The translations under genes were made by a program, and so were the position numbers. DNA of 64,000 bases from Gemmatimonadota bacterium (GTDB taxonomy: Bacteria > Gemmatimonadota > Gemmatimonadetes > Longimicrobiales > Gaopeijiaceae): positions 30,486 through 94,485 of the forward strand of contig JAJDXG010000045.1 of assembly GCA_022823365.1 (NCBI GenBank). The letters run 5' to 3'. Each line of letters opens with the position of its first letter. Positions within the stretch are counted from its first letter, which is position 1. The notes beneath the pieces are model-generated. The model had not been told where the DNA came from. It did no database searches and saw nothing but the letters and a program-made list of their open reading frames with translations. This document shows positions 1 to 64,000 of this stretch, in pieces.

Positions 1-570
1 GCGGTAGCCGACCGGACGCTCGCCGGTGACCTCGGTGAAATACGCGACCGCGCGTTCCAGCAGGGCCCGCTCCTCGTCTGCCTCGAGCAGCGAGTTGGTC
101 TCGTGGATCCAGCCGTGAATGCCGATCTCGTGGTGACCCGCGGCCTGGATCGCGTCCAGCATTTCCGGGTTGAACTGGAGGCTCATCGCCGGGATGAAGA
201 AGGATGCGGGGATGTCGTGCTCGTCGAGGACCTCGAGTACCCGCGGGAGCGCGCGGCGGGCGCCGTACTGGCCCTGCGAGAGGGCGCCGATGGTGGGTTG
301 CCCGTTGCGGATGGGAATGGTTTCGTTGTCCACGTCGAAGGAGAGCAGCACCGCGGCGCGCGCCCCGCCCGGCCAGCTGGCGGGCGTAAGGTCGCGTCCG
401 GCCCTTACTGCGTTGACGGTCGCGAAGACGCGCTCGTCGCTCCATCGCCAGCCGGGCTCGTCGTCGGCCTGGGGCGACTGGGCGGCGTCAGCGGTCCCGG
501 CGCCGGGCGCGCAAGAGGAGAGGATGATGGCCAATGCTGCGGTGGCCAGGAGGGTCGGGTGCGCGTTCAT
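1..570 (-). CDS. polysaccharide deacetylase (NodB/CE4-like) family lipoprotein, partial (C-terminus lies beyond window edge)
   Basis: Absent from the ORF track because it runs off the edge. My reverse-complement translation from ATG 570..568 gives MNAHPTLLATAALAIILSSCAPGAG (lipobox LSSC), then AVLLSFDVDNE, DIPASFFIPA, GHHEIGIHGWIHE and ERPVGYR, with no stop down to position 1. Confidence 0.7.
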   Translation of the reverse strand, partial: MNAHPTLLATAALAIILSSCAPGAGTADAAQSPQADDEPGWRWSDERVFATVNAVRAGRDLTPASWPGGARAAVLLSFDVDNETIPIRNGQPTIGALSQGQYGARRALPRVLEVLDEHDIPASFFIPAMSLQFNPEMLDAIQAAGHHEIGIHGWIHETNSLLEADEERALLERAVAYFTEVTGERPVGYR

Positions 571-727
571 GGATGCTCCCGGTTTCGGGTTCCGGTCGGG
601 GGGCGCAGTCGCAACAATACGGATTCGATATGGAGCGTAACAGTATGCGAGGGAGACGCAGGGATGCAGGCGAGGACCGTGGGAGGCCTGCGGCGGGCGC
701 CACCCCGGATGGCAGGCGGGCCTGGCC

Positions 728-2182
728 ATGCAGGCTGGGCGTGACGATGTGTGGAGCGGGCGCGGGCGCGTGAGTGCCGCCGCAGACCTGGCTTTTCGCC
801 CGGCCGCCGAACTCGCCGCGCGGGTGGCGGCCCGGGAGGTGTCGGCGGAGGAGGTGGTGTCGGCGGCGCTCGACCGCGTCGGTCGGCACAACCCGGTGGT
901 GAACGCGGTGGTGACCCTCTCCCCGCGCGCCCTCGATGACGCGCGCGCGATCGACCGGCGGCTGGCGCGGGGCGAGGATCCCGGCCCGCTCGCGGGAGTG
1001 CCGGTCGGGATCAAGGACATGACGGCGGTGGCGGGGCTGCGCACCACCTACGGCTCGCCGCTGTACGCGGACCACGTGCCCGCGGAGGACGCGCTGGTGG
1101 TGCGCCGGCTGCGGGCCGCCGGGGCGGTGGTGGTGGGCAAGACCAACACGCCGGAGTTCGCCGCGGGGGCCAACACCTTCAACGACGTATTCGGCGCAAC
1201 CCGCAACCCGTGGGACCCGGCGCTATCGGCCGGAGGGTCGACCGGCGGGGGGGCGGCGGGGCTCGCGACCGGCATGTTCGCGCTGGCGGAGGGGACCGAC
1301 CTGGGCGGGTCGCTCCGCATCCCGGCGGCCTTCTGCGGGGTGACCGGGCTCCGCCCCTCCCCCGGCCTGGTCCCCACCGAGCCCACCGACTGGGTGTGGG
1401 ACACCCTGCTGGTCACCGGCCTGATGGCGCGCACGGCCGGGGACGTCGCGCTCGGGCTCGCGGCGGTCGCGGGGCCGGCCGCGGGGTCGCCACTCCGGCA
1501 GGCGGTCGCGGGGCGGGACTTCCCGGCCGCCGCCCGGGCGGGAATGGCACAAGGCGCCCGCGTCGCCTACTGCGCCGACGTGGCGGGGATGGGGGTGGAT
1601 GCGGGAGTGGAGGCGGTATGCCGGGACGCGGCGTTCGAACTGGGTCGGGCGGGCGCCGCAGTGGAGGAGATCGACCTGGACCTCTCGCACGCCCGGCGGG
1701 CCTTCCTCGACCTGCGCGGGCAGTGGATGGTCGCGCACCACCAGGACCGCCTGCACCGCATCGGCGAGCTGGGTCCCAACCTCGCCGGCAACATCCGCGC
1801 GGGCCTCGCCACCACGGCCGGTCAGCTCGGCCGCGCCGATCAGGTGCGCAGCGACCTCTGGCATCGGTTCGCCCGGCTGCGGCGCAACTTCGACTACCTG
1901 CTCACGCCGACCACCGCCGTCCCTCCCTTCCCCGTCGACCAGAGCCATCCCACGGAGATCGCGGGGCGCCGGCTCGAGACCTACGTGGACTGGTTTGCCC
2001 CCACGTTCGTGCTCTCGCTCACCGGTCTGCCAGTCGCCTCGGTGCCCGTCGGGCTGGACTCCCGCGGGCTCCCGGCAGGCCTCCAGGTGGTGGGTCCTCC
2101 CGCAGGCGAGGAGGCGGTGCTGGCTCTGGCCGCGACCCTTGAGCGCCTGCGTCGCCCGGAGCGGCCACCGCTCGCGGAGTGA
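728..2182 (+). CDS. amidase (amidase-signature family, GatA-like)
   Basis: 484-aa ORF with VPVGIKD and the AS block GGSTGGGAAGLATGMFALAEGTDLGGSLRIPAAFCGVTGLRPS. In-frame GTGs at 749 and 770 are alternative starts. Confidence 0.85.
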   Translation: MQAGRDDVWSGRGRVSAAADLAFRPAAELAARVAAREVSAEEVVSAALDRVGRHNPVVNAVVTLSPRALDDARAIDRRLARGEDPGPLAGVPVGIKDMTAVAGLRTTYGSPLYADHVPAEDALVVRRLRAAGAVVVGKTNTPEFAAGANTFNDVFGATRNPWDPALSAGGSTGGGAAGLATGMFALAEGTDLGGSLRIPAAFCGVTGLRPSPGLVPTEPTDWVWDTLLVTGLMARTAGDVALGLAAVAGPAAGSPLRQAVAGRDFPAAARAGMAQGARVAYCADVAGMGVDAGVEAVCRDAAFELGRAGAAVEEIDLDLSHARRAFLDLRGQWMVAHHQDRLHRIGELGPNLAGNIRAGLATTAGQLGRADQVRSDLWHRFARLRRNFDYLLTPTTAVPPFPVDQSHPTEIAGRRLETYVDWFAPTFVLSLTGLPVASVPVGLDSRGLPAGLQVVGPPAGEEAVLALAATLERLRRPERPPLAE

Positions 2183-2368
2183 TCTCGTCGAGCGTCGGAT
2201 GCCCCCGGGGCCGGGGAGGCCGCGCTCGCCTTCCACGCCGGGCGCCGCTTCCCCGCCTTGCCCGCCTTCCGCGCGGCATCTACGATCCTGCAATCATCCT
2301 ACGGAAATCTCAGGGAAGCGAATCCGCATAGAGCATTCCCACCCTCCATCGACGGAAAGGAGCAAGTC

Positions 2369-3457
2369 ATGGCCAGAGCAGCTTCCGGTTCATCCCGCCG
2401 GCGATTCTTCAAGCAGGGCTTCGGCATCGGCGCGGGAGCGCTGGCCCTCGGCCGCTGGCCCCGAGGGCTGTTGAGGCGGCAGCAAGCGGGCGCCCCCCTC
2501 ATCATCACCAGCCACACCAACGAGACCGGGCGCAACGCCATGGCGCAGGCGTGGGACATCCTCTCCCAGGGCGGAAGCGCGCTGGACGCGGTGGAGCGCG
2601 GCGCCAACGTGATCGAGGTGGATCCCGATGATGCCGGGGTCGGCTACGGCGGGCTTCCCAACGAGGACGGCGTGGTGCAGCTCGACGCGTCCTGCATGGA
2701 CGGAAAGACCTACAGCGCCGGCGCGGTGGCGTCGATCGAGGACATCAAAACCCCGTCGTCGGTCGCGCGGCTGGTGATGGAGCGCACCGACCACGTGATG
2801 CTGGTGGGGCCGGGCGCGCGCGAGTTCGCTCTCTCCTTCGGCTTCAAGGCCGAGAACCTGCTGACCGAGAACGCGCGCATGGCGTGGGTGCGCTGGCGCG
2901 AAACCCACAGCGAGCGGCGGGACGACTGGGGTCCGCCCGACCACATCCGCGACAGGCCCGGCAGGCAGACCGGCGGGCTCCCCGGCGAGGACGACTTCAA
3001 CTACGGCACCACCAACGTGCTGGCCGTGGACGCCAACGGGGACGTGGCGGGCATTACCACCACCAGCGGCCTCTCCTGGAAGATCCCCGGCCGCATCGGC
3101 GACTCGCCCATCATCGGCGCCGGGCTCTACGTCGACAACGACGTGGGCGCGGCGGCGGTCACCGGACGCGGCGAGGACGTGATCAAGTCGTGCGCGTCGT
3201 ACTTCATCGTCGGGCGCATGCGCGAGGGACGCTCGCCGCAGGAGGCCTGCGAGGACGCCGTCGAGATGATCGTGGGCCGGTACCGGGCGGTCGACCTCGA
3301 CTTCGTGCCCAGCGAGAAGTTCGTCGCGATCAACAGGGACGGCGAGATCGGCTGCGCGCGCATGGCGGGCAGCTCCGGCCGCATCGGCACGCTTACGTAC
3401 CGCAACTCCTCGGGCCTCCACACCTTCGAAGGCACCCAGCTCTACCCGACCAGCTGA
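2369..3457 (+). CDS. N4-(beta-N-acetylglucosaminyl)-L-asparaginase / isoaspartyl peptidase family Ntn hydrolase, TAT-exported
   Basis: ORF 2258..3457, with the start moved to ATG 2369, which is preceded by AAAGGAG. Twin-arginine signal SRRRFFKQGFGIGAGALA. Asparaginase-2 type core YGTTNVLAVDANGDVAGITTTSGLSWKIPGRIGDSPIIGAGLY and TGRGEDVIK. Confidence 0.85.
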   Translation: MARAASGSSRRRFFKQGFGIGAGALALGRWPRGLLRRQQAGAPLIITSHTNETGRNAMAQAWDILSQGGSALDAVERGANVIEVDPDDAGVGYGGLPNEDGVVQLDASCMDGKTYSAGAVASIEDIKTPSSVARLVMERTDHVMLVGPGAREFALSFGFKAENLLTENARMAWVRWRETHSERRDDWGPPDHIRDRPGRQTGGLPGEDDFNYGTTNVLAVDANGDVAGITTTSGLSWKIPGRIGDSPIIGAGLYVDNDVGAAAVTGRGEDVIKSCASYFIVGRMREGRSPQEACEDAVEMIVGRYRAVDLDFVPSEKFVAINRDGEIGCARMAGSSGRIGTLTYRNSSGLHTFEGTQLYPTS

Positions 3458-3551
3458 GGTCCGGGACGGGCGAGACCCGGTGTCTCGCGGGCGGGCCGGA
3501 ACCGCCGAACCAGGCGCGTCCGGCCCGTCCGGTTCGTCCAGTTCACCCGCG

Positions 3552-4214
3552 ATGTCCGGCTCGCCCGTAACGGCCGGCTCGTACGCGGCGGACACCCGCG
3601 CCTGGTGGGCTCGCGGCCTCCTGTTCGAGAGCTGCAACTGCCAGGTGGTCTGTCCGGGCCACGTCCACTTCAGCCAGAACTGCACCCACGAGCGCTGCCT
3701 CGGCTACTGGGCGCTCCGCTTCGACGAGGGCCGATACGGCGACACGCGCCTCGACGGGGTGCGCGCGGTGGTCGCCTTCGAGTGCCCGCAACTGATGATC
3801 GCGGGCGACTGGACCGAGGTGCTGCTCATTGACGAACAGGCGTCGCCGGACCAGCGGGAGGCCGTGGAAGCCATCCTGCGCGGCCATGCGGGAGGCCCGT
3901 GGCAGGTGCTGGCGCGCTTCGTCTCCGAGTGGCTGCCCACGCGCTTCGTCCCCATCGAGATCGAGGATGAGGGCAAGATGAAGCGGGTGCGAGTGGGGCG
4001 GCTTCTCGAAGCGTCCGTCGAGGACATTCGCGGATGGGACCGGGATCTTCCCGTCACCTTCCAGAACATGTTCAACCAGATCCACGACTCCAACCAGACC
4101 ATCGCGCGGGGCAGTACCCGCGGCGACATCGGCGGCATCCGCCTGCGCAACCAGGGGACGCACGGGCTGCACTCGCGCTTCGACTGGCGGGTGGGGCAGA
4201 ATCGAGGCACATGA
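3552..4214 (+). CDS. DUF1326-like Cys-rich protein
   Basis: ORF 3480..4214. The GLLFESCNCQVVCPGH motif near the N-terminus matches my memory of DUF1326. The start is uncertain: GTG 3480 or ATG 3552. Confidence 0.6.
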   Translation: MSGSPVTAGSYAADTRAWWARGLLFESCNCQVVCPGHVHFSQNCTHERCLGYWALRFDEGRYGDTRLDGVRAVVAFECPQLMIAGDWTEVLLIDEQASPDQREAVEAILRGHAGGPWQVLARFVSEWLPTRFVPIEIEDEGKMKRVRVGRLLEASVEDIRGWDRDLPVTFQNMFNQIHDSNQTIARGSTRGDIGGIRLRNQGTHGLHSRFDWRVGQNRGT

Positions 4215-4281
4215 CGTTTCTGCGGGAACGCGGAGGAGACGTCGCCGGAGAACCGCCACGTGAGCCAGGAGGAATGCAATC

Positions 4282-5364
4282 ATGACCGCTCGCGCCGACA
4301 GAGATGACACCAGTATCGCAGGCCGGAACCACGGCTTCCCGAGCGCCTGCCGCGTTGCTCTTTCCGCCGCAATCCTGGTGGCGTTCAGCCCCGCGGCATC
4401 GGCCGCCGCCCAGGACGAGCCCCCGGCCAGCCCGCCCCCTGAATGGGAGGCTACGGCCATCGACTATTCCAACGTCCCCTACCCGTATCCGGTGGAATTC
4501 CTGGATGTCCGGCTGATGGGGGAGGACTACCGCATGGCGTACATGGACGTGGCGCCGGTGGGGGAGCCCAACGGGCGGACCGTGGTCCTGTTCCACGGAA
4601 TGAACTTCTTCGCCGCGGCCTTCGGGCCCACCATCGCCACGCTCACGGAGGCCGGGTTCCGGGCGATCGCGGTGGACCGGCTCGGCTACGGGCGCTCGTC
4701 CAAGCCGGTCATCCACTACAACCTGCACATGCCGGCGCGCCACACGAAGGCGCTGCTGGACGAGCTGGGCATCGGCCGGGTGGCCGTGCTGGGGCACTCG
4801 ATGGGCGGCATGGTGGCGACGCGCTTCACGTCGACGTACCCCGACGTGGTCACGCATGTGATCATGTCCAACCAGATCGGCCTCGCCGACACCCGCCACG
4901 GGCGGGCGTGGAGCGACCCGGAGGAGGTGTACGAGTCGACGCTCCACGGCACCACTTACGAGTCGACCCTGGCGGGACATCGGCGCTACTACCCGAACGG
5001 CTGGAAGAACGAGTACCTGCCGTGGGTGAAGGTCCAGTACGGGCTCACGCTGAGCGGTCACTGGCCGCGCATGGCGCGGGTGCGCGCGGCCCAGCGGCAG
5101 ATCACGTTCGAAGACCCGGTCGTGCACGAGTGGCAGTACATCCGGACGAAGGCGCTCGTGATCGGCGGGGCCGACGACCGGCTGAGCCGCGACTTCGCCG
5201 CCGCGGCGCGCAATGTGGCGGAGACGCTGCCGAACGCCGAACTCGTGCTCTTCCCCGGAATCGGCCACGTGCCGGCGTTCGAGTACCCGGAGCCGTATCA
5301 CGGGGAGGTCATCCGGTTCCTGCTGTCGGACCCGGAGGAGCCCGCGGATCAGGGGTGGCGGTAG
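4282..5364 (+). CDS. alpha/beta hydrolase, secreted
   Basis: Signal-like AAILVAFSPAASAAAQ, then VVLFHGMNFF and the nucleophile elbow GHSMGGMVA. C-terminal FPGIGHVPAFE provides the catalytic His region. Confidence 0.85.
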   Translation: MTARADRDDTSIAGRNHGFPSACRVALSAAILVAFSPAASAAAQDEPPASPPPEWEATAIDYSNVPYPYPVEFLDVRLMGEDYRMAYMDVAPVGEPNGRTVVLFHGMNFFAAAFGPTIATLTEAGFRAIAVDRLGYGRSSKPVIHYNLHMPARHTKALLDELGIGRVAVLGHSMGGMVATRFTSTYPDVVTHVIMSNQIGLADTRHGRAWSDPEEVYESTLHGTTYESTLAGHRRYYPNGWKNEYLPWVKVQYGLTLSGHWPRMARVRAAQRQITFEDPVVHEWQYIRTKALVIGGADDRLSRDFAAAARNVAETLPNAELVLFPGIGHVPAFEYPEPYHGEVIRFLLSDPEEPADQGWR

Positions 5365-5387
5365 GGGGAGCGGGACAAGACGCCTGG

Positions 5388-5711
5388 CTACCGCGGCAGG
5401 ACCCCGCCGATCGTGCCGGCGATCCACTGGTTGAGGCTCTTCCCCTCGGCGGCGGCAGCGGCAGCCGCGCTCGCGTGCAGATCCGGCGACATGCGCAGAT
5501 GGAACTTCCCGGAGTACGACCTCCGGGGCTCTACCCCGTCCTCCTCGCACATCTCGAGGAACACCTTGAGCGAAGTGGCCCCCTCCTTCCTGAGGCCCGC
5601 CACGTCGGGGGCGTAGAAGTCCGCTCCCCCGTTCAAGCCGATGAACTCGCCCCGAAACATGTCGATGTCCGGATCGAACTGAATGACGGCCTTGTAGCCG
5701 TCGATCTCCAT
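5388..5711 (-). CDS. hicB: type II antitoxin HicB
   Basis: 107 aa from ATG 5711 within ORF 5388..5909. HicB-like N-terminal pattern MEIDGYKAVIQFDPDIDMFRGEFIGLNGGADFY and a C-terminal DNA-binding-like tail KSLNQWIA. Lies 8 nt downstream of hicA. Confidence 0.85.
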   Translation of the reverse strand: MEIDGYKAVIQFDPDIDMFRGEFIGLNGGADFYAPDVAGLRKEGATSLKVFLEMCEEDGVEPRRSYSGKFHLRMSPDLHASAAAAAAAEGKSLNQWIAGTIGGVLPR

Positions 5712-5719
5712 GGTGTTCT

Positions 5720-5974
5720 TCACGGCTCCACTCCGTTCCTCCGCAGCCAGTTCCGGATGCTGGCGACCGCCCCGGCGTCGGTGTTGGGCGAAGGGTGCGG
5801 CCGGTGGAACACCCGGCGGTCGCCGAACAGCCTTACGCCGATGCGAGAGCCTTCCCGCTCGCTGACATCCGCACCCAGGTCCACCAGCAAGGCCTCGATT
5901 CTCCGCCATGGTATGTTGCCGCTTACCGGGTGGCGGAAGATCGACTCAAGGGTCTTGCGGTGCCTGCGCTTCAT
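5720..5974 (-). CDS. hicA: type II toxin HicA (mRNA interferase)
   Basis: 84 aa, MKRRHRKTLESIF ... RRVFHRPHPSP ... IRNWL, which has typical HicA length and His-containing core. Confidence 0.85.
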   Translation of the reverse strand: MKRRHRKTLESIFRHPVSGNIPWRRIEALLVDLGADVSEREGSRIGVRLFGDRRVFHRPHPSPNTDAGAVASIRNWLRRNGVEP

Positions 5975-5979
5975 TAGGG

Positions 5980-6008
5980 ATGATATCGTAATTTGATACC
6001 TGCATCAA
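5980..6008 (-). promoter_or_regulatory. candidate sigma70-type promoter of hicAB (TTGATG-17 nt-TATCAT), implying a near-leaderless transcript
   Basis: The minus strand reads TTGATG caggtatcaaattacga TATCAT ccctaATG. The -10 element ends 5 nt before the hicA ATG. This is a local AT-rich patch in a GC-rich background. Confidence 0.4.
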
Positions 6009-6089
6009 CTCACTACTCCCGGAAGCGCGGGTTGTGCCGCCGTCCAGGTCCATCCCGCGATATGAGGCCAGGCTGACGCCCATGGATCC

Positions 6090-6791
6090 ATGCCGGTCCT
6101 GAATACACCCTTCCTCCTCGCCGCGCTCATGTGGTTCGGGATGATGGCCGCCATGATGCTCCCGGTGTCGGTGCCGTGGGTGCGGGTGCTGGTTTCGCTG
6201 AGCGATGGGGGTGGTCGGGGGCCCGCAAGGGAAGCAGACGCGGTCGCGGGCGGCGCCGCAGCTAACGGCGGCCCGGGAGATCAGCCGGATGCTTCCGGGT
6301 TCGGCATCGCGCGCTGGCTGGCACGCGTCCGGCCGGGGGCGCTGTTCCTGGCCGGCTACCTGTCGGTCTGGCTGCTCTTCAGCCTGGCCGCGGCGGCGGT
6401 GCAGCTGGGGACGGCGGCGGTCGTCCCGCTCGGTCGCGATACACCGGTCGCGGGGTTCTTCCTCGTCGGCGCCGGCCTTTACCAGCTCTCACCGGTCAAG
6501 GCGGCCTGCCTGCGCCACTGCCGCAACCCGCTGACGTACTTCCTGACCCGCTGGCGGGACGGGCCGCGGGGCGCACTGGGGATGGGGTGGGGGCACGGCC
6601 TCTACTGCCTGGGCTGCTGCTGGGCGCTCATGGCGCTGGCGCTCGTGCTGGGCGTCATGAACCTGCTCTGGATGGCCGTGCTGGCGGCGGTGGTGTTCAT
6701 CGAGAACGTCGCGCCGGGCGGGGCGGTGATCGGCCGGGTCGCCGGGGTGGGGCTGGTGGTGTGGGGGTTGGTGGTGTGGGTCGCGGGGTGA
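6090..6791 (+). CDS. DUF2182-like predicted metal-binding membrane protein
   Basis: AALMWFGMMAAMMLP near the N-terminus and GLYCLGCCWALMALALVLGVMNLLWM near the C-terminus, with polytopic hydrophobic composition. Confidence 0.7.
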   Translation: MPVLNTPFLLAALMWFGMMAAMMLPVSVPWVRVLVSLSDGGGRGPAREADAVAGGAAANGGPGDQPDASGFGIARWLARVRPGALFLAGYLSVWLLFSLAAAAVQLGTAAVVPLGRDTPVAGFFLVGAGLYQLSPVKAACLRHCRNPLTYFLTRWRDGPRGALGMGWGHGLYCLGCCWALMALALVLGVMNLLWMAVLAAVVFIENVAPGGAVIGRVAGVGLVVWGLVVWVAG

Positions 6792-6819
6792 GGGATCGCT
6801 CAGGCCGCCGACTTGCGGC

Positions 6820-8868
6820 CTACGCCAGCACCGACACCATCTGGTACACCACGAAGGCCGCCGTCCACGCCAGCACGGTCATGTAGCCGAACTGGAGGGC
6901 GGGCCACTTCCAGCTTCCGGTCTCGCGGCGGGTCACGACGTTGGTGGGGAGGCACTGCATCGCCAGCACGAAGAAGACCAGCAGGGCCAGCGCGGTCGCG
7001 GTGGTGAACACCGGGCTGCCGTCGGCGTGGCGCTGGGCGCGCAGGGTCGCGCTCAGGGTCTCCTCGTCCTCTGCGGCGTCCTCGCCGATCCCGTAGACGA
7101 TGGCCAGGGTCGCGACGATCACTTCGCGGGCGGCGAATGACGAGATCACCCCCACGTTGATCTTCCAGTCGAACCCCAGAGGTGCAAAAACGGGCTCCAC
7201 CGCCTTGCCCACGCGCCCGGCAACCGAGTACTCGAGCTCGTAGGAAGAGAGCAGCGCCCCCGCCTCCGCCTCCAGCGCCTCGGCTTCCGTCTCGTCACCC
7301 GCGATGGCAGCGGCGGTGCGCAGATCCGCCACCTGGGCGATCGTTTCGGCCGGAACGACCGTGCTCCACTCCGACTCGTCCAGCTTGGGGTAGGTAGCCA
7401 GCACCCACAGCACGACCGAGATCCCGAGGATGATGGTGCCGGCGCGCGTGACGAAGGCTCGGCCGCGATCGTATGCGGTCAGGAGGGCGTTGCGCAGCGA
7501 CGGCAGCCGGTAGCGCGGCAGCTCGATCACCAGCGGGCTGGATGCGCCGGGGAGAATGGTGCTCTTGAACACGAAGGCCATCCCGATGGCCGCGGTCATG
7601 CCCAGCAGGTAGGCGCCCGTGAACACCACGCCCCCGACCACGGGACGATCCGCGAAAAGCAGCGCCGTGATCATCACGTAGACCGGCAGCCGCGCCGTGC
7701 ACGTGAGAAGCGGGATTACCAGGATCGACACCAGCCGGTCGCGCCAGTTCTCGATCACTCGCGTGGACATGATCGCCGGGATCGCGCACGCGTGCGCGGA
7801 GAGCATGGGCACGAACGCGCGGCCAGGGAGCCCGACCCGGCTCATGGGCCGGTCGGCCACGAACGCCGCCCGGGCCAGATACCCGCTGTCCTCCAGAAGG
7901 GTGATCAGGAAGAACAGAAAGCAGATCTGCGGCAGGAACACGAGCACCCCGCCGATCCCGCCGATCAGCCCGTTGACGACGAAGCTGTTCAGGTCTCCCG
8001 AGGGCAGAATCGCACCGAACACGTCCCCGGCGAAGCCGAAGCCGGCCTCGATCCACGCCATCGGATACTGCGCCACGGTGAAGATCGAAATGAAGACGGC
8101 CGCCATGATGAGCACGAACCCGGCCACGCCGTGGATCGGATGGGTCAGCCAGCGGTCGATGGCCTCGGTGAGGCGCAGCGACATCAGGCGCGTGCCCTTC
8201 GCCCGAACGGCCCGCGCGCCCACCTCTTCCGCCCAGTCGTAGCGCGCCTCGTGCGGGCAGGTCGTGCACGTGCCGCACGCCGCGATGCCTTCCGGGAGCG
8301 CCGGCATCGCATCCGGCCCCGAATCCAGCACGTAGGCGAGCTCCCGCTTCAGCAGATCGAAGCCGTGCCCCGAGCGCGAGTTGACGGCGACGACGGGCGA
8401 GCCGAGTTCGACCGCCAGCGAATCGGTGTCGATCTCCAGCCCGTCCGCCTCGGCCAGGTCGATCATGTTGAGGGCGATGACCATGGGCACGCCCAACTCC
8501 CGCACCTGTCCCGCGAGATAGAGATTGCGGGCGAGGTTGGTGGCGTCGACCACGACGATGGCCGCCTGGGGCCTGGGTCGTCCGGAGAGCTTGCCCAGGA
8601 GGGCGTCGCGGGCCGTCCGCTCCTCGGTCTTGTGCTCGGACATCGCGTAGAGGCCGGGCAGGTCGAGGAGCTGGATCGACTTCCCGTCCAACTCGAAGCT
8701 GCCCAGCCGCACGGAGGTGGTGGTGCCGGCGAAGTTGGCGGTCTTGCCGCGCATCCCCGTGAGCTGGTTGAAGAGCGTGGTCTTGCCCGCGTTGGGATTG
8801 CCCGCCAGCGCGACCGTGACCGGAACCGCGGCACGGGCGGGAAGGACGGGCAGGGAGACGGGGCTCAC
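6820..8868 (-). CDS. feoB: ferrous iron transporter FeoB
   Basis: ORF 6820..8940. G-domain motifs GNPNAGKTTLFNQLTG and LLDLPG are followed by a large polytopic permease domain. I prefer the GTG start at 8868, just after the feoA stop at 8882. Confidence 0.9.
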   Translation of the reverse strand: MSPVSLPVLPARAAVPVTVALAGNPNAGKTTLFNQLTGMRGKTANFAGTTTSVRLGSFELDGKSIQLLDLPGLYAMSEHKTEERTARDALLGKLSGRPRPQAAIVVVDATNLARNLYLAGQVRELGVPMVIALNMIDLAEADGLEIDTDSLAVELGSPVVAVNSRSGHGFDLLKRELAYVLDSGPDAMPALPEGIAACGTCTTCPHEARYDWAEEVGARAVRAKGTRLMSLRLTEAIDRWLTHPIHGVAGFVLIMAAVFISIFTVAQYPMAWIEAGFGFAGDVFGAILPSGDLNSFVVNGLIGGIGGVLVFLPQICFLFFLITLLEDSGYLARAAFVADRPMSRVGLPGRAFVPMLSAHACAIPAIMSTRVIENWRDRLVSILVIPLLTCTARLPVYVMITALLFADRPVVGGVVFTGAYLLGMTAAIGMAFVFKSTILPGASSPLVIELPRYRLPSLRNALLTAYDRGRAFVTRAGTIILGISVVLWVLATYPKLDESEWSTVVPAETIAQVADLRTAAAIAGDETEAEALEAEAGALLSSYELEYSVAGRVGKAVEPVFAPLGFDWKINVGVISSFAAREVIVATLAIVYGIGEDAAEDEETLSATLRAQRHADGSPVFTTATALALLVFFVLAMQCLPTNVVTRRETGSWKWPALQFGYMTVLAWTAAFVVYQMVSVLA

Positions 8869-8881
8869 GGGTCGCCTGGGA

Positions 8882-9199
8882 TCACGCGTCCAGGTGCCGC
8901 TCGTGGCACGGACGGCCGTCGTCGAGCCGCAGGAAGACATGGCGCGAGAGCCTCGCGGCGATCCCGAGGCGCGTTCCCATGACGCTGACGATCATCGGAT
9001 CGCCCGACTTCACCATGTGGAGCCGGCGGCCCAGGCACACGCCCATGGTCTTGAGGCGCTCGATGTCCTCATGATCCCCGTCTATGTGGCAGATGAGCCC
9101 GCACTCGCCGGCGTCGAGCCGGTCCGCGGGAACCCCGGGATCGGATTCGGACATCTGCTCCGGCTCGACCGGCTGGCGAGGGGCGTGGACTGACGGCAC
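8882..9199 (-). CDS. feoA: FeoA family protein
   Basis: FeoA/SH3-like segment IERLKTMGVCLGRRLHMVKSGDPMIVSVMGTRLGI, immediately upstream of feoB. An alternative ATG start lies at 9154. Confidence 0.8.
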   Translation of the reverse strand: MPSVHAPRQPVEPEQMSESDPGVPADRLDAGECGLICHIDGDHEDIERLKTMGVCLGRRLHMVKSGDPMIVSVMGTRLGIAARLSRHVFLRLDDGRPCHERHLDA

Positions 9200-9229
9200 G
9201 GGTGTCCTCGTCGTGTAAGCGGGTTCGGT

Positions 9230-9246
9230 ATGAGAATCATTCTCAT
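9230..9246. promoter_or_regulatory. Fur-box-like perfect 17-bp palindrome upstream of feoAB
   Basis: ATGAGAAT-C-ATTCTCAT. Its core TGAGAATCATTCTCA matches the 7-1-7 Fur consensus TGATAATNATTATCA, with one symmetric mismatch per half-site. It lies about 31 nt upstream of the feoA ORF start. Confidence 0.6.
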
Positions 9247-9401
9247 TCGCAAGCGCTGGAGAAGCAAGGGGAGCGTTGCCACGGCGTGGACCAGTGTCGC
9301 ACGCAACACCGGGGCGCCGTATCTTGCCTTGTTTGAGGTTGGGGCGCGCGAGCCATCGGGTCCGGGCGCCATCTTTGGGCCCTGCGAGGGAGAGAATCGA
9401 G

Positions 9402-11033
9402 ATGTCAGAGGATCGAAAAGGCGGGATCGAGCGAAGGCGTTTTCTGGGGATGGCCGCTGCCGGAGTCGCTGCCGGGGGCTTGCGCCCGGAGATCGTGCTC
9501 GGCGAGGAGCGTCGCTCTCCCGTAGCCGGGATGCGTACCCTTCAGGAAGCCCAGGAGCAGGAGCTGGTGCCGCTCGGGAACGGCGAACCGCCGGCAACCC
9601 AGTTCCAGGCGTATCCGGGAGGGACGGGATCGCTGCTCGAGAAACTGTGGAGGGACACCGGAGGGTCCCCCTTCGAACGCCACGAGATCGAGATCGGGCC
9701 CTGGCCTGGACCGGCCCCGACCGATCCCCAGGAGATCGCCTTTCTCCCGGCGCACCGGCTGGGCGCACTCATTCGAGAGCGCAAGATCACGTCCGAGGAG
9801 CTGACCGAGATCTACCTCGACCGGATGAAGCGCCACGACCCGACGCTCCTGTGTGCGGTGAGCATCCTGGAGGATCGCGCGCGTGAGGAAGCAAAGCGCG
9901 CCGACGCCGATCTGCGCGCAGGGCGCTGGCGCGGACCGCTGCACGGGGTGCCGTGGGGCGTGAAGGATCTCTTCGTCGTGCGCGGAACCCGCACGACATG
10001 GGGATCCGACGATTTCCGGGATCAGGTGATCGACGAGGACTCTGAACTCGTGGTGCGTCTGCGCGAGGCGGGCGCCGTCCTGATCGCCAAGCTTTCCACC
10101 GGGCAATTCGCGGCGGGCGACAACTGGTACCGTGGCCGGACGAGGAACCCCTGGAATCCCGAGCAGGGATCGAGCGGGTCGTCGGCGGGGCCGGGTTCGG
10201 CCACCGCGGCGGGCCTGGTCGGCTTCTCCATCGGCACCGAGACCCAGGGCTCGATCGTGAGCCCGTCGAGGCGCAACGGCCTGAGCGGCCTGCGGCCGAC
10301 CTTCGGGCGCATCTCGCGCCACGGCGGCATGGTGCTCTCGTGGACCATGGACAAGCCGGGCCCCATGTGCCGGAGCGTCGAGGACTGCGCGCTGGTGTTC
10401 AACGCCATCCACGGAGCGGACCCCAAGGATCCCGCGACGCTGACGGCCCCCTTCCGCTTCGAGCGCAACCCCGACCTCTCGCAAATGCGCATCGGCTTCA
10501 CGGAAGATGCGCCCGAAGCCTTTGTGGCAACGCTGGCGGAACTCGGAGCCGACCCGCAGCCCATGGCCGAACTGCCGGAGGGCGGCTCCAACTCGCTCGG
10601 CGTCGAGTCGTCGGCCGCCTTCGACTTCCATGTGGCGCCCGGAGGCGTGCTCGAGCAGGTCCCCGAGCCTCCCGAGGGAGAGGAAGCGCGCCCGCCGCGG
10701 TTCCACCGCGGACGCGACATCCTGGCGCTCGACTACGTCCAGTCGCTCAGGCGGCGCCACATCCTGATGAAGGAGATGGCGGAGGCGATGGAGGGCTTCG
10801 ACATGTTCGTGACCGGATCCGGCGAGACGCGGCTCACGAACCAGACCGGGCATCCGGCGGTGGTTCTGCCCTACGACTTCGGAGACGGCAACACCGAGGA
10901 CGACTTCGACCACGAGCAGCCGATCTGCACGACGATCATCGGCGACCTGTTTGCGGACGACAGGATTCTGAGCGTGGCGCACGCCTACCAGTCGGTGACC
11001 GACTGGCATCGGATGCATCCGGATCTGGCGTAG
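9402..11033 (+). CDS. amidase (amidase-signature family), TAT-exported
   Basis: ORF 9276..11033, with the start moved to ATG 9402 after GAGGGAGAG. TAT signal ERRRFLGMAAAGVAAGG, plus GVPWGVKD and the AS block GSSGSSAGPGSATAAGLVGFSIGTETQGSIVSPS. Confidence 0.85.
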   Translation: MSEDRKGGIERRRFLGMAAAGVAAGGLRPEIVLGEERRSPVAGMRTLQEAQEQELVPLGNGEPPATQFQAYPGGTGSLLEKLWRDTGGSPFERHEIEIGPWPGPAPTDPQEIAFLPAHRLGALIRERKITSEELTEIYLDRMKRHDPTLLCAVSILEDRAREEAKRADADLRAGRWRGPLHGVPWGVKDLFVVRGTRTTWGSDDFRDQVIDEDSELVVRLREAGAVLIAKLSTGQFAAGDNWYRGRTRNPWNPEQGSSGSSAGPGSATAAGLVGFSIGTETQGSIVSPSRRNGLSGLRPTFGRISRHGGMVLSWTMDKPGPMCRSVEDCALVFNAIHGADPKDPATLTAPFRFERNPDLSQMRIGFTEDAPEAFVATLAELGADPQPMAELPEGGSNSLGVESSAAFDFHVAPGGVLEQVPEPPEGEEARPPRFHRGRDILALDYVQSLRRRHILMKEMAEAMEGFDMFVTGSGETRLTNQTGHPAVVLPYDFGDGNTEDDFDHEQPICTTIIGDLFADDRILSVAHAYQSVTDWHRMHPDLA

Positions 11034-11042
11034 GGAGAGAGA

Positions 11043-11894
11043 CTACCAGCGACGGCCGAGGGTTCGGGAGCGGGTTCCCCATAACGACCGGCTGGCGAGC
11101 CCGAGCAGCTTGCGGGTGATGAGTTCGCCGTCGAGGCGGATGCCGTTCAGGATCGCGGCCGCCTCGGCGAGAGAGAGCGGTTGCTCGCTTTCCGGGTCGA
11201 CGACGGTTTCCTCTTCCCCGAGCATGCCCGGAGGCGCCATGATGTCGCCGGATTCGCCTTCGGCCCGGGTGTTGTCTCCGGTGAGTTCGGCGTCCGAGAA
11301 GGCTTCGCCCGCCTGGACGCCCCGGCGGCCCCCGGTATCGAGTGAATCGAGCATGCGACGGGCGAAGGCGAGGTTCCACGCCGCCTCCTCGCTGCCGGGG
11401 CTCAGGCGGAGGGCGTTTCGGTTTTCCTCCGTGGCGGCCACGACGTGGACCAGGGCCGAGTCGGAGCCGGGCGCGGCCATGGCGGCGCGCAGGCTGGCGA
11501 CGCCCAGGTTGTACCAGGCGAGGGAGCGCAGGTGGTCGTCCGGGCCAGCCGCGCCGCGGGACAGGCGGGCGCGGGCATCCGGGGTTTCGGACAGTTCGAG
11601 CAGGGTGGTGCCCAGGTTGTAGTGAAGGTGCGGGGCGCGGGGCGCCACGGCGGGCGCGGGCCCGGTGTCGCGATCGGTTTCCTCCGGCGAGGCGGGCGAC
11701 TGGGCGGCAACTTCGCCCGGGGCGGTCGGGACTTCTTCCTGCAACCGCGCGCGGTAGATGCGGGCGGCCGAACTCCAGTCGCCGCGACGGTGCAGCCGGT
11801 TCGCGCGCTCCTCGCTGGCACGTTCGGCGAAGACCACCGCAGTGAGTGCGGCGGCCAGGAAGGCCGCGACCACCAGACGGGTGCGGGTGGTCAT
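11043..11894 (-). CDS. TPR-like BatC-type protein
   Basis: N-terminal TM segment (LVVAAFLAAALTAVVF) followed by TPR-like helices (HLHYNLGTTLLE, AWYNLGVASL, AAWNLAFA). Its ATG 11894 overlaps the upstream VWA gene stop (ATGA). It is the last gene of the MoxR/VWA operon. Confidence 0.7.
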   Translation of the reverse strand: MTTRTRLVVAAFLAAALTAVVFAERASEERANRLHRRGDWSSAARIYRARLQEEVPTAPGEVAAQSPASPEETDRDTGPAPAVAPRAPHLHYNLGTTLLELSETPDARARLSRGAAGPDDHLRSLAWYNLGVASLRAAMAAPGSDSALVHVVAATEENRNALRLSPGSEEAAWNLAFARRMLDSLDTGGRRGVQAGEAFSDAELTGDNTRAEGESGDIMAPPGMLGEEETVVDPESEQPLSLAEAAAILNGIRLDGELITRKLLGLASRSLWGTRSRTLGRRW

Positions 11895-12970
11895 GGGCGG
11901 AGTTCCGGAGGGGTCGACCACGGGAATCGCAACAGGCTGCGCGGCCGGCCGGGACCGGTCGCAAGAGGTCGCAGACGGGCGCTGCCCGGGCGGTCCATCA
12001 GGCCGTCGGCGGCCAGCAGCAGAAGCGCCAGCAGGGTCAGCCAGGTTACCGGGTCGCCTACGCCGCCGCTGCCTTCACCGTCTTCGGGAACGCGGCGGAA
12101 ACGGGCGGCGAGTTCGGCCAGGCCGCGGTCGTCGGACGCGTCCAGGTAGCCGCCCCCGCCGGCGCGGGCGACACCCCGTAGCAGCCGTTCATTCAGCCGC
12201 GAGACCACCGGTGCGCCGCCTGCGTCCGTGACCGGAGCGCCCGCGCCGTCCCCCAGCCCCGCCCCCGCCGCCGTGCCGATCCCCGCGACCCAGATGCGGA
12301 CATCCCCCGCCGCCGCGAGGGCCGCGCTGTCCGCGACCGCGAACTCGTCCTCGTGCGCCTCGCCATCGGTCACCAGCACGATCACGCGCTCCCTTCCCTC
12401 CTCCCGGCGCGCGTCGAGCTGGCGCCGCGCCTCGCCGATGGCCCCGCTCACCCGGGTGCCCTGGTCGCGCTCGCCCAGGAAGTTCTCCGCCAGCGAGTCG
12501 GCGAAGAAGCGCACCACCTGCTGGTCGGCGGTAATCGGGGCGAGCGTGTGCGGCCAGTCGGCGAACACCACCAGTCCGACGCGCTCGCCCGGGAGCGCCT
12601 CCAGTAGCGCGCCGACCACCTCCTTGGCGCGGCTCATGCGCCCGCCCGGCACGTCCCGCGCCCCCATCGACGCGGAGATGTCCAGCGCGACAACGACGTC
12701 GACCGGACGCGAGGCGCTCAGGCTGATTCCCGGCCCGAAGCGCACGCCGGCGGCCGCGAGGACCATCACGGTCACGGCAACGCCGAGAACCCGTAACCGC
12801 CGCCGGGGAAAGTCCACCAGGTCGCGGGTGGTGAGGCGCGCGGCCGCCTCCTCTCCGCCGAACCCCTCTGCCAACCGCCGCAGCCGCCGGGTGGTCCAGG
12901 CCAGCGCGAAGGCGGCCAAGCCGATCGCGACCGGCAGAAGGAGCAGGAGCACCGGGCGCGCAAACGTCAT
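11891..12970 (-). CDS. VWA domain protein (BatB-like)
   Basis: N-terminal TM helices and the MIDAS motif VVALDISASM, then GLVVFADWPHTLAPIT and VIVLVTDGEAHED. Confidence 0.85.
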   Translation of the reverse strand: MTFARPVLLLLLPVAIGLAAFALAWTTRRLRRLAEGFGGEEAAARLTTRDLVDFPRRRLRVLGVAVTVMVLAAAGVRFGPGISLSASRPVDVVVALDISASMGARDVPGGRMSRAKEVVGALLEALPGERVGLVVFADWPHTLAPITADQQVVRFFADSLAENFLGERDQGTRVSGAIGEARRQLDARREEGRERVIVLVTDGEAHEDEFAVADSAALAAAGDVRIWVAGIGTAAGAGLGDGAGAPVTDAGGAPVVSRLNERLLRGVARAGGGGYLDASDDRGLAELAARFRRVPEDGEGSGGVGDPVTWLTLLALLLLAADGLMDRPGSARLRPLATGPGRPRSLLRFPWSTPPELRP

Positions 12971-12977
12971 GGCGTCC

Positions 12978-13955
12978 TCACGGCAGCACCGCCCAGCGCG
13001 AGGCCCGCAACCCGACCGCCGCCAGCACCAGCGCCAGCGCTCCGGTCACCAGAAGGAACCGGAAGGGCACCAGGGCGGTGGTGAGCCGCGTTTCCTGTGA
13101 GGTCGTCTCGAGGCGGTCGATCTCCGCGTAGATCGAGTCCAGCGCGACCACATCCGCCGCCGAGAAGTAGCGCCCCCCGGTGATGCGCGCCGCCTGGGTG
13201 AGCACCGTCTCCATTCGCTGCCGCCGGGTCGGGGCGCCGGCCCTTTCCGCGCCGTCGGCCGGCCCGGGGGGATCGGGCCGCCCGATCGCCACCGGATAGA
13301 TGCGCACGCCCACGGCCGCGGCCGCGCGCGCCGCCATGGCGGGCACAAGGCCATCGCGGTTGTGCGCGCCGTCAGTGACCAGGACCAGCACCTTCGAGTC
13401 GTGCGGGGCAGCGGCCAACAGCGCCGAGCCCGCGGCGATCGCGCCCGCGATGTCGGTGCCGTCGATGAGCAGCCCCACCTCCATCCCGTCGATCGCGTGG
13501 TCCACCAGGTAGTGGTCGCGGGTGAGGGGCAGCCGGGTGAGCGCTTCGCCGGCGAACGTGACCACGCCGATGGCGTCGTCGCGGCCCGCCACGAAGCGCC
13601 TGGCCGCGGCCTTGGCGGCCTCCAGGCGAGTGGCCGATCCCTCCATGTCGTCGGCCCACATCGACGTGGACAGGTCCACCGCCACCACGATCCCCGTGCC
13701 GCCCTCCACCGGCTCTTCGTGGGCGGTGATCAGGCGGGGGTGGGCGAGCGCGACGACCAGGCCGGCGAGGGCGGCGGCGCGCAGTCCCCGCGGAAGCGCA
13801 TCAACCACCGTCCAGAGGCGGCTCCCCCGCAACCGCACCGATCCCGCCGATGCGAAGAGCATGCCGGAGGTGCGCCGGGGCCGGACCCACCACAGCCAGA
13901 GAGGCACCAGAGCGAGCAGAACCAGCCACTCCGGACGGGCCAGCTGGACGCTCAC
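12978..13955 (-). CDS. VWA domain protein (BatA-like)
   Basis: ORF 12978..14207. I chose GTG 13955 (VSVQLARPEWLVLLALVPLWLWW), which overlaps the upstream stop (GTGA). MIDAS motif VVAVDLSTSM, then IGVVTFAGEA and LVLVTDGAHN. Confidence 0.85.
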   Translation of the reverse strand: MSVQLARPEWLVLLALVPLWLWWVRPRRTSGMLFASAGSVRLRGSRLWTVVDALPRGLRAAALAGLVVALAHPRLITAHEEPVEGGTGIVVAVDLSTSMWADDMEGSATRLEAAKAAARRFVAGRDDAIGVVTFAGEALTRLPLTRDHYLVDHAIDGMEVGLLIDGTDIAGAIAAGSALLAAAPHDSKVLVLVTDGAHNRDGLVPAMAARAAAAVGVRIYPVAIGRPDPPGPADGAERAGAPTRRQRMETVLTQAARITGGRYFSAADVVALDSIYAEIDRLETTSQETRLTTALVPFRFLLVTGALALVLAAVGLRASRWAVLP

Positions 13956-15019
13956 TGCGAGCCCTCGCCCGCGATTCCCGCGCGCATCGTCGCAAACGCC
14001 GGCGCCTGTCCCGAGGCGTCGACCCACGCGCGCATCGTCTCCCAGTCGCGTTCGGCCGTGGCCGCCCCCTCCTCCCGCGCGGCCGCGGCGGCGAACTTCG
14101 CCACCTCGCCCCGCCCCATCGCACCTGCCAGGGCGTCCAGGTCGGGCCACCCGGGCGCGGCGGCCAGGTCGCGCATCAGCTCCGTGCTCGTCCGGCTGCG
14201 ATTCCACGAGGGGTCGAAGTGCGCCATGTAGGCGCGTATTACATCCCCCGAGTCCTCGTAGAAGTCGCGCAGCCGTCCCGCCCGGTGGTCGCCGCGCGCG
14301 CGCAGCCGGTCAAGTTCGGCGAGCGCCCGCTCCCTCCATTCCTCCGGCGTCTCCGGCGGGGCCTCGACCTGGGCCCCGGCAGCCGCGCGCACCGCCAGCC
14401 ACTCCCTCGCGTGCACCGTCACCACGCCGAGCAACAGCAGGGACAGCAACGACGCCCCCAACACGGCCGGGACGTTCCAGTTGAAACCGACCACGTCCGC
14501 CGGCGGCCTCGGCTGCAGGCCCTGCGCGATGTCGTCGAGCAGGATAGGCGAGGTCACGAACACCCGCCGTCCGGCGATCACGAGACGGTCCTGCGGCCAC
14601 CCGGCCGGCCCGTCCTCCACGCGAACACGCTCCCCACCCGCCTCCGCCTCCCCGCTTGTCATCTCCAGCTGCGGGGTCGCCGCGAGCCCGATCTCGAAGG
14701 GAATCAGGTCGTATTCGAGCGCGACCCGGAGGGATCCGTCCCCCGTCTCGGCCACATCGGTCCGGACGCGCCGCAGGCTCTCCACGCTCCACTCGGGAAG
14801 AAGCGTCGCGGGCACGCGCAGATCCCGGCCGGGGGGTACGTAGACGGTCGCATGGAGGGTGAAGGGATCTCCCAGCTCAACCGTGTCCGGGGACACGCGC
14901 ACCGCCTGAACCGCCGCCCGATCCTGCATCGCGTGCGCGTTCGGCGCCCACGCCACCATGGACGCGGCCACCGTCAGCCATCCAACCCCGACCCTCATCC
15001 ACGCCCCCGAGCCAGCCAT
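13952..15019 (-). CDS. hypothetical membrane protein of the Bat/MoxR operon (BatD/DUF4381-like position)
   Basis: Has a signal peptide, a central TM segment (VPAVLGASLLSLLLLGVVTV) and a C-terminal helical region. Its ATG overlaps the DUF58 stop (TGATG at 15017..15021). Confidence 0.55.
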   Translation of the reverse strand: MAGSGAWMRVGVGWLTVAASMVAWAPNAHAMQDRAAVQAVRVSPDTVELGDPFTLHATVYVPPGRDLRVPATLLPEWSVESLRRVRTDVAETGDGSLRVALEYDLIPFEIGLAATPQLEMTSGEAEAGGERVRVEDGPAGWPQDRLVIAGRRVFVTSPILLDDIAQGLQPRPPADVVGFNWNVPAVLGASLLSLLLLGVVTVHAREWLAVRAAAGAQVEAPPETPEEWRERALAELDRLRARGDHRAGRLRDFYEDSGDVIRAYMAHFDPSWNRSRTSTELMRDLAAAPGWPDLDALAGAMGRGEVAKFAAAAAREEGAATAERDWETMRAWVDASGQAPAFATMRAGIAGEGSQ

Positions 15020-15960
15020 CAGACCGCCCGCCCCCGCCGTCGAGCCGGCGTCCGCTCGCGCGCCCGGAAGAACTCCGCCAGCACGGGCACGTAGTCGTCC
15101 TCCGACCCGACTTCCACGACTTCCAGCCCCAGTTCGTGAAAGAGGCGGGTCAGTCGTTCCCGCGCTTCGACGGTCTGTTTCGCATAGGCGGCGCGCACGC
15201 CCTCGTGCCCGGTATCCACGATGCGGCGCGCCCCCGACTCCGGGTCCACCACCCGCACCAGACCCACATCCGGGAGCCCTATCTGCCCGGGATCGTTCAG
15301 GCGGATGGGCACCAGGTCGTGCTGGAAGCTGAAGCGGCTCGCGATGCGCGGCAGGCGGGGGTCGGCCTCGAAATCCACGAGAAAGTCGCTGATAAGGAAG
15401 ACCGCCGCCCGTCGCCGCAGCACCTTCGCCAGAAGCTCGAGGCCGGGGGAAAGCCTCGTGCGCCGGCCGGTGGGCTCGAGCGAGAGCAGCTCGAAGATCA
15501 GCCGCAGGGCGTGGCGCCGGCCCGTGTCGGGGGGGATGAAGAGCTCCGTTCGATCGGTGACCACCAGCAGCCCGACGTGATCGTTGTTGCGCGCAGCCGA
15601 GAGCGCCAGGATGCAGGCGATCTCGCTCGCGATGCGGGCGTTGGACGAAAAGCCGGTGCCGAAGTCCTGCGATCCCGAGAGATCCACCATGAGCATCGCC
15701 GTGAGCTCGCGCTCCTCCTCGTGCTGCTTGATGAAGAGGCGGCCCCGGCGAGCGGTGACGTTCCAGTCGATGGAGCGGATGTCGTCGCCGGGCTGGTACT
15801 CGCGCACCTCCGAGAACTCGAGCCCGCGGCCCTTGAACACCGAGCGGTACTCGCCGCTGAAGAGCGACTCCACCAGCCCGCGGGTGCGCAACTCGATCTG
15901 CTTCACCCGCGCCGAGAAGACCCGGGGATGCTCGTGTGCGATGGACTCCCGTCCGGCCAC
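15019..15960 (-). CDS. DUF58 domain protein
   Basis: ORF 15019..16125. DUF58 signature SGEYRSVFKGRGLEFSEVREYQPGDDIRSIDWNVTAR. I chose the GTG start at 15960 because the MoxR stop is at 15986. Confidence 0.8.
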   Translation of the reverse strand: MAGRESIAHEHPRVFSARVKQIELRTRGLVESLFSGEYRSVFKGRGLEFSEVREYQPGDDIRSIDWNVTARRGRLFIKQHEEERELTAMLMVDLSGSQDFGTGFSSNARIASEIACILALSAARNNDHVGLLVVTDRTELFIPPDTGRRHALRLIFELLSLEPTGRRTRLSPGLELLAKVLRRRAAVFLISDFLVDFEADPRLPRIASRFSFQHDLVPIRLNDPGQIGLPDVGLVRVVDPESGARRIVDTGHEGVRAAYAKQTVEARERLTRLFHELGLEVVEVGSEDDYVPVLAEFFRARERTPARRRGRAV

Positions 15961-15985
15961 GGCGCCTTCCGCGGCTACCTGTCTC

Positions 15986-16987
15986 TCATGGCGAAGGCAC
16001 CGCCTCCAGCACCCGCCGGACGACCTCGTCCGTGCCGACGCCGCGCGCGTCCGCCTCGTAGGTGGTGCGCAGCCGGTGCGGCAGAACCATGGGCGCCATC
16101 GCCTTGACATCGTCGGGAAGGACAAAGCTCCGCCCGCGAAGCCATGCCCGCGCCCGCGCGGTGCGCGCCAGAAAGATGGACGTCCGCGGCGAAGTGCCGA
16201 AGTCGATCAGGCTCTCCAGCTCCTCAAGCCCGTACCTGGCCGGCTCACGGGTGGCGAAGGCCAGCTCCACGATGTAGTCGAGGACGGCTTCCTCCACGTG
16301 CACCGCCGCCACCCGCCCGCGTGCGCGGAACACCTCCTCCACGCCCGCCACCGGGTCCAACGGGGTTCCGGCCCGGTCTCCGGCCCAGCGCACGATCTCC
16401 TTCTCCTCGTCCCGGGACGGATATCCGATGTCCAGCTTCATGGCGAAGCGGTCCAGCTGCGCTTCGGCCAGGGGATAGGTGCCGTGCAGCTCCACCGGGT
16501 TCTGCGTTGCCAGGACCATGAAGGGATCGGCCAGCCTAAAGGTGTCGCCGGCGATGGACACCTGGCGCTCCTCCATCGCCTCGAGCAGCGCCGCCTGCAC
16601 CTTGGGGGGCGCCCGGTTGATCTCGTCGGCCAGCACGATGTTGGAGAAGACCGGACCCTTGTGGACCCGGAACTCGCCCGAGCGCGCATCCAGGATCGGG
16701 GTGCCGGCGATGTCGCTCGGAAGCAGATCCGGGGTGAACTGGATGCGGCTGAAGCCGGTGTCGATGGCGTTGGCCAGCGTGCGCACCATGAGCGTCTTGG
16801 CGAGCCCCGGAAGGCCTTCCAGCAGTACGTGGCCTCCCGTGAGCAGAGCGATGAGGAGGGCTTCGACCGCGGCGTCCTGGCCCACCACGCGCTCGCGCAC
16901 GGCGGCGGTGACCCTGCGCGACAGCCCGAGCCCGGCTTCCCCGGCGCCGGCTTCCCGCGCCAGCACCCCCGCTGCGTCGCCGGGCAT
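15986..16987 (-). CDS. MoxR-family AAA+ ATPase
   Basis: ORF 15986..17749, with the start moved to ATG 16987 (MPGDAAG). GHVLLEGLPGLAKT, VLADEINRAPPKVQAALLEAMEERQV and FMVLATQNP are AAA_3 hallmarks. Confidence 0.9.
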   Translation of the reverse strand: MPGDAAGVLAREAGAGEAGLGLSRRVTAAVRERVVGQDAAVEALLIALLTGGHVLLEGLPGLAKTLMVRTLANAIDTGFSRIQFTPDLLPSDIAGTPILDARSGEFRVHKGPVFSNIVLADEINRAPPKVQAALLEAMEERQVSIAGDTFRLADPFMVLATQNPVELHGTYPLAEAQLDRFAMKLDIGYPSRDEEKEIVRWAGDRAGTPLDPVAGVEEVFRARGRVAAVHVEEAVLDYIVELAFATREPARYGLEELESLIDFGTSPRTSIFLARTARARAWLRGRSFVLPDDVKAMAPMVLPHRLRTTYEADARGVGTDEVVRRVLEAVPSP

Positions 16988-18711
16988 CAGGCCAGATGCA
17001 TCGTGCGCCCGCCGACCACGGTGCGGACGATGCCGATCTCCTGAAACGCCTCGGGGTCGGTCTCGTGCGGATCCTCGGCGAGGATCACGAAGTCGGCCAG
17101 CTTCCCGGGCGTGATGGATCCCTTGAGGTGCTCCTCGTGAGAGGCGCGCGCGCCGTTGATGGTGGCGATGCGCAGGGCCTCGCTCACGGTCACGCGCTGG
17201 TTGGGCCCCCAGACCCGGCCCTCGGAGTCGGTGCGGGTCACCATCGACTGCAGCGCCATCATCGGCTCGTAGGGCCCCGGCACGTAGTCGGAGGCGCCCG
17301 CCACCGGGATGTCGTATTCGAGGAAGGAGCGGTGCGCGAACATGAAGCGCATCTTCTCCTCGCCGTACTCGATCCACTTGTTCCCGTGGTAGTAGACGTA
17401 GGTCCAGAACGGGGTCGGCACCGAGCCGGTGTCGCGGATGCGCGCGAGCAGCGAGGGGTTCACCAGCGTGCAGTGCTCGAGGCGATGGCGCGGATCGGGG
17501 CGCGGCCACATGCGCTGCACGCGCTCGTAGGCGTTGAGCACCATGTCGATGGCGACGTCGCCGTTGCAGTGGATGCCGATCTGGAGGTCGTGGCGGTGGG
17601 CGTCCTCCACGACCTCGTGGACCTCCTCCTGGGTCATCGTGAGGATGCCGAAGTCGTCCGGGCGCCCGATGTAGGGCGTGCTCATGGCCATGGTGCGGCC
17701 GGAGGCGGACCCGTCGGCGTTGTACTTGACGCCGCCCACGCGCACCCACTCGTCGCCGAACCCGCTATGGATGCCGGCCGCTTTCAGCCCGGGCGTCATC
17801 AGACCCAGGCAGTACATGGCGATCCGGCAGCGCAGCTCGCCCGCCCTGTAGGCATCCTGGTAGGCGACGGCGTAGTCGGTGCTGCAGCCGGTATCGTGGA
17901 GCGACGTGAGGCCGGCCGCGGTGGTGAGTTCGGAGATGAGCTTCACCCCCGCCTGGCGCTGCTCGCGGGTGGAGCCGGAGGGGAGGAGCCCCTGGAAGAG
18001 GTTGTTGGCGTTCTCGGCCAGGAGCCCGTTCAGCTCGCCGTCGTCGAGTTGGATCTGGCCGCCGGGGGGCGACTCGGTTTCCGCGGTGATGCCGGCGAGC
18101 TCGAAGGCGCGGCTGTTGTACCAGTAGAGGTGGCCGCCCCGGTGGGAGACGCGGACCGGATGGTCCGGGACCCAGCCGTCCAGGTCGCGGCGGGTGATGC
18201 GGCGCCCTTCGCGCACCTTGGTGTCGTCGTACTTGAAGGCGAGCACCCACTCGCCCGGGGGCTTGCCGGCGGCGCCCTCGCGCAGGCGTTCGCCGATCTC
18301 GGCCATGGAGCGCACGTCCAGGTTGACCTCGGTGAGCTCGCGCACGCCGCCCGAGGCGGGATGGAGGTGGGCGTCGATGAAGCCCGGCGTGACGGTCATG
18401 CCCTCCGCGTCGATGACCTCGGTGCCGGGACCGGCGAGATTCCTGATGTCGTCGCTCGACCCGACCGCGATGAAGCGCGAGTTCTTGACCGCGAAGGCCT
18501 CGGCCTGCGGCAGGTCGTCGTCCACGGTGTAGACGCGTCCCCCGACCAGGATCAAGTCCGGGGTGACGTCGCCCGCCTCCTGAAGGCGGGCACTGGCGCG
18601 GGCACGCGCGAACCTCGCGTCCGATCCGCGCAACTCGAAGTCGCCGATGCCGAAGCCGGTGGCGAGGGCGGCGCCGATGCCGAGAAACTCTCCCCTCGAG
18701 TAGCGGTTCAT
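16987..18711 (-). CDS. amidohydrolase (Amidohydro_3 / YtcJ-like metal-dependent hydrolase), probably exported
   Basis: This is the C-terminal 574 aa of the 1083-aa track ORF, from ATG 18711 (MNRYSRGEFLGIGAALATGFG). Contains PGFIDAHLHP, IGIHCNGD and GASDY. Its stop overlaps the MoxR ATG (TGATG at 16985..16989). Confidence 0.85.
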   Translation of the reverse strand: MNRYSRGEFLGIGAALATGFGIGDFELRGSDARFARARASARLQEAGDVTPDLILVGGRVYTVDDDLPQAEAFAVKNSRFIAVGSSDDIRNLAGPGTEVIDAEGMTVTPGFIDAHLHPASGGVRELTEVNLDVRSMAEIGERLREGAAGKPPGEWVLAFKYDDTKVREGRRITRRDLDGWVPDHPVRVSHRGGHLYWYNSRAFELAGITAETESPPGGQIQLDDGELNGLLAENANNLFQGLLPSGSTREQRQAGVKLISELTTAAGLTSLHDTGCSTDYAVAYQDAYRAGELRCRIAMYCLGLMTPGLKAAGIHSGFGDEWVRVGGVKYNADGSASGRTMAMSTPYIGRPDDFGILTMTQEEVHEVVEDAHRHDLQIGIHCNGDVAIDMVLNAYERVQRMWPRPDPRHRLEHCTLVNPSLLARIRDTGSVPTPFWTYVYYHGNKWIEYGEEKMRFMFAHRSFLEYDIPVAGASDYVPGPYEPMMALQSMVTRTDSEGRVWGPNQRVTVSEALRIATINGARASHEEHLKGSITPGKLADFVILAEDPHETDPEAFQEIGIVRTVVGGRTMHLA

Positions 18712-19008
18712 GGACTCCTCCGGGCCAAGTCGTTGATAATCTGCTAATTTCAACCCGAGGCACGCCCGTGCAAGTACAGAGAAACGGAGAGCGAATGGGC
18801 TTCGGGTTCGCGGGACGCGAGATCGGCGACCTGTACGAATACACTTGCGCGCCGCGCGCCCACGACCCGGGAGACAGGGTCGGGATCGTCGTGCTGCGGG
18901 AGGGGGAGCGGGTGACGCTCCCGGCCGCGCCTGGCTACCGCTGAGACGGGCGCGGGGAGCGCGGCCACGACCCTGGCGCGCTCGCTGGCGGAGCACGAGG
19001 AACGGCTG

Positions 19009-20328
19009 ATGAGCTGCGTGCATTGCGGCTTCTGCCTGCCCGCCTGCCCCACCTACGTCCGGCTGGGCGACGAGGCCGACTCGCCGCGCGGGCGTCTCTA
19101 CCTGATGCGCGCCGTCGTCGAGGGAAGGCTCGATCCGGCGTCGGACGCGTTCCAGACCCACATCGACCGCTGCCTGGGATGTCGCGCGTGCGAACCCGTG
19201 TGTCCGGCCGGCGTGGAATACGGCTCCCTCCTCGAACACGCCCGCGAGGCCGCGAACGAGGCCAGGCCCGTGGGCGGGGCGGCGCGCGCCATCCTGTGGC
19301 TCTTCCGCCGCCGCAAGCTGCTTTTTGCGTTGATGGCGCTGGGGCGCCTCCTGCGCGCAACCGGCATCGCCGCGCTGGGCGCGCGCTTCCTGCCCGCAGG
19401 TCTCCCCCGGGTCCGCCTGGGCCTCGGCATGCTCGCTTCGACGCGACGGGGGCGCGCCGCCCGCAAGGCCACGGCGTCCGCTTCCTCCCCGGATACGGAG
19501 GGCCCGGATCCCGCACCGGGTCGGCCCAAACCGCACCCGCTCGCCGGCAAGCGCGTCGCGGTGCTGAACGGCTGCGTACAGGCCGGGCTGCTGGGACACG
19601 TCAACGAGGCTACCCGCCGGGTGCTGCGCGCCAACGGCCTGAACGTCGTGGAGGCCTCGGGGCAGCGGTGCTGCGGCGCGCTCCACGCCCATGGGGGAGA
19701 CCTCGAGGGAGCCCGCCGCCTGGCGCGCGTCAACATCGACGCCATGCTCGGGGCCGGGGCCGAGATCATCGCGGTCAACGCCGCCGGATGCGGCGCGCAG
19801 CTCAAGCACTACGGCGAGTTGCTCGCCGACGACGCGCGCTACGCGCGGCGGGCGGCCCGGGTGACGGACGAGACGCGCGACATTTCCGAAATCCTGGCCG
19901 AGGCCGGACCTCGCCGGGGCGCGCCGCTTCCGCTTTCGGTGACCTGGGACGCGCCCTGCCATCTTCTCCACGCCCAAGGCGTCTCGGAGCCCCCTCTCCA
20001 GGTCCTGCGGGCGATTCCCGAGCTTGAGCTCATTCCCCTGCCCCGGGCCGACGAATGCTGCGGGGGCGCGGGCATCTACGGCATCACCCATCCGCGCCTC
20101 GGGGGCAGGATCGGGGCGGACAAGGTAGAGGCCGTTCTGGGAACCGGAGCGAGCGTCGTGGCTACCTCCAACCCGGGGTGCATGATGCAGATCGGCGGGG
20201 GACTGCGCATGAAGGGCGCGCGGGTCGAAGCCTGCCACCCGGTCACGCTCCTCGACGAGAGCTACAGGGCGGCCGGATTCTACGACACGCCCGCGCGCGG
20301 GCTGCCCGGCCTGCGGGATGGCGGCTGA
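19009..20328 (+). CDS. (Fe-S)-binding protein, GlcF / heterodisulfide-reductase-like with CCG domains
   Basis: Two 4Fe-4S motifs, CVHCGFCLPACP and CLGCRACEPVCP, followed by two Cys-rich CCG-type repeats (NGCVQ..QRCCGA and DAPCH..DECCGGAG). Confidence 0.85.
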   Translation: MSCVHCGFCLPACPTYVRLGDEADSPRGRLYLMRAVVEGRLDPASDAFQTHIDRCLGCRACEPVCPAGVEYGSLLEHAREAANEARPVGGAARAILWLFRRRKLLFALMALGRLLRATGIAALGARFLPAGLPRVRLGLGMLASTRRGRAARKATASASSPDTEGPDPAPGRPKPHPLAGKRVAVLNGCVQAGLLGHVNEATRRVLRANGLNVVEASGQRCCGALHAHGGDLEGARRLARVNIDAMLGAGAEIIAVNAAGCGAQLKHYGELLADDARYARRAARVTDETRDISEILAEAGPRRGAPLPLSVTWDAPCHLLHAQGVSEPPLQVLRAIPELELIPLPRADECCGGAGIYGITHPRLGGRIGADKVEAVLGTGASVVATSNPGCMMQIGGGLRMKGARVEACHPVTLLDESYRAAGFYDTPARGLPGLRDGG

Positions 20329-21172
20329 TCCAGTGTCCCGGTGGACGATCCGTCCATTCCGGACCCATCAGGACTACGAGGCCTGCATCGCGCTGCAGGA
20401 AGCCACCTGGGGAACCGGGTTTTCCGAACGGGTCCCCATGGCGCTCATGATCGTCAGCCAGCGCCTGGGCGGCGTGGCCGCCGGAGCGTTCGATGACGAC
20501 GGGTCCCTTGCAGGATTCATCTTCGGCCTCTCGGGGATCGAAAACGGAAGCCCGGTACACTGGTCCGACATGCTCGCGGTGCGGACCGACTGCCGGGGCA
20601 GGGGCCTCGGGATTCGCCTCAAGAGCTATCAGCGCAACGTGGTGCTGGAGAATGGGATCCGGCGCATGTACTGGACGTTCGATCCGCTCGAGTCGCAGAA
20701 CGCCTACATCAACCTCGCCCGGCTGGGCATCGTCGCGCGCGAATACGTCGAGAACATGTACGGACAGACCGACTCTCCGCTCCATCGGGGTATCGGCACC
20801 GACCGGTTCGTCGCCCTCTGGCAGCTGGACGCTGCCCGGGTCGAGCGCCGTCTGGCGGAGCAGGAGTCGCCCGCGGCGATCGAGGAACTCGCGGGGGTGC
20901 CGCGCGTGCTCGATTGCACGCCCGCGTCACCTTCGGGCTGGCCCGAACCGGAAGCGCGGGAAACGCCACGCGCGGACCAGGTCCTGGCCGCCATCCCCTC
21001 CAACATCCAGGCCCTGAAGGCCGCAACGCCGGAGCTTGCGGCGCGCTGGCGGGAGGCCACTCGTTCGGTCCTTCGGAGCTATCTTTCGAACGGGTACGAA
21101 GTTTGCGAACTCATTCGGGGAGCGCGCGTCTCTCACTACCTCCTGAGGAGAATCGGGGGGACAATTCCATGA
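20318..21172 (+). CDS. GNAT-family acyltransferase (NSAR-associated type)
   Basis: 284 aa, with the acyl-CoA-binding-like region LAVRTDCRGRGLGIRLKSYQR and MYWTFDPLESQNAYINLARLG. It overlaps the upstream gene by 11 nt; GTG 20333 is an alternative start. Confidence 0.7.
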   Translation: MAADPVSRWTIRPFRTHQDYEACIALQEATWGTGFSERVPMALMIVSQRLGGVAAGAFDDDGSLAGFIFGLSGIENGSPVHWSDMLAVRTDCRGRGLGIRLKSYQRNVVLENGIRRMYWTFDPLESQNAYINLARLGIVAREYVENMYGQTDSPLHRGIGTDRFVALWQLDAARVERRLAEQESPAAIEELAGVPRVLDCTPASPSGWPEPEARETPRADQVLAAIPSNIQALKAATPELAARWREATRSVLRSYLSNGYEVCELIRGARVSHYLLRRIGGTIP

Positions 21173-22404
21173 CCAAAAGGAAACTCGACTCGCCCCACGT
21201 GGCCATCGTCGGCGCCGGTCCCGTGGGGATCGAGGCGGCGCTGGCGGCTGTCGAAGCCGGCGTCAAGTTCACCCTCTACGAGGCCGGTGCGCGTGTCGGC
21301 AGCAACGTGCTCTCGTGGGGACACGTCGAGCTGTTCACGGGCTGGGATCTGAACGTGTCGCCGCGGATGCGGCGCTGGCTGCGGCGCGCGGGGCGCGAGA
21401 TACCTTCCGGAGGCGAGCCCCCGACCGGACGTGAACTGGTCAGGAGGGTGCTTCAGCCGATCGCGGCCCTGCCCGCCGTCGGCGACCGCCTGCGCCTCGG
21501 CACGCGGGTGCTGTCCGTGGCCCGCGAAGGACTTCTGAAGCACGAAGAGATCGCCAGCCCCGAGCGCGCCAGCCTGCCGTTCCGCCTTCTGGTGCGCACC
21601 TCCGACGGTGAACGGATCGACCGCGCGGATATGGTGGTCGACTGCACGGGCACCTGGGACGTCCCCAACGCGCTTGGCGAAGGCGGCATTCCGGCTCCGG
21701 GGGAGGCGGCCGCGGACGACCGGATCGTCCGGCACATTCCGGACATCGAAGCCAATCCGGGCGAATGGGCCGGGAAGCGCATCCTGCTCGTCGGAGGAGG
21801 TCATTCGGCACAGACGGTCGCGCGGTCGCTGGCGGCGCTCGCCCAGGGTGAGCCGGCAACCCGGGTGACCTGGGCGCTGAGGCATCCCGAGCTGCGCCTC
21901 CAGCCGATCGCCGGCGACCGCCTGCCCGCGCGCAGCCGTCTCACCCGCGCCGCCCGGCAACTGGCCACGAGCGATATGGCCGGCCTCGAAGTCCTCGCGG
22001 GCTTCACGGTCAACGGCATGGAGCGCAACGGCGATGGTCTCAACGTGATCCTGAGGCGGCGGGACGGCTCCACCGCCGTGCGCCGCGTCGACCGCATCGT
22101 CTCCATGTGTGGCTACGTCGGCGACCACGGCCTCTACCGGCAGCTCCAGGTGCACGAATGCTACGCGACGGCGGCGCCGATGAAGCTGTCCGCGGCGCTG
22201 CTGGCCGGCTCCGCGAGCGACGACTGCATGGACCAGACGAGCTTCGGTGCGAGCACGCTCGGCAACCCCGAGCCCGGCTTCCTGATTCTGGGATCCAAGT
22301 CGTACGGCCGGAACAGCACCTTCCTCATGCGCGTGGGGTGGGAGCAGGTGGATGAGGTGTTCGGGCCGCTGGGAGCACGGACGACGCCGGCCTCCGCCCG
22401 GTGA
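21169..22404 (+). CDS. FAD/NAD(P)-binding oxidoreductase (two-dinucleotide-binding-domain flavoprotein)
   Basis: Start at ATG 21169, overlapping the GNAT stop (ATGA). First Rossmann motif VAIVGAGPVGIEAALAAVEAG and second ILLVGGGHSAQTVA. The track ORF 20914..22404 is over-extended. Confidence 0.75.
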   Translation: MTKRKLDSPHVAIVGAGPVGIEAALAAVEAGVKFTLYEAGARVGSNVLSWGHVELFTGWDLNVSPRMRRWLRRAGREIPSGGEPPTGRELVRRVLQPIAALPAVGDRLRLGTRVLSVAREGLLKHEEIASPERASLPFRLLVRTSDGERIDRADMVVDCTGTWDVPNALGEGGIPAPGEAAADDRIVRHIPDIEANPGEWAGKRILLVGGGHSAQTVARSLAALAQGEPATRVTWALRHPELRLQPIAGDRLPARSRLTRAARQLATSDMAGLEVLAGFTVNGMERNGDGLNVILRRRDGSTAVRRVDRIVSMCGYVGDHGLYRQLQVHECYATAAPMKLSAALLAGSASDDCMDQTSFGASTLGNPEPGFLILGSKSYGRNSTFLMRVGWEQVDEVFGPLGARTTPASAR

Positions 22405-23475
22405 GAATCGACGCGATCGAGGTCCGGGAGATCCGCCTCCCGCTGCGAGAGCGGTTCGAGATCTCGAGCGGATACTCCGAGGAGCGGCGCATTCTGCTGG
22501 TCAGGTTGTCCGCCGACGGGGAGACCGGGTGGGCCGAGTGCGTGGCGGGCGAGGACCCGGGCTACTCGTACGAGACCACGGACACCGCCTGGCATATCCT
22601 GGCCGACTTTCTCATCCCCGGGCTTCTGGGCGCGGAGGTGAGGGAGCCCGCGGACGTAGAGCGGCTGCTCGCGCACGTTCGCGGCCACCCCATGGCCAAG
22701 GCGTGTCTCGAGATGGCGTTCCGGGACCTGGATGCCAGGCGTGACGGTCTCTCTCTCGCGCAAGCCCTTGGAGGCTCCGGTGAACCCGTGCCGGTAGGGG
22801 TGAGCGTCGGGCTGCAGAAGAACGATGATCTCCTGATCGAGAAGGTCGGCGGGTTCCTCGCAGCGGGCTATCGCAAGATCAAGCTCAAGATCAAGCCGGG
22901 AAGGGACGTTGAGATGGTGCGCGCGGTGCGCGAGGCGTTCCCTGAAGCGCCGCTCATGGTGGACGCCAACTCCGCGTACACGCTGGCCGACCGGGAACGC
23001 CTCGCCGAAATGGACGATCTCGATCTGCTGATGATCGAGCAGCCCCTCGCCCACGACGACCTGCACCGGCACGCACGCCTCCAGGAGGCGCTCCAGACCC
23101 CGATCTGCCTCGACGAGTCGATTCGCTCGGCCGAAGACGCGGAGTTGGCGCTTGAGCTGGGAAGCTGCCGGATCATCAACATCAAGCCGGGCCGGGTGGG
23201 TGGTTTCGGCTCGTCGCGCCGCATTCACGACCTGTGCCGCGCGCGCGGCGTCCCGGTCTGGTGCGGGGGAATGCTCGAGTCGGGGGTCGGGAGGGCGTTC
23301 AACATCGCGCTCGCCACGCTGCCCGGCTTCACCATACCCGGCGACATCTCGGCCAGCCGGCGCTACTGGGAGCGCGACATCGTCGACCCCGAGTTCGAGG
23401 TGTTCGACGGGATGATGACGCCCCCCGCCGGACCCGGCATCGGGGTGACTCCCGACCAGCGGCGCATCGACCGGC

Positions 23476-25284
<1,809 letters not shown>

Positions 25285-25394
25285 GCCCGAAAGCTCGCGG
25301 CCCGGGGCGGGCGCTGGAATGGAAGAATGAGCCCCGCTGGCGATGCGGTCGGCTGGGGCTTCGGCCCTGTGCCGCCGGCCGGCCCCGGCGAAGG

Positions 25395-25949
25395 CTAGTC
25401 GGCCGGTCTCACGTCGATGGTGATCTGCACCGCCAGGTGACCCAGATCCGCACGGTTGCGGACGGCTTCGCGAATCCGCGGCTCCAGCTTGCCGTAGGCC
25501 GCCATCACCCCGTTGCGCAGGTGGGTTCGCAGGAGGGTGAGCGCGTTCGCGTCCGGCCTGGTCGTGCGGGTCTGCTTGCGGGCCTCCACGAGATCGGCGG
25601 GCACGATCTCGAAGGGCACGATGCCGATGTCGTCGTAGCGCTCCGAGTCCAGGTACTGGATGGAGACCGAAACGTCCCCTCGCGCATGGCAATGGCTGAT
25701 GTCGCCAATCGCGCGGAATCGCGACGCCAACCGCTTGATGTCCGTGCTCTGAGCCGCGGACATGTAGCCGCGATTGGTCAGACTGAAGATCCGCCGCAGC
25801 CGCTCGGTCGGGGTGGCGTCGGCTTCAGGCGTTTCGCTGTCGAGTTCGCGTCCGGTGGCCGCGCGCGCGTAGTGCTCCAGGTTCAGATCGCGGTTCCTCT
25901 GGCGATCGATGTTGTCCAGGATGCGGTCCGGATTGGTTCTGAAGCTCAT
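25395..25949 (-). CDS. hypothetical protein
   Basis: 184 aa from ATG 25949, preceded by AGGAGAAG. Soluble, charged composition with no motif I recognise. Lies 110 nt upstream of the GspE-like ATPase on the same strand. Confidence 0.5.
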   Translation of the reverse strand: MSFRTNPDRILDNIDRQRNRDLNLEHYARAATGRELDSETPEADATPTERLRRIFSLTNRGYMSAAQSTDIKRLASRFRAIGDISHCHARGDVSVSIQYLDSERYDDIGIVPFEIVPADLVEARKQTRTTRPDANALTLLRTHLRNGVMAAYGKLEPRIREAVRNRADLGHLAVQITIDVRPAD

Positions 25950-26011
25950 GCTTCTCCTCATGCGTTTTGCTCGTTGGGCTCCTGAGGATAACCAGCCCCG
26001 CGGCTACAGGC

Positions 26012-26017
26012 TATAAT
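26012..26017 (+). promoter_or_regulatory. perfect TATAAT -10 element upstream of the Yip1/TRAP genes
   Basis: ggcTATAATgg lies in the divergent intergenic region, about 55 nt upstream of ATG 26073. The -35 region is weak (TAACCA at 17-nt spacing). Confidence 0.35.
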
Positions 26018-26072
26018 GGTTCGGGCCGACAGACCCGTCACACGCCCACCAGTCACACCGCAGGAGGATGCC

Positions 26073-26756
26073 ATGTCCGATTCATCGTCCCCGTCCCTGC
26101 CCTCGCTGCCCGGAAGAATCGTCGCGGTATTCGTCTCCCCGGGCAGGCTGTTCGAGCAACTGCGCGAAAGGCCCGTGTGGGGGACTACCATGGTTCTCCT
26201 GGTGGTGCTGAACGTCATCATGATGTTTCTCCTCCCCGCGGAACTCTTCGAGGCGCAGATCCGGCAGAGCGTTGCGGATGCCGGAATGGGGGAGGACGAG
26301 ATCGCCGTGGCGGTCACCGTCGGCCGTTACGCCGGTATTGCGATGGCGGGCGTGATGGGGGCCGTGGGCAGCTTCGTCGTCGGTACGGTCCTGTTCTTCG
26401 TCTTCGCCACGATGCTCGGCGACAAGGGGCGCTTCCGCCAGTACCTTTCCGTCGTCGTGCACGCACTGGTGGTCTCGTCGGTCGGCGCGCTGGCCCAGGT
26501 TCCCCTGAAGCGGAGTGCGGGCGACATGGAGCTCGTCCTCAGCCTGGGCACCTTCGCTCCATTCCTGGACGAGGGATTCGTCCTGAGCTTCCTCAGCGCC
26601 ATCGGACTCTTCGGCATCTGGTGTGCGATGCTGATGGCGATCGGGATCACCCGCATCCAGCCCACCCGCAGCTGGGGCGGCGCGTTCTCGATCGTGATGG
26701 TGCTGTACTGCCTCTTCGCGCTGGGGATGGCGGGTATTACATCGATGGTGTCATGA
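26073..26756 (+). CDS. Yip1-domain membrane protein
   Basis: ORF 26016..26756, with the start moved to ATG 26073 after CAGGAGGA. N-terminal GRIVAVFVSPGRLFEQL is followed by about 5 TM helices, the typical Yip1 family layout. Confidence 0.65.
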   Translation: MSDSSSPSLPSLPGRIVAVFVSPGRLFEQLRERPVWGTTMVLLVVLNVIMMFLLPAELFEAQIRQSVADAGMGEDEIAVAVTVGRYAGIAMAGVMGAVGSFVVGTVLFFVFATMLGDKGRFRQYLSVVVHALVVSSVGALAQVPLKRSAGDMELVLSLGTFAPFLDEGFVLSFLSAIGLFGIWCAMLMAIGITRIQPTRSWGGAFSIVMVLYCLFALGMAGITSMVS

Positions 26757-26847
26757 CGGACCAGCGCGCCCCGCGCCCTGCTACTGGCGTGGCTGGCCCG
26801 GGAGCCCATCTTATACCGGCTTCACCGCGTTCACCCTGGAACCCGTC

Positions 26848-28731
26848 GTGATGATCCGACGCATCGTCCTCGCCATCGCCGTCATTGCGGCCGGCTACCA
26901 CCTCTATGTGGCGGGGGTGGCGCCCTTTACCGCGCTCATCCAGCGTCCGGTCCACCTCGCGCTCATGGCATCGCTGGGGTTCCTGGGCCTGGGGGTCCGG
27001 GGCGCGCGCGGGCTGTACCGGAAGCCCGGCACGGTGGACGATCCCGGCGGCGGCTTCCCGGTGCGGCACGTGGTTTCCCTGCTGCTGCTGGTGGGCACGG
27101 TCCTGAGCTGCGCTTACCTGGTCTCGGAGAACGAGGCGCTGGTAAGCCGGTCGGCCAATCCCACCACCCTCGACCTGATCGCGGCCGCGATCACGCTGGT
27201 GGCGGTGCTCGAGCTGGCGCGCAGGGCCACGGGGTGGGGCATCGTGGCGGTGGCGATCCTGTCCATTACCTACGCGCTCGCCGGACCCTGGCTGCCCGGC
27301 ATTCTGGCGCACCGCGGCTACGGCCCGCAGCGGCTGCTCGAGCAGCTCTACCTCTCCACCGAGGGAATCTGGGGCATTCCGCTGGGGGTGTCGGCGGACT
27401 TCGTCTACCTGTTCGTGTTCTTCGGAGCGGTGCTGGACATGGCGGGGGGCGGGGCGCTCCTGATCGCGCTCGCCGACCGGGTGGCGGGGCGCACAAGGGG
27501 AGGGCCGGCCAAGACGGCGGCGGTCGCCAGCGCGTTCATGGGCTCGCTGTCGGGCAGCGCGGTGGCCAACGTGGTGACCACCGGCACCTTCACCATCCCG
27601 CTCATGCGGCGGGCGGGGTTCAAGCCCTTCTTCGCGGGCGCCATCGAGGCCGCGGCGAGCACGGGCGGTCAGCTCATGCCGCCGGTGATGGGGGCGGGCG
27701 CGTTCATCCTGGCGACCTGGACCAACATCCCGTACCGCACGGTCGCGCTGGCGGCGGCCATCCCGGCCATTCTGTACTACCTGGCCCTGTTCGCCGCCAT
27801 CCACTTCCGGGCGGAGCAGCAGGGCCTCGACCCCGTGATCGACAAGGACCGGCCTTCGGTCATCAGCAAGCTGCACCTCCTTATCCCGCTGCTGATCATC
27901 GTCACGCTGCTGGCGCAGGGCCGCTCACCGATGCGCGCGGCCTTCTGGGGTGTGAGCACGGCGCTCCTGCTGTCGCTGGCGGTGCCCTCGACCCGCATGA
28001 AGCGCGGCGACTACCTGAAGGCAACCCTCGCCGGTGCTTCCGGCGCCGTTCAGGTGGCGGCGGCGTGCGCGGCGGCGGGCATCGTGGTGGGCGTCGCGTC
28101 GCTGACCGGGATCGGGCTGCGCATGTCGGAGTTCATCGTCGTCATCTCGCAGGGCCAGCTCTTCCCCGCTTTGCTGCTGACCGCTGCCGGCTCGATCATC
28201 CTGGGAATGGGGCTGCCGACCACCGCCGCGTACGTGGTGCTGGCCGCGCTCGGGGCTCCGGCGCTGGTGGAACTGGGCGTGCCCCTGCTGGCCGCGCACC
28301 TGTTCATCTTCTACTTCGGCTGCATCTCCAACGTGACCCCACCGGTGTCGCTGGCGGCGTACGCGGCGGCCGGGGTGGCATCGTCTCCGCCCATGCGCAC
28401 GGCGCTCACCGCCATGCTCCTCGCCATGGCGGGCTTCCTGGTGCCCTTCCTCTTCGTCTATGCGCCGCCGCTCCTGCTGGAGGGCTCTCTCGTGGAGATT
28501 CTGCTCACCTCGGCTACGGGCGCCCTGGGCATCAGCGCCATGGCCGGAGCGGCGATCGGCTACATCCGAAGGCCGCTGGCGGTGTGGGAGCGCGCCGCGG
28601 TGGTGGTCGCGGGGGCGGCGCTCTTCGGGCCCTCGCAGATACTCGATGTCCTGGGCGCGGTGCTGGGAATCGGCCTCTGGCTGTGGCTGGGACGCACGGC
28701 GGAGACTTCCGCGCCGCAGGGGCAGAGCTGA
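26848..28731 (+). CDS. TRAP transporter fused permease (4TM/12TM, TAXI-type)
   Basis: 627-aa polytopic protein. GGPAKTAAVASAFMGSLSGSAVANVVTTGTFTIPLMRRAGF and GGQLMPPVMGAGAF are typical of DctM-like fused permeases. Confidence 0.9.
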   Translation: MMIRRIVLAIAVIAAGYHLYVAGVAPFTALIQRPVHLALMASLGFLGLGVRGARGLYRKPGTVDDPGGGFPVRHVVSLLLLVGTVLSCAYLVSENEALVSRSANPTTLDLIAAAITLVAVLELARRATGWGIVAVAILSITYALAGPWLPGILAHRGYGPQRLLEQLYLSTEGIWGIPLGVSADFVYLFVFFGAVLDMAGGGALLIALADRVAGRTRGGPAKTAAVASAFMGSLSGSAVANVVTTGTFTIPLMRRAGFKPFFAGAIEAAASTGGQLMPPVMGAGAFILATWTNIPYRTVALAAAIPAILYYLALFAAIHFRAEQQGLDPVIDKDRPSVISKLHLLIPLLIIVTLLAQGRSPMRAAFWGVSTALLLSLAVPSTRMKRGDYLKATLAGASGAVQVAAACAAAGIVVGVASLTGIGLRMSEFIVVISQGQLFPALLLTAAGSIILGMGLPTTAAYVVLAALGAPALVELGVPLLAAHLFIFYFGCISNVTPPVSLAAYAAAGVASSPPMRTALTAMLLAMAGFLVPFLFVYAPPLLLEGSLVEILLTSATGALGISAMAGAAIGYIRRPLAVWERAAVVVAGAALFGPSQILDVLGAVLGIGLWLWLGRTAETSAPQGQS

Positions 28732-28886
28732 GGTCACCTCGTGACGGGCCACCGGGGCCCGACCGTGAGCCTGCCCGGCCGTACCACCGCCTGCGCGTTC
28801 TCGTCGTCGCAAGTTGGGCTGCGGGCTGATACCTTGTCGCGAGTTTGTCGGTATCGCCTCAGCCAGCCAGCCTCCCGGGAGAACCA

Positions 28887-29831
28887 GTGACAAGAAGAAC
28901 CCTCATCGCGTGCGCCCTGATCGCGGCCCTTACCGCGGCTGGATGCGGAGACGGATCCGGCGGCGGCAGACAGTTCCGGAGCGTCGGCACCGCGGGCACC
29001 GGCGGCATCTATTATCCCCTGGGCGGCACCATCGCCAGCCGCCTGTCTGTGCTCGACAGCACCAGCCAGTACACCGCGGAAGTGACGGGCGGCTCGGTCG
29101 AGAACATCGCCCGCCTTGACGCGCGGCAGATGGACCTCGCCATCGCGCTTTCGGTCACCATGTACGAGGCCTACCGCGGCATGGGGGACTACGACGAGCC
29201 GATCCCGGGGCTGCGCGTGGTTGCGCCGCTCTACCCCAACATCACCCACGTGATGGTGCCGGAGGGATCCACGGTCACCGACGTATCCGAGCTGCGCGGA
29301 GGACGGGTGAGCGTGGGATCGGCGGGAAGCGGCACCGAACAGTCGTCGCGTCAACTGCTGCTCGCCCACGGCATCACCTACGACGACATCAACGTCCAGT
29401 ACCTCACCTTCACCGAATCGGCGAACGCGCTGCGGGACGGCGCCATCGACGGATCCATCATTTCCGTGGGGTACCCGGCCGCGGCGGTGCTCGAGGCGAC
29501 CACCACCGGTGGCGCGCGCCTGCTCGCGCTCTCCGACGAGGCCATCGAGACGATGACCTCCACCTATCCGTATTACGCGCGCGGGGAGCTTCCGGGCGGA
29601 ATCTATCCGGGCGCGGACGAGCCGCTCCAGACCATCGCGATGATGAACTGGATCATCTCCATGGATTACCTGGAGGCGCCGGTGGTGAACCACGTGCTCG
29701 GGATTCTCGAGAACGAGAGGGAGATCCTGGTCCGGGTGAGCCGCATGGTCGAGCAGGTGGACTTCGCTTTTCTGGATGACGCTCCCGTTCCGTTGCACGC
29801 GGCGACCGAGGCGTGGCTGGCCGATCGGTAG
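28887..29831 (+). CDS. TAXI-family TRAP solute-binding lipoprotein
   Basis: ORF 28845..29831. I chose GTG 28887 after GGGAGA, giving lipobox LTAAGC. GTAGTGGIYYPLGGTIA is the TAXI signature. Confidence 0.85.
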   Translation: MTRRTLIACALIAALTAAGCGDGSGGGRQFRSVGTAGTGGIYYPLGGTIASRLSVLDSTSQYTAEVTGGSVENIARLDARQMDLAIALSVTMYEAYRGMGDYDEPIPGLRVVAPLYPNITHVMVPEGSTVTDVSELRGGRVSVGSAGSGTEQSSRQLLLAHGITYDDINVQYLTFTESANALRDGAIDGSIISVGYPAAAVLEATTTGGARLLALSDEAIETMTSTYPYYARGELPGGIYPGADEPLQTIAMMNWIISMDYLEAPVVNHVLGILENEREILVRVSRMVEQVDFAFLDDAPVPLHAATEAWLADR

Positions 29832-31501
29832 CGGCCGCGCGCCTCGGGGTCAGGACGCTCACGCTGGCGATCCTCCTCGCGGCGGCGTGCGCCCGACCCT
29901 CCGAGCCGGCGGCGGATCTGATCCTCACCGGCGGCGATGTCCTCACGCTGGGATCCCCCGGGACGGTCGAGGCGCTCGCGGTCCGGGGCGACCGGGTGGT
30001 GGCCGCCGGGACCTCGCAGGAGGTCGGGCGGCTCGCCGGACCCGGCACGCGGGTGGTGGAACTGGCGGGGCGCACGGTCCTGCCCGGGCTGACCGACAAC
30101 CACTACCACGGCATCGGTGGCGGTCCCGGGGTCGACCTGTCCGGGGCGCGGTCGCTGGCGGACATCATCGACCGTATCGCGGCCGCCGCGCGCGAGACGC
30201 CGCCCGGCGAGGTGATCGTCACCAACTCGGACTGGCATGAAGGCCAGCTGACCGAGCAGCGGCTCCCGTACCGCGACGATCTCGACCTGGCCGCGCCGGA
30301 GCACCCGGTCGTGGTGGTGCGCGGCGGCCACCAGTACGTGCTGAACAGCGCCGCGCTGGCGCACTGGCGGATCGACGAGTCGACGCCGGAGATCCCGGGT
30401 GGCCGCATCGGCCGCGACCCGGGCGGCCGCCTGAACGGCGAGCTGGTGGATCGCGCCAAGGACCTGGTCACGGTGCCGCCCAGACCCATTCCCGACCCCG
30501 CCACCCTCCTCGACGACCTGGCCGACGAGCACGCCCGGCTGAACGCGCGCGGCCTGACCAGCATCCGCTACCCGGGCGGGTCGGCCGGCCAGTACCGCGC
30601 CCTCGCGCGCCTGCGTGAGCAGGGCCGCCTCAACGTACGCGTCAACTACCTGCTTCGTGGGCCGCGCGCCGGCAGCGTCGACGCACTTACCGAAGCCCTG
30701 GCGACCTGGCCGGCCATGGGCGAGGGCGACGAGTGGCTCCGCGTCGGAGGGGTCAAGCTCGGCGTGGACGGGGGCTTCGAGGGCGGCCTCATGCGCGACC
30801 CGTACGAGGAGCCGTGGGGAGAGGGCGGCACCTTCCACGGCCTGCAGACCGTGCCCACCGACGCCTACATCGCCACCGTGCGCGAACTCCACCGCCAGGG
30901 CTGGAGGGTCGCCACCCACGCCGTGGGAGACGCCGCCATCGACCTCGTCCTGGCCGGCTACGAGGCCGCCAACACCGACGCGACCATCGCCGGCCGGCGC
31001 TGGGTCATCGAGCACGGCTTCATCCCGCGCGACGACCAGTTCCCCCGCATGCGCGACCTCGGCCTCGCCGTCACCGCCCAGCACCACCTGTACGTCGCCG
31101 CCCCGAGCCTGGTGCAGTACTGGGGCGCCGACCGCGCCGCCTGGACCACCCCCGTGCGCGCCTACCTCGACGCCGGCATCCCGGTCTCCCTGGGCAGCGA
31201 CTCGCCAGTCGTCCCGTGGGATCCCTGGTCCGTGCTCCACCACTTCACCACGCGCGGAACCATCAGCGCGGGCGTCCACGGCGCCTCCCAGCGCATCACC
31301 CGCGAGGAGGCCCTGCGCGCGATGACGCAGGGGTACGCCCACCTCACCTTCGAGGAAGCCGACAAGGGCACGCTGGAGGTCGGCCGGCTCGCCGACCTGG
31401 TGGTCACCGCGGAGCACTACCTCGACTGCGCCGACCCCTGCCTGGAGACCATGCAGGTCGACATGACGGTCGTGGGGGGCAGGGTTGTGTACGAGCGGTA
31501 G
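29813..31501 (+). CDS. amidohydrolase (Amidohydro_3 / YtcJ-like) lipoprotein
   Basis: Lipobox LLAAACA, then ADLILTGGDVLTL, PGLTDNHYHG, ATHAVGD and SLGSDSP. It overlaps the TAXI gene end by 19 nt. Confidence 0.85.
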   Translation: MAGRSVAAARLGVRTLTLAILLAAACARPSEPAADLILTGGDVLTLGSPGTVEALAVRGDRVVAAGTSQEVGRLAGPGTRVVELAGRTVLPGLTDNHYHGIGGGPGVDLSGARSLADIIDRIAAAARETPPGEVIVTNSDWHEGQLTEQRLPYRDDLDLAAPEHPVVVVRGGHQYVLNSAALAHWRIDESTPEIPGGRIGRDPGGRLNGELVDRAKDLVTVPPRPIPDPATLLDDLADEHARLNARGLTSIRYPGGSAGQYRALARLREQGRLNVRVNYLLRGPRAGSVDALTEALATWPAMGEGDEWLRVGGVKLGVDGGFEGGLMRDPYEEPWGEGGTFHGLQTVPTDAYIATVRELHRQGWRVATHAVGDAAIDLVLAGYEAANTDATIAGRRWVIEHGFIPRDDQFPRMRDLGLAVTAQHHLYVAAPSLVQYWGADRAAWTTPVRAYLDAGIPVSLGSDSPVVPWDPWSVLHHFTTRGTISAGVHGASQRITREEALRAMTQGYAHLTFEEADKGTLEVGRLADLVVTAEHYLDCADPCLETMQVDMTVVGGRVVYER

Positions 31502-31506
31502 GGTCC

Positions 31507-32652
31507 TCAGACAATCTCGCCGGCGTGCAGCCGTCGGAGAAACCCGGGGTAGGACATGATGTCGATGTCATTAACCCGGCGGGTGTCGCTGGCAGCGCTG
31601 ACGATGATCGCCTTGCGCGGCTTGAACTCCTCCATGAACGCCCTCATCGGCCGCAGATCCCCTGGCCGGACCCGGCTCTTCACTTCCAAGGCCACCTCAC
31701 CGCGCCCAAGCACGAAGTCTACTTCCAGCCCGGTCTTGGTGCGCCAGAACTGGATGGGGAAGTCCTTTTCCTGGTAACTGCGCGCAGCGATGATCTCCAG
31801 CAGGATGAAGTGTTCGAATGCGCGGCCGAACTCCGCTCCTCCCGGCGCGGTGAGTCTTCTTCCACACACATGTCCCGCCACCCCGACATCGAAGAGGTAG
31901 AACTTCGGTGCCGCGGAGATGCTCTGGCGTCCGGCGCGGCGATGAAACGGGTAGATCAAGTAGCCGACCAGGGTGTCCTGAAGAATCTCGAAATACGTGC
32001 GCACGGTCTTCGCGCTGACCCCGCAGTCGCTGGCGATGGCCGAGTAGTTCAGCAATTCGCCATGGCAGTAGCGCAGCGTCTCGAAGAAGCGAACGAACGC
32101 CGCCGTGTTGCGAGTCAGCGCCTCGTTGATGACCTCCTGGGTGAGGTAGTCGCGCACGTAGGCGGACAGCGAGCGATGCGCGTGGGGTTTGCCGTGGATG
32201 CCGGGCAGGAGGCCATCGTTCATCGCACGCAGAAGATCAAAGTCCGGCACCTCCGGCCACGTCAGCGGAAACATCTCGAACCGCCAGGCCCGCCCCCCAA
32301 GCAGGTTGACGCCCGCGCGCCTGATCTTCCTGGCGCTTGAGCCGCAGAGCAGGAACGACATGCGGCGGGATTCGATCAGCCGGTGCACTTCGTCCAGCAG
32401 GCCGGGCACTTTCTGGATTTCGTCGACGATCACCGGCCTCGCGAGAGCTTGCGGCGCGGACCGCAGCTCCTCGCCCAGACGCGACGGGCGAGCACTCAGG
32501 CGCAGCATGACATCAAAGTCCAGCAAATCGACGTAGACGCTGCTCCGGAATCGTTTACGGAGGTATGTGGACTTGCCCGTCTGGCGCGCACCCCAGAGAA
32601 ACGCCGACTGCCCCGGCGGCAGGTCGATCTCAAGCGTTCGGCGATAACTCAT
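31507..32652 (-). CDS. AAA-family ATPase with DUF4143 (AAA_14 type)
   Basis: Walker A GARQTGKSTYL, Walker B-like VIVDEIQ and a C-terminal DUF4143-like region (GELLNYSAIASDCGVSAKTV). Visibly lower GC than the neighbouring genes. Confidence 0.85.
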   Translation of the reverse strand: MSYRRTLEIDLPPGQSAFLWGARQTGKSTYLRKRFRSSVYVDLLDFDVMLRLSARPSRLGEELRSAPQALARPVIVDEIQKVPGLLDEVHRLIESRRMSFLLCGSSARKIRRAGVNLLGGRAWRFEMFPLTWPEVPDFDLLRAMNDGLLPGIHGKPHAHRSLSAYVRDYLTQEVINEALTRNTAAFVRFFETLRYCHGELLNYSAIASDCGVSAKTVRTYFEILQDTLVGYLIYPFHRRAGRQSISAAPKFYLFDVGVAGHVCGRRLTAPGGAEFGRAFEHFILLEIIAARSYQEKDFPIQFWRTKTGLEVDFVLGRGEVALEVKSRVRPGDLRPMRAFMEEFKPRKAIIVSAASDTRRVNDIDIMSYPGFLRRLHAGEIV

Positions 32653-32664
32653 CAGCAGTGAATT

Positions 32665-32687
32665 CCTGTTTAGTCAGACTAAACAGG
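32665..32687. repeat. perfect 11-1-11 palindrome (23 bp) just upstream of the DUF4143 ATPase start
   Basis: CCTGTTTAGTC-A-GACTAAACAGG, AT-rich, 13 nt from the ATG at 32652. Confidence 0.8.
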
Positions 32688-32895
32688 ACTGTACTACTGA
32701 TAGGTTGGATCGGCAAGGGATGCGCCCCACGGTGAGTTCTTCGCCGAGAGCCTTCCAGCCCGGGCCGGCGGTGCTGGGTGAAGGCACCTTTTACATCTGG
32801 TCGGCCGAAATGACAAATACGCTTTCCACCTGGAAGCCAACAGCGACCTCAGATGCTCAAGCAGTCTCCGCTCGGTCGCAACGACCTCCCGCCCC

Positions 32896-34560
32896 TCAGT
32901 ACGCCCCGTCGCTCACCGGCCCTGCCGGTCGGAAGCCACGCCCCCGAAGAGCCCGTCCCGGCCGGGCGCCGGTGTGCTCGCCCCCGTCGATCACCAGGAT
33001 CCCGTTGACGATCACGTAGGGAATCCCCACGGGGTAGGACTTCGGGTTCTCGAAGGAGTTCGTCTCGGCGATGCCGTCCGGGTCGAAAAGGGTGACGTCG
33101 GCGACGAAGCCCGCCCGCACCTGCCCGCGGTCCGCAATCCCCAGAATCTGCGCCGGCAGCGACGTCATCTTGCGGATGGCATCCTCCAGTTCGAGCACGC
33201 CCTCGTCGCGAACGTAGTGCCCGAGCACCCGGGGGACGGTTCCGTAGTTGCGTGGATGGGGGACGCCGGGGGCATCCAGGTTGATCGCGGATCCGTCGCT
33301 GGCGTGCGCGACCCAGGGCTGGCGCATGATCCGGCGCACATCCTCCTCCGACATGGTGTGGAAGATGCCGCTGATGCTGCCGCCTTCGGCCGCCATCAGA
33401 TCGATCACCACGTCGGCGGGGTCGTCCACGCCCAGCTCCTCCGCGATCTCGGCCACGCGCATGCCCTCGTAGCGGCGAACCTCGGGCAGGCTGGCCCGGG
33501 CGAGCACGATGCCTTCCCACCAGCCGTGCTCCTCCGCCCAGGCGATGAAGTCGGGGTCGTTCTTGATCCTCTCCCTGAGCGAGTCGTCGCGCAGCCGGCG
33601 GGCGAACGCGTCAGGTCCGTCCTCCCGGACCCACAGGGGAAAGAAGGAGCTCCACCCGTGGAACATCGCCGTGTACGGGTACTGGTTTGCCGTGATGTCG
33701 AGACCCCGGGCGCGAGCCCGGGCGATCTGATCGATATGGCGACCGATGGTGCCCCAGTTGTTCCGCGCCCGGATCTTGAAGTGGAACAGATGGACGGGGA
33801 TGTCGACTTCCTCGGCCACGCGGATGGCGAAGTCGATCTCGCCCTCCTGCCGGTAGCCCTCGCTGCCGTGATGCGAGGTATAGTTTCCGCCGTAGGAGGC
33901 CACGACCCGGGCCAGCTCCAGGACCTCGCCGGGATGGCGGGGGCCGCCGCTGCCGAATCGGGTCACGAGGCCCCAGGCCCCTTCCTCCATCGACCGGGCG
34001 GTCAGCTCCTTCATGCGCTGCAGCTCCGCGGGGGTCGCCGGGCTCTCGTCGAAGCCCTTCACCACGCGGCGCACCTGATGGTACGAGACGTGGGAAATGA
34101 GATTCATCGAGATGCCGCCTTCCTCGAGTCGCTGGAAATACCCGGTGAAGGTGGTCCAGCCGTCGCCGGGAATGTCCATCCCGTCGCGGGGCGCCTGACT
34201 GCTCGACTCCCCGGCGACGTCCAGCGTAACGCCCTGCCGCACTTTGCTCTGCGCCGTGCCGTCGTTCAGCAGGCGACCGTCCGAATGGGTGTGCAGGTCG
34301 ATGAACCCGGGAGCGACGACGAGTCCGCTGGCGTCGATTACCCTCGTCGCGTCCGCATCGCCGAGGTGTCCCACCGCCACGATGCGGTCGTCGCGGATGG
34401 CCACGTCTCCCGCGAACCACGGGTTTCCGGTGCCGTCCACGATGCGTCCCCCCGTGATCAGGATGTCGTAGGGACCCGGACCGGTCTGCGAAGACAGCGG
34501 AAGTGGACCGTTCAGCGCGAGGAAGAGGATGAAGACCAGCGGAGCGCGCGCGATGTTCAT
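32896..34560 (-). CDS. N-acyl-D-amino-acid deacylase (D-aminoacylase) family, signal peptide
   Basis: ORF 32896..34782, with the start moved to ATG 34560 (MNIARAPLVFILFLALNG). YDILITGGRIVDGTGNPWFAGDVAIRDDRIVAVG and PGFIDLHTHSD are classic for D-aminoacylases. Confidence 0.85.
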   Translation of the reverse strand: MNIARAPLVFILFLALNGPLPLSSQTGPGPYDILITGGRIVDGTGNPWFAGDVAIRDDRIVAVGHLGDADATRVIDASGLVVAPGFIDLHTHSDGRLLNDGTAQSKVRQGVTLDVAGESSSQAPRDGMDIPGDGWTTFTGYFQRLEEGGISMNLISHVSYHQVRRVVKGFDESPATPAELQRMKELTARSMEEGAWGLVTRFGSGGPRHPGEVLELARVVASYGGNYTSHHGSEGYRQEGEIDFAIRVAEEVDIPVHLFHFKIRARNNWGTIGRHIDQIARARARGLDITANQYPYTAMFHGWSSFFPLWVREDGPDAFARRLRDDSLRERIKNDPDFIAWAEEHGWWEGIVLARASLPEVRRYEGMRVAEIAEELGVDDPADVVIDLMAAEGGSISGIFHTMSEEDVRRIMRQPWVAHASDGSAINLDAPGVPHPRNYGTVPRVLGHYVRDEGVLELEDAIRKMTSLPAQILGIADRGQVRAGFVADVTLFDPDGIAETNSFENPKSYPVGIPYVIVNGILVIDGGEHTGARPGRALRGRGFRPAGPVSDGAY

Positions 34561-34732
34561 CGGGACAGCCTTTGTCGGAGGGCGAGGTGTCAGGGCCGGG
34601 ATGGAGGTGTTCCGGGCCGAGCGTATGCCGACCGCCCGGCGTGCCTTACAATTGGTGGCCCCGAACCAGGACCGGCAATGTCCGGTGGCCGACAGCCTCC
34701 GGGACACCCGGCGACCCACCCACACGCCCCCC

Positions 34733-35896
34733 ATGACCCCACTCACCTGCCAGAAAGCCGCGTTCTCCCTCGACCCCGACATCCACTACATCAACTGCGC
34801 CTACCTGAGCCCGCTCCCGCGGACCGTCGAGGAGGCCGGCATCCGGGGCATCCGCGCCAAGTGCGCGCCCAGCGGGATCGGTCCCGCCGACTTCTTCGAC
34901 CCCTGCGACGAGCTCCGCCGCAGCTTCGGCCGCCTCGTCAACGCTCCCGCGGACAACATCGCCATCATCCCGGCAGCCTCATACGGCGTGGCGACCTGCG
35001 CCCGCAACATCGACGTGGCGCGAGGCTCCAACATCGTGCTCACCGCGCGGCAGTTTCCCGGCAACGTGCACACCTGGCGACGGCTCGCCCGCGAGCGCGG
35101 GGCGGAGCTGCGGGTGACCGATGCGCGCCCCGGCCCCGGCTGCGGCGAGCGCTGGAGCACCCGCATCCTCGAGGCCATCGACACCGATACCGCAGTCGTC
35201 ACCATGGGCGCCATCCACTGGACCGACGGCACGGTCTTCGACATCGATGCCATCGCCTCCCGCGCCAGGGAAGTCGGTGCATACCTCATCGTCGACGGCA
35301 CGCAGTCGGTGGGCGCAATGGAGTTCGACGTGGCCCGCATCCGTCCCGACGCGCTCATTTGCTCCGGTTACAAGTGGCTGATGGGGCCGTATTCCATCGG
35401 CCTGGCCTACTTCGGACCGCGCTTCCTGGACGGCGTCCCCCTGGAAGAGACCTGGATCGGCCGCGAAGGCAGCCGTGACTTCGCCGGCCTGGCGGGCAAC
35501 TACCCCGACAGCTACGAACCCGGGGCTATCCGCTACGACGTTGGTGAACGCAGCAACTTCATCCTGGTGCCGATGATGAACGCCGCGCTCGAACTCGTGC
35601 TCGGCTGGACGCCCGCCCGCATCGCCGAGTACTGCGGGAATCTCACGGGCGAGCTGGTCGAGCGTGCGGGAGAGGCCGGATTCGGGGTCGAGGATGGTCC
35701 CTGGCGCGCCCCCCATCTCTTCGGGCTTCACACCCCCGACGGCCTCGACCCGCGAGCCGTGAGCGAGGCGCTGGCCGCTCGCAACGTGCACGTGTCGCTG
35801 CGCGGAACGGCGCTCCGCATCTCGCCCCACGTCTACAACGACGAAGCGGATGTGGCCGCGCTCTGGGATGCGCTGCGATCGGCGCTGCCTTCCTAG
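34733..35896 (+). CDS. class V aminotransferase-fold PLP enzyme
   Basis: ORF 34529..35896, with the start moved to ATG 34733. LIVDGTQSVGA and CSGYKWLMGP (the PLP-lysine region) fit the NifS/IscS-like fold-type I class V. Confidence 0.8.
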   Translation: MTPLTCQKAAFSLDPDIHYINCAYLSPLPRTVEEAGIRGIRAKCAPSGIGPADFFDPCDELRRSFGRLVNAPADNIAIIPAASYGVATCARNIDVARGSNIVLTARQFPGNVHTWRRLARERGAELRVTDARPGPGCGERWSTRILEAIDTDTAVVTMGAIHWTDGTVFDIDAIASRAREVGAYLIVDGTQSVGAMEFDVARIRPDALICSGYKWLMGPYSIGLAYFGPRFLDGVPLEETWIGREGSRDFAGLAGNYPDSYEPGAIRYDVGERSNFILVPMMNAALELVLGWTPARIAEYCGNLTGELVERAGEAGFGVEDGPWRAPHLFGLHTPDGLDPRAVSEALAARNVHVSLRGTALRISPHVYNDEADVAALWDALRSALPS

Positions 35897-36267
35897 TTCA
35901 GAACGGCGCCCGCCACTTCGGGCGGGGCCCGGAAGTGGAAGCGCGGGATCGGAGCGCGGAACAGGGAGCCGTCCGCCCGCCGGAAGTGATAGAATCCCTC
36001 CATGTGCCCATTCGGGCCGCGGAGTACGCAGAAGCTCTGATAGCGGTGCGCTTCGCCCGGCCGCAGCGTCGGGAACTCTCCCACCACGCCCTCTCCTTCG
36101 ACTTCGTGGTCGCCCGCGACGGGATCGTGGATCAGCCAGTGGCGCCAGAGCAGTTGCGCCGTCTCCCCGCCCACGTTCTCGATCGTGACGTCGTAGGTGA
36201 AGACGTACTGGTGGACGCGGGGATCCGAGTATCGGGTCGCGTACTCGGGACGAACCGTGATCGTCAT
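35893..36267 (-). CDS. apaG: ApaG (DUF525) protein
   Basis: 124 aa from ATG 36267. YVFTYDVTIENVGGETAQLLWRHWLIHD and GEGVVGEFPTLRPGE..Y.S are ApaG hallmarks. Confidence 0.85.
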   Translation of the reverse strand: MTITVRPEYATRYSDPRVHQYVFTYDVTIENVGGETAQLLWRHWLIHDPVAGDHEVEGEGVVGEFPTLRPGEAHRYQSFCVLRGPNGHMEGFYHFRRADGSLFRAPIPRFHFRAPPEVAGAVLN

Positions 36268-36458
36268 CGTGTCCGCCTCCACCGGCGGGCGGGCGCCGCC
36301 GCCCCCTGCCGGATTCGAGGATACGCCGTTCCCGTCGCTCCCCTGTTCCCGCCCGGGAGGTTCGGTGGGTCGATGGCTTCCCACGGTCGATCCGCGCTCG
36401 CTAGATTGGTTCCTGCCTTTTCGCGTTCCTCCCAGACCCTCGCACAGGACTCGCCGAC

Positions 36459-36950
36459 ATGCAAGGAGCCATGCTTCTCCCCGAATTCGATCACGAGAGC
36501 CAGAACACACGCCGGATGCTCGAGGCCATCCCCGACGAACATCTCGAGTACCGCCCCCACCAGAAGTCGTGGACCATGCGCGAACTCGCGACCCACGTCG
36601 CTACGGTGGGCGGCTGGACCCGGCCCACCTTCGAGCAGGACGAGATCGACCTGTCCCAGCCCTGGGAGGCGCAGCAGTTTGCAAGCACCGCCGAGATCGT
36701 CGCCGCCTACGACGCGACCATCGCCGACGCGCGCGAGGCCCTGGAGGCCGCCTCGGCGGAAACTTTTCAGGAGATGTGGACGCTCCGTTCCGGCGACACC
36801 GTCCACTTCACCATGCCCAAGGGGATGGTGTTCCGCTTCTTCGTCATGAACCACATCGTGCACCACCGGGCCCAGCTCGCCGTCTACCTGCGCGGGTGTG
36901 ACGCTCCCGTGCCGGGGATGTACGGGCCTTCGGCCGACGAGGGCTTCTGA
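36459..36950 (+). CDS. DinB-family protein
   Basis: Four-helix DinB pattern with His residues: RELATHVA and VMNHIVHHRAQL. Confidence 0.8.
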   Translation: MQGAMLLPEFDHESQNTRRMLEAIPDEHLEYRPHQKSWTMRELATHVATVGGWTRPTFEQDEIDLSQPWEAQQFASTAEIVAAYDATIADAREALEAASAETFQEMWTLRSGDTVHFTMPKGMVFRFFVMNHIVHHRAQLAVYLRGCDAPVPGMYGPSADEGF

Positions 36951-36991
36951 GGCTGGAGCCGCGCACCAAACCACACCTGGAGGAGGCCGCC

Positions 36992-37405
36992 ATGAAGCGT
37001 TGGGGACTGTGCATACTGAGAATCAGCACGGGATGGCTACTGGTGATGTGGGGGCTGGACAAGCTCGTCAACGTCGACCACGGAGTGGCGGTCGCCGACT
37101 CGTTCTACTTCGGGATCGGCACCAGCGCTCTCTTCCTCAACGTGTTCGGCGTGCTGGAGGCGCTGCTCGGCGTGCTGGTCGTGCTCGGGCTTTGGCGCAG
37201 GCGCGCCTACCCGGTGATGTTCCTCATCCTGGGCGTCACCGCTGTGGCCGTGTGGCGGTCGATACTCGACCCGTGGGGCTGGTTCATCGAGGGTGCGAAC
37301 GTGCTCTTCTACCCGTCGATCATCATCGCGGCGGGCGCGGCCGTGCTGTGGGGCACGATGGATGAGGACCACATGACCCTCGATCACCGCATGGGCGGGG
37401 GCTGA
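36992..37405 (+). CDS. DoxX-family membrane protein
   Basis: 137 aa with four TM helices. LRISTGWLLVMWGLDKL is a DoxX-like start. Confidence 0.65.
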   Translation: MKRWGLCILRISTGWLLVMWGLDKLVNVDHGVAVADSFYFGIGTSALFLNVFGVLEALLGVLVVLGLWRRRAYPVMFLILGVTAVAVWRSILDPWGWFIEGANVLFYPSIIIAAGAAVLWGTMDEDHMTLDHRMGGG

Positions 37406-37448
37406 AGCTGACGGCGCACGACCGCCGACCGCCAGGAGGACGTGCGCG

Positions 37449-38696
37449 TTGGGCCGCCCGCCGGATGAGCGGGGCCGGGAGTTGATCGGGCGCACGGGTA
37501 CGGTCGCGTCAAGCGACCGCATCATCAGCCTTGATGTCCTGCGCGGCTTCGCCGTGCTCGGCATTCTGGTCATGAACATCCAGTCGTTCGCGATGCCGTC
37601 GGCGGCGTACACCAACCCCACGGCCTACGGTGACCTCACGGGCGCCAACCTGTTCACCTGGGCGGCGAGTCACCTGCTCGTGGACGAGAAGTTCATGACG
37701 CTGTTCTCGCTCCTGTTCGGTGCCGGTGTCTGCCTGTTCGCCGAGCGCGCGGAAGCCCGCGGCGGCCGTTCCGGCGGGCTGCACTACCGGCGCATGTTCT
37801 GGCTGCTGCTCATCGGCCTCGCGCACGGATACCTGCTCTGGTCGGGAGATTTCCTGGTGACCTACGCGGTGTGCGGCTGCCTGGTATTTCTGCTGCGGGA
37901 CCGCGCGCCCGCGGCATTGTTCGTAACGGGCCTGGTGGTCATGTCCGTGGCGAGCTTCCTGTCCTTCAGCGTCGGCCTGATCGCGCCCGCGCTCCCCGAA
38001 CGGGAGACGGCGGACATCGCCGCCGCCTGGGCGCCCGCCGCCGCCGAAATCGAGGCCAGTCTGCGCGCGTACCGCGGCGGCTGGCCGGCACAGCAGGAAC
38101 AGCGGGTGCCCGATACCCTGATGATGCAGACCACAGTCCTTCCCTTCCTCACGCTGTGGAAAGCTGCGGGCGTCATGCTCCTGGGCATGGCGCTGTACCG
38201 CTGGCGAGTCCTCGACGCCACTCGCAGCGACGCCTTCTACAGCCGGTTGGCGTTGTTGGGATTCGGAGTCGGGACGCCCGTGGTCGCGGCGGGAATCTGG
38301 TGGAATTTCGACGGCGGATGGAGCTGGGAGCGCTCCTTCTTTCTCGGCCTCCAGTTCAACTATTGGGGAAGCCTGGCGATGGCCCTGGGCTACGTCGGTC
38401 TCGTGATGCTGGCCATCCGGCACCGGTGGTTTGCCGCTCTGCAGGCTCGCCTGGCCGCCGCCGGGCGCATGGCGTTCACCAACTACCTCGCGCAGACCGT
38501 CGTGTGCACGACTATCTTCTACGGGCACGGGTTCGGGCTGTTCGGGAGCGTCGAGCGCTGGCAGATGCTGCTGGTCGTGTTCGGGGTGTGGGCCCTCGAG
38601 CTATGGTGGTCACCTCTGGTGCTGCGACGCTACCGCCATGGCCCGCTCGAGTGGGGCTGGCGTACGCTGACCTACGGAAGGACTATGGGGCGGTAG
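37449..38696 (+). CDS. DUF418 (YeiB-like) membrane protein
   Basis: RIISLDVLRGFAVLGILVMN, plus C-terminal GRMAFTNYLAQTV and GPLEWGWR, which are typical of YeiB/DUF418. The track start is a TTG codon. Confidence 0.8.
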   Translation: MGRPPDERGRELIGRTGTVASSDRIISLDVLRGFAVLGILVMNIQSFAMPSAAYTNPTAYGDLTGANLFTWAASHLLVDEKFMTLFSLLFGAGVCLFAERAEARGGRSGGLHYRRMFWLLLIGLAHGYLLWSGDFLVTYAVCGCLVFLLRDRAPAALFVTGLVVMSVASFLSFSVGLIAPALPERETADIAAAWAPAAAEIEASLRAYRGGWPAQQEQRVPDTLMMQTTVLPFLTLWKAAGVMLLGMALYRWRVLDATRSDAFYSRLALLGFGVGTPVVAAGIWWNFDGGWSWERSFFLGLQFNYWGSLAMALGYVGLVMLAIRHRWFAALQARLAAAGRMAFTNYLAQTVVCTTIFYGHGFGLFGSVERWQMLLVVFGVWALELWWSPLVLRRYRHGPLEWGWRTLTYGRTMGR

Positions 38697-38697
38697 C

Positions 38698-40560
38698 ATG
38701 ATGCAGCCTGGATTCACGACATTCGCCGCGCCCGGCCTTGTCGCCTGGGCTGCCTTGATCTCCGCCTGCGGCGAGCATGCGGCGCGTGAGGGCTTCGAGG
38801 CCGAGGCGGCTTTGTTCGAGGAGGCCTGCGCCGTTTGCCACACACCCGCAGGCGAGGCCCGCACACCCGGTACCATGCTCCTCAGGGGGCTTTCGCCCCG
38901 CGCGATCGTCGCCTCGCTCGAGGACGGCGTGATGCGGGTGGAGGGCGCCGACCTGACACGGGAGCAACGCATCGGGCTGGCCGAGTACCTGACCGGACGC
39001 GCCTACGCGAGCGAGACTCTGCCCGAGTCGGCTCTTTGCGCCGATCACGGTTGGCAGGAGCTGGGCCTCGACGCGATCTCATCGATGGGATGGGGCGGGA
39101 ACCTGGAGGCGACGGGATTCCACCCCGCTGAACTGGCCGGCCTGAGCGCCGATGAGGTGCCGGATCTGGAGCTGCGCTGGGCCTTTGCCTTCCCGGACGC
39201 GGAAGAGGTGCGCACCAGGCCCACGGTCATTGGCGACGCGCTGCTCGTGGGCGGGCCGTTCGGCGAGGTGCTGGCGCTCGACGCGGCCACCGGGTGCGTG
39301 CGCTGGAGCTACGAGGCGGACGCCGCCGTGCGCGGGACGGTGCTGGCGGGAGAGGGGCCCAGGGGCCGGGAGACGGCGTATTTCGTCGACTATCGCACCA
39401 ACGCCTACGCGCTCGACATCGCCACCGGAACCGTCGTTTGGAAGTACAAGGTCGGCTGGCATTCCACCTCGAACACCACGGGGAGCCCCGCCCTTCACGA
39501 CGGCCGGCTCTTCGTCCCCGTCTCATCACTGGAAGTCGCCGTCGCGGGCGACCCCCGCTACGAGTGCTGCACCGCCTCCGGAGCGGTGGCCGCTCTCGAC
39601 GCGATGACGGGCGATGTCCTGTGGTATCACCGGGTCATTCCCGGATACCCGGAGGAAGCCGGAACGAATGAAATCGGAACGCAGCTGTGGGCTCCCTCGG
39701 GCGCGCCGGTCTGGTCCAGCCCCACCGTCGACACGGCACGCGGACTCGTTTACGCGGGGACCGGGGAAAACTATACCCGGCCCACGACCGCGAGCAGCGA
39801 CGCGATCATCGCGATCGACATCGACACCGGAGAGCTGGCGTGGTCGTTCCAGGCGACCCCGGACGACGCCTTCACCATGGCCTGCACGTCGGCCACGAAT
39901 CGGGAGAACTGTCCCGACCCCCCGGGTCCGGACTTCGATTTCGGCATGTCGCCCTTGCTCGTCAAGCGGACCGACGGCAGCGAGATCCTCGTTGCCGGCC
40001 AGAAGTCCGGGGTGGTCTGGGCGCTCGATCCGGATGACGAGGGAGCGGTGCTCTGGTCGACGCGGGTGGGCAAGGGAGGCGTGCTCGGAGGAATTCACTG
40101 GGGCATGGCGACCGACGGCCGATACGCCTTCGCGCCCAACGCGGACCGGGACCTGGTAGTCGTGGACCTGAATCCCGAACTTGCACCGGCCCCCGGGATG
40201 TACGCCCTGGACCTTATCACCGGCGAGGTCGTCTGGAGCGTTCCGGCCGCGGACGACGCGTGCGAGGGCAAGCGAAGATGTTTCGCGGCCTTCTCCGCGG
40301 CACCCGCGGCGATTCCGGGCGTGGTCTTCTCGGGGGGACTTGACGGACACATGCGGGCCTTCGCGGCGGAGGACGGACGGGTCCTGTGGGACTTCGACAC
40401 GACCGAAGTCACAGAGACCTCCAACGGCGTGCGGGGCAGAGGCGGGGCCATCGACGGCCCGGGTCCGGTGATCGCGGGCGGCATGCTGTTCACCCACAGC
40501 GGCTACGCTCCGTTCGGCCAGATGCCCGGCAACCTGCTGCTGGCGTTCGGAGTCAGGTGA
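38698..40560 (+). CDS. PQQ-type beta-propeller dehydrogenase with N-terminal cytochrome c domain (PVA-dehydrogenase-like), lipoprotein
   Basis: Lipobox LISAC and a single CxxCH (CAVCH). Repeated G-x-V-x-W propeller strands follow (GCVRWSY, GTVVWKY, GDVLWYH, GELAWSF, GAVLWST, GEVVWSV, GRVLWDF). Confidence 0.8.
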   Translation: MMQPGFTTFAAPGLVAWAALISACGEHAAREGFEAEAALFEEACAVCHTPAGEARTPGTMLLRGLSPRAIVASLEDGVMRVEGADLTREQRIGLAEYLTGRAYASETLPESALCADHGWQELGLDAISSMGWGGNLEATGFHPAELAGLSADEVPDLELRWAFAFPDAEEVRTRPTVIGDALLVGGPFGEVLALDAATGCVRWSYEADAAVRGTVLAGEGPRGRETAYFVDYRTNAYALDIATGTVVWKYKVGWHSTSNTTGSPALHDGRLFVPVSSLEVAVAGDPRYECCTASGAVAALDAMTGDVLWYHRVIPGYPEEAGTNEIGTQLWAPSGAPVWSSPTVDTARGLVYAGTGENYTRPTTASSDAIIAIDIDTGELAWSFQATPDDAFTMACTSATNRENCPDPPGPDFDFGMSPLLVKRTDGSEILVAGQKSGVVWALDPDDEGAVLWSTRVGKGGVLGGIHWGMATDGRYAFAPNADRDLVVVDLNPELAPAPGMYALDLITGEVVWSVPAADDACEGKRRCFAAFSAAPAAIPGVVFSGGLDGHMRAFAAEDGRVLWDFDTTEVTETSNGVRGRGGAIDGPGPVIAGGMLFTHSGYAPFGQMPGNLLLAFGVR

Positions 40561-40594
40561 CCGGCCCCGCCATGACCGCCACCGGGAGACGGGA

Positions 40595-41437
40595 ATGACT
40601 GCATGCGGAAGGTTGCCCCTGCCGTTGCCGGCGGCCATGGTCTTGCTGATATCGGCCTGCGCCGGCAGCGACGGCATTCCCCGGACGGCGTCCGGCACGC
40701 CCGACATGAACGGCTTGTGGCAGGCCCTCGGCAACGCCCACTGGGACATAGAGCCGCACGCGGCCCGTCCGGCGCTCGCCATGCAGCCCGGCCCGGTGGT
40801 CCCGGTCCCGGCGAACGAGGTCGTCGCTCTGGGCGCCGTCGGATCCGTCCCGCCCGGCTACGGCGTCGTGGAAGGGGGCGAGATCCCCTACCTGCCCGAG
40901 GCGCTGGCGCTGCGCAACGAGAACCGGGAGCGATGGCTCGAGCGCGATCCCGAGATCAGGTGCTACCTCCCGGGCGTGCCGCGCGCCACCTACCTGCCCT
41001 TCCCCTTCCGCATCTTCCAGAGCGAGAGCAGGTTCTTCATCGCCTACGAATACGCGGGCGCCATGCGCGACATCTACCTTGACGACCCGGGACCGCCGCA
41101 GGTGGATTCCTGGATGGGCCAGTCCCACGGCCGCTGGGAGGGCGATACCTTCGTGGTCGAGGTGACCGGTTTCAACGGCCGGACATGGCTGGATCGGGCG
41201 GGGAATCACCATGGACCCGGCCTCAGGGTCACCGAACGCTACACCATGACCGGCCCGGACCACATCCTGTACGAGGCGGAACTCGATGACGCGGAGACGT
41301 TTTCCCGCCCCTGGACCATTCGCATGCCGCTGTACCGCAACATCGACCCGAACGCCCGCCTGGGACAGTTCAAGTGCGTCGAGTTCGTAGAGGAGCTGAT
41401 GTATGGACATCTGCGCAGGAACCCGCTCCCGCGCTAG
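40595..41437 (+). CDS. hypothetical lipoprotein (paralogue A)
   Basis: Lipobox LLISAC. Shares TPDMNGLW, RC, WMGQSHGRWEGDTFVVEVT, ERYT and FSRPW blocks with the next gene. Confidence 0.65.
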   Translation: MTACGRLPLPLPAAMVLLISACAGSDGIPRTASGTPDMNGLWQALGNAHWDIEPHAARPALAMQPGPVVPVPANEVVALGAVGSVPPGYGVVEGGEIPYLPEALALRNENRERWLERDPEIRCYLPGVPRATYLPFPFRIFQSESRFFIAYEYAGAMRDIYLDDPGPPQVDSWMGQSHGRWEGDTFVVEVTGFNGRTWLDRAGNHHGPGLRVTERYTMTGPDHILYEAELDDAETFSRPWTIRMPLYRNIDPNARLGQFKCVEFVEELMYGHLRRNPLPR

Positions 41438-41453
41438 AACGGGACACGGCCTG

Positions 41454-42497
41454 ATGGTGCCGATCGCGATGCTGGCCCTGTCGTTCGGCCCGTCTCTGTT
41501 CGCCTCTTCCCTGAGCGCCCAGCAGCCCGAGCGCCCGTCGACGAACTGGACGATGCCGCGCACGCCCGCCGGACACCCCGACCTGCAGGGCAACTGGACC
41601 AACGCCACGGTCACGCCGATCCAGCGCCCCGAGGGACAGGGGCCGGTCTTCACCCGGGAGGAAGTGGTGCGGATCGAAGGGCGCGTCGTCGAGTCGCGGA
41701 CGGAAGCCTACGCCGACAGCGACCCCAACCGGGAAGCCCCGCCCGTCGGAGGAGTCTTCACGGGCGACGCCCGCTTCGACGCCGCGACGGGAGGCACGGG
41801 TGGATACAACGCCTTCTATATCGACGCCGGCGAGCGCGTCGCGATCTTCAACGGCGAACCAAGAACTTCCCTGATCGTCGATCCGCCCGACGGACGAGTC
41901 CCCGAGCTGAGCGAAGAGGGCCGCGAGCGCGTCACGGAGCGCCGGCGGCTGGCTCAACGGTTCGGCGCCTACGACAACCCGGAGAATCGGCCGCTCGGCG
42001 AGCGCTGCATCATGTCGTTCGGCTCGAACGCCGGACCGCCGATGCTCCCGAACTACTTCTACAACAACAACTACACGATCGTGCAGACGCCGGACCACGT
42101 GATGATCATGACCGAGATGGTCCACGATGTGCGCGTGATACGGCTCGGGGAGCCGCGCCGGCTGCCCGCGCATGTCCGCCCGTGGATGGGCGATTCGTGG
42201 GGCCGCTGGGAGGGAGACACCCTTGTCGTTGAGACGACGAACCTCCACCCCGACCAGACCCTGCAGGGCATCCCGCCCTCCGCGGAGATGAAGGTCGTCG
42301 AGCGCTTCACGCTGGCGGGCGAGCACACGATCAACTACGAATTCACCGTCGATGATCCGCGCATGTTCTCCCGGACCTGGAGCGGCGAAGTACCGTTCAC
42401 GCGGCTCGACGGGCTCGTCTACGAATACGCCTGCCACGAGGGCAACTACTCGCTCGAGAACGTGCTTCGCGGCGCGCGGGCGCAGGAACGGAGGTAG
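41454..42497 (+). CDS. hypothetical secreted protein (paralogue B)
   Basis: ORF 41403..42497, with the start moved to ATG 41454, after the upstream stop at 41437. Has a signal peptide plus HPDLQGNW, ERC, WMGDSWGRWEGDTLVVETT, ERFT and FSRTW blocks. Confidence 0.65.
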   Translation: MVPIAMLALSFGPSLFASSLSAQQPERPSTNWTMPRTPAGHPDLQGNWTNATVTPIQRPEGQGPVFTREEVVRIEGRVVESRTEAYADSDPNREAPPVGGVFTGDARFDAATGGTGGYNAFYIDAGERVAIFNGEPRTSLIVDPPDGRVPELSEEGRERVTERRRLAQRFGAYDNPENRPLGERCIMSFGSNAGPPMLPNYFYNNNYTIVQTPDHVMIMTEMVHDVRVIRLGEPRRLPAHVRPWMGDSWGRWEGDTLVVETTNLHPDQTLQGIPPSAEMKVVERFTLAGEHTINYEFTVDDPRMFSRTWSGEVPFTRLDGLVYEYACHEGNYSLENVLRGARAQERR

Positions 42498-42501
42498 TGA
42501 G

Positions 42502-42978
42502 ATGCGCGGGATGAATGGATCGCCGCTCGGGGCAGTGGTCGTCGCACTGGGAGCGGTGGTCGTCACGCTGGCGGCAGTGGTCGTGGCGCCGCTGGTGGCC
42601 CACCATGCCTTCGGCGCCGAATTCGACCGCAACGCGCCGATCAGGCTGCAGGGCCGGATCGTGAGGCTGGAGTGGGTGAACCCGCACACCTGGATTCACC
42701 TGGAGATCGAGAACGAGGACGGAGCCTCCGAAGTCTGGGCGGTGGAGGGAGGAACCCCCAACGTGCTGCTCAGACGGGGGCTGCGCAGGGACTGCCTGCA
42801 GCCGGGCACCGAGATTATCGTGGACGGCTACCAGGCCAAGGATCACTCCCTCAGGCGCGCAAACGGTCGCGACGTGACCTTCACCGACGGCAGCAAGATC
42901 TTCCTGGGTTCGTCGGGGACGGGCGCGCCGTACGATGAGGACCTGATCAGGGCCCGGCGCGAACGGGGGCGGTGTTAG
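42502..42978 (+). CDS. small secreted protein, DUF6152-like (family number from memory)
   Basis: ORF 42352..42978, with the start moved to ATG 42502, 4 nt after the previous stop. One TM/signal segment, then HHAFGAEFD..IRLQGRIVRLEWVNPHTWIHLEI..WAVEGG. Confidence 0.6.
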   Translation: MRGMNGSPLGAVVVALGAVVVTLAAVVVAPLVAHHAFGAEFDRNAPIRLQGRIVRLEWVNPHTWIHLEIENEDGASEVWAVEGGTPNVLLRRGLRRDCLQPGTEIIVDGYQAKDHSLRRANGRDVTFTDGSKIFLGSSGTGAPYDEDLIRARRERGRC

Positions 42979-43006
42979 CGCCGATCCGTCCGCGCTGGAT
43001 CCCCAT

Positions 43007-43477
43007 CTACGAAAACCCGATCCACCTCCCCGCCGCCGCCACGGTTAACCACAGGGCCAGCGAGACCGCGCCGACGATGCGGCCGGTCGCGCCGGGTGGG
43101 TCCGCGTCCCGACGCGCCACCCGCTCCCGCACCAGGAAGGTGAAGGTCAACGCCACCGGCAGCGTGCACACCTTCACCCAGAACGAAGTGTTGTAGTAGG
43201 CCCGTATCGCCTCGGACAGGAAGAGCGGCACGCCGGTGGCAGCCATGAGCACCAGGCTGCCGACCAGCCACGGACGCGCGTTGCGCGCGAGCCGGGCCAC
43301 CGGCTGGGAGGTGAGGCCCAGGCCGAGCAGCCGGAGGTCCACGACCAGCAAGGCGCCCCCGAGCACGCAGAGCCCCAGTAGGTGCACCGCTTCGATGACG
43401 GGGAATGCCCACACCGATTCGGCGACCGCCCGGCCGAGCGCCGTCGACTCGCACCAGCGGAAGAACGGCTCGAGCAC
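43007..43477 (-). CDS. hypothetical 4-TM membrane protein (paralogue 2)
   Basis: WAFPVIEAVHLLGLCVLGGALLVVDLRLLG, VLMAATG and GAVSLALW..AAGRWI. Clearly paralogous to the upstream gene. Confidence 0.6.
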   Translation of the reverse strand: MLEPFFRWCESTALGRAVAESVWAFPVIEAVHLLGLCVLGGALLVVDLRLLGLGLTSQPVARLARNARPWLVGSLVLMAATGVPLFLSEAIRAYYNTSFWVKVCTLPVALTFTFLVRERVARRDADPPGATGRIVGAVSLALWLTVAAAGRWIGFS

Positions 43478-43483
43478 GGCCGT

Positions 43484-44050
43484 CTACTCCGCCCCTGCGG
43501 CGCCTGCGCCACACCCCGCCAGCCGGTTCACCCACCCAGGCTGCGGCTGAAGGTCGCAGTCGAACCAGTTGTAGGCGATCAGGCGACCGGCGATCACGAC
43601 GACCGCCCAGGCCGTGAGCGACACCGCGCCGGCGATCCGCGCTGAGCGCGGGGGCGTTGCGTCCTCGTCCCAGTCGCCCGCGCTGCGGTGCACGCCGGCG
43701 TGGAAGATCGCCGCGTTGGCGCCGGCCAGCATCAGCACGACGACCTTCGCCCGGAAGAAGATGTTGTGGTAGTAGCGGAGCGGCTGCGAATAGAAGAGAA
43801 GGAGGCCCGTCGCGGCCATGACGGCGAAGCCGATCCGCGTCCACGGAAGCAGCCGCCCGGTGAACGCCGTAACGGGCACGTTGCGGAAAGCGGTGCCGGT
43901 GAGGCGCAGGTCCATCATGACGGTGGTGCCGACGAAGAGGCCGAGCGTGAGGACGTGGGTCGATTCCACCAGAGGCCACACGTACAGCGACTCCAGCAGA
44001 GCCACGCTCCAGGACGTCTCGCCGAGCCAGCCCAGGAAGCGTTCGATCAC
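43484..44050 (-). CDS. hypothetical 4-TM membrane protein (paralogue 1)
   Basis: ORF 43484..44125; I chose the GTG start at 44050, after the upstream stop at 44064. YVWPLVESTHVLTLGLFVGTTVMMDLRLTG, VMAATG and GAVSLTAW..IAGRLI. Confidence 0.6.
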   Translation of the reverse strand: MIERFLGWLGETSWSVALLESLYVWPLVESTHVLTLGLFVGTTVMMDLRLTGTAFRNVPVTAFTGRLLPWTRIGFAVMAATGLLLFYSQPLRYYHNIFFRAKVVVLMLAGANAAIFHAGVHRSAGDWDEDATPPRSARIAGAVSLTAWAVVVIAGRLIAYNWFDCDLQPQPGWVNRLAGCGAGAAGAE

Positions 44051-44063
44051 GGGGCGCGCCGGA

Positions 44064-44549
44064 TCACGGGACTTCCGGGTCCGCGTTGTAGGAGGGGCGC
44101 AGGGTCTCCGCGGCGTAGACGGCATGGCATCCGGTGCAGACGAGATACACCTCGCCGCCCACCTCGAAGACGGCGTCGGAATCGCGGGCTCGGGCTGCCT
44201 CGACCGCGCGTCTTCCGATCTCGATCATCGCACGCGACATCGCCCTCCAGTGGTCCCGGCCCCGGGCGCGATCCTCAAGCAACAGGAGGTTGCCGGACTC
44301 CGCCAGCACGAAGGCCGCGTTCTCGACAGCCTCCCATTCCCCGGCGGTAAGGGGCTCGATGTGGTGCGTGCCCTCCTCGTCCATGATCACGCCCACGGCA
44401 TCCCAGTACACTTCCGCCGCCGGCTCGATGACCGACAGCATGAGCTGGCGCGAATCGGCCACCGCGGCGAACGGAGGTGGCTCGGGCGCGTCGGTACAGC
44501 CGGGCAGGGCGAGCAGGGTCAGGGCGATGATCGGGCCGGGCTTCCTCAT
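44064..44549 (-). CDS. class II (cytochrome c'-like) four-helix c-type cytochrome lipoprotein
   Basis: ORF 44064..44984, with the start moved to ATG 44549 (MRKPGPIIALTLLALPGC lipobox). About 160 aa, helical, with a single CxxCH (CTGCH) about 20 residues from the C-terminus, as in class II cytochromes c. Confidence 0.6.
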   Translation of the reverse strand: MRKPGPIIALTLLALPGCTDAPEPPPFAAVADSRQLMLSVIEPAAEVYWDAVGVIMDEEGTHHIEPLTAGEWEAVENAAFVLAESGNLLLLEDRARGRDHWRAMSRAMIEIGRRAVEAARARDSDAVFEVGGEVYLVCTGCHAVYAAETLRPSYNADPEVP

Positions 44550-44664
44550 GGCCCGCAAAGTTGCCCGGGCGGCACGGTCGCGAAAGGGGATCGTCACGGC
44601 CATGTTGTCCCGCATGGCATCCCGCCCGCCCGGGACCCACACCGACACCGAACCGGAAACCCGC

Positions 44665-45942
44665 ATGAAGCTCACGCCGAACAACACGCCGCGCGCCGCG
44701 CCGCGTTCCCTCTCCATCGCTCTGCTCCTCGCGCTGGCCGGCACCGTCCCGGCCCCGTCCGCCGGATCCGGCCAACAGTGGACCACCGCCGAGCCCGAAG
44801 AGGTCGGCATGTCCGGCGAGGTGCTCGCCCGCATCCCGCCAACCATGCAGCGGTTGATCGACGGCGTCGGGACGGCGGGAATCATGACCCTGGTGTCCCG
44901 CAGGGGTGAGATCGTGCACTGGCACGCCCAGGGTTGGCGCATCCGCGGCGAGGACCGCCTTGAGCCCGACGACATCTTCCGCATCTACTCCATGACCAAG
45001 CCCGTCACGAGCGTCGCGGCGATGATCCTCGTCGAGGACGGCCTTCTGGCGCTGGACGACGAACTCGGGAGCGTCCTCCCGGGCTTCGCCGACGTCCGGG
45101 TCTACGAGAACGGAGGAAGCCGGCCGCCCAGCCGGCCCATCCTCATCCGCGATCTGCTCCTGCACACGTCGGGGCTCACCTACGGTTTCTTCGGCGACAG
45201 CCCCGTCGACTCGATGTACAACCGCGAGCTGAACGCGCTCCCCGAAGGCCCGGGCGGCGACCTGGAAGAAAGGGTCGCCACCATCGCGTCGCTGCCCCTG
45301 ATCGACGATCCCGGCGCGCGCTGGAACTACAGCGTGTCCACGGACGTGCTCGGCCGCGTCGTGGAGGTGGTATCGGGCCAGCCCCTGAACGACTTCTTCC
45401 GCGAGCGCATCTTCGAGCCGCTGGGCATGGACGACACCGGGTTTCGCGTGCCGGCCGCCAAGCGCGATCGCTTAGCCGCGATGTACCTCCGCAGCGGCGA
45501 CGGCCTCAGCCCGGCGGGGATTCCCGCCGACGGCCCCTTCACCCGTCCCCCGACCTGGCTCTCCGGCGGCGGCGGCCTGGTTTCGACGGCCGGCGACTAC
45601 CTCCGCTTCTGCCGAATGCTGCTGGGCGAGGGTGAACTCGACGGCGTGAGGCTCCTGCGGCCCGAGACGGTCCGCCTCATGACCGCCAACCACCTGCCCG
45701 ACGAGATGATTCCCATCCTGCCCGGACTGGACGACCAGGGGTTCGGCCTGGGCTTCGCCGTCTCGGTCGGAGTGAACGCGGGAAGCTACTGGTGGTCGGG
45801 CATTGCCAACACGTATTTCTGGGTGGATCCCCGCGAGGAGATCGTCGCAATGGCGTGGACGCAGCTTCAGCCCTACGGCGCGGTGCCGCTCGACCGCCTT
45901 CTGAGACCACTCGTGTACGAGGCCATCATCGAGCGGAACTGA
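44665..45942 (+). CDS. serine hydrolase, beta-lactamase/esterase family (class C-like)
   Basis: ORF 44134..45942, with the start moved to ATG 44665. Has a signal peptide, the S-x-x-K motif (YSMTKPV) and LLHTSGLTY. Confidence 0.85.
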   Translation: MKLTPNNTPRAAPRSLSIALLLALAGTVPAPSAGSGQQWTTAEPEEVGMSGEVLARIPPTMQRLIDGVGTAGIMTLVSRRGEIVHWHAQGWRIRGEDRLEPDDIFRIYSMTKPVTSVAAMILVEDGLLALDDELGSVLPGFADVRVYENGGSRPPSRPILIRDLLLHTSGLTYGFFGDSPVDSMYNRELNALPEGPGGDLEERVATIASLPLIDDPGARWNYSVSTDVLGRVVEVVSGQPLNDFFRERIFEPLGMDDTGFRVPAAKRDRLAAMYLRSGDGLSPAGIPADGPFTRPPTWLSGGGGLVSTAGDYLRFCRMLLGEGELDGVRLLRPETVRLMTANHLPDEMIPILPGLDDQGFGLGFAVSVGVNAGSYWWSGIANTYFWVDPREEIVAMAWTQLQPYGAVPLDRLLRPLVYEAIIERN

Positions 45943-45963
45943 CGAAGGCGGGCGGGCGCCGCG

Positions 45964-46512
45964 CTAGTTCCCGAACACGATCTCCGCCTGGGCCCCGACT
46001 GCGATCTCCATCTCCGCGAACCAGCCCTGCGGCACCTCCAGCGCGAACATCGCCGGGCCGGAGGACGTGTGCAGGCGGGTGGTCTCGGGCTCCATCTGCT
46101 GGATGTCGATGATGCGGGCGTTCGCATCCAGATAGGCGATGTCGAGCGGGATGAAGGTGTCCTGCATCCAGAAGGACCGGACCTCCTCGGTGTCGAACAC
46201 GAAGATCATTCCGGCGCCAGGTGCGAGAAAGTCGCGGTCCTTGAGCCCCTGGCTGCGTTGATCCGGCGTGCGCGCGATCTCGGCGACCACCGTGTCCGCA
46301 CCGAAGATCACCCAGGCAAGGTCGCGGCCGGGCCCTGCCGGCATGACTGCCTCGGACGCCTCGGGCCCGGACTGCGCATCGCCCTCGGACCCGTTCGAGC
46401 GACAGCCCTGGAGCGGCAGCGCCAGGAGAAGGGGAAGGAGAAGCAGGTGGCCGGGACGCGGCGACCGACTCCGGCGCCGGCCGCGAACTGGAGCATGAAC
46501 GGAAAAAAGCAT
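45964..46512 (-). CDS. DUF192 domain lipoprotein
   Basis: ORF 45964..47022, with the start moved to ATG 46512. Lipobox LQGC. GLKDRDFLAPGAGMIFVF, FWMQDTFIPLDIAY and FALEVPQGW are DUF192 hallmarks. Confidence 0.8.
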   Translation of the reverse strand: MLFSVHAPVRGRRRSRSPRPGHLLLLPLLLALPLQGCRSNGSEGDAQSGPEASEAVMPAGPGRDLAWVIFGADTVVAEIARTPDQRSQGLKDRDFLAPGAGMIFVFDTEEVRSFWMQDTFIPLDIAYLDANARIIDIQQMEPETTRLHTSSGPAMFALEVPQGWFAEMEIAVGAQAEIVFGN

Positions 46513-46686
46513 CGATTGCCTGCCGAAAATGGGAGGATCGTCGTATCCGGACCGCGCGGGCGTCTCGCCCTCCGAGCGAGCGACGGTGAGCGGGCGTTTC
46601 CATCGATTCGCCTGCCATGATAACTTACGGGCGTCTCCGGGGAAGGGTCCCGATCTCCCGAAACCGCGACGGAACTCAGGAAGCGC

Positions 46687-46941
46687 ATGCTCGACCCGGA
46701 ACTCCTCGACATCCTCGTCTGCCCGGAAACGCGCACCCCGCTGCGCATGGCCGGCGACGATCTGCTGAGGGCGCTCAACCGGGCCATCGAAGGGGGCACC
46801 GTACCCAACCGGGGCGGCGAACTCCTGACCGATCCGGTCACGGCGGGGCTGGTCCGGGAGGACGGCGCCGTTCTCTATCCCATACGCGACGGCATCCCCA
46901 TCATGCTCATCGACGAGGCCGTCGCCGTCGACAACCTTTGA
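46687..46941 (+). CDS. Trm112-family (DUF343) small protein
   Basis: LLDILVCPETRTPL and YPIRDGIPIMLIDEA are characteristic of the family. Confidence 0.8.
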   Translation: MLDPELLDILVCPETRTPLRMAGDDLLRALNRAIEGGTVPNRGGELLTDPVTAGLVREDGAVLYPIRDGIPIMLIDEAVAVDNL

Positions 46942-46990
46942 CGCACCCGTCGCGCTCCTGCCGGCGCGCCCAGAGAAACCGGACCAGCTC

Positions 46991-47194
46991 ATGTCCCTGA
47001 TCGGGTTCCACCGCTTTCTCATCTACTCGGGCATCATCTTCTGCCTGGCCTTCTCGGGCTACGAGTTCGTTCAGTATTCCCGCTCGTCCTCCCTCGGAGA
47101 TCTCCTTCTCGGGATCGTCTTCCTGACGCTTGGCATCCTGCTCGCCTACTACCTGTCGCGGCTGGCGGACTTTCTCGCGGGCAAGGGACGATAA
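46991..47194 (+). CDS. small 2-TM membrane protein
   Basis: 67 aa with two hydrophobic helices. Codon usage is less GC-biased than the surrounding genes. No family recognised. Confidence 0.4.
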   Translation: MSLIGFHRFLIYSGIIFCLAFSGYEFVQYSRSSSLGDLLLGIVFLTLGILLAYYLSRLADFLAGKGR

Positions 47195-47336
47195 CGCCGT
47201 CATCCAGCTCCCTGCCGGGAGCCTTACGCGCGAGGCAGTCGTCTCGCGGACGGCCCGTGACCTGCGTACTCTTCAGGAAAGCCGGTCACGCCGCTGCCGT
47301 CCGGCAACTTCAGGGAATCCAGGGGAGGAACGACCG

Positions 47337-49091
47337 ATGCGCGGCTTCACTATTCCACTCGCCATCCTGCTCGCCATCGCCGTCCATCCCCTCACCGCCC
47401 GGGCTCAGTCCTTCGACCTGCTGATTCGAGGGGGACGGGTGCTGGACGGCACTGGCAATCCCGCGTTCATCGCGGATGTGGGCGTCTCCGGAGGCGAGAT
47501 CGTCGCGGTGGGGGATCTGGCCGGTGCGAGCGCGGCCCGCGAGATCGACGCGACCGGGCTCCACATCACGCCCGGCTTCATCGACATGCACTCGCATGCC
47601 GACCGCAGCCTGTTCAACGGGGACATCGAGATCCGGCGCGCGTCCAATCTCGTCGCCCAGGGAATCACGACCGTCGTGTTCGGGCCGGACGGACGAAATC
47701 CCGTTTGGCCCCTCGAAGCCGAGATCGCGGGGTACGAGAACGGGGGCACGGCGCTGAACGTGATTCCGATGGTCGGCCACGCCACGGTTCGCACCGTCGC
47801 GATGGGCCACGACTACGAGCGCCACGCGACTCCGGAGGAGATCGCGGTGATGGTCGCCGAGGTCCGCCAGGGGATGGAGGCCGGAGCCTGGGGGCTGGGC
47901 GCCGGACCCGAGTACCGGCCCGGGCGCTTCTCCACGACCGAGGAGATCATCGCCCTGGCACACGTCGTCGCCGACTACGACGGCTTCTACTACTCCCACC
48001 AGCGCAGCCAGTCCCCGCTTCCGCTCTGGCTCACCCCGAGCATCGTGGACGAGTACACGCCGCCTCCGACCTGGCCGCGGGGCTGGAGGCTCACGGCCAC
48101 CGACGGCATGGGCGAGACCATTCGCATCGGGCGCGAAACCGGCATCCGCGTGGTGGGCACTCACATCAAGGCGAAAGGTCCGACCACATGGGGCCAGTCG
48201 GCGACCGACGTGGCCGCGATCAAGCGTGCCCGCGCCCAGGGCATCCAGGTCTACCTCGACCAGTACCCCTACGAGACCTTCGGCGGTGGTTCAGCGGAGG
48301 TGATTCCGGCGTGGTACTATGCGCCGCTGGGCGAGAGCCGCGCCGGCGGGCTGGACGACCCGAAGTGGCGGGTCATCAACAGCGAGCTCTTCGCGAACTA
48401 CAAGGACAACCTTCGCGCCCACCTGGGCGATCCGGAGATCTACCCCGAGATGGTCGCGGACATCGAGTACATCCTCGACCTCCAGGGCGGGGCCGACCGG
48501 CACGTAATCGTCATCGCGCCCCAGGACGAGTCACTCGTGGGGCGCACGCTGGCGGAGGTGGCCAAGGCCAGCGGGCGTACACCGGTGGAGCAGGTCATCC
48601 AGTTCGCGCTCGACAGCGAGCCTTCCGTCCGCTCCGGCGTGCGCTTCCGTCCGCTGGCCGGAAGCCCCGAGGATGTCGAGCGCTACATGCGGCAGGACTT
48701 TACCGCGACCGGCACCGACGGAGGAATCGTCCCCAGCCCGGCACCCGGCCAGCATCCCCGCTACTACGGGACGTATCCGCACAAGATCGCCACCTACGTC
48801 CGCGACAAGGGCACCATCACGCTGCCGTTCTTCGTCCGCTCCTCGACCGGCCTGCCCGCGCAGATCATCGGGCTCCCCGACCGCGGGTACATCCGCCCGG
48901 GACAAAAGGCCGACCTGGTCGCCTTCGATTATCCGCGGGTGCAGGACCACGCGACGATCATCAATCCGGCCGGCGGCAACGAGGGCATCGAGTACGTGTT
49001 CGTGAACGGTGAGGCGGTGGTCGACGGAGGCGAGCTGACGGGAGCCCTCCCCGGCCGGGTGCTACGGCGGCACGAGGTGCGCGGGCGGTAG
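47337..49091 (+). CDS. N-acyl-D-amino-acid deacylase (D-aminoacylase) family, signal peptide
   Basis: ORF 47130..49091, with the start moved to ATG 47337 after AGGGGAGGA. Signal MRGFTIPLAILLAIAVHPLTARA, then FDLLIRGGRVLDGTGNPAFIADVGVSGGEIVAVG and PGFIDMHSHAD. Confidence 0.85.
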   Translation: MRGFTIPLAILLAIAVHPLTARAQSFDLLIRGGRVLDGTGNPAFIADVGVSGGEIVAVGDLAGASAAREIDATGLHITPGFIDMHSHADRSLFNGDIEIRRASNLVAQGITTVVFGPDGRNPVWPLEAEIAGYENGGTALNVIPMVGHATVRTVAMGHDYERHATPEEIAVMVAEVRQGMEAGAWGLGAGPEYRPGRFSTTEEIIALAHVVADYDGFYYSHQRSQSPLPLWLTPSIVDEYTPPPTWPRGWRLTATDGMGETIRIGRETGIRVVGTHIKAKGPTTWGQSATDVAAIKRARAQGIQVYLDQYPYETFGGGSAEVIPAWYYAPLGESRAGGLDDPKWRVINSELFANYKDNLRAHLGDPEIYPEMVADIEYILDLQGGADRHVIVIAPQDESLVGRTLAEVAKASGRTPVEQVIQFALDSEPSVRSGVRFRPLAGSPEDVERYMRQDFTATGTDGGIVPSPAPGQHPRYYGTYPHKIATYVRDKGTITLPFFVRSSTGLPAQIIGLPDRGYIRPGQKADLVAFDYPRVQDHATIINPAGGNEGIEYVFVNGEAVVDGGELTGALPGRVLRRHEVRGR

Positions 49092-49096
49092 GCCCC

Positions 49097-50053
49097 TCAG
49101 GCCGTCCTGTCCATCGGATTCGCGGCGAAGGCGGCGCGCAGCTTCGGGTGCTTGCGCCACAGGTAGTATCCCATCCCGCCTGCGGCCAGCACGTTCGCGA
49201 ACGCGATCGACGTCCAGGCCAGGGGACCGAGCAGGAACTCGGCCCCGAGCGCGATAAAGCCCATGAAGGCGGCCTCGAATGCGACGAACAGGAGCACGGC
49301 GCCGAGCAGGAGCGGCGGCACTTCCTCCGCCTGCGTAAGGACGGCCGACGCGACCACCCCCATCACCGCGAACGCGGCGAGGTGCACGGCAGAGTAACCC
49401 ACCACCGCCCCCATGTGGATCGAGACGGCGTCGAGGTCGGTGACCCCGAGGAACAGGGCCGAGCCCAGCGCGCTGGGCGTGAAGAAGGGCTGCCCCGAAA
49501 CCGCGTCGAAGATCAGGAACCAGACCGCCACCACTGCCGCCCCGATCAGCCCCGCGACGATCCCCTCCGTCAGGATGTGCTGGCGGCGCATGATCGACCA
49601 CCAGCTGACCTCCGGCGCCGCCCCCATCATGTGCAGGTAGCCGACCAGCGTCACCCCGGCGATGAGATTGCCGGTCAGATACTCGAGCCACCCCAGATTC
49701 TCGACGATGTCCACTCCGGTAACCGCAACGCTGGCAAAGAACACCAGCTCGTACAGCACGAAACCGACGATCAGCCCCGCCAGCACGCCGGGCACCGCCC
49801 TGATTTTGCCCAGCAGCCAGGCTACCGCCACCCCGGCCAGCGCGAAGAGCGCCAGGTGAATCACGGAGTACAGCACGATGTTGCCGGCAGTCACGACGAC
49901 CGTATCACGACCCAGGAGGGCGGCTTCCAGGAACGCCGGGGTGCGGAAGGGCTGACCCTGTGAGGCGTCGATGGCCAGAAACCACAGCGCCATCGCAACG
50001 GCGCCGAGCATGCCCGACAGGGCCCCGGGATAGAAGAACCGTTTCACGAACAT
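49097..50053 (-). CDS. hypothetical polytopic membrane protein with internal duplication
   Basis: 318 aa. The two halves align, for example LGAVAMALWFLAIDASQGQPFRTPAFLEAALLG against LIGAAVVAVWFLIFDAVSGQPFFTPSALGSALFLG. Confidence 0.6.
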   Translation of the reverse strand: MFVKRFFYPGALSGMLGAVAMALWFLAIDASQGQPFRTPAFLEAALLGRDTVVVTAGNIVLYSVIHLALFALAGVAVAWLLGKIRAVPGVLAGLIVGFVLYELVFFASVAVTGVDIVENLGWLEYLTGNLIAGVTLVGYLHMMGAAPEVSWWSIMRRQHILTEGIVAGLIGAAVVAVWFLIFDAVSGQPFFTPSALGSALFLGVTDLDAVSIHMGAVVGYSAVHLAAFAVMGVVASAVLTQAEEVPPLLLGAVLLFVAFEAAFMGFIALGAEFLLGPLAWTSIAFANVLAAGGMGYYLWRKHPKLRAAFAANPMDRTA

Positions 50054-50185
50054 GGACCGCCTCCTTCAGTTGGGCCGGCGGGAACCGGCGTCCCCGAACG
50101 CTCGACATAGCCCATGGCTATCCGTGACGTTGGGCCCGCCTTGCCGGTTGCCGCAAGAGCAGCCAGGGCCGTGCATCCACCAGAA

Positions 50186-50221
50186 AGCCCTGACCGCGCC
50201 GCATCGGGCACGGTCAGGGCT
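50186..50221 (-). terminator. candidate intrinsic terminator after the cytochrome oxidase genes
   Basis: On the minus strand, AGCCCTGACCG-(14 nt)-CGGTCAGGGCT is followed by TTCTGG. The stem is a perfect 11 bp. It lies about 63 nt downstream of the subunit IV stop. Confidence 0.45.
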
Positions 50222-50283
50222 TGTCGGAACCCGGGAAAGGAGGCGCGCGGCTTGCGTGCCGCGGCTTCCCCGCCGTCAGCCGA

Positions 50284-50550
50284 TCAGAATTCCGTCAGCA
50301 CGGCGATCACCAGAATCACCGCCAGCGGCAGCGGGCTCGCGGCCAGGATCCACAGCCGTTTGGGCTCGAACTTCAGGTGCATGTAGTAGAGCGCCACCAG
50401 CAGGGCCTTCCAGAGCGCCATGAGGATCAGACCCGTGGCGAGCAGCCACTGCGGGAGGGCGAGAAACGCGTACCCCACCTCGGCCATCGTCAGAACGAAA
50501 AGTATGAACCAGATCAGGAAGTATCTGGGTTCTTGCCCGTTGCCTGCCAT
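50284..50550 (-). CDS. cytochrome c oxidase subunit IV (prokaryotic small subunit)
   Basis: 88 aa with three TM helices. LVALYYMHLK is typical of bacterial CoxIV/CtaF-like proteins. Directly follows subunit III. Confidence 0.75.
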   Translation of the reverse strand: MAGNGQEPRYFLIWFILFVLTMAEVGYAFLALPQWLLATGLILMALWKALLVALYYMHLKFEPKRLWILAASPLPLAVILVIAVLTEF

Positions 50551-50593
50551 CCGGGTGTCTCCTTGGTTTCCAGGCGGCGATCCGCCCCGATGA

Positions 50594-51229
50594 TCAGATC
50601 AGGTAAACGATGGTGAACAGGATGATCCACACCAGGTCCACGAAGTGCCAGTAGAGACCCATGATCTCCACCGCCCCGTAGTTGTCCGCAGAGTACTTGC
50701 CCTGCCACGCCCGGTACAGCACGAACCACATGCACAGAATCCCGATGGTGACGTGGGTCCCGTGGAATCCGGTCATCGTGTAGAACGTGGCTCCGTACAG
50801 GGCGGCTCCCTCGATTTCGTGGGCCACTCCGTACAGCTCCACCATGGGAACGAATCCCTCCCGGGCCAGGATGATGTACTCGACCACCTGAACCCCGACG
50901 AAGAAGGTGCCCAGCAGAATCGTCACCAGGAGCCAGAACCGGAGTCCCTTCTGGTCGCCCTGCGTGATCGCGGCGTAGGCCTTGACCATCGACACGCTCG
51001 AGCAGATCAGCACAAACGTGTTGAATGCCGTGAGCGGCACGTTGAGCACTGCACCGGGCTCGGCGAAATGATCCGGGTGGGCGAATCGGAGGATGATGTA
51101 GGACCCGATCAGGGCCGTGAAGAACATCACTTCCGACAGCAGGAAGATCCACATTCCCAGCTTTACGTTGTAGACCATCATCCCGGGCATGGGATGCCGG
51201 TCGGCTGTCGATGCGGCTGGTTGGCTCAT
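50594..51229 (-). CDS. ctaE: cytochrome c oxidase subunit III
   Basis: GMWIFLLSEVMFF, FYTMTGFHGTHVTIG and YWHFVDLVWI are subunit III signatures. Confidence 0.9.
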   Translation of the reverse strand: MSQPAASTADRHPMPGMMVYNVKLGMWIFLLSEVMFFTALIGSYIILRFAHPDHFAEPGAVLNVPLTAFNTFVLICSSVSMVKAYAAITQGDQKGLRFWLLVTILLGTFFVGVQVVEYIILAREGFVPMVELYGVAHEIEGAALYGATFYTMTGFHGTHVTIGILCMWFVLYRAWQGKYSADNYGAVEIMGLYWHFVDLVWIILFTIVYLI

Positions 51230-51306
51230 GCGTCAGCTATCTCCTGAAGTTCCAGATCACTGGAGGGAATGCGGTTCGGCCAGCGAAACGACGACGGGCA
51301 TCGGGT

Positions 51307-53067
51307 CTAGTCCGCTACCGGCTGGGGTTCGAGCGCGGGCGCGGCGGTCTCGCGGGGCGGGGGCGCGTCCTGCAGCCAGTAGTCCTCTTCCACATCCGGC
51401 GCGGAGTACTCGTAGGGCCCGCGGTAGACGATGGGCACCAGCTCGAAGTTGCCGTGCGGCGGCGGCGACGGCACCGTCCACTCCAGGGAGTTGGCGTGCC
51501 ACGGGTTGTTGCCGGCCTTTTTCCCCTTCCAGATGCTGATGATGAAGTTGAGGGCGTAGATCGCCTGAACCGCCACCAGCGCGAACACGCACACCGTGAT
51601 GAACTGGTTGATGGGCTGCAGGGGCTGCAGGAACTCGTACTGAGTGGGGTCGTAGATGCGCCGCATGTGTCCCTGGATCCCGATCGAGTGCATGGGCCAG
51701 AACACCAGGTTGTAGAGGATCAGCGTCAGCCAGAAGTGGATCCTGCCCCATTTCTCGTTCATGAGGCGGCCGAACATCTTCGGATACCAGAACGTGATGC
51801 CCGCGAAGATCGCGAACAGGCTGCCGCCGAAGAGCACGTAGTGGATGTGCGCCACGATGAAGTAGGTGTCGTGGATGTAGACGTCGACCGGGGTCGAGGC
51901 CATGAACACGCCGGAGAGCCCGCCGATGATGAACATCGACACGAAGCCCAGGGCGTGCAGCATGGGGGTGTGCAGGTGGATGTTCCCCTTGTAGATGGTC
52001 CCCAGCCAGTTGAACACCTTGATGGCGGACGGCACCGCGATGACCATGGTCGTGATCATGAAGGTGGTGCCGAGCATCGGGTTCATGCCGCTCTGGAACA
52101 TGTGGTGACCCCACACGATCCATGACAGGAAGGCGATGGAGACGATCGCCAGCACCATGGCGTGGTAGCCGAAGACGGGCTTGCGCGCGCCGTTGGCCAG
52201 CACGTCCGAGGTGATGCCCATTGCGGGCAGGATGAGGATGTAGACCTCCGGGTGCCCGAAGAACCAGAACAGGTGCTGCCAGAGGAGCGGCTCGCCGTCG
52301 CTGGCCGGCAGGAAGAACCCGGTCCCGATGGTCTGGTCGAAGAGCAGCATGATCAGCGCGCCCGCCAGGATCGGGATCGCCAGCAGGATCAGGATCGCGG
52401 TGATGAAGAGTGCCCAGGTGGCCAGCGGCATCCGGAACCAGGTCATCCCGGGCGCGCGCATGTTGATGATGGTCGTGATGTAGTTGACCGCCCCCGCGAG
52501 CGATGCGAAGCCCAGGATGGTGAGGCTGATCAGCCAGAGCTGCTGCCCCAGGTAGACGCCGGTGTACTCACCGCTCGCGCTGAGCGGGGCGTACGACGTC
52601 CATCCGGCTCCGGCGGCGCCTCCCTCGACCGCGAAGCTCGCCAGCATCAGCAGTCCGGCGGGGAAGGCCATCCAGAACGACGCCATGTTGAGGCGCGGGA
52701 AGGCCATGTCGTCGGCGCCGATCTGGAGCGGGATCAGCAGGTTGCCGAAGACCCCCACCAGCAGCGGCATGATCGCGAAGAAGATCATGATGGTGCCGTG
52801 CATGGTGACCAGCGAGTTGTAGAACTCGGGCAGCATGATGGCGCCGGCGGGCGTGGGGGCCATCATCTCGTCCGGCAGGAGCATGCCACCGGGCATGGGC
52901 TCGCTCGGAAACCCCAGCTGCCACCGGATCATCGCTGCCAGCAATCCTCCCACGACCAGGAAGAACAGGCTCATCAGCAGGAACTGGATGGCGATGATCT
53001 TGTGGTCGGTCGAGAAGACGTAACGCCGAATCCACGGCATCTCGTGGGCGTGCCCGTGCGCGTCCAT
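51307..53067 (-). CDS. ctaD: cytochrome c oxidase subunit I (heme-copper oxidase, A-type)
   Basis: STDHKIIAIQF, WFFGHPEVYILILPAMG, VWGHHMF and FIVAHIHYVLFGG are canonical subunit I motifs. Confidence 0.95.
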   Translation of the reverse strand: MDAHGHAHEMPWIRRYVFSTDHKIIAIQFLLMSLFFLVVGGLLAAMIRWQLGFPSEPMPGGMLLPDEMMAPTPAGAIMLPEFYNSLVTMHGTIMIFFAIMPLLVGVFGNLLIPLQIGADDMAFPRLNMASFWMAFPAGLLMLASFAVEGGAAGAGWTSYAPLSASGEYTGVYLGQQLWLISLTILGFASLAGAVNYITTIINMRAPGMTWFRMPLATWALFITAILILLAIPILAGALIMLLFDQTIGTGFFLPASDGEPLLWQHLFWFFGHPEVYILILPAMGITSDVLANGARKPVFGYHAMVLAIVSIAFLSWIVWGHHMFQSGMNPMLGTTFMITTMVIAVPSAIKVFNWLGTIYKGNIHLHTPMLHALGFVSMFIIGGLSGVFMASTPVDVYIHDTYFIVAHIHYVLFGGSLFAIFAGITFWYPKMFGRLMNEKWGRIHFWLTLILYNLVFWPMHSIGIQGHMRRIYDPTQYEFLQPLQPINQFITVCVFALVAVQAIYALNFIISIWKGKKAGNNPWHANSLEWTVPSPPPHGNFELVPIVYRGPYEYSAPDVEEDYWLQDAPPPRETAAPALEPQPVAD

Positions 53068-53769
53068 CTACTGGTCCTCCTGATCGTCGGCGTCGTCAGC
53101 GTCGTCGGCGTCCGCGCTCTGGGAGGCGACCCACGCGTCGAATTCGGTCGCCTCGTATACGTTGAGGGTCCCCCCCATGGTCGTATGCAGATTACCGCAG
53201 AGTTCGGCGCAACCGATGGGATACGCGCCCGCGGCGGTCGCCTCGAACCAGACGGTGATGTCCATCCCCGGAACCGCGTCCTGCTTCACCCGCATCTCGG
53301 GCAGGAAGAACGAGTGCAGCACGTCCTCCGACCGGAGGGTGATGTTGACCGCCTGGTTCACCGGGACATGCATGATGTTGATGGTCGAGATGTCGTCGGC
53401 GGTGCCGGTGACCCCGTCCGCGCCCGCGTAGGTGATCTCCCACTCGAACTGCTTCGCGTTGACGATGTAGTCGAGGGCGTCGGCGGGCACGCTGTCCGGG
53501 TTCTTCATCATGTTCCACGAAGGGATGCTGATGAAAGCCAGGCCCAGCACGGCGATGAAGGGGACGGTGGTCCAGATGATCTCCGCCTTCGTCGACCCGT
53601 GGATGTAGGTGGCCTTCTGCCCGTCGCGCCGCCGGTAGCGGATGACGAAATAGACCAGGAGCGCCTCGGTGATCACGAAAACGATTCCCGTGACCACGAG
53701 GATCGCGTAGTACAGGAAGTCGACGTCCGGCCCAAAGGTCGAGTAACTGTCGGGGAGCATCCAGCTCAT
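53068..53769 (-). CDS. ctaC: cytochrome c oxidase subunit II (CuA, no fused cytochrome c)
   Basis: Two N-terminal TM helices, SEDVLHSFFLPE, and the CuA site CAELCGNLHTTM. Acidic tail ADADDADDADDQEDQ. AGGAGAA precedes the ATG at 53769. Confidence 0.9.
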   Translation of the reverse strand: MSWMLPDSYSTFGPDVDFLYYAILVVTGIVFVITEALLVYFVIRYRRRDGQKATYIHGSTKAEIIWTTVPFIAVLGLAFISIPSWNMMKNPDSVPADALDYIVNAKQFEWEITYAGADGVTGTADDISTINIMHVPVNQAVNITLRSEDVLHSFFLPEMRVKQDAVPGMDITVWFEATAAGAYPIGCAELCGNLHTTMGGTLNVYEATEFDAWVASQSADADDADDADDQEDQ

Positions 53770-53883
53770 GTTGGTGTTCTCCTGCTCGCTGCCGGGGGTG
53801 ATGCCGACCGGGCGGGGTACCCGGCCGCGTACCGGACCGGCGCCCCCGGGGGGAGGCGCCGGCCCGTCCTCGGCGCTTCGTGT

Positions 53884-54762
53884 CTAATGGGTCGCGGGAG
53901 CGAGAGCGTGGGCTCCGGGACCGTGCGGATCGATCGGCTCGCCCATCGGCACCACTGCGTTGGCCGCCATGGCTTCCGAGAAGGAGAAGCTCACCATCGC
54001 GGTCTCGCCGGTGGTGACGGTGACGCTTGCGGTCTGCGTGCCGTAGCGCTCGTGCCAGGCCTCGACCACGTAATCGCCGGGCGGGAGCATGCCCAGGTCG
54101 GCGCCTCCCGCCATGTCCGTGACCCCGTGGAAGGGGTGGTCCAGCACGCCCACGTAGGCGCTCATCCAGCCGTGCACGTCGCAGCGCACCGGGACCATCA
54201 CCTCCGCCAGCGGGAAGCTGCGGTTGGTGTCCATGTTCACCGGCTGGCTGATGTTGAAGCCGCGGTTTTCGCTGGGCGATGCGTTGATGTTGTGGGGCAG
54301 GCCGTCCGAGTTGCGGAAGGTGAGGTCCTGTCCCGCCTGCACGCCCACGACCCGGGGCACGTAGCGGCAGCCGACCTGGTCCATCACCACCGCGCCGCCC
54401 GGGGTGGGGAAGCTCATGCCCGCGTCGAGGCCTTCCCTGACGTAGACGAAGACGTTGGCCAGGCCGCCGCCGTCACCCACCACGACCTCCTCGGTCATCG
54501 GGGCATCGGTGTACCGGGCCGCGCAATTCGGCTCGGACGCCATGTCGATCGCATCCATTTCGGGCGCCATGCCCTCGAACATCACCATTGCGTTGATGCC
54601 GCCCGCGGTGGCCATGTCGACGGGAGAGGCCATCTCCTCGCCAGCGGCCTCTTCCTCCATGCCGCCGCCGGCCTCACCGCCACCGCCGCCGCCGCAGGCG
54701 ATCGCAAACACCGCAGCCGCCGCCATCACCATGGCCCGGCCGCATCCGAACAGGTCTCTCAT
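53884..54762 (-). CDS. cupredoxin (type-1 copper-like) lipoprotein with C-terminal CarboxypepD_reg-like domain
   Basis: Lipobox AIACGG after ATG 54762, which is preceded by GGAGGAAGG. Candidate T1Cu ligands are SDGLPHN and CDVHGWM (C-x2-H-x2-M). The C-terminal GDYVVEAWHERYG..VTV looks like an Ig-like domain. Confidence 0.65.
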   Translation of the reverse strand: MRDLFGCGRAMVMAAAAVFAIACGGGGGGEAGGGMEEEAAGEEMASPVDMATAGGINAMVMFEGMAPEMDAIDMASEPNCAARYTDAPMTEEVVVGDGGGLANVFVYVREGLDAGMSFPTPGGAVVMDQVGCRYVPRVVGVQAGQDLTFRNSDGLPHNINASPSENRGFNISQPVNMDTNRSFPLAEVMVPVRCDVHGWMSAYVGVLDHPFHGVTDMAGGADLGMLPPGDYVVEAWHERYGTQTASVTVTTGETAMVSFSFSEAMAANAVVPMGEPIDPHGPGAHALAPATH

Positions 54763-54797
54763 TCCTTCCTCCGTGGTGCTATTTGAAACATCGATGT

Positions 54798-56384
54798 CTA
54801 CGCGTCGCCCTCATCCGCGCCCTCGGCGCCTTCCCGCTCACGCCTCTGGGCCCGGGCTACCACCAGCACGCCCAGCCCGGCGGTGAGCAGCGTCGCGATG
54901 AGCGGCGCGACCACCACGGTGGCTGGCGTCGGTTCCTGCAGAAAAATGTAATGCCATGAGCTGATCGAGCCCCGGGTTCCTGTTTCTCCGTTGTCGCCGT
55001 CCCACGCCGCGAAACCGACGGGCACCGGCTCGCCGATGCGGAACTGCAGATCGCCCGGATCCTCGTTCTCAAGAACGCGGCGGAACATAACAGCCCAGCG
55101 CCCCGCCGAAAACGCCGCCTCCGACACGAGCGACTGGCTGGCGTCGCCCTGGGGGGCCATGGTGCCCAGCCCGCGGGCGTCCGCCTCCTGCGCGCCGTCC
55201 GCCGTGCTCTCCCAGTGCCACAGGTACACGGGCTCCAGCGGATCTCCCAGGAGGAAATAGGGCTTGTCCATCCCCTCCGGGATTTCCATCGGGAACTGGA
55301 GGTACAGGCCGTCGGGTCTGGGACCCGGCTCCATGTCGCCCTCGTCGGGTCCCACCGCCGCCAGGACCTGGGCCTGGAAGCCGGCCCAGGCGGTATCGGG
55401 GCTCTCGGAATGGTCGCTCCAGGACACGTGCACGGCGAGTTCGCCGCCATCGTGCAGGGCGCGCACCCACAGCCCAGCCACCTGCGGGACAAACCAGCGC
55501 GGGCTCTCGATGATCTGCCCGCCCATGGGGATATAAAACGCCTCCGCCGACTCCCAAAGCGGGTCGTCGACGCCCTCCGGAAGGGGCGCGTCCTCGACCA
55601 GGCCGGCCCGGATCACCTCGGTGATGCCCGGCGGGTCCTCGGGAGCGAAGCTGCGCACGTAGTGCGCGAGGTTCCACAACTGTTCGTCGGTGATGACCCC
55701 GGCGTCGATCAGGTCGGTGAACGACGGCATCGGCGTGCCGTCCAGACCGGTGCGCAGCCGCTGGTAGATGTCCTCGACCGTGCCGCCGCCGTTGAAATAC
55801 CAGTTCTCGGTCAGGTCCGCCGAGTAGGTGGGCATTCCCGAGTCGTCAACGAGCGTCGGAGAGGAGGTGCCGTCGCCCCTCCCGTCGATGCCGTGGCAGC
55901 GATTGCACTCGATGAGCTCGTATACCTCCCGCCCGTCGGCGAGCGCTTCTTCGGTGGCGCGCGTCGGGCTGCTGAAGGTCAGCGGCTCGGGGGCCTCGCC
56001 GGCGGCGAAGAACCGGGAGAAGCTCTTGAGGTAGTCGACGAGCGCCAGCCTCTCCTCGAGGCTGAGCTCTTCCTCCCATCCGGGCATGGTCGTGCCCGGC
56101 ATGCCTTCGTTGATGACGCGCATGATGTCGTCGTCGGTGGGAAGCTGCCCGCTCGCGGTGGTACGGATCTGATAGAGCGCCTGGGTGAAGTCGCGCGGGC
56201 GCGGCAGCATCCAGGTCGCCGCGTAGCCGTCGCCGAGGCCTTCGTAGCCGTGGCACGACGCGCACCAGCGGTCGTAGACGTCGCGCCCCAGCGCGTTCTC
56301 TTCCTGGGCGGCGAGAGGGGCCGACGCGGCGCACGTCACAGCCGCCGCAAGTACGAAACCGGGGATCATCGCTCGCGCCCGCAT
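54798..56384 (-). CDS. diheme cytochrome c fused to an EB_dh (ethylbenzene-dehydrogenase gamma / DOMON-like) heme-binding domain, C-terminal TM anchor
   Basis: Two CxxCH sites (CASCH, CNRCH). The EB_dh-like pattern follows: WVRALHDGGELAVHVSWSD, YLQFP, VYLWHW, AAFSAGRWAVMFRR and VGFAAWDGDNGE. The ATG overlaps the upstream stop (TGATG at 56382..56386). Confidence 0.75.
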   Translation of the reverse strand: MRARAMIPGFVLAAAVTCAASAPLAAQEENALGRDVYDRWCASCHGYEGLGDGYAATWMLPRPRDFTQALYQIRTTASGQLPTDDDIMRVINEGMPGTTMPGWEEELSLEERLALVDYLKSFSRFFAAGEAPEPLTFSSPTRATEEALADGREVYELIECNRCHGIDGRGDGTSSPTLVDDSGMPTYSADLTENWYFNGGGTVEDIYQRLRTGLDGTPMPSFTDLIDAGVITDEQLWNLAHYVRSFAPEDPPGITEVIRAGLVEDAPLPEGVDDPLWESAEAFYIPMGGQIIESPRWFVPQVAGLWVRALHDGGELAVHVSWSDHSESPDTAWAGFQAQVLAAVGPDEGDMEPGPRPDGLYLQFPMEIPEGMDKPYFLLGDPLEPVYLWHWESTADGAQEADARGLGTMAPQGDASQSLVSEAAFSAGRWAVMFRRVLENEDPGDLQFRIGEPVPVGFAAWDGDNGETGTRGSISSWHYIFLQEPTPATVVVAPLIATLLTAGLGVLVVARAQRREREGAEGADEGDA

Positions 56385-57187
56385 CAGTGCTCCTCCCCTT
56401 CGGCGCCCTCTTCCTCCCAGGTGCGCGGCTCCCAGCCGGTCTGTTCGTAGAGGTAGATGGTCACCTGCCAGATCTCTTCGGCGGTAAGCAGGTCCTCCCA
56501 GGCGGGCATCGCCGAGTCCCAGGGCGTGGCCTCGCGCGGAAGTCCGGGGCCGCCCTTGGCGATGCGCCAGAAGACGAAGCTCTCCGTGAGCTGTACGATG
56601 GTGCCCGGGTCCTGGAAGCTGAGGGGCGCGGGGTTGAAGGCGCTGGCAAAGTGCCCTTGCCCGTCCAGTGCGTCGCCGTGGCAGGGCATGCAGTTCTGGA
56701 CGTAGATCCTCTTGCCTTCTTCGTAATGTTCCTCAAGGTCACCCTCGTGCCGGAGCGGGTTCTCGAGGCCGTTGAGGACCATGGTCTCGCCGCGGAAGTC
56801 GATCTGGCCCGGGGGCGCGGGGTGCACCGAACGCAGCGCGGCCGGCGCCGAGACCGTGGGCCGCACCCGGTCGAAGGTCATGAAGGCGACCAGCAGGGGA
56901 ATGGTGACCATGAGCGCTGTCCGCAGAACCTTCTGGCGCGGATCGACCATGACCCGGTGGATGGGGGCCTTGAACTGCTTCCAGCGCTCCTCGGAGTCGC
57001 TGACCCAGATCAGCACGCCCACAACCACGGTCCCCATGTACTGCAGGACCACGGTGGCGGGCACCGGCGCGCTGGCGACCCCGAAGAGGGGCGGCAGGAG
57101 CCAGATGCCCCATTCGAAGAGGACGTACGCCAGCACCACGACGATCGCCGCCTGGCCCAGCGGATGCTTCCAGGGCTTGGTGTTCAT
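56384..57187 (-). CDS. membrane-anchored monoheme cytochrome c
   Basis: About three N-terminal TM helices, then one CxxCH (CMPCH) in a class I-like domain (YVQNCMPCHG ... MPAW). GGGAGGAG precedes the ATG at 57187. Confidence 0.75.
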   Translation of the reverse strand: MNTKPWKHPLGQAAIVVVLAYVLFEWGIWLLPPLFGVASAPVPATVVLQYMGTVVVGVLIWVSDSEERWKQFKAPIHRVMVDPRQKVLRTALMVTIPLLVAFMTFDRVRPTVSAPAALRSVHPAPPGQIDFRGETMVLNGLENPLRHEGDLEEHYEEGKRIYVQNCMPCHGDALDGQGHFASAFNPAPLSFQDPGTIVQLTESFVFWRIAKGGPGLPREATPWDSAMPAWEDLLTAEEIWQVTIYLYEQTGWEPRTWEEEGAEGEEH

Positions 57188-57214
57188 CGATTCTCCTCCC
57201 TCAAGGCGCGCCTC

Positions 57215-58015
57215 CTATCTCTGCGATGCGATGAACTGCACGATCGCCTCGAGTTCGGCCGCCGGGATGTTCCCGAAGATCGGGGGCATTATCCCGAGCA
57301 TCGCCTCGAACCCCTCGGCCGCCGACGCGGTCGGATCGAGGATGGACGTCCGGATTTCGTCGGCGGTCAGGCGACTGCCCATGCCCTCGTAGGACGGTCC
57401 CAGCGGCGATTGCCCGGTGACCGCGTGGCAGGTGGCGCAGGTGTGCCGGGTCAGAAGCTCTTCCGGGTCGAGGGGCCCGGTCGGACCCAGCACCGGGGCG
57501 GCGGGCGCGCTCGCCACCACCCCGCCCGCGGCTGCCGCTCCACCGTCGTCTGCGAAATCCGCCCCCGAAACCGTGACCTCCCCTCCCAGGGACTGCAGGT
57601 AGGCCACCAGCGCCCAGATCTGCACGGAGGAGAGGGTGCGGCTCGCGTCCAGCATGATGGGCGCGAACCCCTCCACCAGGTAGGCGTTGGGGTCCACCAT
57701 CGACGTATGCAGGTACTGCTTGCAGTCCTCGCCCGCGACGCGGTTCGCGCAGCGCTCGCCGATGAGCCCGGTCCCCGCGTGGTCGGTGAGCAGGTTCGGC
57801 GCGCGCTCGCCCAGGCCGTGGCAGGCCGTGCAACCGCCGCCGCCGTTGTACAGCTCCTCGCCCGCCGCGATGAGCTCCTCGGGGGTGACGTCGTCCGACA
57901 ACACCAGATCCTCGGGCACGTCCGACTGGATCTGCGGGATGGCGTTGGCGACCCAGGTGAACACGCCCAGGCAGCCGATCACAACGGCCAGGATACTCAG
58001 GTTGGTCTTTAGCAT
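57215..58015 (-). CDS. membrane-anchored diheme cytochrome c
   Basis: One N-terminal TM helix and two class I domains with CTACH and CATCH, each followed by a distal Met region (PIM, IMPP). GGGGAGG precedes the ATG at 58015. Confidence 0.8.
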   Translation of the reverse strand: MLKTNLSILAVVIGCLGVFTWVANAIPQIQSDVPEDLVLSDDVTPEELIAAGEELYNGGGGCTACHGLGERAPNLLTDHAGTGLIGERCANRVAGEDCKQYLHTSMVDPNAYLVEGFAPIMLDASRTLSSVQIWALVAYLQSLGGEVTVSGADFADDGGAAAAGGVVASAPAAPVLGPTGPLDPEELLTRHTCATCHAVTGQSPLGPSYEGMGSRLTADEIRTSILDPTASAAEGFEAMLGIMPPIFGNIPAAELEAIVQFIASQR

Positions 58016-58024
58016 CTGCCTCCC

Positions 58025-59815
58025 CTATCCCTCGCTGGGTGCCGGCTGAAGTTCGCTCTGGATCCCGCCCGCGGCCGACGCCCGGCCCGCCGACGAAATC
58101 ACGGGTTTCTCGGCCAGCGAGCCCAGCCAGAAGATGAAGGCCACCAGCCCGAAGAAGATGAGCACGCAGGCCGAGATGACCACCGACGAATAGCCCAGCG
58201 CCGGGGTGGCGGCCCAGGGGCTGGTGTCGCGAATGACCTCGAAGACGTGCCAGTGCTGGCGGATGCCGCTGCGCGCGAAGCCCATGAGGCCCATCAGCCA
58301 GGTGAAGGTCACCGCCAGGATGAAAAGCGCGTACTGCGAGCGCTGCGGCATGCGGCCCCACTGGATCTCGCCTCTCGAGGTGGCGCCGCGGAGCATCAGC
58401 AGGTCGATGGTGATCACCCCGATGATGCACGCGAGCACCGTGAGTACCTGGTAGACCGAAAAGCCGATGCGCACGAGCGTCGGCACCATGTAGCCGTAGA
58501 TCCCGTAGAACAGCACGATCGCCGAGGCCACCACGAAGATCGCGCCCTGCACGATCGTGCCGGTGCGCGCCCACGGCACCACCGGTTCCTTGTTGGCGCG
58601 CCGGTAGAGCAGGAACGACAGGAAGGTGGTCAGGATCATGAAGTTGACCGCCGTGTTCTTGCCGCTCATCAGCCCGAGGACGCTGAGGAAGGGGTGGTGC
58701 GTGCCGCCCATCGCCGCAAACTCCTCGCGGCTGGCGATCATGGTGTTGGGCGTCGCCCACACGATCACGCCCACGATGAGCACGGCGAGCATGTACTTCG
58801 TATAGGGCATGAAGCGCTCCGCCCCGGGTATTCGGCCCATCCCCACCCACAGGTAATAGTTGCCGGCGAGGAACAGTATCCCGATCAGGAAGGCCTGGAT
58901 GATCCACAGCCAGCTCATGAAGCCGCCCATCATGGTGATGCCCATCTGCTGGTTGAACTCGTAGATCTCGCGGCCCAGCCAGTAGCCCGCGAAGGGCAGA
59001 ACGATGAGCGCGCCGATGGCGATCATGTTGCCCACGTAGCCCATCCAGTCGTAGTGCGCCCGCTCCTCGTCGCTCTTTGCGGCCAGGAAGCGGTACGCCG
59101 CGTAGGCGCCGACCACCGCCCCGCCGAACACGACGTTGGCGATCAGCCGGTGGATGTTGATCGGCATCCAGGTCGCGTTGGTGAGCGCCGACCACAACTG
59201 CACCATCTGCGGAGCCGTGTCGACGGTGACGTCGGCCGGCGGGCTCATCATGTAGGTCAGCCAGCCGTTGGCGATGAACATGACGATCGTGCCCCACACG
59301 TTCAGGGCGATGCCCAGCCCCCAGTGGAACCACTTGGCGCGACCCTTCTTCCAGCGGTCCCAGCCGTAGTAGTACAGGTAGAGCGTGAAGGACTCGAAGA
59401 AGAAGAGCCCCACGTAGATCCACATCGACAGGTTGAAGATCTGCGCGAGATAGCTGAACAGGGTGGGGTAGATGGTGACCAGCAGGAAGAGCAGGATGCC
59501 GCCCCAGATGGCGGTCGCGGAGTACGCTACCAGCAGGAGCCGGGTGAACTCCTTGGACAGCTTGTCGTAGCGCTCGTCCCCACCGAACATGCCGATCGCC
59601 TCGGTGACCACCGCGAACATAGGTACGCCCAGCACGAAGGCGGCGAAGAGCAGGTGCACCTGGGCGGCGACCCACACCGCCGCCCGCCCGCCGATGACCG
59701 GGAAGTCGCCGTAGTCGCGCCCGGCGGGCACCTGGGCGAACGCGGGCTCCGCCATCACCAGGAGGACGAGCGCGCCCAGCAGAAGGATGGGTCCGGCGCC
59801 GGAGCGCCACGTCAT
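58025..59815 (-). CDS. cytochrome bd-like CydA homologue (CydA-only; no CydB nearby)
   Basis: ORF 58025..59950, with the start moved to ATG 59815 (MTWRSGAGPILLLGALVLLV). It aligns by eye to E. coli CydA: QVHLLFAAFVLGVP (His19 region), GLFFFESFTLYLYYYGWDRW (Glu107/GWDR region), FIANGWLTYMMSPP and NIHRLIANVVFGG (His186 region). A long additional polytopic C-terminal half follows. Confidence 0.8.
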   Translation of the reverse strand: MTWRSGAGPILLLGALVLLVMAEPAFAQVPAGRDYGDFPVIGGRAAVWVAAQVHLLFAAFVLGVPMFAVVTEAIGMFGGDERYDKLSKEFTRLLLVAYSATAIWGGILLFLLVTIYPTLFSYLAQIFNLSMWIYVGLFFFESFTLYLYYYGWDRWKKGRAKWFHWGLGIALNVWGTIVMFIANGWLTYMMSPPADVTVDTAPQMVQLWSALTNATWMPINIHRLIANVVFGGAVVGAYAAYRFLAAKSDEERAHYDWMGYVGNMIAIGALIVLPFAGYWLGREIYEFNQQMGITMMGGFMSWLWIIQAFLIGILFLAGNYYLWVGMGRIPGAERFMPYTKYMLAVLIVGVIVWATPNTMIASREEFAAMGGTHHPFLSVLGLMSGKNTAVNFMILTTFLSFLLYRRANKEPVVPWARTGTIVQGAIFVVASAIVLFYGIYGYMVPTLVRIGFSVYQVLTVLACIIGVITIDLLMLRGATSRGEIQWGRMPQRSQYALFILAVTFTWLMGLMGFARSGIRQHWHVFEVIRDTSPWAATPALGYSSVVISACVLIFFGLVAFIFWLGSLAEKPVISSAGRASAAGGIQSELQPAPSEG

Positions 59816-59849
59816 ACCAGGTTTCGGCACGTTTCTCTCCGAGGTGATT

Positions 59850-61298
59850 TCAACTCCGGGGAGCATCGTTCTCCTCCGGAATATCGTCGCGCGACGCGGC
59901 CGCGGACATCTGTTTGCGTAGGAAGAAAGGCAGTCGCCTGGAGAAATCAACCGGCATGCCGCGGCGCACCTCCGCCATCACGTCGGCGGTCACATTCGTG
60001 TACCCGCGCTTGCGCGCGTACGACTCGACGCGCTCGGACACCACGCCGCGCACGAAACTGGGCACCACGGACAGGCGCGCGCGCGCCTCTTCGGTCCAGG
60101 GGAGCCCGGGGGCGGTGTCGTCGCCGTACACAACCGCTCGCCGCGGCTCGATGACCGCCCGGTCGCCGACCGGATCGTAGGCGCAGGAGTCGTCGGGACC
60201 GAGCAGGTCGCCGGTCAGCGCGTGGGCGCGCGCGCGGCAGCCCCCGCACACCGAACGGTACTCGCAGCGCCCGCACCGACCGCCCAGCTCCCCGCCGCGC
60301 AGCCGGGCGAAGACGGGGGACGACTCCCACACCTGGCGGAAGGGGGTGGTGGTGAGGTCGCCGGCGACCACCGGCGTGTAGGGACAGGGGGTCACCTTCC
60401 CTTCGGGGGTGATGCGGCAGTAGTGCACGCCGCACGGGCAGCGGGTGCCGTAGTTGAGCAGCGGCGATTCCTCCCCACCCTCGATCACGTGGCGCATGAT
60501 CTGCGGCTGGCACTTGGAACGCACCATCATGCGGCCCCGGTACTTGCGCTCGAGCTCCACCAGCTCGGCCAGCACCTCCTCGTTCTCTTCCGGAGAGAGG
60601 CCCTGCATGCGTTCCCCGCGCCCCGTCGGAACCAGGAAGTACAGGTTGAACGAGACCGCGCCCCGGCTCTCCGCCCAGGCGGCGATCCCGGCGACTTCCG
60701 CCCGGTTGCCCCGGGTTACGCTGGTCTGGACGATGAAGTCCAGACGGTGGGCGGCGAGCCGGTCCACCGCGGCCAGGGTGTCGGAGAGCGCCCCCGACCC
60801 GTGGCGGAAGCGGTCGTGGTAGGTGTCGACCAGCGAGTCCACGCTGACCGCGACCCCCTTCACCCCCGCCTCCATGAGCGACTCGATGCGGCGGTCGGTG
60901 AGGCGGGTGCCGTTGGTGCCCACCACCACGGTGGCCCCGCCGGCGCTCGCCCGGGCGGCGATCTCTTCCAGGTCGTCGCGCAGGAGGGGCTCCCCACCCG
61001 AGAGAATGAGCACCGGGTTCGGGTTGACCTCCAGAACCTGGTCGAGCACGCGATGACATTCCGCGGTGGACAGCTCCGTTTCGGCCAGGTGCCAAGCTCC
61101 CGCGGAGATGTAGCAGTGCGCGCACTCCAGGTTGCAGCGCCGGGTGAGATTCCACGCGACGATGTGCGGGAGACCCGGAGCCGCCCCCGAATCCGCCGAT
61201 ACGCCTTCCGCGACCCAGCGCAGGGAGGGAGTGGTGGAGGATTCGGAGAAGCCGTTCCGCCCGACCGTGGGCAGAACGGGAGCGCGCGGACGGGCCAT
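59850..61298 (-). CDS. radical SAM/SPASM-type enzyme (AhbD/NirJ-like) with C-terminal PCP_red-like domain
   Basis: ORF 59850..61712, with the start moved to ATG 61298, overlapping the upstream stop (TGATG). Radical SAM cluster site RRCNLECAHCY, GGEPLL, and auxiliary Cys clusters CPCGVHYC..CPY and CGRCEYRSVCGGCRA. The C-terminal LPWTEEARARLSVVPSFVRGVVSERVESYARKRGYTNVT resembles standalone PCP-reductase-family domains. Confidence 0.85.
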   Translation of the reverse strand: MARPRAPVLPTVGRNGFSESSTTPSLRWVAEGVSADSGAAPGLPHIVAWNLTRRCNLECAHCYISAGAWHLAETELSTAECHRVLDQVLEVNPNPVLILSGGEPLLRDDLEEIAARASAGGATVVVGTNGTRLTDRRIESLMEAGVKGVAVSVDSLVDTYHDRFRHGSGALSDTLAAVDRLAAHRLDFIVQTSVTRGNRAEVAGIAAWAESRGAVSFNLYFLVPTGRGERMQGLSPEENEEVLAELVELERKYRGRMMVRSKCQPQIMRHVIEGGEESPLLNYGTRCPCGVHYCRITPEGKVTPCPYTPVVAGDLTTTPFRQVWESSPVFARLRGGELGGRCGRCEYRSVCGGCRARAHALTGDLLGPDDSCAYDPVGDRAVIEPRRAVVYGDDTAPGLPWTEEARARLSVVPSFVRGVVSERVESYARKRGYTNVTADVMAEVRRGMPVDFSRRLPFFLRKQMSAAASRDDIPEENDAPRS

Positions 61299-63418
61299 CA
61301 AGCCTCGTCCCGCCGCATGAACTGCTCGACGGCCGCCTTGGCGTCGGCGGGACTCACGGTCTTGAAGTCGACGGGGCAGTCGTCGGCCTGCTCGACCACG
61401 TCCCGGATCGGGCAGCGGGTCACGCCGGACGCTTTGGCTTCCTCGATGAACTTGCGCATCTCCGGGGTCAGCCCGTCGACACCCTCGGCGGCGGCCTTCA
61501 GCTGCTTGGTCTGCAGCTCCCGGAACATGACCAGCATGGTGTCGGTGTCGAAGGTGTCCGCCTCCATCATGGCCTGCTTGTTCTCGTCCATGACCCGCGT
61601 GGTGATGCGCCAGAAGTCGTGGTCGCGGGCGAAGCGCTCCACGGTGTTGCGGGCCAGGGGGCGGGCGATGAGGGGCACCGCGCCCAGCCGGTCGAAGGCC
61701 TCCTCGGTCCATACCACCGGGTCGGCGGCCGTGCGCGTTCGCTCATGCACGTGCCCGGTGTAGGGGCACGTCACCTCGATGGTCGGGTTGGCGGGCGCCG
61801 CATCGGCGTCGCTGCCCTCCACCACCGTGCGCTTCATGGCTTCCGCCGCCTTCACCTCGGCCAGGGCGAGCTCCTCGGCCGTGCCGATCCCCATGATGAG
61901 CTGCATGTGGGTGGGCAGCAGCTTTGCGATCGCCTCGTCCAGCCACTTGCTGGTCACCATCGGCAGGGTGGCGCCGGTGTCGCGGCCCGGCTCCAGCACC
62001 GGCGGCTCGGCTCCGTTGGATCCGTTGGCCCGCGCGCCCCGGGCACCGTTCGCCCCGGCCCCGTTGGCACCGGCGGATCCGTTGGCCGCGGGCCGGGACG
62101 CATCTTCACCCGGGCGCCAGTTCTCCAGCACGTACTCCTCCACCGCCTTGCGGGCGATGCCGAGCGCGAAGGGCGGGACGCGCAGGATGCGGACCTCCGC
62201 CTCCGGCGCCCACTCGAGCCCCATCTCGCCGTCTTCCTCGATCCAGGGAATCTCCTCGGGACGAACGTCGGTGGTGCCGATGAGGAGGATGTTCGCGTTC
62301 GACTGCCTGAGCAGGTTGTGCGCCTGGGACCCCAGATCCGTGCCCTCGATGCGGTGCGCCCCGTGGCGCGCGAGGATCAGCAGGCTGGGATCGACCTCCT
62401 CGGCCCACTGCAGGATGACCTGGAAGGGCTTGCCGATGAGCACCTGGGTCTCGACTTCGACCTCCGGGTACTCCTCGGCCATGATGCGCGCCCGCTTCAC
62501 GTTCGCCTGGGCGAGCTTGAGCAGGCCCTTGTCGATGATGTTGTTGTGAAGCTCCTCCTGCTCCTCGAACTTGAAGATCTTCGAGGCCTGCACCGAGAGG
62601 ACGTCCTTGATGTTGCCGAAGACCGCGTGATGGTATTCGACATCGAACGACGAGCCCACGTAGAGCTTCGCCCCGTACTCCGACGCCATCTCCAGGGCGA
62701 GGCGCATGGCCTTGTAGCTGTATGCGGAGCCGTCCACGCACACCATGAAGCTGCCCCCGGCGAGCGGGCGCTCGTTGCGCACCACGAAGGCGTCCTTCTC
62801 CACCTTCTGCAGCACGCGCGCCACCACCCCGCCGAGCTGCGAGTAGGGCTGATAGCCGATCCCGTGCGCCCCGATCACCATCAGGTCGTAGGCGCGGCCG
62901 CTCGATCCCGCCAGCTTCTCGTCGTGCTCCTCGTCCTCTGCGACGATCCGACCGTCATCGCCGAGGCGCACGTCGCTGCGCACCTTGTCGCCCCCGTCGT
63001 AGCTCGAGGCGATGTTGGGGTCGAAGCCGATGAGGCTCGGCAGGTGACCCTCCCCTGAATTCACCTCGCTCACCAGCTCCTCGTAGTTGATGCCCTCGAG
63101 AAGCTGGCGCGTGAGCGGCACGCCGGCGTCCCGGCACCGCCGGTCCACCTGGTCCAGGAAGGAGTCCGAGATGAGCTGCAGCCCCTTCTCGATCAGCTTG
63201 TCGTGGATCTTGCGCTGGCGCTTGATCTCCTTCTCGGTCTGGAACTGGGCGGGAAGGCCGGTCTCCAGCTGGCGGAAGCGGATGTCGTGCAGGCGTGCGG
63301 CGTAGACGTGGTTTCCGGTGATCCGGCCCTCGGAACGGTTCGCGAGTTCGATGGCGCGATCCACCGCCCAGTCCGACCAGGGCGAGTTGTCCACCGGCAC
63401 GAAGATCTCACGGTACAT
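61298..63418 (-). CDS. tandem universal stress protein (USP) domains fused to two PCP_red-like domains and a Cys-containing C-terminal region
   Basis: USP-like starts MYREIFVPVDNSPWSDWAVDRAIELA and FMVCVDGSAYSYKAMRLALEMA, with ends DLMVIGAHG and LLILARHGAH..GSQAHNLLR. PCP_red-like segments LEWAPEAEVRILRVPPFALGIARKAVEEYV and VVWTEEAFDRLGAVPLIARPLARNTVERFA. Confidence 0.8.
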   Translation of the reverse strand: MYREIFVPVDNSPWSDWAVDRAIELANRSEGRITGNHVYAARLHDIRFRQLETGLPAQFQTEKEIKRQRKIHDKLIEKGLQLISDSFLDQVDRRCRDAGVPLTRQLLEGINYEELVSEVNSGEGHLPSLIGFDPNIASSYDGGDKVRSDVRLGDDGRIVAEDEEHDEKLAGSSGRAYDLMVIGAHGIGYQPYSQLGGVVARVLQKVEKDAFVVRNERPLAGGSFMVCVDGSAYSYKAMRLALEMASEYGAKLYVGSSFDVEYHHAVFGNIKDVLSVQASKIFKFEEQEELHNNIIDKGLLKLAQANVKRARIMAEEYPEVEVETQVLIGKPFQVILQWAEEVDPSLLILARHGAHRIEGTDLGSQAHNLLRQSNANILLIGTTDVRPEEIPWIEEDGEMGLEWAPEAEVRILRVPPFALGIARKAVEEYVLENWRPGEDASRPAANGSAGANGAGANGARGARANGSNGAEPPVLEPGRDTGATLPMVTSKWLDEAIAKLLPTHMQLIMGIGTAEELALAEVKAAEAMKRTVVEGSDADAAPANPTIEVTCPYTGHVHERTRTAADPVVWTEEAFDRLGAVPLIARPLARNTVERFARDHDFWRITTRVMDENKQAMMEADTFDTDTMLVMFRELQTKQLKAAAEGVDGLTPEMRKFIEEAKASGVTRCPIRDVVEQADDCPVDFKTVSPADAKAAVEQFMRRDEA

Positions 63419-63607
63419 GGCTGTCTCGATTCAGGGTTATCGAGGGACGAGGCGCTTGTGGTTCAGCCATGCGACGCTGGAGCGGCGGGTGCAGGGAGGC
63501 CCATCCGAGGGGGCCCTGCGGGCTGGAAGCGGTCCACTTGGTTGGGCAAGTCAGGCAGGGCCAAGTCCCCGAAGGCGGTCGCCGAAATGGTCGGCGTACA
63601 TAACATA

Positions 63608-63627
63608 AGCGGGCACCCGGGCCCGCT
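63608..63627 (-). terminator. candidate intrinsic terminator for the gene ending at 63770
   Basis: On the minus strand, AGCGGGC-ccgggt-GCCCGCT is followed by TATGTTATGT. It lies about 140 nt downstream of the stop at 63770 and about 190 nt upstream of the USP gene start. Confidence 0.35.
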
Positions 63628-63769
63628 CATCTGATCTCGTGTGTCGGCCCCCGCGGAGCCGGGCAAATTATACCGGAAATCGCTTGTCGATGTCAAACAC
63701 TGCGGAGGGGTCCGGCGGTGGCGCGCGAAGGGGAGGAATCCACTCCGGTGAGTTCGCCCCTCTGCCGCG

Positions 63770-64000
63770 TCAGAGATCCCATCCGGCGCGGGCCAGCATC
63801 CACAGGTTGATGACGATGACGACGATGGCGGTGAGGTAGAATGCTTCGGGAAGCGCGGCGTCGGGTCCGGGCATGAACGCTCCCTCGATCATGCTCGGGA
63901 GCCGCAGGGCGTGCAGCGCCCAGATCCCCCGGGCCAGCCACACGCTGCGCCGGAACCAGAGCCCCCAGAAGACGAGCGCCACGATCGCGGCGCCGAGCAG
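63770..64000 (-). CDS. hypothetical membrane protein, partial (N-terminus beyond window edge)
   Basis: The minus-strand frame is open to the window edge and hydrophobic (LLGAAIVALVFWGLWF ... YLTAIVVIVINLWML). No family recognised. Confidence 0.35.
   Translation of the reverse strand: MLGAAIVALVFWGLWFRRSVWLARGIWALHALRLPSMIEGAFMPGPDAALPEAFYLTAIVVIVINLWMLARAGWDL

Follow-up and report, generated by a model that had tools for sequence, protein, structure and literature searches.

Three consecutive genes on the minus strand of the window (the whole stretch of 64,000 nucleotides that was analyzed) encode c-type cytochromes. These are a diheme protein of 266 aa (positions 57215 to 58015; CTACH at residue 62 and CATCH at residue 193), a transmembrane (TM) monoheme protein of 267 aa (56384 to 57187; CMPCH at residue 166), and a 528-aa protein in which a diheme cytochrome c is fused to an EB_dh domain (54798 to 56384; CASCH at residue 41 and CNRCH at residue 160). 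A first-pass annotation had described this trio with its five CxxCH sites, as well as a 1-nt TGATG overlap at 56384, and we confirmed both at their exact coordinates. Five CxxCH motifs in 1061 aa compare with chance expectations of 0.0025 (composition of the window genes) and 0.06 (six-frame background), and just one further gene in the window contains the motif. The Pfam models Cytochrom_C and Cytochrome_CBB3 matched all three proteins. The first-pass annotation had named conservation among orthologs as a point on which its reading could fail. All five motifs were kept across 70 to 80 orthologous loci, and their Cys and His residues were at least 95% conserved or invariant, as were the presumed distal Met ligands (Met100 and Met219 in the 528-aa protein, Met227 in the 267-aa protein, and Met121 and Met243 in the 266-aa protein). 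Judged from their sequences, the three proteins are class I c-type cytochromes with CxxCH, distal Met, signal or anchor segments, and predicted heme attachment.

The 528-aa protein begins with a signal peptide, which is followed by the diheme cytochrome c (approximately residues 25 to 250), an EB_dh/DOMON-like beta-sandwich (approximately 257 to 482), and a C-terminal TM helix (approximately 490 to 520). This architecture, which had been proposed from the sequence alone, was borne out by three approaches. First, the EB_dh model (PF09459) matched residues 274 to 471 (57.8 bits; cutoff, 33.3; E = 2.1e-15). Second, a profile search of the PDB retrieved 6h5l_B (E = 1e-65), 2ivf_C (E = 1e-15), and 7b04_C (E = 6e-14). 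Third, the AF2 model (pLDDT, 79.5) matched the folds of 2ivf_C and 7b04_C in Foldseek. NCBIfam scores were below cutoff for TIGR03477 (82 bits versus 169.85) and NF042980 (EbdC; 41 versus 400). Hydropathy and sequence reading placed the TM helix at approximately residues 490 to 508 and a basic RAQRRER stretch after it.

Two earlier claims about this protein did not hold up. It had been called an unusual fusion, but the architecture returned more than 1,700 matches at E ≤ 1e-5 and 890 clusters (50% identity) at E ≤ 1e-30, and it is already known as the alternative NxrC/EbdC-like subunit of bd-like oxidase clusters (PMC3578206; PMC6606698; bioRxiv 10.1101/2021.01.16.426971; bioRxiv 10.1101/2021.11.15.468770). 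Its EB_dh domain had also been taken for a heme b domain, with the Met/Lys ligands proposed as a check. Because Leu379 and Gly472 occupy the positions of the canonical EbdC ligands, Met108 and Lys201, in the alignment, heme b in this domain is doubtful. Within the Gemmatimonadota clade, the Met108 column contains L, M, R, G, K, or S and the Lys201 column contains G, S, or A; the M/K pair occurs in just 23 of 157 sequences of the wider family. A docking or scaffold role is more likely for the domain than a sixth heme site. His311 and Met372 are conserved in the clade and may be substitute heme ligands.

In the 267-aa protein, three N-terminal TM helices identified by hydropathy, in line with the earlier count of about three, precede a periplasmic monoheme c domain. 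The distribution of charges, from hydropathy and sequence reading, suggests that the N terminus lies inside and the heme domain outside, and the juxtamembrane region includes a conserved R-x-x-H-P motif (H122). In other lineages, the monoheme subunit is fused to the N terminus of the diheme::EB_dh protein (P0131, P0139, P0157, P0158, and P0161), and these natural fusions argue that the two subunits act in one complex. The 266-aa protein has a single N-terminal hydrophobic segment by hydropathy, which could serve as a signal peptide or anchor the protein, and conserved Cys89 and Cys98 in addition to both CxxCH motifs. It is homologous to Kustd1711 of Kuenenia (PDB 7zs0_A; E = 1.7e-20), whose hemes lie at approximately +350 mV (PMC11791136).

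Upstream of the cytochromes, on the same strand, lies a gene for a CydA-like membrane subunit (58025 to 59950), which probably starts at Met46 (59815). Hydropathy and inspection gave approximately 13 to 14 hydrophobic segments. The likeness to CydA that had been noted earlier is supported by Pfam, where Cyt_bd_oxida_I matched residues 89 to 341 with 80 bits over profile positions 3 to 248 of 418. Alignments to PDB entries end at approximately residue 331, and the N-terminal four-helix region alone aligns to CydA. The Pfam and PDB alignments contained no match to the Q-loop, and we recognized no quinol-binding site in the protein. When aligned to 5doq_A and 9r2g_A, residues H99, Y179, E186, Y193/Y195, and H267 take the positions of H19, E99, E107, F114/F116, and H186. 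More than half of the columns were at least 95% conserved, and among 64 orthologs this applied to all of H99, Y179, E186, Y193/Y195, H209, H267, M428/N432, S561, and W567. The OR-N2 signature in reference numbering is H99, Y183, E190, Y197/Y199, H213, H269, M430/N434, S563, and W569 (Murali 2021 Table S6, bioRxiv 10.1101/2021.01.16.426971); in our comparison, residues up to E186 and H267 were placed by the 5doq_A/9r2g_A alignment and the remainder by local motif and offset rather than by a reference alignment, with H209 lying two residues from the column that HMMER aligned to H128 of 5doq_A. Further invariant histidines are H299, H419, H566, and H568. The truncated CydA match, the signature residues, and the operon content suggest that the protein fits OR-N2.

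Two accessory genes of the module lie beyond the CydA-like gene, also on the minus strand. One encodes a 706-aa protein with tandem Usp domains in addition to PCP_red domains by Pfam (61298 to 63418). The other (59850 to 61712) encodes an AhbD/NirJ2-like radical SAM/SPASM protein with a C-terminal PCP_red domain, for which TIGR04545 (270 bits) and TIGR04055 (269 bits) both scored under cutoff. Its real start lies downstream of the listed one because the listed open reading frame overlaps the upstream gene by approximately 415 nt. Genes of both kinds usually accompany the module in other bacterial lineages too, and the Kuenenia cluster includes uspA kustd1706 (PMC6423088). A literature search on PCP_red (PF08369) with bd-like modules returned nothing relevant.

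On its other side, the module is followed by a gene for a cupredoxin lipoprotein (53884 to 54762, minus strand), in which a lipobox (AIAC) precedes a cupredoxin domain and a CarboxypepD_reg-like beta domain. Pfam Copper-bind was sub-threshold. The first-pass assignment as a cupredoxin nevertheless stands: the type 1 copper ligands H157, C194, H197, and M200 were invariant in orthologs, and the AF2 model matched amicyanin, pseudoazurin, and plastocyanin in Foldseek (target-normalized TM-score, 0.6 to 0.7). Next comes an aa3-type (A-family) heme-copper oxidase operon (50284 to 53769, minus strand; TIGR02866, 159.6 bits, above cutoff) made up of CoxB (53068 to 53769), CoxA (51307 to 53067), CoxC (50594 to 51229), and subunit IV (50284 to 50550). 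CoxB has the CuA motif and contains neither CxxCH nor a cytochrome c domain. The intergenic gaps from the module to the cupredoxin gene and from there to CoxB are 35 and 114 nt. The collinear order (Usp, radical SAM, CydA-like, diheme, monoheme, fusion, cupredoxin, CoxB, CoxA, CoxC, and CoxIV), with the module directly upstream of the cupredoxin gene and coxBAC-IV, holds in all Gemmatimonadota loci whose flanks were long enough (80 species-level genomes, 50 to 95% identity). A Gemmatimonas sp. MAG (L075) bears the cluster. The "oxidase operon" setting given in the first-pass annotation cannot be generalized, however: adjacency to a heme-copper oxidase is specific to Gemmatimonadota, and other phyla carry the module without neighboring cox genes.

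Genomic surveys provide context for this linkage. Among 326 Gemmatimonadota genomes, petB was reported in 23%, alternative complex III (ACIII) in less than 10%, and an A-family oxidase in 74%, percentages that are phylum-wide, derive from MAGs annotated with KEGG, and may be too low (PMC9426454). The survey authors suggested that novel complex III modules may exist in the phylum, found NarGHI and NrfAH in 2 to 10% of genomes, and noted cultured isolates (PMC9426454). In our window, Pfam identified no molybdoenzyme partner, bc1, or ACIII in 40 of 48 gene-like open reading frames, a scan that covered genes outside 31.5 to 36.4 kb and all but four small open reading frames. The window also encodes a PQQ dehydrogenase with a cytochrome c domain.

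We are highly confident that this gene trio supplies an OR-N2-type cytochrome bd-like membrane complex with its c-type cytochrome subunits. The predicted complex would consist of an approximately 14-TM CydA-like subunit with b-type heme ligands, a Kustd1711-like diheme c, a 3-TM monoheme c, and the anchored diheme c::EB_dh protein. Its five c hemes, all on the periplasmic face, would wire the CydA-like subunit to high-potential carriers. The module is widespread and already described from genomes; here it occurs in Gemmatimonadota, upstream of an aa3 operon. Its fusion protein is the "alternative NxrC" subunit of OR-N2 (Murali 2021), TO_1 ("Ca. Manganitrophus"), kustd1709-1712 (Kuenenia), and bd-like_3 (Nitrospira). 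The CydA-like protein, diheme c, TM-monoheme c, and fusion recur together in lineages that include Rhodospirillales and Thermodesulfobacteriota, with identities to the window proteins of approximately 50% for the CydA-like subunit and 27 to 47% for the cytochromes. OR-N2 operons likewise contain multiple cytochromes c and an ebdC homolog (Murali 2021 supplement, bioRxiv 10.1101/2021.01.16.426971).

Because of the aa3 adjacency and because most Gemmatimonadota genomes are reported to be without bc1 and ACIII, we tentatively prefer, with something short of even confidence, to read the module as a quinol:cytochrome c/cupredoxin module that feeds aa3. In Gemmatimonadota the module would act in place of complex III: menaquinol would be oxidized at the CydA-like subunit, and electrons would pass from its b hemes to the membrane-bound c hemes. 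The next acceptor would be the cupredoxin lipoprotein, CuA of aa3 by direct transfer, or both. The periplasmic electron wire envisaged in the first-pass annotation is a reasonable reading. The analysis established domain composition, motif conservation, orthology to the Kuenenia proteins, and synteny, whereas assembly into a complex, the direction in which electrons move, a reaction with quinol, and the lack of heme b are inferred.

Several observations favor this preferred reading, including the conserved collinearity with the aa3 operon, a CoxB without CxxCH, and the general scarcity of classical complex III in the phylum (PMC9426454). The potential of the Kustd1711 hemes would suit a high-potential wire. 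Furthermore, the strict anaerobe Kuenenia has the module, for which a quinone-interacting, ACIII-like role was proposed (PMC3578206; PMC6606698), pointing to a function elsewhere that does not involve O2. Against these stand the missing canonical CydA Q-loop and quinol-binding site, the separation of the module from heme-copper oxidases outside Gemmatimonadota, and the possible undercount of bc1 and ACIII in phylum-wide, KEGG-annotated MAGs. Moreover, the CydA residues that are retained, the equivalents of H19, E107, and H126, belong to the O2-reducing heme and proton path, so that an oxidase fits at least as well. More speculative, and on the whole unlikely, is an extended version of the preferred reading, in which the OR-N2 module is the missing quinol:cytochrome c oxidoreductase of Gemmatimonadota in a fixed supercomplex with aa3, EB_dh serves as a heme-less docking scaffold, and the tetrapyrrole of the CydA-like subunit is tailored by the radical SAM and PCP_red proteins.

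A plausible, if somewhat doubtful, alternative is that the module is itself a terminal oxidase. Cytochromes c, perhaps with the cupredoxin, would then donate electrons to the CydA-like subunit, O2 would be reduced at the H19-equivalent heme, and the adjoining aa3 would be a second oxidase that shares the high-potential donors. Membership in the CydA superfamily and conserved equivalents of H19, E107, H126, and H186 agree with this, as does the placement of OR-N among oxygen reductases by Murali et al., who suggested a cytochrome c donor (bioRxiv 10.1101/2021.01.16.426971). TO_1 is the top-expressed candidate oxidase in "Ca. Manganitrophus" (98th percentile), and the AhbD/NirJ-like radical SAM and tetrapyrrole-type PCP_red proteins tied to the module hint at a modified catalytic heme. 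However, OR-N2 has Ser instead of the Glu ligand of heme b595, which leaves the three-heme site of bd oxidases incomplete, and strict anaerobes also carry the module. It is uncommon for a conserved operon to encode two terminal oxidases, whereas operons that combine complexes III and IV are common, such as qcrCAB-ctaCDEF and the act-cox clusters. Nor would a terminal oxidase account for the missing complex III of Gemmatimonadota.

It is quite improbable that the module is instead an electron-entry or other redox device, receiving electrons from periplasmic dehydrogenases or using a radical SAM-modified heme to reduce a substrate such as NO, nitrite, or a chlorine oxyanion. The tetrapyrrole-related accessory genes, the extra invariant histidines of the CydA-like subunit, and the PQQ dehydrogenase in the window are compatible with such a device, but nothing specific indicates a substrate of this kind, and the aa3 link is more simply explained by respiratory-chain coupling. 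For the window lineage, we reject as very improbable the original proposal for "alternative NxrC," by which the 528-aa protein would anchor, as its gamma subunit, a periplasmic molybdoenzyme of the type II DMSO-reductase family (NXR/Nar/Ebd-like) whose genes lie elsewhere in the genome. The EB_dh fold of the protein is nearest to NxrC and EbdC, but it has Leu/Gly at the ligand positions, a TIGR03477 score far below cutoff, no molybdoenzyme gene among the scanned window genes, and a host phylum in which Nar/Nxr is rare (PMC9426454). The proposal does hold for a homologous fusion in Armatimonadota, which retains Met/Lys and directly adjoins genes for Molybdopterin (1152 aa), Fer4 (424 aa), and Nitrate_red_del proteins.

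In nitrite oxidizers and Mn oxidizers, bd-like modules rank among the respiratory genes with the highest transcript levels, yet we found no biochemical characterization of them reported in the literature. Gemmatimonadota offer an NXR-free setting in which the module is tied phylum-wide to aa3 and classical complex III is mostly missing. Because there are cultured isolates and a Gemmatimonas sp. MAG with the cluster, the choice between a complex III surrogate and a novel oxidase is directly testable. The apparent loss of heme b ligands and the radical SAM/PCP_red accessory genes are concrete leads for purification of the complex.

Among the known systems nearest to the window module is OR-N2 (Murali, Gennis & Hemp 2021). 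It has an approximately 14-TM CydA-like subunit without a Q-loop; His at H19 and H186, Tyr at E99, Glu at E107, and Tyr-x-Tyr at F114/F116; and an operon with several cytochromes c and an EbdC homolog. OR-N has been recorded in Gemmatimonadota, but the OR-N2 description makes no mention of Usp-PCP_red, radical SAM-PCP_red, cupredoxin, or linkage to aa3. The module in the nxr clusters of Nitrospira, Nitrospina, and Kuenenia (kustd1712-1709; bd-like_3/alt_NxrC_2) shares the four gene types and their order with the window, a likeness that for kustd1709, 1710, and 1712 is one of gene order and annotation and for Kustd1711 one of sequence. Those clusters also hold a Usp gene and cupredoxin-like genes. 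In contrast, the scanned parts of the window contain no NXR, and its module is joined to an aa3 operon. TO_1 of "Ca. Manganitrophus noduliformans," a Mn-oxidizing lithotroph of the Nitrospirota rather than a member of the Gemmatimonadota, combines a clade I bd-like oxidase with two cytochromes c and a "periplasmic cytochrome b," whose counterpart in the window is without the canonical heme ligands.

Individual domains have relatives of their own. EbdC (2IVF chain C) and NxrC (7B04 chain C) are homologous in fold and sequence to residues 257 to 482 (approximate bounds) of the 528-aa protein. They are heme b gamma subunits of type II DMSO reductases, whereas the window domain has Leu379 and Gly472 instead of Met108 and Lys201, is fused to a diheme c and a TM anchor, and has no molybdoenzyme partner nearby. 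Residues 31 to 251 correspond to Kustc0457 (6H5L chain B; E = 1e-65, 45% identity, target-normalized TM-score of 0.81), and both CxxCH motifs align. Kustc0457 exists as a separate soluble protein that partners the octaheme HAO-like Kustc0458, unlike the window domain with its fusion to EB_dh and a TM helix. Finally, although the module is without homology to the catalytic subunits of bc1 or ACIII and quinol reactivity of its CydA-like subunit is putative, ACIII-caa3 and the actinobacterial QcrCAB-CtaCDEF offer a functional analogy: in each, a quinol-oxidizing module with membrane-bound c hemes is encoded beside an A-family oxidase, and a soluble cytochrome c is unneeded.

From 50.3 to 63.4 kb, the window carries a row of close-packed genes, all on the minus strand. 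It runs from a Usp + PCP_red protein (61298-63418), a radical SAM/SPASM + PCP_red protein (59850-61712), and a CydA-like protein (58025-59950) through three cytochromes c of 266 aa (57215-58015), 267 aa (56384-57187), and 528 aa (54798-56384) to a cupredoxin lipoprotein (53884-54762) and the aa3 genes for CoxB (53068-53769), CoxA (51307-53067), CoxC (50594-51229), and CoxIV (50284-50550). Downstream of CoxIV lies a 318-aa protein (49097-50053, minus strand) with about eight hydrophobic segments and no match in Pfam or NCBIfam. It is kept at this position in 41 of 80 Gemmatimonadota loci; three further loci have weak, partial matches at other places.

The five CxxCH motifs that the first-pass annotation placed in the three cytochrome genes are present at the residues it named, as is the TGATG start/stop overlap at 56384. 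Chance would give 0.0025 such motifs in these genes based on composition, or 0.06 based on the six-frame background, versus the five observed. All three proteins matched Cytochrom_C/Cytochrome_CBB3 in Pfam. Using hydropathy and charge distribution, we predicted an N-terminal anchor or signal peptide in the 266-aa protein, three transmembrane helices with the N terminus inside and the heme domain outside in the 267-aa protein, and a signal peptide plus C-terminal anchor in the 528-aa protein. The 266-aa diheme protein is homologous to the crystallized Kustd1711 (7zs0_A; E = 1.7e-20), whose heme potentials are approximately +350 mV (PMC11791136). In the 267-aa monoheme subunit, an R-x-x-H-P motif (residues 119 to 123) directly follows the third helix and is kept in 11 of 12 homologs from diverse lineages; it could act in trans as a ligand to the heme of a partner subunit or contribute to a quinone site. 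The monoheme subunit is fused N-terminally to the diheme::EB_dh protein in several homologs of the 528-aa protein (P0131, P0139, P0142, P0157, P0158, and P0161) and at one retrieved locus (L087, 10001-12298). These natural fusions of 650 to 810 aa, most of which retain a transmembrane segment, support the view that the separate monoheme and diheme::EB_dh proteins of the window act in one complex.

The 528-aa protein was proposed to join a diheme cytochrome c to an EB_dh domain, and Pfam bore this out (residues 274 to 471; 57.8 bits against a cutoff of 33.3). With a profile built from 14 orthologs, we searched the PDB and matched residues 31 to 251 to the Kuenenia diheme cytochrome Kustc0457 (6h5l_B; E = 1e-65) and the C-terminal half to the heme b gamma subunits EbdC (2ivf_C; 1e-15) and NxrC (7b04_C; 6e-14). 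An AF2 model (pLDDT 79.5) comprised a helical half (25 to 244), a beta-sandwich (257 to 482), and a long transmembrane helix (493 to 523). Foldseek returned a target-normalized TM-score of 0.81 for 6h5l_B and 0.60 to 0.78 for NxrC and EbdC, followed by heme-free CBM9 sugar-binding modules and the cellobiose dehydrogenase cytochrome domain. Both CxxCH motifs, along with Met100 and Met219, were invariant in 63 orthologs.

The expectation that the EB_dh domain carries the usual heme b ligands failed. HMMER aligned Met108 and Lys201 of the 2ivf_C chain, the published axial ligands of EbdC heme b, to Leu379 and Gly472 of the window protein, replacing the canonical pair. The NxrC Met and Lys counterparts share these two columns, which in Gemmatimonadota hold L/M/R/G/K/S and G/S/A. 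Across a wider-family alignment, just 23 of 157 sequences have Met/Lys; other members show His/His, Met/Met, or x/Met, and in many neither residue is a plausible ligand. It is the Met/Lys type that adjoins a molybdopterin/Fe-S/chaperone gene set, in Armatimonadota. The window protein thus belongs to a ligand-less class, and its binding of heme b is doubtful. In principle, the clade-invariant His311 and the near-invariant Met372 might take over as ligands. Two loci encode a pair of diheme::EB_dh paralogs each. At the EbdC ligand positions, those of L086 (2161-3717 and 7820-9511) have Met/Met in one and Leu/Arg in the other, while those of L085 (3702-5219 and 9248-10909) have Arg/Met, with one plausible ligand, and Gly/Arg.

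The 528-aa fusion had more than 1746 matches at E <= 1e-5, and its Pfam architecture was common to the best 120 of these. Among representatives of 50%-identity clusters, matches numbered 8984 at E <= 1e-3, falling to 890 at E <= 1e-30; of the top 150, most were full length, with 33 to 53% identity. Their hosts include Gemmatimonadota, Rhodospirillales, Thermodesulfobacteriota, and Armatimonadota, and in databases they are annotated as "c-type cytochrome," "ethylbenzene dehydrogenase-related protein," or "DMSO reductase family type II enzyme heme b subunit." When species-representative genomes were scanned, 221 had a match, of which the best 80 were all Gemmatimonadota, mostly Longimicrobiales. 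Within these 80, gene order from Usp to CoxIV matched that of the window at every locus with enough flank. A Gammaproteobacteria label is attached to a few sponge-derived MAGs at 95% identity. Contigs labeled "Gammaproteobacteria bacterium" are L001 (VXNP01000149.1), L002 (VXMG01000110.1), L003 (VYDD01000466.1), L005 (JAPPHB010000130.1), and L028 (JAHEKL010000272.1). Four of the five share 94 to 100% protein identity with the window cluster (L028, 50 to 62%), all remaining retrieved loci with the cluster are Longimicrobiales/Gemmatimonadota, and the labels look wrong. The window most likely derives from a Longimicrobiales MAG, possibly one associated with a sponge.

We compared six contexts outside Gemmatimonadota. 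Five of these contain the CydA-like (approximately 50% identical), diheme-like, monoheme-like, and fusion genes together; Usp-PCP_red is also present in three of the five and rSAM-PCP_red in two, and none has an adjacent aa3 operon. The sixth, from Armatimonadota (L081/L082, 9290-18276), places a Met/Lys-type fusion within a molybdoenzyme-type cluster with a 1152-aa molybdopterin protein, a 424-aa Fe-S protein, a NarJ-like chaperone, and a cup292-like protein. It looks like an NXR/Nar-like enzyme with its gamma subunit fused to cytochrome c.

Two accessory genes accompany the bd-like module across phyla, namely Usp-PCP_red and an AhbD/NirJ2-like rSAM/SPASM gene with a C-terminal PCP_red domain (window 59850-63418, minus strand; L083 10071-13032; L084 4461-6918 and 11763-12449; L085 11104-12641). 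Some loci have an additional stand-alone PCP_red protein. Protochlorophyllide reductase subunit B has PCP_red as its C-terminal domain, and the association suggests maturation of a special tetrapyrrole. As listed, the window's radical SAM ORF overlaps the Usp gene by approximately 415 nt. More distant loci lack this overlap (in L020, e.g., Usp spans 3117-5147 and rSAM 5229-6485), which places the real rSAM start near or downstream of 61300. In the multidomain lipoprotein, called "carboxypeptidase regulatory-like domain-containing protein" by NCBI and "plastocyanin" by JGI, the cupredoxin domain (H157/C194/H197/M200) precedes a domain resembling CarboxypepD_reg. Homologs with the same Cu ligands adjoin bd-like modules (L087, 2235-3068 and 5925-6665) and the Armatimonadota molybdoenzyme cluster (L081, 9290-9982). 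The sole CxxCH in window genes outside the three cytochromes is the CAVCH at residue 44, in the N-terminal cytochrome c domain of a PQQ-dependent dehydrogenase beta-propeller (38698-40560, plus strand), which may donate electrons to the cytochrome chain in the periplasm.

In both main readings, the three cytochromes would line up five c hemes as a chain on the periplasmic face, attached to the CydA-like subunit. We tentatively prefer the reading in which the module is a complex III surrogate in Gemmatimonadota. It is supported by the phylum-wide collinearity with the aa3 operon, a CoxB without a cytochrome c domain, and the position of the cupredoxin gene, which separates the module from the cox genes. 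Furthermore, among 326 Gemmatimonadota genomes, bc1 is reported in just 23% and ACIII in <10%, versus 74% for A-family oxidase (PMC9426454), and the module occurs in strict anaerobes, where a quinone-linked role has been proposed (PMC3578206; PMC6606698). However, no quinol site is recognizable in the module. If true, the module would fill the complex III gap in Gemmatimonadota and operate together with aa3. A nearly as likely alternative is that the module is instead a cytochrome c-dependent O2 reductase: equivalents of H19, E107, and H126 are conserved, OR-N has been published as an oxygen reductase (bioRxiv 10.1101/2021.01.16.426971), expression is very high in "Ca. Manganitrophus," and the accessory genes resemble tetrapyrrole tailoring, but the Glu ligand of b595 is lost and the module is found in anaerobes. 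With its ligand-less EB_dh domain, the 528-aa protein is very unlikely, in the window lineage, to be the gamma subunit of a distant molybdoenzyme, the role suggested by the Armatimonadota cluster.

Genome-based studies have already described the window's gene set, order, and EB_dh fusion, including those of Mundinger et al. and of Yu et al., who named the set TO_1 (Ca. Manganitrophus), and OR-N is already recorded for Gemmatimonadota. In the literature on this gene set, we found no description of the strict aa3-operon coupling across Gemmatimonadota, the missing canonical heme b ligands in the window lineage, or the repeated co-occurrence of the module with Usp-PCP_red and AhbD/NirJ-like rSAM-PCP_red, the last also without mention in the Murali 2021 supplement. 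These are refinements of a known gene set. The CydA-like protein, by far the most conserved of the cluster, matches the OR-N2 signature residues listed by Murali (bioRxiv 10.1101/2021.01.16.426971) at H99, Y179, E186, Y193/Y195, H209, H267, M428/N432, S561, and W567, all at least 95% conserved. Apart from the bd-type ligands, four of its other histidines are invariant (H299, H419, and the H566/H568 pair of an RQHWH motif). Its listed TTG start (59950) probably lies upstream of the true one; Met46 (59815) precedes a signal-like segment. The conserved cluster common to Nitrospina, Nitrospira, and Kuenenia (Lücker et al. 2013, PMC3578206) comprises an alternative NxrC, mono- and diheme cytochromes c, cupredoxin-like proteins, and a bd-like oxidase that has 14 TM helices and lacks a Q-loop. 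The Kuenenia gene table lists kustd1712 (cydA-like), 1711 (diheme), 1710 (monoheme), 1709 (diheme), and 1706 (uspA), and the order from kustd1712 to 1709 is that of the window.

What the first reader, a model, noticed from the sequence alone, without database searches (positions are those of the whole stretch)
58025..59815. CydA-only cytochrome bd-like membrane protein inside a cytochrome c / aa3 oxidase operon: candidate uncharacterised quinol-oxidising module
The product shares the N-terminal signature helices of cytochrome bd subunit I:
- QVHLLFAAFVLGVP against E. coli MYHFLFVPLTLGMA (His19 position)
- GLFFFESFTLYLYYYGWDRW against AFFLESTFVGLFFFGWDRL (Glu107 position)
- FIANGWLTYMMSPP against LVANGWMQNP
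- NIHRLIANVVFGG against KFVHTVASGYVTG (His186 position)

There is no cydB or cydX anywhere nearby. By my rough alignment the Glu99 position is not acidic. The C-terminal half is a long extra polytopic region rather than a canonical Q-loop plus four helices.

The gene sits 9 nt upstream of three c-type cytochrome genes, which are followed by a cupredoxin gene and ctaCDE. No bc1 complex or alternative complex III is visible in the window. My inference is that it could be the quinol-dehydrogenase entry point of a novel quinol:cytochrome c (or cupredoxin) oxidoreductase feeding the aa3 oxidase, rather than an O2 reductase. From memory, comparative-genomic surveys of the bd superfamily have noted CydA-like families that co-occur with c-type cytochromes. 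I know of no biochemical characterisation.
Basis: partly seen in the sequence, partly recalled or inferred. Interest (0 to 1): 0.85.

Follow-up and report, generated by a model that had tools for sequence, protein, structure and literature searches.

The report
bd-like cytochrome module beside aa3 oxidase
The gene is a real, strongly conserved "cytochrome bd-like" membrane haem protein of the already catalogued but never purified OR-N2 family, here built into one operon with three c-type cytochromes, a blue-copper protein and an aa3 oxidase; what it does is still an open question in bacterial respiration.

Summary
Gene 58025-59866(-) matches Pfam Cyt_bd_oxida_I (E 1e-22) in its N-terminal half only. 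It keeps the His19, Glu107, His126, His186 and Met393 equivalents, has Tyr at Glu99 and Ser at Glu445, has no Q-loop and has no CydB partner.

This is not a new family. It carries the full OR-N2 signature of Murali et al. 2021 (the "bd-like oxidase" of Nitrospira, Nitrospina and Kuenenia), in the family's usual four-gene module: CydA-like, dihaem c, monohaem c, and dihaem c with an EbdC-like domain.

The context appears to be new. The order USP, radical SAM, CydA-like, three cytochromes c, cupredoxin, ctaCDEF is colinear in 50 of 51 informative Gemmatimonadota species. It recurs in Chloroflexota, Methylomirabilota and Rokubacteria.

Function is unresolved. The sequence lost the quinol site but kept the haem ligand and proton-path residues. 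The 49%-identical Nitrospira-type clade sits beside Rieske/cytochrome b. Both points favour a cytochrome c-fed O2-reducing module (about 0.4). It stays plausible (about 0.28) because of the obligate aa3 linkage.

The gene is a new member of a known, uncharacterised kind.

The parts
63667..63696 (-). Sigma-70-type promoter consensus (TTGACA, 18 nt, TATAAT; 12 of 12 matches) upstream of the first gene of the array.
   Evidence: It is the only promoter-like site in 49900-64000. One site is also what shuffled sequence yields, so this is suggestive only.
61298..63418 (-). 706-aa protein with universal-stress-protein domains and a PCP_red domain. It is the first gene of the conserved array.
   Evidence: Weak NCBIfam matches to the BchB C-terminus and to UspE. 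Pfam Usp plus PCP_red on the 97%-identical L001 copy. Upstream and colinear in the Gemmatimonadota loci.
59850..61298 (-). Radical SAM/SPASM enzyme of the AhbD/NirJ (haem-modifying) clade with a C-terminal PCP_red domain. Its start overlaps the USP gene's stop by 1 nt.
   Evidence: Pfam Radical_SAM, SPASM and PCP_red. TIGR04545 AhbD 272 bits and TIGR04055 NirJ2 270 bits, both below the 500-bit cut-offs. Upstream of the CydA-like gene in 54 of 54 Gemmatimonadota loci and in NC10 loci that lack aa3.
58025..59866 (-). It has an N-terminal signal or anchor helix plus 13 transmembrane helices.
   Evidence: Signature residues: H54, Y134, E141, Y148, Y150, H164, H222, H374, M383, K386, S516, W522, H523.
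57215..58015 (-). Membrane-anchored dihaem cytochrome c (266 aa; CTACH at 62, CATCH at 193). It is fused to the C-terminus of the CydA-like protein in some relatives.
   Evidence: Natural fusions are P0122, P0124 and P0137.
56384..57187 (-). Monohaem cytochrome c with about three N-terminal transmembrane helices (267 aa; CMPCH at 166).
   Evidence: It is fused with the next protein in NC10 locus L074 (727 aa, 3 CxxCH).
54798..56384 (-). Dihaem cytochrome c with an EbdC/NxrC-like (EB_dh) domain and a C-terminal membrane anchor (528 aa). This is the 'alternative NxrC' type.
   Evidence: Pfam EB_dh E 2e-15. TIGR03477 E 3.5e-23, below its cut-off. PDB 6h5l_B at E 1e-55 for the dihaem part and 7b04_C NxrC at E 4e-10. 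The canonical Met and Lys haem-b ligands are absent in this copy.
53884..54762 (-). Lipoprotein with a cupredoxin-like (type 1 copper) domain followed by a CarboxypepD_reg-like domain (292 aa).
   Evidence: H157, C194, H197 and M200 are invariant in 55 of 55 orthologues. There are weak plastocyanin and amicyanin matches. Pfam Copper-bind scores 16.7 bits, below the 21.2 cut-off.
53068..53769 (-). Cytochrome c oxidase subunit II with an intact CuA site and no fused cytochrome c domain.
   Evidence: Pfam COX2 and COX2_TM. H152, C187, C191, H195 and M198 are invariant in 59 of 59 orthologues.
51307..53067 (-). Haem-copper oxidase subunit I (A-family, aa3-type).
   Evidence: Pfam COX1 E 4e-152.
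50594..51229 (-). Cytochrome c oxidase subunit III.
   Evidence: Pfam COX3.
50284..50550 (-). Prokaryotic cytochrome c oxidase subunit IV. It is the last gene of the array.
   Evidence: Pfam COX4_pro.

Best explanation
What is shown: the gene encodes the haem-b core of an OR-N2-type ('bd-like') cytochrome b/c membrane complex.
- The core is a CydA-derived protein with 13 transmembrane helices.
- It is always encoded with three membrane-anchored c-type cytochromes carrying five c-haems in total.
- The core keeps the b558-type haem site (H222 and M383), the His19-type haem ligand (H54) and the Glu107 and His126 proton-path residues (E141, H164). It has replaced the quinol-binding Q-loop with extra helices.

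What is inferred: its c-haem subunits take electrons from the periplasmic side, and the core reduces O2, or another oxidant, at the H54 haem using protons drawn from the cytoplasm.
- This would be a cytochrome c-fed oxidase organised like cbb3 (a catalytic core plus monohaem and dihaem c subunits), but built on a bd fold.
- In this Longimicrobiales genome the module is co-transcribed with a blue-copper protein and an aa3 oxidase, and probably co-assembles with them. The operon would then carry two O2-reducing ends sharing one set of membrane-bound carriers.
- The catalytic step is inferred from homology and has not been shown for any OR-N protein.
For: - Family identity: Pfam, PDB sequence search, hhalign and Foldseek all place the protein in the CydA fold.
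- Residue spacing is identical to the OR-N2 reference row of Murali Table S6. Y to E is 7 residues, E to H 23, H to M 161, M to N 4, N to S 129 and S to W 6.
- The four-gene module matches their description of OR-N2 operons.
- Kept residues: H54 in 83 of 86 relatives, E141 in 84, H164 in 86, H222 in 85 and M383 in 85.
- Lost features: the Q-loop, plus Glu99 to Tyr and Glu445 to Ser.
- The simplest evolutionary reading is a changed electron donor with retained chemistry.
- The c-haem subunits hit CcoP-type (Cytochrome_CBB3) families.
- Natural CydA-like/dihaem-c fusions show a physical complex.
- The 49%-identical clade with the same signature lies beside Rieske and cytochrome b in 55 of 80 loci. 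That is where a terminal oxidase normally sits.
- Three cultivated aerobic Nitrospirales have no additional canonical bd or cbb3 oxygen reductase besides OR-N types.
- In an NC10 genome the module follows a PQQ dehydrogenase and small cytochromes c, with no aa3 present.
Against: - No OR-N protein has been purified or assayed.
- Two oxidases in one operon would be an odd redundancy. Yet the linkage is 51 of 51 in Gemmatimonadota and moves as a block into three other phyla. That looks like sequential steps in one pathway.
- There is no CydB or second CydA-like partner, although the literature expects an OR-N1/OR-N2 pair to form the oxidase.
- The Glu445 ligand of the second active-site haem is Ser.
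- The same module is conserved in the strict anaerobe Kuenenia, according to Luecker 2013.
- bc1 and ACIII are reported as rare in Gemmatimonadota.
Confidence: 0.4

Rival explanations
1. The OR-N2 module is a quinol:cytochrome c (or cupredoxin) oxidoreductase, a functional analogue of bc1 or ACIII. Menaquinol would be oxidised at or near the b558-type haem (H222/M383, with invariant K386 one turn away). Electrons would pass through the five c-haems and the cupredoxin to CuA of the co-encoded aa3 oxidase.
For: - The order CydA-like, three cytochromes c, cupredoxin, CoxII, CoxI is colinear in 50 of 51 Gemmatimonadota loci. It recurs as a block in Chloroflexota, Methylomirabilota and Rokubacteria.
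- The CydA-like protein is the most conserved gene of the array, with median identity 74.8% against 69.6% for CoxI.
- CoxII has CuA but no cytochrome c domain, so it needs an upstream one-electron donor.
- No other quinol-oxidising subunit is in the operon or the window.
- In 326 Gemmatimonadota genomes, petB is found in 23%, ACIII in under 10%, caa3-type oxidase in 74%, and cydA in 53% against cydB in only 29%.
- The b558 ligands are retained.
- The module is present in anaerobic anammox bacteria, and the ACIII-like idea was already raised.
Against: - The protein has lost what this role needs (the Q-loop and quinol-binding residues). It has kept what the role does not need: the His19 haem ligand and a proton path to the cytoplasmic side. 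Releasing quinol protons along that path would waste energy (Luecker 2013).
- Relatives with the same signature sit next to complete Rieske/cytochrome b genes, or next to cytochrome b plus MrpD-like genes. Quinol chemistry there has its own subunit.
- The published ACIII count rests on KEGG annotation, and the authors themselves suspect under-detection.
- No quinone site can be pointed to.
Confidence: 0.28
2. The module is neither a quinol oxidase nor an O2 reductase. It would be a membrane-anchored electron hub that collects electrons from periplasmic dehydrogenases through the EbdC/NxrC-like docking subunit. It would pass them to whichever oxidase is encoded next to it: OR-N1 plus bc in Nitrospira-type clusters, aa3 here.
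For: - The module always comes with a partner respiratory complex of varying type. Partners seen are aa3, Rieske/cytochrome b plus a second CydA-like gene, and MrpD-like plus cytochrome b.
- The alternative-NxrC subunit has been proposed as the anchor for periplasmic NXR.
- A PQQ dehydrogenase lies upstream in NC10.
- Cupredoxins accompany the module in NXR clusters too.
Against: - A 13-helix haem protein with a conserved buried Glu and His proton path, more conserved than CoxI, is excessive for a passive wire.
- The EB_dh domain here lacks the canonical Met and Lys haem ligands.
- Stand-alone four-gene modules exist without any partner.
- No periplasmic molybdoenzyme is in the window.
Confidence: 0.17
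3. It is a conventional cytochrome bd quinol oxidase subunit I whose CydB partner is encoded elsewhere.
For: Database sources name relatives 'cytochrome ubiquinol oxidase subunit I'. The protein passes the Pfam gathering score.
Against: - Only the N-terminal half matches.
- There is no Q-loop, and the Glu99 and Glu445 positions are Tyr and Ser.
- It has 13-14 rather than 9 helices.
- No cydB is next to any of about 80 orthologues.
- It hits no NCBIfam model.
Confidence: 0.02

Closest known systems
OR-N2 subfamily of the cytochrome bd superfamily (Murali, Gennis & Hemp 2021). Also known as the NIDE0901-like 'cytochrome bd-like oxidase' of Nitrospira and as TO_1 of Ca. Manganitrophus.
   Same: - About 14 transmembrane helices and no Q-loop.
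- The same signature residues at the same spacing: the H19, E107, H126, H186 and M393 equivalents are kept, with Tyr at E99 and Ser at E445.
- Operon with several cytochromes c and an EbdC homologue.
- OR-N was already recorded in Gemmatimonadota, Methylomirabilota and Chloroflexota.
   Different: - Here the module is fused into one array with a cupredoxin and ctaCDEF, and is preceded by USP and radical SAM genes.
- There is no OR-N1 partner, no Rieske/cytochrome b and no NXR.
- I found no description of this aa3-coupled arrangement in the searchable literature.
NXR-associated bd-like module of Nitrospina gracilis, Nitrospira and Kuenenia (Luecker 2010 and 2013; Mundinger 2019).
   Same: The gene set is the same: alternative NxrC, monohaem and dihaem cytochromes c, cupredoxin-like proteins, and a 14-helix bd-like protein whose Q-loop is replaced by helices.
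   Different: The host is a presumably heterotrophic Longimicrobiales bacterium with no nxr genes in the window. The neighbour is a haem-copper oxidase instead of NXR.
Canonical cytochrome bd quinol oxidase, CydAB(X) (E. coli 6RKO and 6RX4, Geobacillus 5DOQ).
   Same: The fold matches (Foldseek probability 1.0). So do the first four helices, the b558 ligands and part of the proton path.
   Different: There is no CydB or CydX and no Q-loop. Glu99 and Glu445 are replaced and extra helices are present. TM-scores are only 0.40-0.57 on the target length.
cbb3-type cytochrome c oxidase (CcoNOP).
   Same: The organisation is similar: one polytopic catalytic subunit plus membrane-anchored monohaem and dihaem c subunits. 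The c subunits hit the CcoP-type Pfam family.
   Different: The catalytic subunit is unrelated, being a bd fold rather than a haem-copper oxidase. This is an analogy of layout only.
Alternative complex III with caa3 gene clusters and supercomplex (Flavobacterium johnsoniae 6BTM), and actinobacterial qcr-cta.
   Same: The context is similar: a multihaem membrane module encoded directly upstream of an A-family oxidase (quotes this habit of ACIII).
   Different: There is no ActB or ActC (FeS or NrfD-like) homologue. Foldseek to ActC 6btm_C gives only E 0.12 and TM 0.23-0.28.

Membership tests
OR-N2 subfamily, cytochrome bd superfamily | N-terminal four-helix CydA core with the His19-equivalent haem ligand | tested here: met
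   Pfam E 1.3e-22. H54 aligns with Geobacillus H21 and E. coli H19. H is present in 83 of 86 relatives.
OR-N2 subfamily, cytochrome bd superfamily | Q-loop and quinol-binding residues absent | tested here: met
   Sequence and profile alignments to CydA stop at about aa 250-296. The model shows continuous transmembrane helices from 249 to 353 where the Q-loop would be.
OR-N2 subfamily, cytochrome bd superfamily | About 14 transmembrane helices | tested here: met
   The AlphaFold2 model has an N-terminal signal or anchor helix plus 13 long helices. Table S6 lists 14.
OR-N2 subfamily, cytochrome bd superfamily | Signature of Table S6: Tyr at E99, Glu at E107, His at H126 and H186, Met/Asn at M393, Ser at E445, Trp at W441, Tyr-x-Tyr at F114/F116 | tested here: met
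   Y134, E141, H164, H222, M383/N387, S516, W522, Y148/Y150. The inter-residue spacing is identical to reference TKS59798.1.
OR-N2 subfamily, cytochrome bd superfamily | Operon with multiple cytochromes c and an EbdC homologue | tested here: met
   The arrangement is conserved in all related loci.
OR-N2 subfamily, cytochrome bd superfamily | Placement inside the OR-N2 clade in a tree with the authors' reference sequences or HMMs | not tested
Indirect support only: 49% identity and an identical signature to the Nitrospira-type cluster member.
Canonical cytochrome bd quinol oxidase (qOR) | CydB (subunit II) partner encoded alongside | tested here: not met
   None in the window. None next to about 80 orthologues.
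Canonical cytochrome bd quinol oxidase (qOR) | Periplasmic Q-loop with quinol-binding residues | tested here: not met
   The same was stated for the family by Luecker 2013.
Canonical cytochrome bd quinol oxidase (qOR) | Glu99 and Glu445 (proton path and second active-site haem ligand) | tested here: not met
   Tyr134 and Ser516, conserved in 85 of 86 and 84 of 86 relatives.
Canonical cytochrome bd quinol oxidase (qOR) | Quinol:O2 oxidoreductase activity with three haems (b558, b595, d) | not testable with these tools
   This needs purification, spectroscopy and activity assays.
Alternative complex III | ActB (FeS, molybdopterin-like) and ActC/ActF (NrfD-like quinol-binding) subunits | tested here: not met
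   No such Pfam families occur in the operon or the window. Foldseek to ActC is insignificant.
Cytochrome bc1/b6f | Rieske FeS protein and cytochrome b | tested here: not met
   Absent from the window. They are present beside the Nitrospira-type relatives.
A-family haem-copper (aa3-type) cytochrome c oxidase, downstream genes | COX1, COX2 with CuA ligands, COX3 and COX4 | tested here: met
   Pfam. The CuA ligands H152, C187, C191, H195 and M198 are invariant in 59 of 59 orthologues. Haem a versus other haem types was not tested.
Cupredoxin (type 1 copper), gene 53884-54762 | His, Cys, His, Met copper ligands in a cupredoxin fold | tested here: inconclusive
   The ligand set H157, C194, H197, M200 is invariant in 55 of 55 orthologues. 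However, Pfam Copper-bind is below its cut-off (16.7 against 21.2 bits), PDB hits are E 0.03 or weaker, and the fold was not modelled.

The most novel reading that the evidence does not exclude
The OR-N2 module would be a third, structurally unrelated type of quinol:cytochrome c oxidoreductase, built on a bd-oxidase scaffold. It would be hard-wired to an aa3 oxidase as a self-contained quinol-to-O2 operon. This would explain how the many Gemmatimonadota (and some Chloroflexota, Methylomirabilota and Rokubacteria) without recognisable bc1 or ACIII feed their cytochrome c oxidases. Run in reverse, it would also explain the module's presence in nitrite oxidisers and anammox bacteria.
Probability: 0.28. 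Interest if true: 0.9.

Novelty: new member of a known kind. Interest (0 to 1): 0.55.

Why it matters
"bd-like oxidases" were singled out in the Nitrospira genome in 2010 (Luecker et al. 2010, as cited). They are presumed to be the terminal oxidase of globally important nitrite oxidisers and manganese oxidisers. None has been purified.

This locus shows the same module, with the same signature residues, in a non-nitrifying aerobic phylum. There it is locked to an ordinary aa3 oxidase in at least 50 species. That has two consequences.

- It gives a sharp either/or test of the module's chemistry. It is either upstream of aa3 as a new complex III, or parallel to aa3 as a new cytochrome c oxidase.
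- It moves the question into a phylum that has cultured aerobic heterotrophs. That is a gentler setting than slow-growing chemolithoautotrophs, if a cultured carrier of the operon can be found.

It also flags that KEGG-style "cydA" calls count these proteins as bd oxidases. In Gemmatimonadota, cydA is called in 53% of genomes against 29% for cydB, so high-affinity quinol oxidase capacity is probably over-stated in surveys.

Tried and rejected
- **Locus search, first attempt.** A 17-sequence alignment spanning 28-54% identity was too diverse to seed the search. I repeated it with 10 closer sequences.
- **Distant relatives.** The contexts of P0271 (Nitrospira/Manganitrophaceae) and P0158 are orphan genes with no cytochromes nearby, so they were uninformative.
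- **Per-genome test of the 'missing complex III' idea.** I tried Data Set S4 of PMC9426454, but the genome lists are truncated in the stored file. Only totals could be used. Among the few visible coxA-positive genomes, 0 of 4 cydA-only genomes and 7 of the other 20 carry petB. That sample is too small to count.
- **Anammox orthologue.** I looked for a labelled one to see whether an anaerobe keeps H19 and E107. No cluster carried such a name.
- **C-terminal half.** Profile comparison with E. coli CydA gave nothing beyond aa 254. There is only a weak BLASTP match of aa 411-541 to CydB 131-272 at E 7e-4. The Met393 and Glu445 equivalents were therefore assigned from the spacing in Table S6.
- **Terminator scan.** Hits are at chance level (7 found against 5.1 expected) and all lie inside genes, so there is no evidence the array is split.
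- **NCBIfam.** It has no model that hits the CydA-like protein or the cupredoxin-like protein.
- **Rejected readings.** A canonical bd oxidase with a remote CydB is rejected on the features listed in the membership test. An aa3 assembly factor is rejected because the module occurs widely without aa3.
Full report
**1. What is at the coordinates**

Add 17 for the 613-aa version.

The minus-strand ORF ending at 58025 encodes a polytopic membrane protein.
- Pfam's cytochrome bd subunit I model hits it at E 1.3e-22 (80 bits, cut-off 26). Only residues 44-296 match, against profile positions 3-248 of 418.
- A sequence search of the PDB finds Geobacillus CydA (5doq_A, E 1.6e-10) and a mycobacterial CydA, again over the N-terminal part only.
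- Profile comparison with E. coli CydA, taken from MG1655, gives 95% probability.
- That comparison fixes these equivalences: H54 = His19, Y134 = Glu99 (with the one-residue deletion typical of non-qOR1 families), E141 = Glu107, H222 = His186.
- An AlphaFold2 model built on 30 sequences has pLDDT 81.6 and pTM 0.83. It shows an N-terminal signal or anchor helix plus 13 long helices.
- Its ten best PDB fold matches are all CydA chains at probability 1.0 and TM-score 0.40-0.57 on the target. CydB chains come next, and no OR-N-type structure appears among the matches.
- The better start codon is ATG 59866. It has GGAGGAG 4 nt upstream and overlaps the previous gene by 17 nt. It gives the 613 aa seen in database gene calls.

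**2. The neighbourhood**

All genes lie on the minus strand, with gaps of 0-115 nt or small overlaps. In order:
- a USP plus PCP_red protein (61298-63418);
- an AhbD/NirJ-like radical SAM/SPASM enzyme with a PCP_red tail (59850-61298);
- the CydA-like gene;
- a membrane-anchored dihaem cytochrome c (57215-58015);
- a three-helix monohaem cytochrome c (56384-57187);
- a dihaem cytochrome c fused to an EbdC/NxrC-like domain and a C-terminal anchor (54798-56384);
- a lipoprotein with a type 1 copper ligand set (53884-54762);
- COX2 with CuA and no haem c domain, then COX1, COX3 and COX4.

A perfect sigma-70 consensus lies upstream of the first gene. Terminator-like hits are at chance level and lie inside genes. 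One transcription unit of about 13.4 kb is therefore likely but not shown. Pfam scans of the 40 largest ORFs and tblastn with E. coli CydA, CydB and CydX find no second cydA, no cydB or cydX, no Rieske or cytochrome b and no ACIII in the 64 kb.

**3. It belongs to a described family**

Murali, Gennis and Hemp (bioRxiv 10.1101/2021.01.16.426971) split the bd superfamily into qOR, OR-C and OR-N.
- They describe OR-N2 as 14-helix CydA homologues without a quinol site. [quoted passage not shown]
- Their Table S6 gives the OR-N2 signature on a Nitrospira reference: H99, Y183, E190, Y197/Y199, H213, H269, M430/N434, S563, W569.
- The window protein has H54, Y134, E141, Y148/Y150, H164, H222, M383/N387, S516 and W522.
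- The spacing from the Tyr to the Trp is identical, across 388 residues without an indel.
- These residues are conserved in 82-86 of 86 relatives.
- M383 is therefore the Met393 equivalent, so both b558 ligands are kept. S516 is the Glu445 equivalent, so that ligand is lost.
- Further invariant residues on the periplasmic side are H374, K386, E365, R515, R519 and H523. They may be the histidines behind the 'copper site' proposed for NIDE0901. I could not test their geometry because model coordinates are not exposed.
- OR-N was already tabulated in Gemmatimonadota, Methylomirabilota and Chloroflexota.

Earlier, Luecker et al. 2013 (PMC3578206) described the same gene set in Nitrospina, Nitrospira and Kuenenia. 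It comprised an alternative NxrC, monohaem and dihaem cytochromes c, cupredoxin-like proteins and a 14-helix bd-like protein with helices in place of the Q-loop. [quoted passage not shown] Mundinger et al. 2019 repeat the possible link to the quinone pool. Papers from 2024-2025 still say experimental confirmation is lacking. A search of 2021-2026 literature found no characterisation.

**4. Who has it, and in what context**

- The window comes from a Longimicrobiales (Gemmatimonadota) genome. Identity is 99% to an ENA MAG and 97% to chromosome OZ241869.1.
- The family is large. More than 7,300 90%-identity cluster representatives score E below 1e-5. At 50% clustering, 238 representatives score E below 1e-30. 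At least 594 matching loci in GTDB species-representative genomes encode a relative.
- Of 51 Gemmatimonadota species loci with at least 7.5 kb of downstream sequence, all 51 have CoxI downstream on the same strand. In 50 the order CydA-like, cA, cB, cC, cupredoxin, CoxII, CoxI is fully colinear.
- All 54 loci with enough upstream sequence have the radical SAM gene.
- The CydA-like protein is the most conserved gene of the array, at median 74.8% identity against 69.6% for CoxI.
- The block from CydA-like to CoxIII also occurs in a Chloroflexota MAG, a Methylomirabilota MAG and a Rokubacteria MAG, at 58-60% and 61-63% identity respectively.
- The type 1 copper ligands are invariant in 55 of 55 orthologues and the CuA ligands in 59 of 59.

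Other architectures of the same four-gene core:
- **Stand-alone** (L087).
- **Fibrobacterota locus L086.** The core comes with an extra cytochrome c and no oxidase genes.
- **NC10 bacterium.** The core follows a PQQ dehydrogenase and two small cytochromes c, with USP, radical SAM and a ParA/NUBPL-type ATPase but no aa3.
- **Nitrospinae-type.** The core comes with two MrpD-like subunits and a cytochrome b (L085). This is the TO_2 layout of Manganitrophaceae.
- **Nitrospira-type.** A metagenome scan was biased to a clade 49% identical to the window protein. In 55 of 80 loci a bc1-type cytochrome b lies between two CydA-like genes, and none of the 80 has CoxI or CoxII. In L108 the order is cytochrome c, CydA-like, cytochrome c, Rieske, cytochrome b, one unknown gene, CydA-like, cytochromes c. 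This matches the published Nitrospira CIII_1/bd-like_1/bd-like_2 region.

All these OR-N2-type copies share the window's signature. The MrpD-linked type has Ser at E141. Natural fusions argue for a physical complex. The CydA-like protein is fused with the dihaem cytochrome in P0122, P0124 and P0137. The monohaem and EbdC-type cytochromes are fused in NC10.

**5. How it most likely works**

Shown:
- It is a bd-fold haem protein that keeps a b558-type His/Met site and a His19-type site.
- It keeps a buried Glu and His on the helices that form the cytoplasmic proton path in real bd oxidases.
- It lacks the quinol site.
- It is always encoded with five c-haems on membrane-anchored subunits.

Inferred: direction of electron flow and substrate.

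I rank a cytochrome c-fed O2-reducing (or other oxidant-reducing) module first, at about 0.40.
- It is the smallest change from the ancestral enzyme, with a new donor and the same chemistry.
- It explains why the donor site was lost and the proton path was kept.
- It gives one function that fits the stand-alone, PQQ-linked and Rieske/cytochrome b-linked contexts.
- It mirrors the CcoN/O/P layout of cbb3 oxidases.
- Some aerobic Nitrospirales have no additional oxidase besides OR-N types.

Its weak points are real:
- it implies two oxidases in one obligate operon;
- there is no second CydA-like subunit;
- the Glu445 ligand is lost;
- the module reportedly occurs in an obligate anaerobe.

- It is the natural reading of this particular operon, which would then be a self-contained quinol-to-O2 block that also moves between phyla as a unit.
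- It fits the reported scarcity of petB (23%) and ACIII (under 10%) against 74% caa3-type oxidases in Gemmatimonadota. The authors themselves suspect undetected complex III modules.
- It requires the protein to have re-invented a quinol site while conserving residues it would not need.
- Its relatives sit beside genuine complex III genes.

A non-catalytic electron hub (about 0.17) and a canonical bd oxidase (about 0.02) complete the list. The remainder is unknown chemistry.

**6. Side observations on the partners**

- The EbdC-like domain in this genome has Leu and Arg/Gly where EbdC and NxrC have the Met and Lys haem-b ligands. Met is present in 40 of 66 orthologues. A 'periplasmic cytochrome b' should therefore not be assumed here.
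- The dihaem domain of the same protein is strikingly similar (E 1e-55) to a Kuenenia dihaem cytochrome of known structure, 6h5l_B.
- The radical SAM enzyme scores about 270 bits on both the AhbD and NirJ2 models, well below their 500-bit cut-offs. It travels with the bd-like module even where aa3 is absent. It may mature the module's haem, but this is untested.

**7. Verdict**

The family assignment is firm on five of six defining features; the sixth, tree placement, was not tested.

The description is right. The proposed function is plausible but unproven, was already published as a speculation, and is not the reading best supported by the sequence.

On novelty, this is a new member of a known, uncharacterised kind. 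Its conserved aa3-coupled operon architecture is something I could not find described.

Interest is moderate to high at 0.55. The locus does not reveal a new family. It does offer an unusually clean genetic setting in which to settle what bd-like oxidases do.

Noticed in passing
window 59850-61298 (-) and 61298-63418 (-); L074 4748-7987; L001 4031-10017: An AhbD/NirJ-like radical SAM/SPASM enzyme carries an unusual C-terminal PCP_red domain. It scores about 270 bits on both TIGR04545 and TIGR04055, below their 500-bit cut-offs. Together with a USP plus PCP_red protein it precedes the CydA-like gene in 54 of 54 Gemmatimonadota loci. It also does so in NC10 loci that lack aa3, so it travels with the bd-like module. 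In L001 the genes further upstream are hemA, hemB, HmuY, a ferredoxin, a ParA/NUBPL-type ATPase and a small PCP_red protein. This may be a dedicated haem maturation system.
   Followed up: partly
window 54798-56384 (-), residues 379 and 471-472: The EbdC/NxrC-like domain lacks the canonical Met and Lys haem-b ligands in this genome, having Leu379 and Arg471/Gly472. Met is present in 40 of 66 orthologues and Lys in only 5 of 66. Haem-b binding by this 'alternative NxrC' is therefore doubtful here.
   Followed up: yes
window 54798-56384 (-), residues 30-247: The dihaem cytochrome c domain matches PDB 6h5l_B ('conserved hypothetical cytochrome protein') at E 1e-55. From memory, this is the dihaem partner Kustc0457 of an HAO-like protein from the anammox bacterium Kuenenia. 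That is unexpectedly close for a Gemmatimonadota protein.
   Followed up: no
P0122 (889 aa), P0124 (784 aa), P0137 (807 aa, L085 10001-12424); L074 12584-14767: Natural gene fusions exist. The CydA-like protein is fused to the downstream dihaem cytochrome c in three 50%-cluster representatives. The monohaem and EbdC-type cytochromes are fused into one 727-aa protein in an NC10 MAG.
   Followed up: partly
L089-L168 (metagenome loci), e.g. L108 3593-15183: A clade 49% identical to the window protein shows a different conserved architecture. Two CydA-like genes flank Rieske and cytochrome b genes, followed by the cytochrome c genes. Cytochrome b is present in 55 of 80 loci and CoxI/CoxII in none. 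The upstream copy lacks H374, K386 and W522.
   Followed up: partly
L155 (GC 46%), 1935-21609: Three tandem copies of the CydA-like/cytochrome c module lie on one metagenome contig. One copy is fused to a cytochrome c, and the contig also carries a tetrahaem protein and a cupredoxin-like gene. The organism is unknown.
   Followed up: no
window 59864-59877 (-): The start codon of the CydA-like gene is more likely ATG 59866 than 59815. It has GGAGGAG 4 nt upstream, and the coding sequence overlaps the radical SAM gene's 3' end by 17 nt, which suggests translational coupling. The USP stop and radical SAM start also overlap by 1 nt, as do the genes for cytochromes B and C.
   Followed up: yes
window 63667-63696 (-): A perfect 12-of-12 sigma-70 consensus (TTGACA, 18 nt, TATAAT) lies about 250 nt upstream of the USP gene. 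It is the only promoter-like site in 14 kb.
   Followed up: no
window 49097-50053 (-): A 318-aa polytopic membrane protein directly downstream of CoxIV has no Pfam or NCBIfam hit. It is conserved at 36-57% identity downstream of the array in part of the related loci.
   Followed up: no
window 38698-40560 (+); L074 614-2401: A PQQ-dependent dehydrogenase with an N-terminal cytochrome c domain lies 18 kb from the operon. In the NC10 locus a PQQ dehydrogenase with two small cytochromes c lies directly upstream of the bd-like module.
   Followed up: no
window 16987-20238 (-), 29813-31501 (+), 32896-34782 (-), 47130-49091 (+): The window holds four Amidohydro_3-family paralogues, one of them 1083 aa. 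It also holds two amidases and an asparaginase, which points to nitrogen-rich substrate use.
   Followed up: no
PMC9426454 Data Set S4 (literature): KEGG-based surveys score cydA in 173 of 326 Gemmatimonadota genomes but cydB in only 95. The excess probably consists of OR-N2 genes like this one being counted as cytochrome bd oxidase.
   Followed up: partly

What the first reader, a model, noticed from the sequence alone, without database searches (positions are those of the whole stretch)
59850..63418. USP-USP-PCP_red-PCP_red protein and a radical SAM/SPASM-PCP_red enzyme lead the respiratory operon: three copies of a rare domain in two coupled genes
The first two genes of the minus-strand cluster overlap by 1 nt (TGATG at 61296..61300). 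Both carry segments resembling the small PCP-reductase (ChlB/BchB C-terminal) family domain:
- LEWAPEAEVRILRVPPFALGIARKAVEEYV (USP protein)
- VVWTEEAFDRLGAVPLIARPLARNTVERFA (USP protein)
- LPWTEEARARLSVVPSFVRGVVSERVESYA (radical SAM protein)

The radical SAM protein has CNLECAHCY plus SPASM-like auxiliary cysteine clusters, as in AhbD/NirJ-type tetrapyrrole-modifying enzymes. It lies immediately upstream of a heme protein of the bd family.

My inference is that the pair may mature or modify a tetrapyrrole cofactor for the downstream CydA-like or EB_dh proteins, with the USP domains adding nucleotide or stress sensing. I am not aware of a described function for this architecture.
Basis: partly seen in the sequence, partly recalled or inferred. 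Interest (0 to 1): 0.7.

Follow-up and report, generated by a model that had tools for sequence, protein, structure and literature searches.

The report
Haem-enzyme pair tied to bd-like oxidase
Two overlapping genes encode an AhbD-like radical-SAM haem enzyme and a stress-protein-like partner that share a small domain otherwise known from chlorophyll synthesis, and this uncharacterised pair recurs next to an uncharacterised bd-like respiratory complex in several bacterial phyla, probably supplying its haem.

Summary
Gene 61298..63418(-) encodes Usp-Usp-PCP_red-PCP_red. Gene 59850..61298(-) encodes Radical_SAM-SPASM-PCP_red. All domains score above Pfam cut-offs, and the TGATG overlap is present.

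The radical SAM protein sits beside AhbD/NirJ2 haem synthases. It has CX3CX2C and the exact eight-cysteine AhbD SPASM spacing, but scores 271 bits against a cut-off of 500. It is therefore a distinct sister family.

The architecture is not rare. Thousands of homologues exist in Gemmatimonadota, Nitrospinota, anammox Brocadiales and Binatia.

The Usp-PCP_red plus rSAM-PCP_red pair is the conserved unit. A ferredoxin, an Mrp-like ATPase and a zinc-ribbon-PCP_red protein often accompany it. The window cuts these off.

In several divergent lineages the pair lies inside operons of the OR-N2 type (CydA-like, cytochromes c, EbdC-like haem b subunit). In one lineage hemY follows it. Plain AhbD-like genes without PCP_red show none of these links and sit next to hemB.

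Best reading: an oxygen-independent, AhbD-type haem-forming module serving the OR-N2 complex. A housekeeping haem synthase and a novel haem derivative remain possible. I class it as a new variant of a known kind, with moderate to high interest.

The parts
61298..63418 (-). Gene for the 706-aa Usp-Usp-PCP_red-PCP_red protein (cytoplasmic; no TM segment)
   Evidence: ORF. Pfam Usp x2 and PCP_red x2. No TM. Homologues are 71-97% identical across Gemmatimonadota. 32-42% identical homologues are paired with the rSAM gene in Nitrospinota, Binatia and unnamed lineages.
62774..63418 (-). USP domain 1 (about residues 1-215). Contains a G-x2-G-x9-G-G near-ATP motif and the conserved RFRQLE.GLP...QR..HD.LI..GL..ISDS segment
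   Evidence: Pfam reports 2 Usp stretches. Alignments A5 and A7. AF2 strands and helices.
62279..62746 (-). USP domain 2 (residues 225-380). Contains A-x2-G-x9-G-S and the segment FD..(Y/F)H..F..I..VLS..A...F.F.EQE.LH..IID.GL, in which about 20 positions are invariant across the seven phylum-diverse sequences
   Evidence: Best Pfam stretch is 225-380. Invariant columns D259, H263, F267, F282, F284, E286, Q287, E288, L290, H291, I295, D296, G298 across phyla. Residues 264-291 have low pLDDT in the model.
62084..62224 (-). PCP_red copy 1 of the USP protein (about residues 399-445; LEWAPEAEVRILRVPPFALGIARKAVEEYV)
   Evidence: Second Pfam PCP_red stretch. Conserved in all cross-phylum homologues directly after USP domain 2.
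61577..61711 (-). PCP_red copy 2 of the USP protein (residues 570-614; VVWTEEAFDRLGAVPLIARPLARNTVERFA), the 'RP' subtype
   Evidence: Best Pfam PCP_red stretch 570-614. NCBIfam DPOR_BchB C-terminal positions 452-511. Most similar to the second PCP_red of the long Brocadia and Nitrospinota rSAM proteins.
61296..61300 (-). TGATG stop/start overlap coupling the two genes
   Evidence: Read directly from the sequence.
59850..61298 (-). Gene for the 482-aa AhbD-like radical SAM/SPASM/PCP_red protein
   Evidence: AF2 model has mean pLDDT 81.8. Foldseek top hits are PqqE, SkfB, SuiB and anSME.
60738..61151 (-). Radical SAM core (residues 50-187) with CX3CX2C at C55, C59 and C62
   Evidence: Pfam. Invariant cysteines.
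60183..60512 (-). Full SPASM region. C263-x23-C287-x17-C305-x36-C342-x2-C345-x5-C351-x2-C354-x17-C372 gives two auxiliary 4Fe-4S sites with AhbD spacing
   Evidence: Invariant columns. The motif CX20-33CX17CX36-37CX2CX5CX2CX17-35C is quoted from PMC10452713 and PMC10114771.
59964..60098 (-). C-terminal PCP_red domain of the rSAM protein (residues 401-445), a three-helix unit
   Evidence: Pfam 5.4e-16. Helices 403-410, 414-430 and 438-447, mostly with block-mean pLDDT of about 85-96.
63667..63696 (-). Perfect sigma-70-type promoter (TTGACA-18-TATAAT) about 250 nt upstream of the USP start codon
   Evidence: 12 of 12 matches, with 0.2 weaker matches expected. Invariant in L003-L006. Not found in more distant relatives.
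63770..64000 (-). 3' end of the upstream 150-aa membrane-protein gene. It is the last gene of the ferredoxin / Mrp-like ATPase / Zn-ribbon-PCP_red / membrane-protein block, which the window end cuts off
   Evidence: Translation matches the L003 7146..7598 product. Block composition.
58025..59866 (-). CydA-like membrane protein (OR-N2 type), tightly following or overlapping the rSAM gene
   Evidence: Pfam Cyt_bd_oxida_I 1.5e-22, N-terminal half only. At least 11 hydrophobic segments. OR-N2 operon description in the Murali et al. supplement. The 17-nt overlap is inferred from the gene call in L003.
54798..58015 (-). Three cytochrome c genes. The last is a dihaem c + EB_dh (EbdC-like haem b) fusion
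   Evidence: Pfam. NCBIfam DMSO_red_II_gam. CxxCH counts of 2, 1 and 2.
50284..54762 (-). 292-aa CarboxypepD_reg/cupredoxin-like protein followed by COX2, COX1, COX3 and COX4. This is the end of the conserved cluster

Best explanation
The two genes encode the core of a cytoplasmic haem-maturation module.

The radical SAM protein belongs to a sister family of the AhbD/NirJ2 haem synthases. It most likely uses SAM-derived radical chemistry and two auxiliary 4Fe-4S clusters. [quoted passage not shown]

Its partner is the tandem-USP protein. In relatives a zinc-ribbon protein also carries the small three-helix PCP_red domain that the rSAM enzyme bears at its own C-terminus. I infer that PCP_red domains act as docking or tetrapyrrole hand-off units that hold these proteins together.

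I also infer that the neighbouring ferredoxin supplies electrons and the Mrp-like ATPase supplies Fe-S clusters.

The module is inherited together with, and probably serves, the OR-N2 bd-like respiratory complex (CydA-like protein, cytochromes c, EbdC-like haem b subunit). The analogy is ctaA/ctaB in cox operons or nirJ in nir operons.

Shown here: domain content, AhbD-type cysteine signature, pair conservation and the gene neighbourhoods.
Inferred: substrate, product, the role of PCP_red, the role of USP and the client complex.
For: Family placement:
- AhbD (271.5 bits) and NirJ2 (269.7 bits) are by far the best NCBIfam models. PqqE scores 112 and MftC 140.
- The nearest relatives without PCP_red score as AhbD/NirJ2.
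- The protein has CX3CX2C plus the exact eight-cysteine AhbD SPASM spacing.
- The predicted fold is SPASM radical SAM.

Pair conservation:
- USP_PCP sits directly upstream of rSAM_PCP in Gemmatimonadota, Nitrospinota and Binatia.
- The same holds in L088, L090, L091 and L093.
- 32 of 63 metagenome loci carrying a PCP_red-type rSAM also carry USP_PCP.

Helpers:
- Mrp and/or the Zn-ribbon-PCP_red protein occur in 33 of 63 metagenome loci, often directly adjacent (Mrp-sPCP-rSAM in L139-L157).
- Fd-Mrp-sPCP is present in nearly all Gemmatimonadota loci.

Client link:
- 13 of 17 PCP-type loci of at least 14 kb carry CydA-like, EB_dh, CPDreg or COX1. None of 15 plain AhbD-like loci does.
- L103 has the single-direction gene run CydA-like / cyt c / cyt c-EB_dh / CPDreg / USP-PCP_red x5 / rSAM / HemY.
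- The OR-N2 operon type is described in the Murali et al. supplement without mention of these genes.

Haem pathway link:
- HemY-family genes scoring above the TIGR00562 cut-off lie next to the rSAM gene.
- hemE-hemY-hemL lies upstream in L017.
- Haem biosynthesis genes occur in 9 of 50 and HmuY-like genes in 21 of 50 full Gemmatimonadota loci.
- Reviews state that an AhbD-like enzyme is expected for the anaerobic coproporphyrin-dependent pathway.
Against: - The protein fails the AhbD and NirJ2 trusted cut-offs (271 vs 500 bits), so the same chemistry is not assured.
- No ferrochelatase, ChdC or ahbABC gene was seen near it, and whole genomes could not be inspected.
- The linkage to OR-N2 genes is absent in Brocadia, Nitrospinota, L093 and 7 of 28 long metagenome loci.
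- The function of PCP_red is unknown even in BchB. The Pchlide-contacting helix described in PMC12022308 is residues 398-420. By my own comparison with the NCBIfam DPOR_BchB model positions matched (about 452-511 of 512), that helix appears to lie upstream of the PCP_red segment.
- The USP model has low confidence (mean pLDDT 63.7).
- No experiment exists for any member in the papers searched.
Confidence: 0.45

Rival explanations
1. Housekeeping haem synthase. The rSAM-PCP_red enzyme is simply the cell's general oxygen-independent coproheme decarboxylase, i.e. the terminal step of a coproporphyrin-dependent pathway with HemY acting as CgoX. Its position next to respiratory genes would reflect only co-regulation of haem supply with haem-rich complexes.
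For: - AhbD signature.
- hemY adjacency.
- hemE-hemY-hemL and hemA-hemB next to the cluster.
- The gene stands alone in strictly anaerobic Brocadia, and in Nitrospinota it is accompanied only by the USP-PCP_red gene, with no respiratory genes nearby.
- It is present in essentially all Gemmatimonadota sampled and is as conserved as COX1.
- Reviews predict such an enzyme.
Against: - General haem enzymes are not expected inside one client's operon in five or more divergent lineages with differing gene order.
- Plain AhbD-like genes sit with hemB instead, and none shows the respiratory, USP or Mrp partners.
- None of 63 PCP-type metagenome loci has hemA, hemB, hemE or hemL nearby.
Confidence: 0.25
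2. Novel haem derivative. The enzyme, possibly together with the HemY-like oxidase, produces a non-standard iron tetrapyrrole that is the specific cofactor of the CydA-like or EbdC-like subunit. Examples would be a partly decarboxylated or otherwise side-chain-modified haem. The analogy is NirJ for haem d1.
For: - It is a distinct family well below the AhbD and NirJ2 cut-offs.
- It is embedded in OR-N2 operons across lineages.
- The OR-N family has not been characterised biochemically. I therefore take its cofactors to be unknown.
- Family relatives AhbC and NirJ carry out different side-chain chemistry on related substrates.
Against: - The cysteine spacing is that of AhbD (CX2CX5CX2CX17C), not the NirJ/AhbC form (CX2CX5CX20-21C).
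- The gene occurs without nearby OR-N2 genes in several taxa.
- There is no chemical evidence.
Confidence: 0.15
3. Protein or peptide maturase. As in many SPASM enzymes, it would install a cross-link or other modification on a subunit of the respiratory complex or on a small peptide.
For: - The SPASM fold's closest solved structures are the peptide maturases PqqE, SkfB and SuiB.
- Small unannotated ORFs lie nearby in L091 and L093.
Against: - Peptide-maturase HMMs score far lower (112-140 bits) than AhbD/NirJ2 (270 bits).
- No conserved small ORF accompanies the pair.
- No RiPP recognition element was detected.
- hemY and other haem-gene neighbours point to a tetrapyrrole.
- No AhbD or NirJ structure appeared in the PDB sequence or fold searches, so the structural ranking is biased.
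Confidence: 0.06
4. Haem chaperone rather than synthase. Like HemW, the rSAM-PCP_red/USP-PCP_red proteins would bind finished haem b and insert it into membrane or exported b-type sites without catalysing side-chain chemistry.
For: - The neighbours are b-haem proteins: CydA-like, EB_dh, and cytochrome b in L093.
- HemW sets a precedent for a radical-SAM-fold haem chaperone.
Against: All catalytic and cluster cysteines and the GGEP-type SAM motif region are invariant across phyla, which suggests retained radical chemistry.
Confidence: 0.06

Closest known systems
AhbD (radical SAM haem b synthase, TIGR04545) and its NirJ2 orthologue group (TIGR04055)
   Same: - Best-scoring models.
- CX3CX2C motif and the full eight-cysteine SPASM motif with identical spacing, including CX2CX5CX2CX17C.
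- About 330-residue core of the same length.
- Predicted SPASM fold.
   Different: - Scores 271 bits against trusted cut-offs of 500.
- Carries 1-4 C-terminal PCP_red domains that characterised AhbDs lack.
- Paired with a USP-PCP_red protein and often with Mrp and Zn-ribbon-PCP_red.
- No ahbA, ahbB or ahbC nearby.
- Neighbours are OR-N2 respiratory genes or hemY rather than hemB.
C-terminal domain of DPOR subunit BchB/ChlB (Pfam PCP_red, PF08369)
   Same: All three window segments, and the fourth in relatives, pass the Pfam gathering score. They align to the last ~60 positions of the BchB models.
   Different: - There is no nitrogenase-like Oxidored_nitro body. BchB equivalog scores are 31-34 bits against cut-offs of 490-509.
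- The hosts are mostly non-phototrophs.
- The domain is repeated up to 5 times.
OR-N2 cytochrome bd-like operons (Murali, Gennis & Hemp 2021 classification)
   Same: The downstream genes fit the published description: a long CydA homologue lacking the quinol site region, several cytochromes c and an EbdC homologue.
   Different: The description read here does not mention radical SAM, USP, PCP_red, Mrp or hemY genes. In Gemmatimonadota the operon is also fused to an A-family haem-copper oxidase gene set.
Cofactor genes embedded in client operons (ctaA/ctaB with cox genes; nirJ and others with nirS) and the haem chaperone HemW
   Same: A tetrapyrrole-handling radical SAM or haem-modifying gene is co-inherited with the respiratory enzyme that uses the product. 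This is a 'works like' comparison. The basis is established knowledge.
   Different: There is no sequence relationship to CtaA, CtaB or HemW. The product and client here are inferred, not shown.

Membership tests
AhbD haem b synthase (TIGR04545) | N-terminal radical SAM motif CX3CX2C | tested here: met
   C55, C59 and C62 in CNLECAHCY, invariant in alignments A1 and A4.
AhbD haem b synthase (TIGR04545) | Full SPASM motif CX20-33CX17CX36-37CX2CX5CX2CX17-35C (methanogen and sulfate-reducer type) | tested here: met
   Spacings are 23, 17, 36, 2, 5, 2 and 17 for C263 to C372. The motif is taken from PMC10452713.
AhbD haem b synthase (TIGR04545) | Score at or above the curated equivalog cut-off (500 bits) | tested here: not met
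   271.5 bits over model positions 1-339.
AhbD haem b synthase (TIGR04545) | Operates in the siroheme-dependent pathway with AhbA, AhbB and AhbC | tested here: inconclusive
   No ahbABC-like genes were annotated in the Pfam-annotated loci (within 10 kb), and none appeared among the neighbours scanned elsewhere. ahbABC genes were never used as search queries, and whole genomes could not be searched.
AhbD haem b synthase (TIGR04545) | Converts coproheme to protoheme | not testable with these tools
   Requires an enzyme assay.
NirJ2 (TIGR04055) | Score at or above the cut-off (500 bits) | tested here: not met
   269.7 bits.
NirJ/AhbC type | C-terminal motif CX2CX5CX20-21C and model scores above cut-off | tested here: not met
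   The protein has the extra CX2C and 17-residue spacing. NirJ scores 179.5 vs 515 and AhbC 147.7 vs 650.
SPASM peptide maturases (PqqE, MftC and others) | Family model above cut-off and an adjacent precursor peptide | tested here: not met
   PqqE scores 111.8 vs 381 and MftC 139.5 vs 265. No conserved small ORF is present.
Universal stress protein (PF00582) | Usp domain above the gathering score | tested here: met
   99.4 bits vs 24, two stretches.
Universal stress protein (UspFG ATP-binding type) | G-2x-G-9x-G(S/T) nucleotide motif | tested here: inconclusive
   Domain 1 has G183-x2-G186-x9-G196-G. Domain 2 has A350-x2-G353-x9-G363-S364. Binding was not tested.
PCP_red (PF08369) | Domain above the gathering score (32.5 bits) | tested here: met
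   47.3 bits (USP protein, 2 stretches) and 58.8 bits (rSAM protein).
DPOR subunit BchB/ChlB | Nitrogenase-like body and equivalog score | tested here: not met
   Only the last ~60 model positions match, with 30.8-33.6 bits vs cut-offs of 490-509.
OR-N2 bd-like operon | CydA homologue with multiple cytochromes c and an EbdC homologue in one operon | tested here: met
   Pfam, CxxCH counts and the description.
OR-N2 bd-like operon | 14 transmembrane helices in CydA | tested here: inconclusive
   A crude hydropathy scan finds 11 segments at a strict threshold.

The most novel reading that the evidence does not exclude
The module would be the biosynthetic machinery for a so far unknown haem derivative that forms the active-site cofactor of OR-N2 bd-like oxidases. 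PCP_red would act as a general tetrapyrrole hand-off and docking domain. The Mrp-like ATPase would work as a BchL/NifH-style ATP-driven reductase that docks through PCP_red domains to inject low-potential electrons into the radical SAM enzyme.
Probability: 0.12. Interest if true: 0.85.

Novelty: new variant of a known kind. Interest (0 to 1): 0.6.

Why it matters
Three open points become testable.

1. Reviews state that an AhbD-like enzyme 'might' carry out the oxygen-independent last step of the coproporphyrin-dependent haem pathway. This widespread family, with hemY beside it in one lineage, is a concrete candidate.

2. The OR-N2 bd-like complexes of Gemmatimonadota and other phyla (the OR-N family also occurs in Nitrospinota and Planctomycetota) have not been characterised biochemically. 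A dedicated haem enzyme in their operons is a handle on what cofactor they use and how they are assembled.

3. The PCP_red domain has no known role outside DPOR. Here it appears in three or four co-encoded proteins and in up to five tandem copies. That pattern suggests a modular docking or tetrapyrrole-handling function that interaction assays could probe.

Tried and rejected
- Genome scan with the 25-sequence alignment A1 failed for lack of a conserved stretch. It was repeated with A2.
[quoted passage not shown] BLASTP shows similarity only within the PCP_red units themselves. I keep only the weak point that the 'RP' subtype sits on different proteins in different phyla.
- Three invariant Cys-Pro motifs (C551, C669, C681) in the USP protein looked like haem-regulatory motifs. 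That whole region is missing from the Nitrospinota, L093 and other homologues, so it is not a defining feature.
- The perfect promoter and 250-nt leader are conserved only in four close relatives. Rfam finds nothing in the window. I did not pursue this as a riboswitch.
- Neither the PDB sequence search nor the fold search returned an AhbD or NirJ structure, so the active sites could not be compared.
- The USP protein model is too weak outside the USP and PCP_red units for fold searching.
- The NJ tree of representatives is crude. PCP_red-bearing sequences group together, but five 'no PCP' tips sit among them. These may be truncated or may carry undetected domains.
- The rest of the window holds no haem biosynthesis gene.
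- Two key papers were not held: Dailey 2017 and Pfanzagl 2018.
- Literature searches for PF08369 or PCP_red, and for AhbD in these phyla, found no description of this architecture.

Full report
**1. What is in the sequence**

On the minus strand, ORF 61298..63418 encodes a 706-aa protein and ORF 59850..61298 a 482-aa protein. The stop TGA (61300..61298) and the start ATG (61298..61296) share one base.

Pfam results for the first protein:
- Usp: E 3.3e-28, 99.4 bits vs cut-off 24, two stretches.
- PCP_red: E 2.2e-12, 47.3 bits vs 32.5, two stretches.

Pfam results for the second protein:
- Radical_SAM: 8e-24.
- SPASM: 1.2e-7.
- PCP_red: 5.4e-16, 58.8 bits vs 32.5.

Neither protein has a hydrophobic segment, so both are cytoplasmic.

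**2. The radical SAM protein**

Family scores:
- NCBIfam ranks AhbD (TIGR04545, 271.5 bits) and NirJ2 (TIGR04055, 269.7 bits) first. Both are far below their 500-bit cut-offs.
- Peptide maturases score 80-140 bits.

Cysteine signature:
- Alignments spanning Gemmatimonadota, Nitrospinota, Brocadiales and Binatia keep C55, C59 and C62 (CX3CX2C) invariant.
- Eight further cysteines are also invariant: C263, C287, C305, C342, C345, C351, C354 and C372.
- Their spacing (23, 17, 36, 2, 5, 2, 17) is exactly the full AhbD SPASM motif CX20-33CX17CX36-37CX2CX5CX2CX17-35C reported for methanogen and sulfate-reducer AhbD (PMC10452713).
- It includes the AhbD-specific CX2CX5CX2CX17C. NirJ and AhbC instead have CX2CX5CX20-21C (PMC10114771).

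Structure:
- The AlphaFold model has mean pLDDT 81.8. It shows a partial TIM-barrel core, a SPASM region and a confident three-helix PCP_red unit joined by a linker of about 40 residues.
- Its closest solved folds are PqqE, SkfB, SuiB and anSME.
- No AhbD or NirJ structure is available for comparison.

Relatives:
- In the exhaustive 50%-identity library, almost every near-full-length hit above about 280 bits carries one to four C-terminal PCP_red copies by my HMM.
- Below about 260 bits, plain proteins of about 340 aa take over. These score as AhbD/NirJ2.
- A crude NJ tree groups the PCP_red-bearing sequences next to them.

The protein is therefore a distinct sister family of AhbD/NirJ2, defined by the PCP_red extension. 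I do not file it as an AhbD equivalog.

**3. Distribution**

- The rSAM query finds more than 7000 homologues. The best 120 all share the three-domain architecture at 66-92% identity. They carry Gemmatimonadota or Longimicrobiales names, and JGI labels them 'AdoMet-dependent heme synthase'.
- The USP protein is equally conserved (71-97% identity).
- A profile of distant members retrieves proteins of 560-700 aa with two to four PCP_red domains. These come from Brocadiales (one is named 'nirJ 3'), Nitrospinota and Binatia.

The architecture is common, not rare. The window itself is most likely from a Longimicrobiales bacterium (94% identity to L004).

**4. Neighbourhood in Gemmatimonadota**

In 80 species-level genome loci the gene order is almost invariant (Pfam):
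ferredoxin / Mrp-NBP35-like ATPase / zinc-ribbon-PCP_red protein / (150-aa membrane protein) / USP-PCP_red / rSAM-PCP_red / CydA-like / cyt c / cyt c / dihaem c-EB_dh / CarboxypepD_reg-like / COX2 / COX1 / COX3 / COX4.

Points specific to the window:
- The window stops inside the 150-aa membrane-protein gene (63770..64000).
- A perfect TTGACA-18-TATAAT promoter at 63696..63667(-) lies in the 350-nt gap before the USP gene. It is invariant in four close relatives. The USP gene probably does start a transcript.

Haem genes abut the cluster in some lineages:
- hemA-hemB in L003-L006.
- hemE-hemY-hemL directly upstream of the ferredoxin gene in L017, all above NCBIfam cut-offs.
- In total, 9 of 50 full-length loci carry haem biosynthesis genes and 21 of 50 carry a HmuY-like gene.

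**5. Neighbourhood in other lineages**

Individual loci:

| Locus | Lineage | Gene order |
|---|---|---|
| L085 | Nitrospinota | USP-PCP_red + rSAM, no respiratory genes nearby |
| L084 | Brocadia | rSAM alone |
| L086 | Binatia | cyt c-EB_dh / CPDreg / cyt c / USP / rSAM |
| L087 | unnamed | cyt c-EB_dh / PCP_red protein / rSAM |
| L091 | unnamed | cupredoxin / SCO1 / CydA-like / cyt c / USP / rSAM |
| L093 | unnamed | USP / rSAM, with a cytochrome b nearby |
| L088-L090 | unnamed | (USP) / rSAM / HemY; L088 HemY scores 245.9 bits on TIGR00562 vs cut-off 97.85 |

A metagenome scan gave 63 loci with PCP_red-type rSAM genes and 15 with plain AhbD-like genes.

Among PCP-type loci of at least 14 kb (n = 17):
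- 13 carry CydA-like, EB_dh, CPDreg or COX1.
- 12 carry USP-PCP_red.
- 7 carry Mrp or Zn-ribbon-PCP_red.
- 7 carry HemY.

Among the plain loci:
- None of the 15 has any of these partners.
- 8 of 15 sit next to hemA or hemB.

The clearest case is L103. It has a single-direction gene run: CydA-like / cyt c / cyt c-EB_dh / CPDreg / USP-USP-PCP_red x5 / rSAM-PCP_red / HemY, followed by a PAS kinase and a sigma-54 regulator. In another lineage Mrp / Zn-ribbon-PCP_red / rSAM are directly adjacent (L139-L157).

The downstream complex matches the 'OR-N2' operon type of Murali et al.: a bd-like CydA with several cytochromes c and an EbdC homologue, and no known electron donor. Their text and supplement do not mention the rSAM, USP or PCP_red genes.

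**6. The USP partner**

Across phyla the common core is Usp-Usp-PCP_red (394 aa in Nitrospinota and L093). It has strikingly conserved polar segments inside both USP domains, for example D259, H263, E286-Q287-E288, H291 and D296. These lie in a region the model leaves unstructured.

The Gemmatimonadota-specific C-terminal half adds a low-complexity linker, the second PCP_red and three invariant Cys-Pro motifs. Other phyla lack it.

The ATP-binding motifs are only near-consensus. Sensing of nucleotides or stress is therefore an untested guess.

**7. Interpretation**

Shown:
- An AhbD-signature radical SAM enzyme.
- A partner protein that shares its accessory domain and is co-encoded across phyla.
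- Frequent co-encoding with an Fe-S carrier-type ATPase, a ferredoxin and a further PCP_red protein.
- Recurrent embedding in OR-N2 respiratory operons, with hemY in one lineage.

Inferred:
- The enzyme performs AhbD-type, oxygen-independent side-chain decarboxylation of an iron tetrapyrrole, most simply coproheme to haem b.
- PCP_red domains mediate docking or tetrapyrrole hand-off among the co-encoded proteins.
- The ferredoxin supplies electrons and Mrp supplies clusters.
- The product is destined for the b-haem sites of the CydA-like and EbdC-like subunits.

The main rival is a purely housekeeping haem synthase. hemY and other haem-gene neighbours, and the stand-alone genes in Brocadia and Nitrospinota, favour it. 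The repeated operon embedding, in contrast to plain AhbD genes, argues against it.

A novel haem derivative, a protein or peptide maturase and a HemW-like chaperone are less likely but not excluded.

**8. Novelty and verdict**

I found no paper describing this architecture or PF08369 outside DPOR. Reviews only state that an AhbD-like enzyme may serve the anaerobic coproporphyrin-dependent pathway.

The chemistry class is known. New here are the PCP_red extension, the USP-PCP_red, Zn-ribbon-PCP_red and Mrp partners, and the tie to OR-N2 operons. I class it as a new variant of a known kind.

- Interest is 0.6.

Noticed in passing
window 63419..63696 (minus strand); L003-L006 upstream of the USP gene: A perfect sigma-70 consensus promoter is followed by a ~250-nt leader with invariant blocks (e.g. 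GGGACTTGGCCCTGCC.GACTTGCC.AACCAAGTGGAC) and several GC-rich hairpin-like stretches. L003 lacks a ~70-nt segment of the leader. The leader is conserved only among the closest relatives, and there is no Rfam match.
   Followed up: partly
window 50284..59866 (minus strand) and 80 Gemmatimonadota loci: An OR-N2-type bd-like gene set (CydA-like, three cytochrome c proteins with five CxxCH in total, an EbdC-like haem b domain) is fused into one co-oriented cluster with a CarboxypepD_reg/cupredoxin-like protein and a complete A-family haem-copper oxidase (COX2-1-3-4). The order is near-invariant across the phylum. It may be an uncharacterised respiratory supercomplex.
   Followed up: partly
window 53884..54762 (minus strand): A 292-aa exported protein with a CarboxypepD_reg-like domain, a weak plastocyanin-type match and a C-x2-H-x2-M motif (RCDVHGWM). 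It is conserved between the EB_dh and COX2 genes in Gemmatimonadota and is also found next to USP/rSAM in Binatia and metagenome lineages.
   Followed up: partly
L003 5483..7598 and equivalents (upstream block cut off by the window end): An Mrp/NBP35-like ATPase (best NCBIfam hit MrpORP, 201 bits vs cut-off 450; CxxC motif) is translationally coupled to a zinc-ribbon + PCP_red protein. This resembles a BchL/BchB-like pairing of a P-loop Fe-S ATPase with a PCP_red protein. In one metagenome lineage these two genes directly precede the rSAM gene.
   Followed up: partly
L001-L009 and 21 of 50 full Gemmatimonadota loci, just upstream of the ferredoxin gene: A HmuY-like (haem-binding lipoprotein family) gene recurs beside the cluster.
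   Followed up: no
L065 (MAG labelled Acidobacteriota) 9950..13956; L007 (MAG labelled Gammaproteobacteria): L065 has a 66%-identical rSAM-PCP_red gene with none of the usual partners. A 200-aa ORF and an Nramp-Usp fusion transporter follow it. L007 is a 4.5-kb contig with typical Gemmatimonadota gene order. Either could reflect horizontal transfer or mis-binning.
   Followed up: partly
window 16987..20367, 29780..31501, 32896..34785, 47127..49091 (and amidases at 641..2182, 9234..11033): The window holds an unusual number of Amidohydro_3-family paralogues, plus two amidases and an asparaginase.
   Followed up: no
window 6066..8991: A PpoB2-type copper chaperone gene lies next to a FeoB ferrous iron transporter gene. 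These are metal-supply genes in the same window as the haem- and copper-rich respiratory cluster.
   Followed up: no
L103 5672..7978: A USP-USP protein with five tandem PCP_red domains (173 bits, 5 stretches). This is the highest copy number seen.
   Followed up: no
P0383 (663 aa, representative library): A single protein with two N-terminal PCP_red units followed by the radical SAM core. It may be a natural fusion of the partner's C-terminal half with the enzyme, or a gene-calling artefact across the 1-nt overlap.
   Followed up: no
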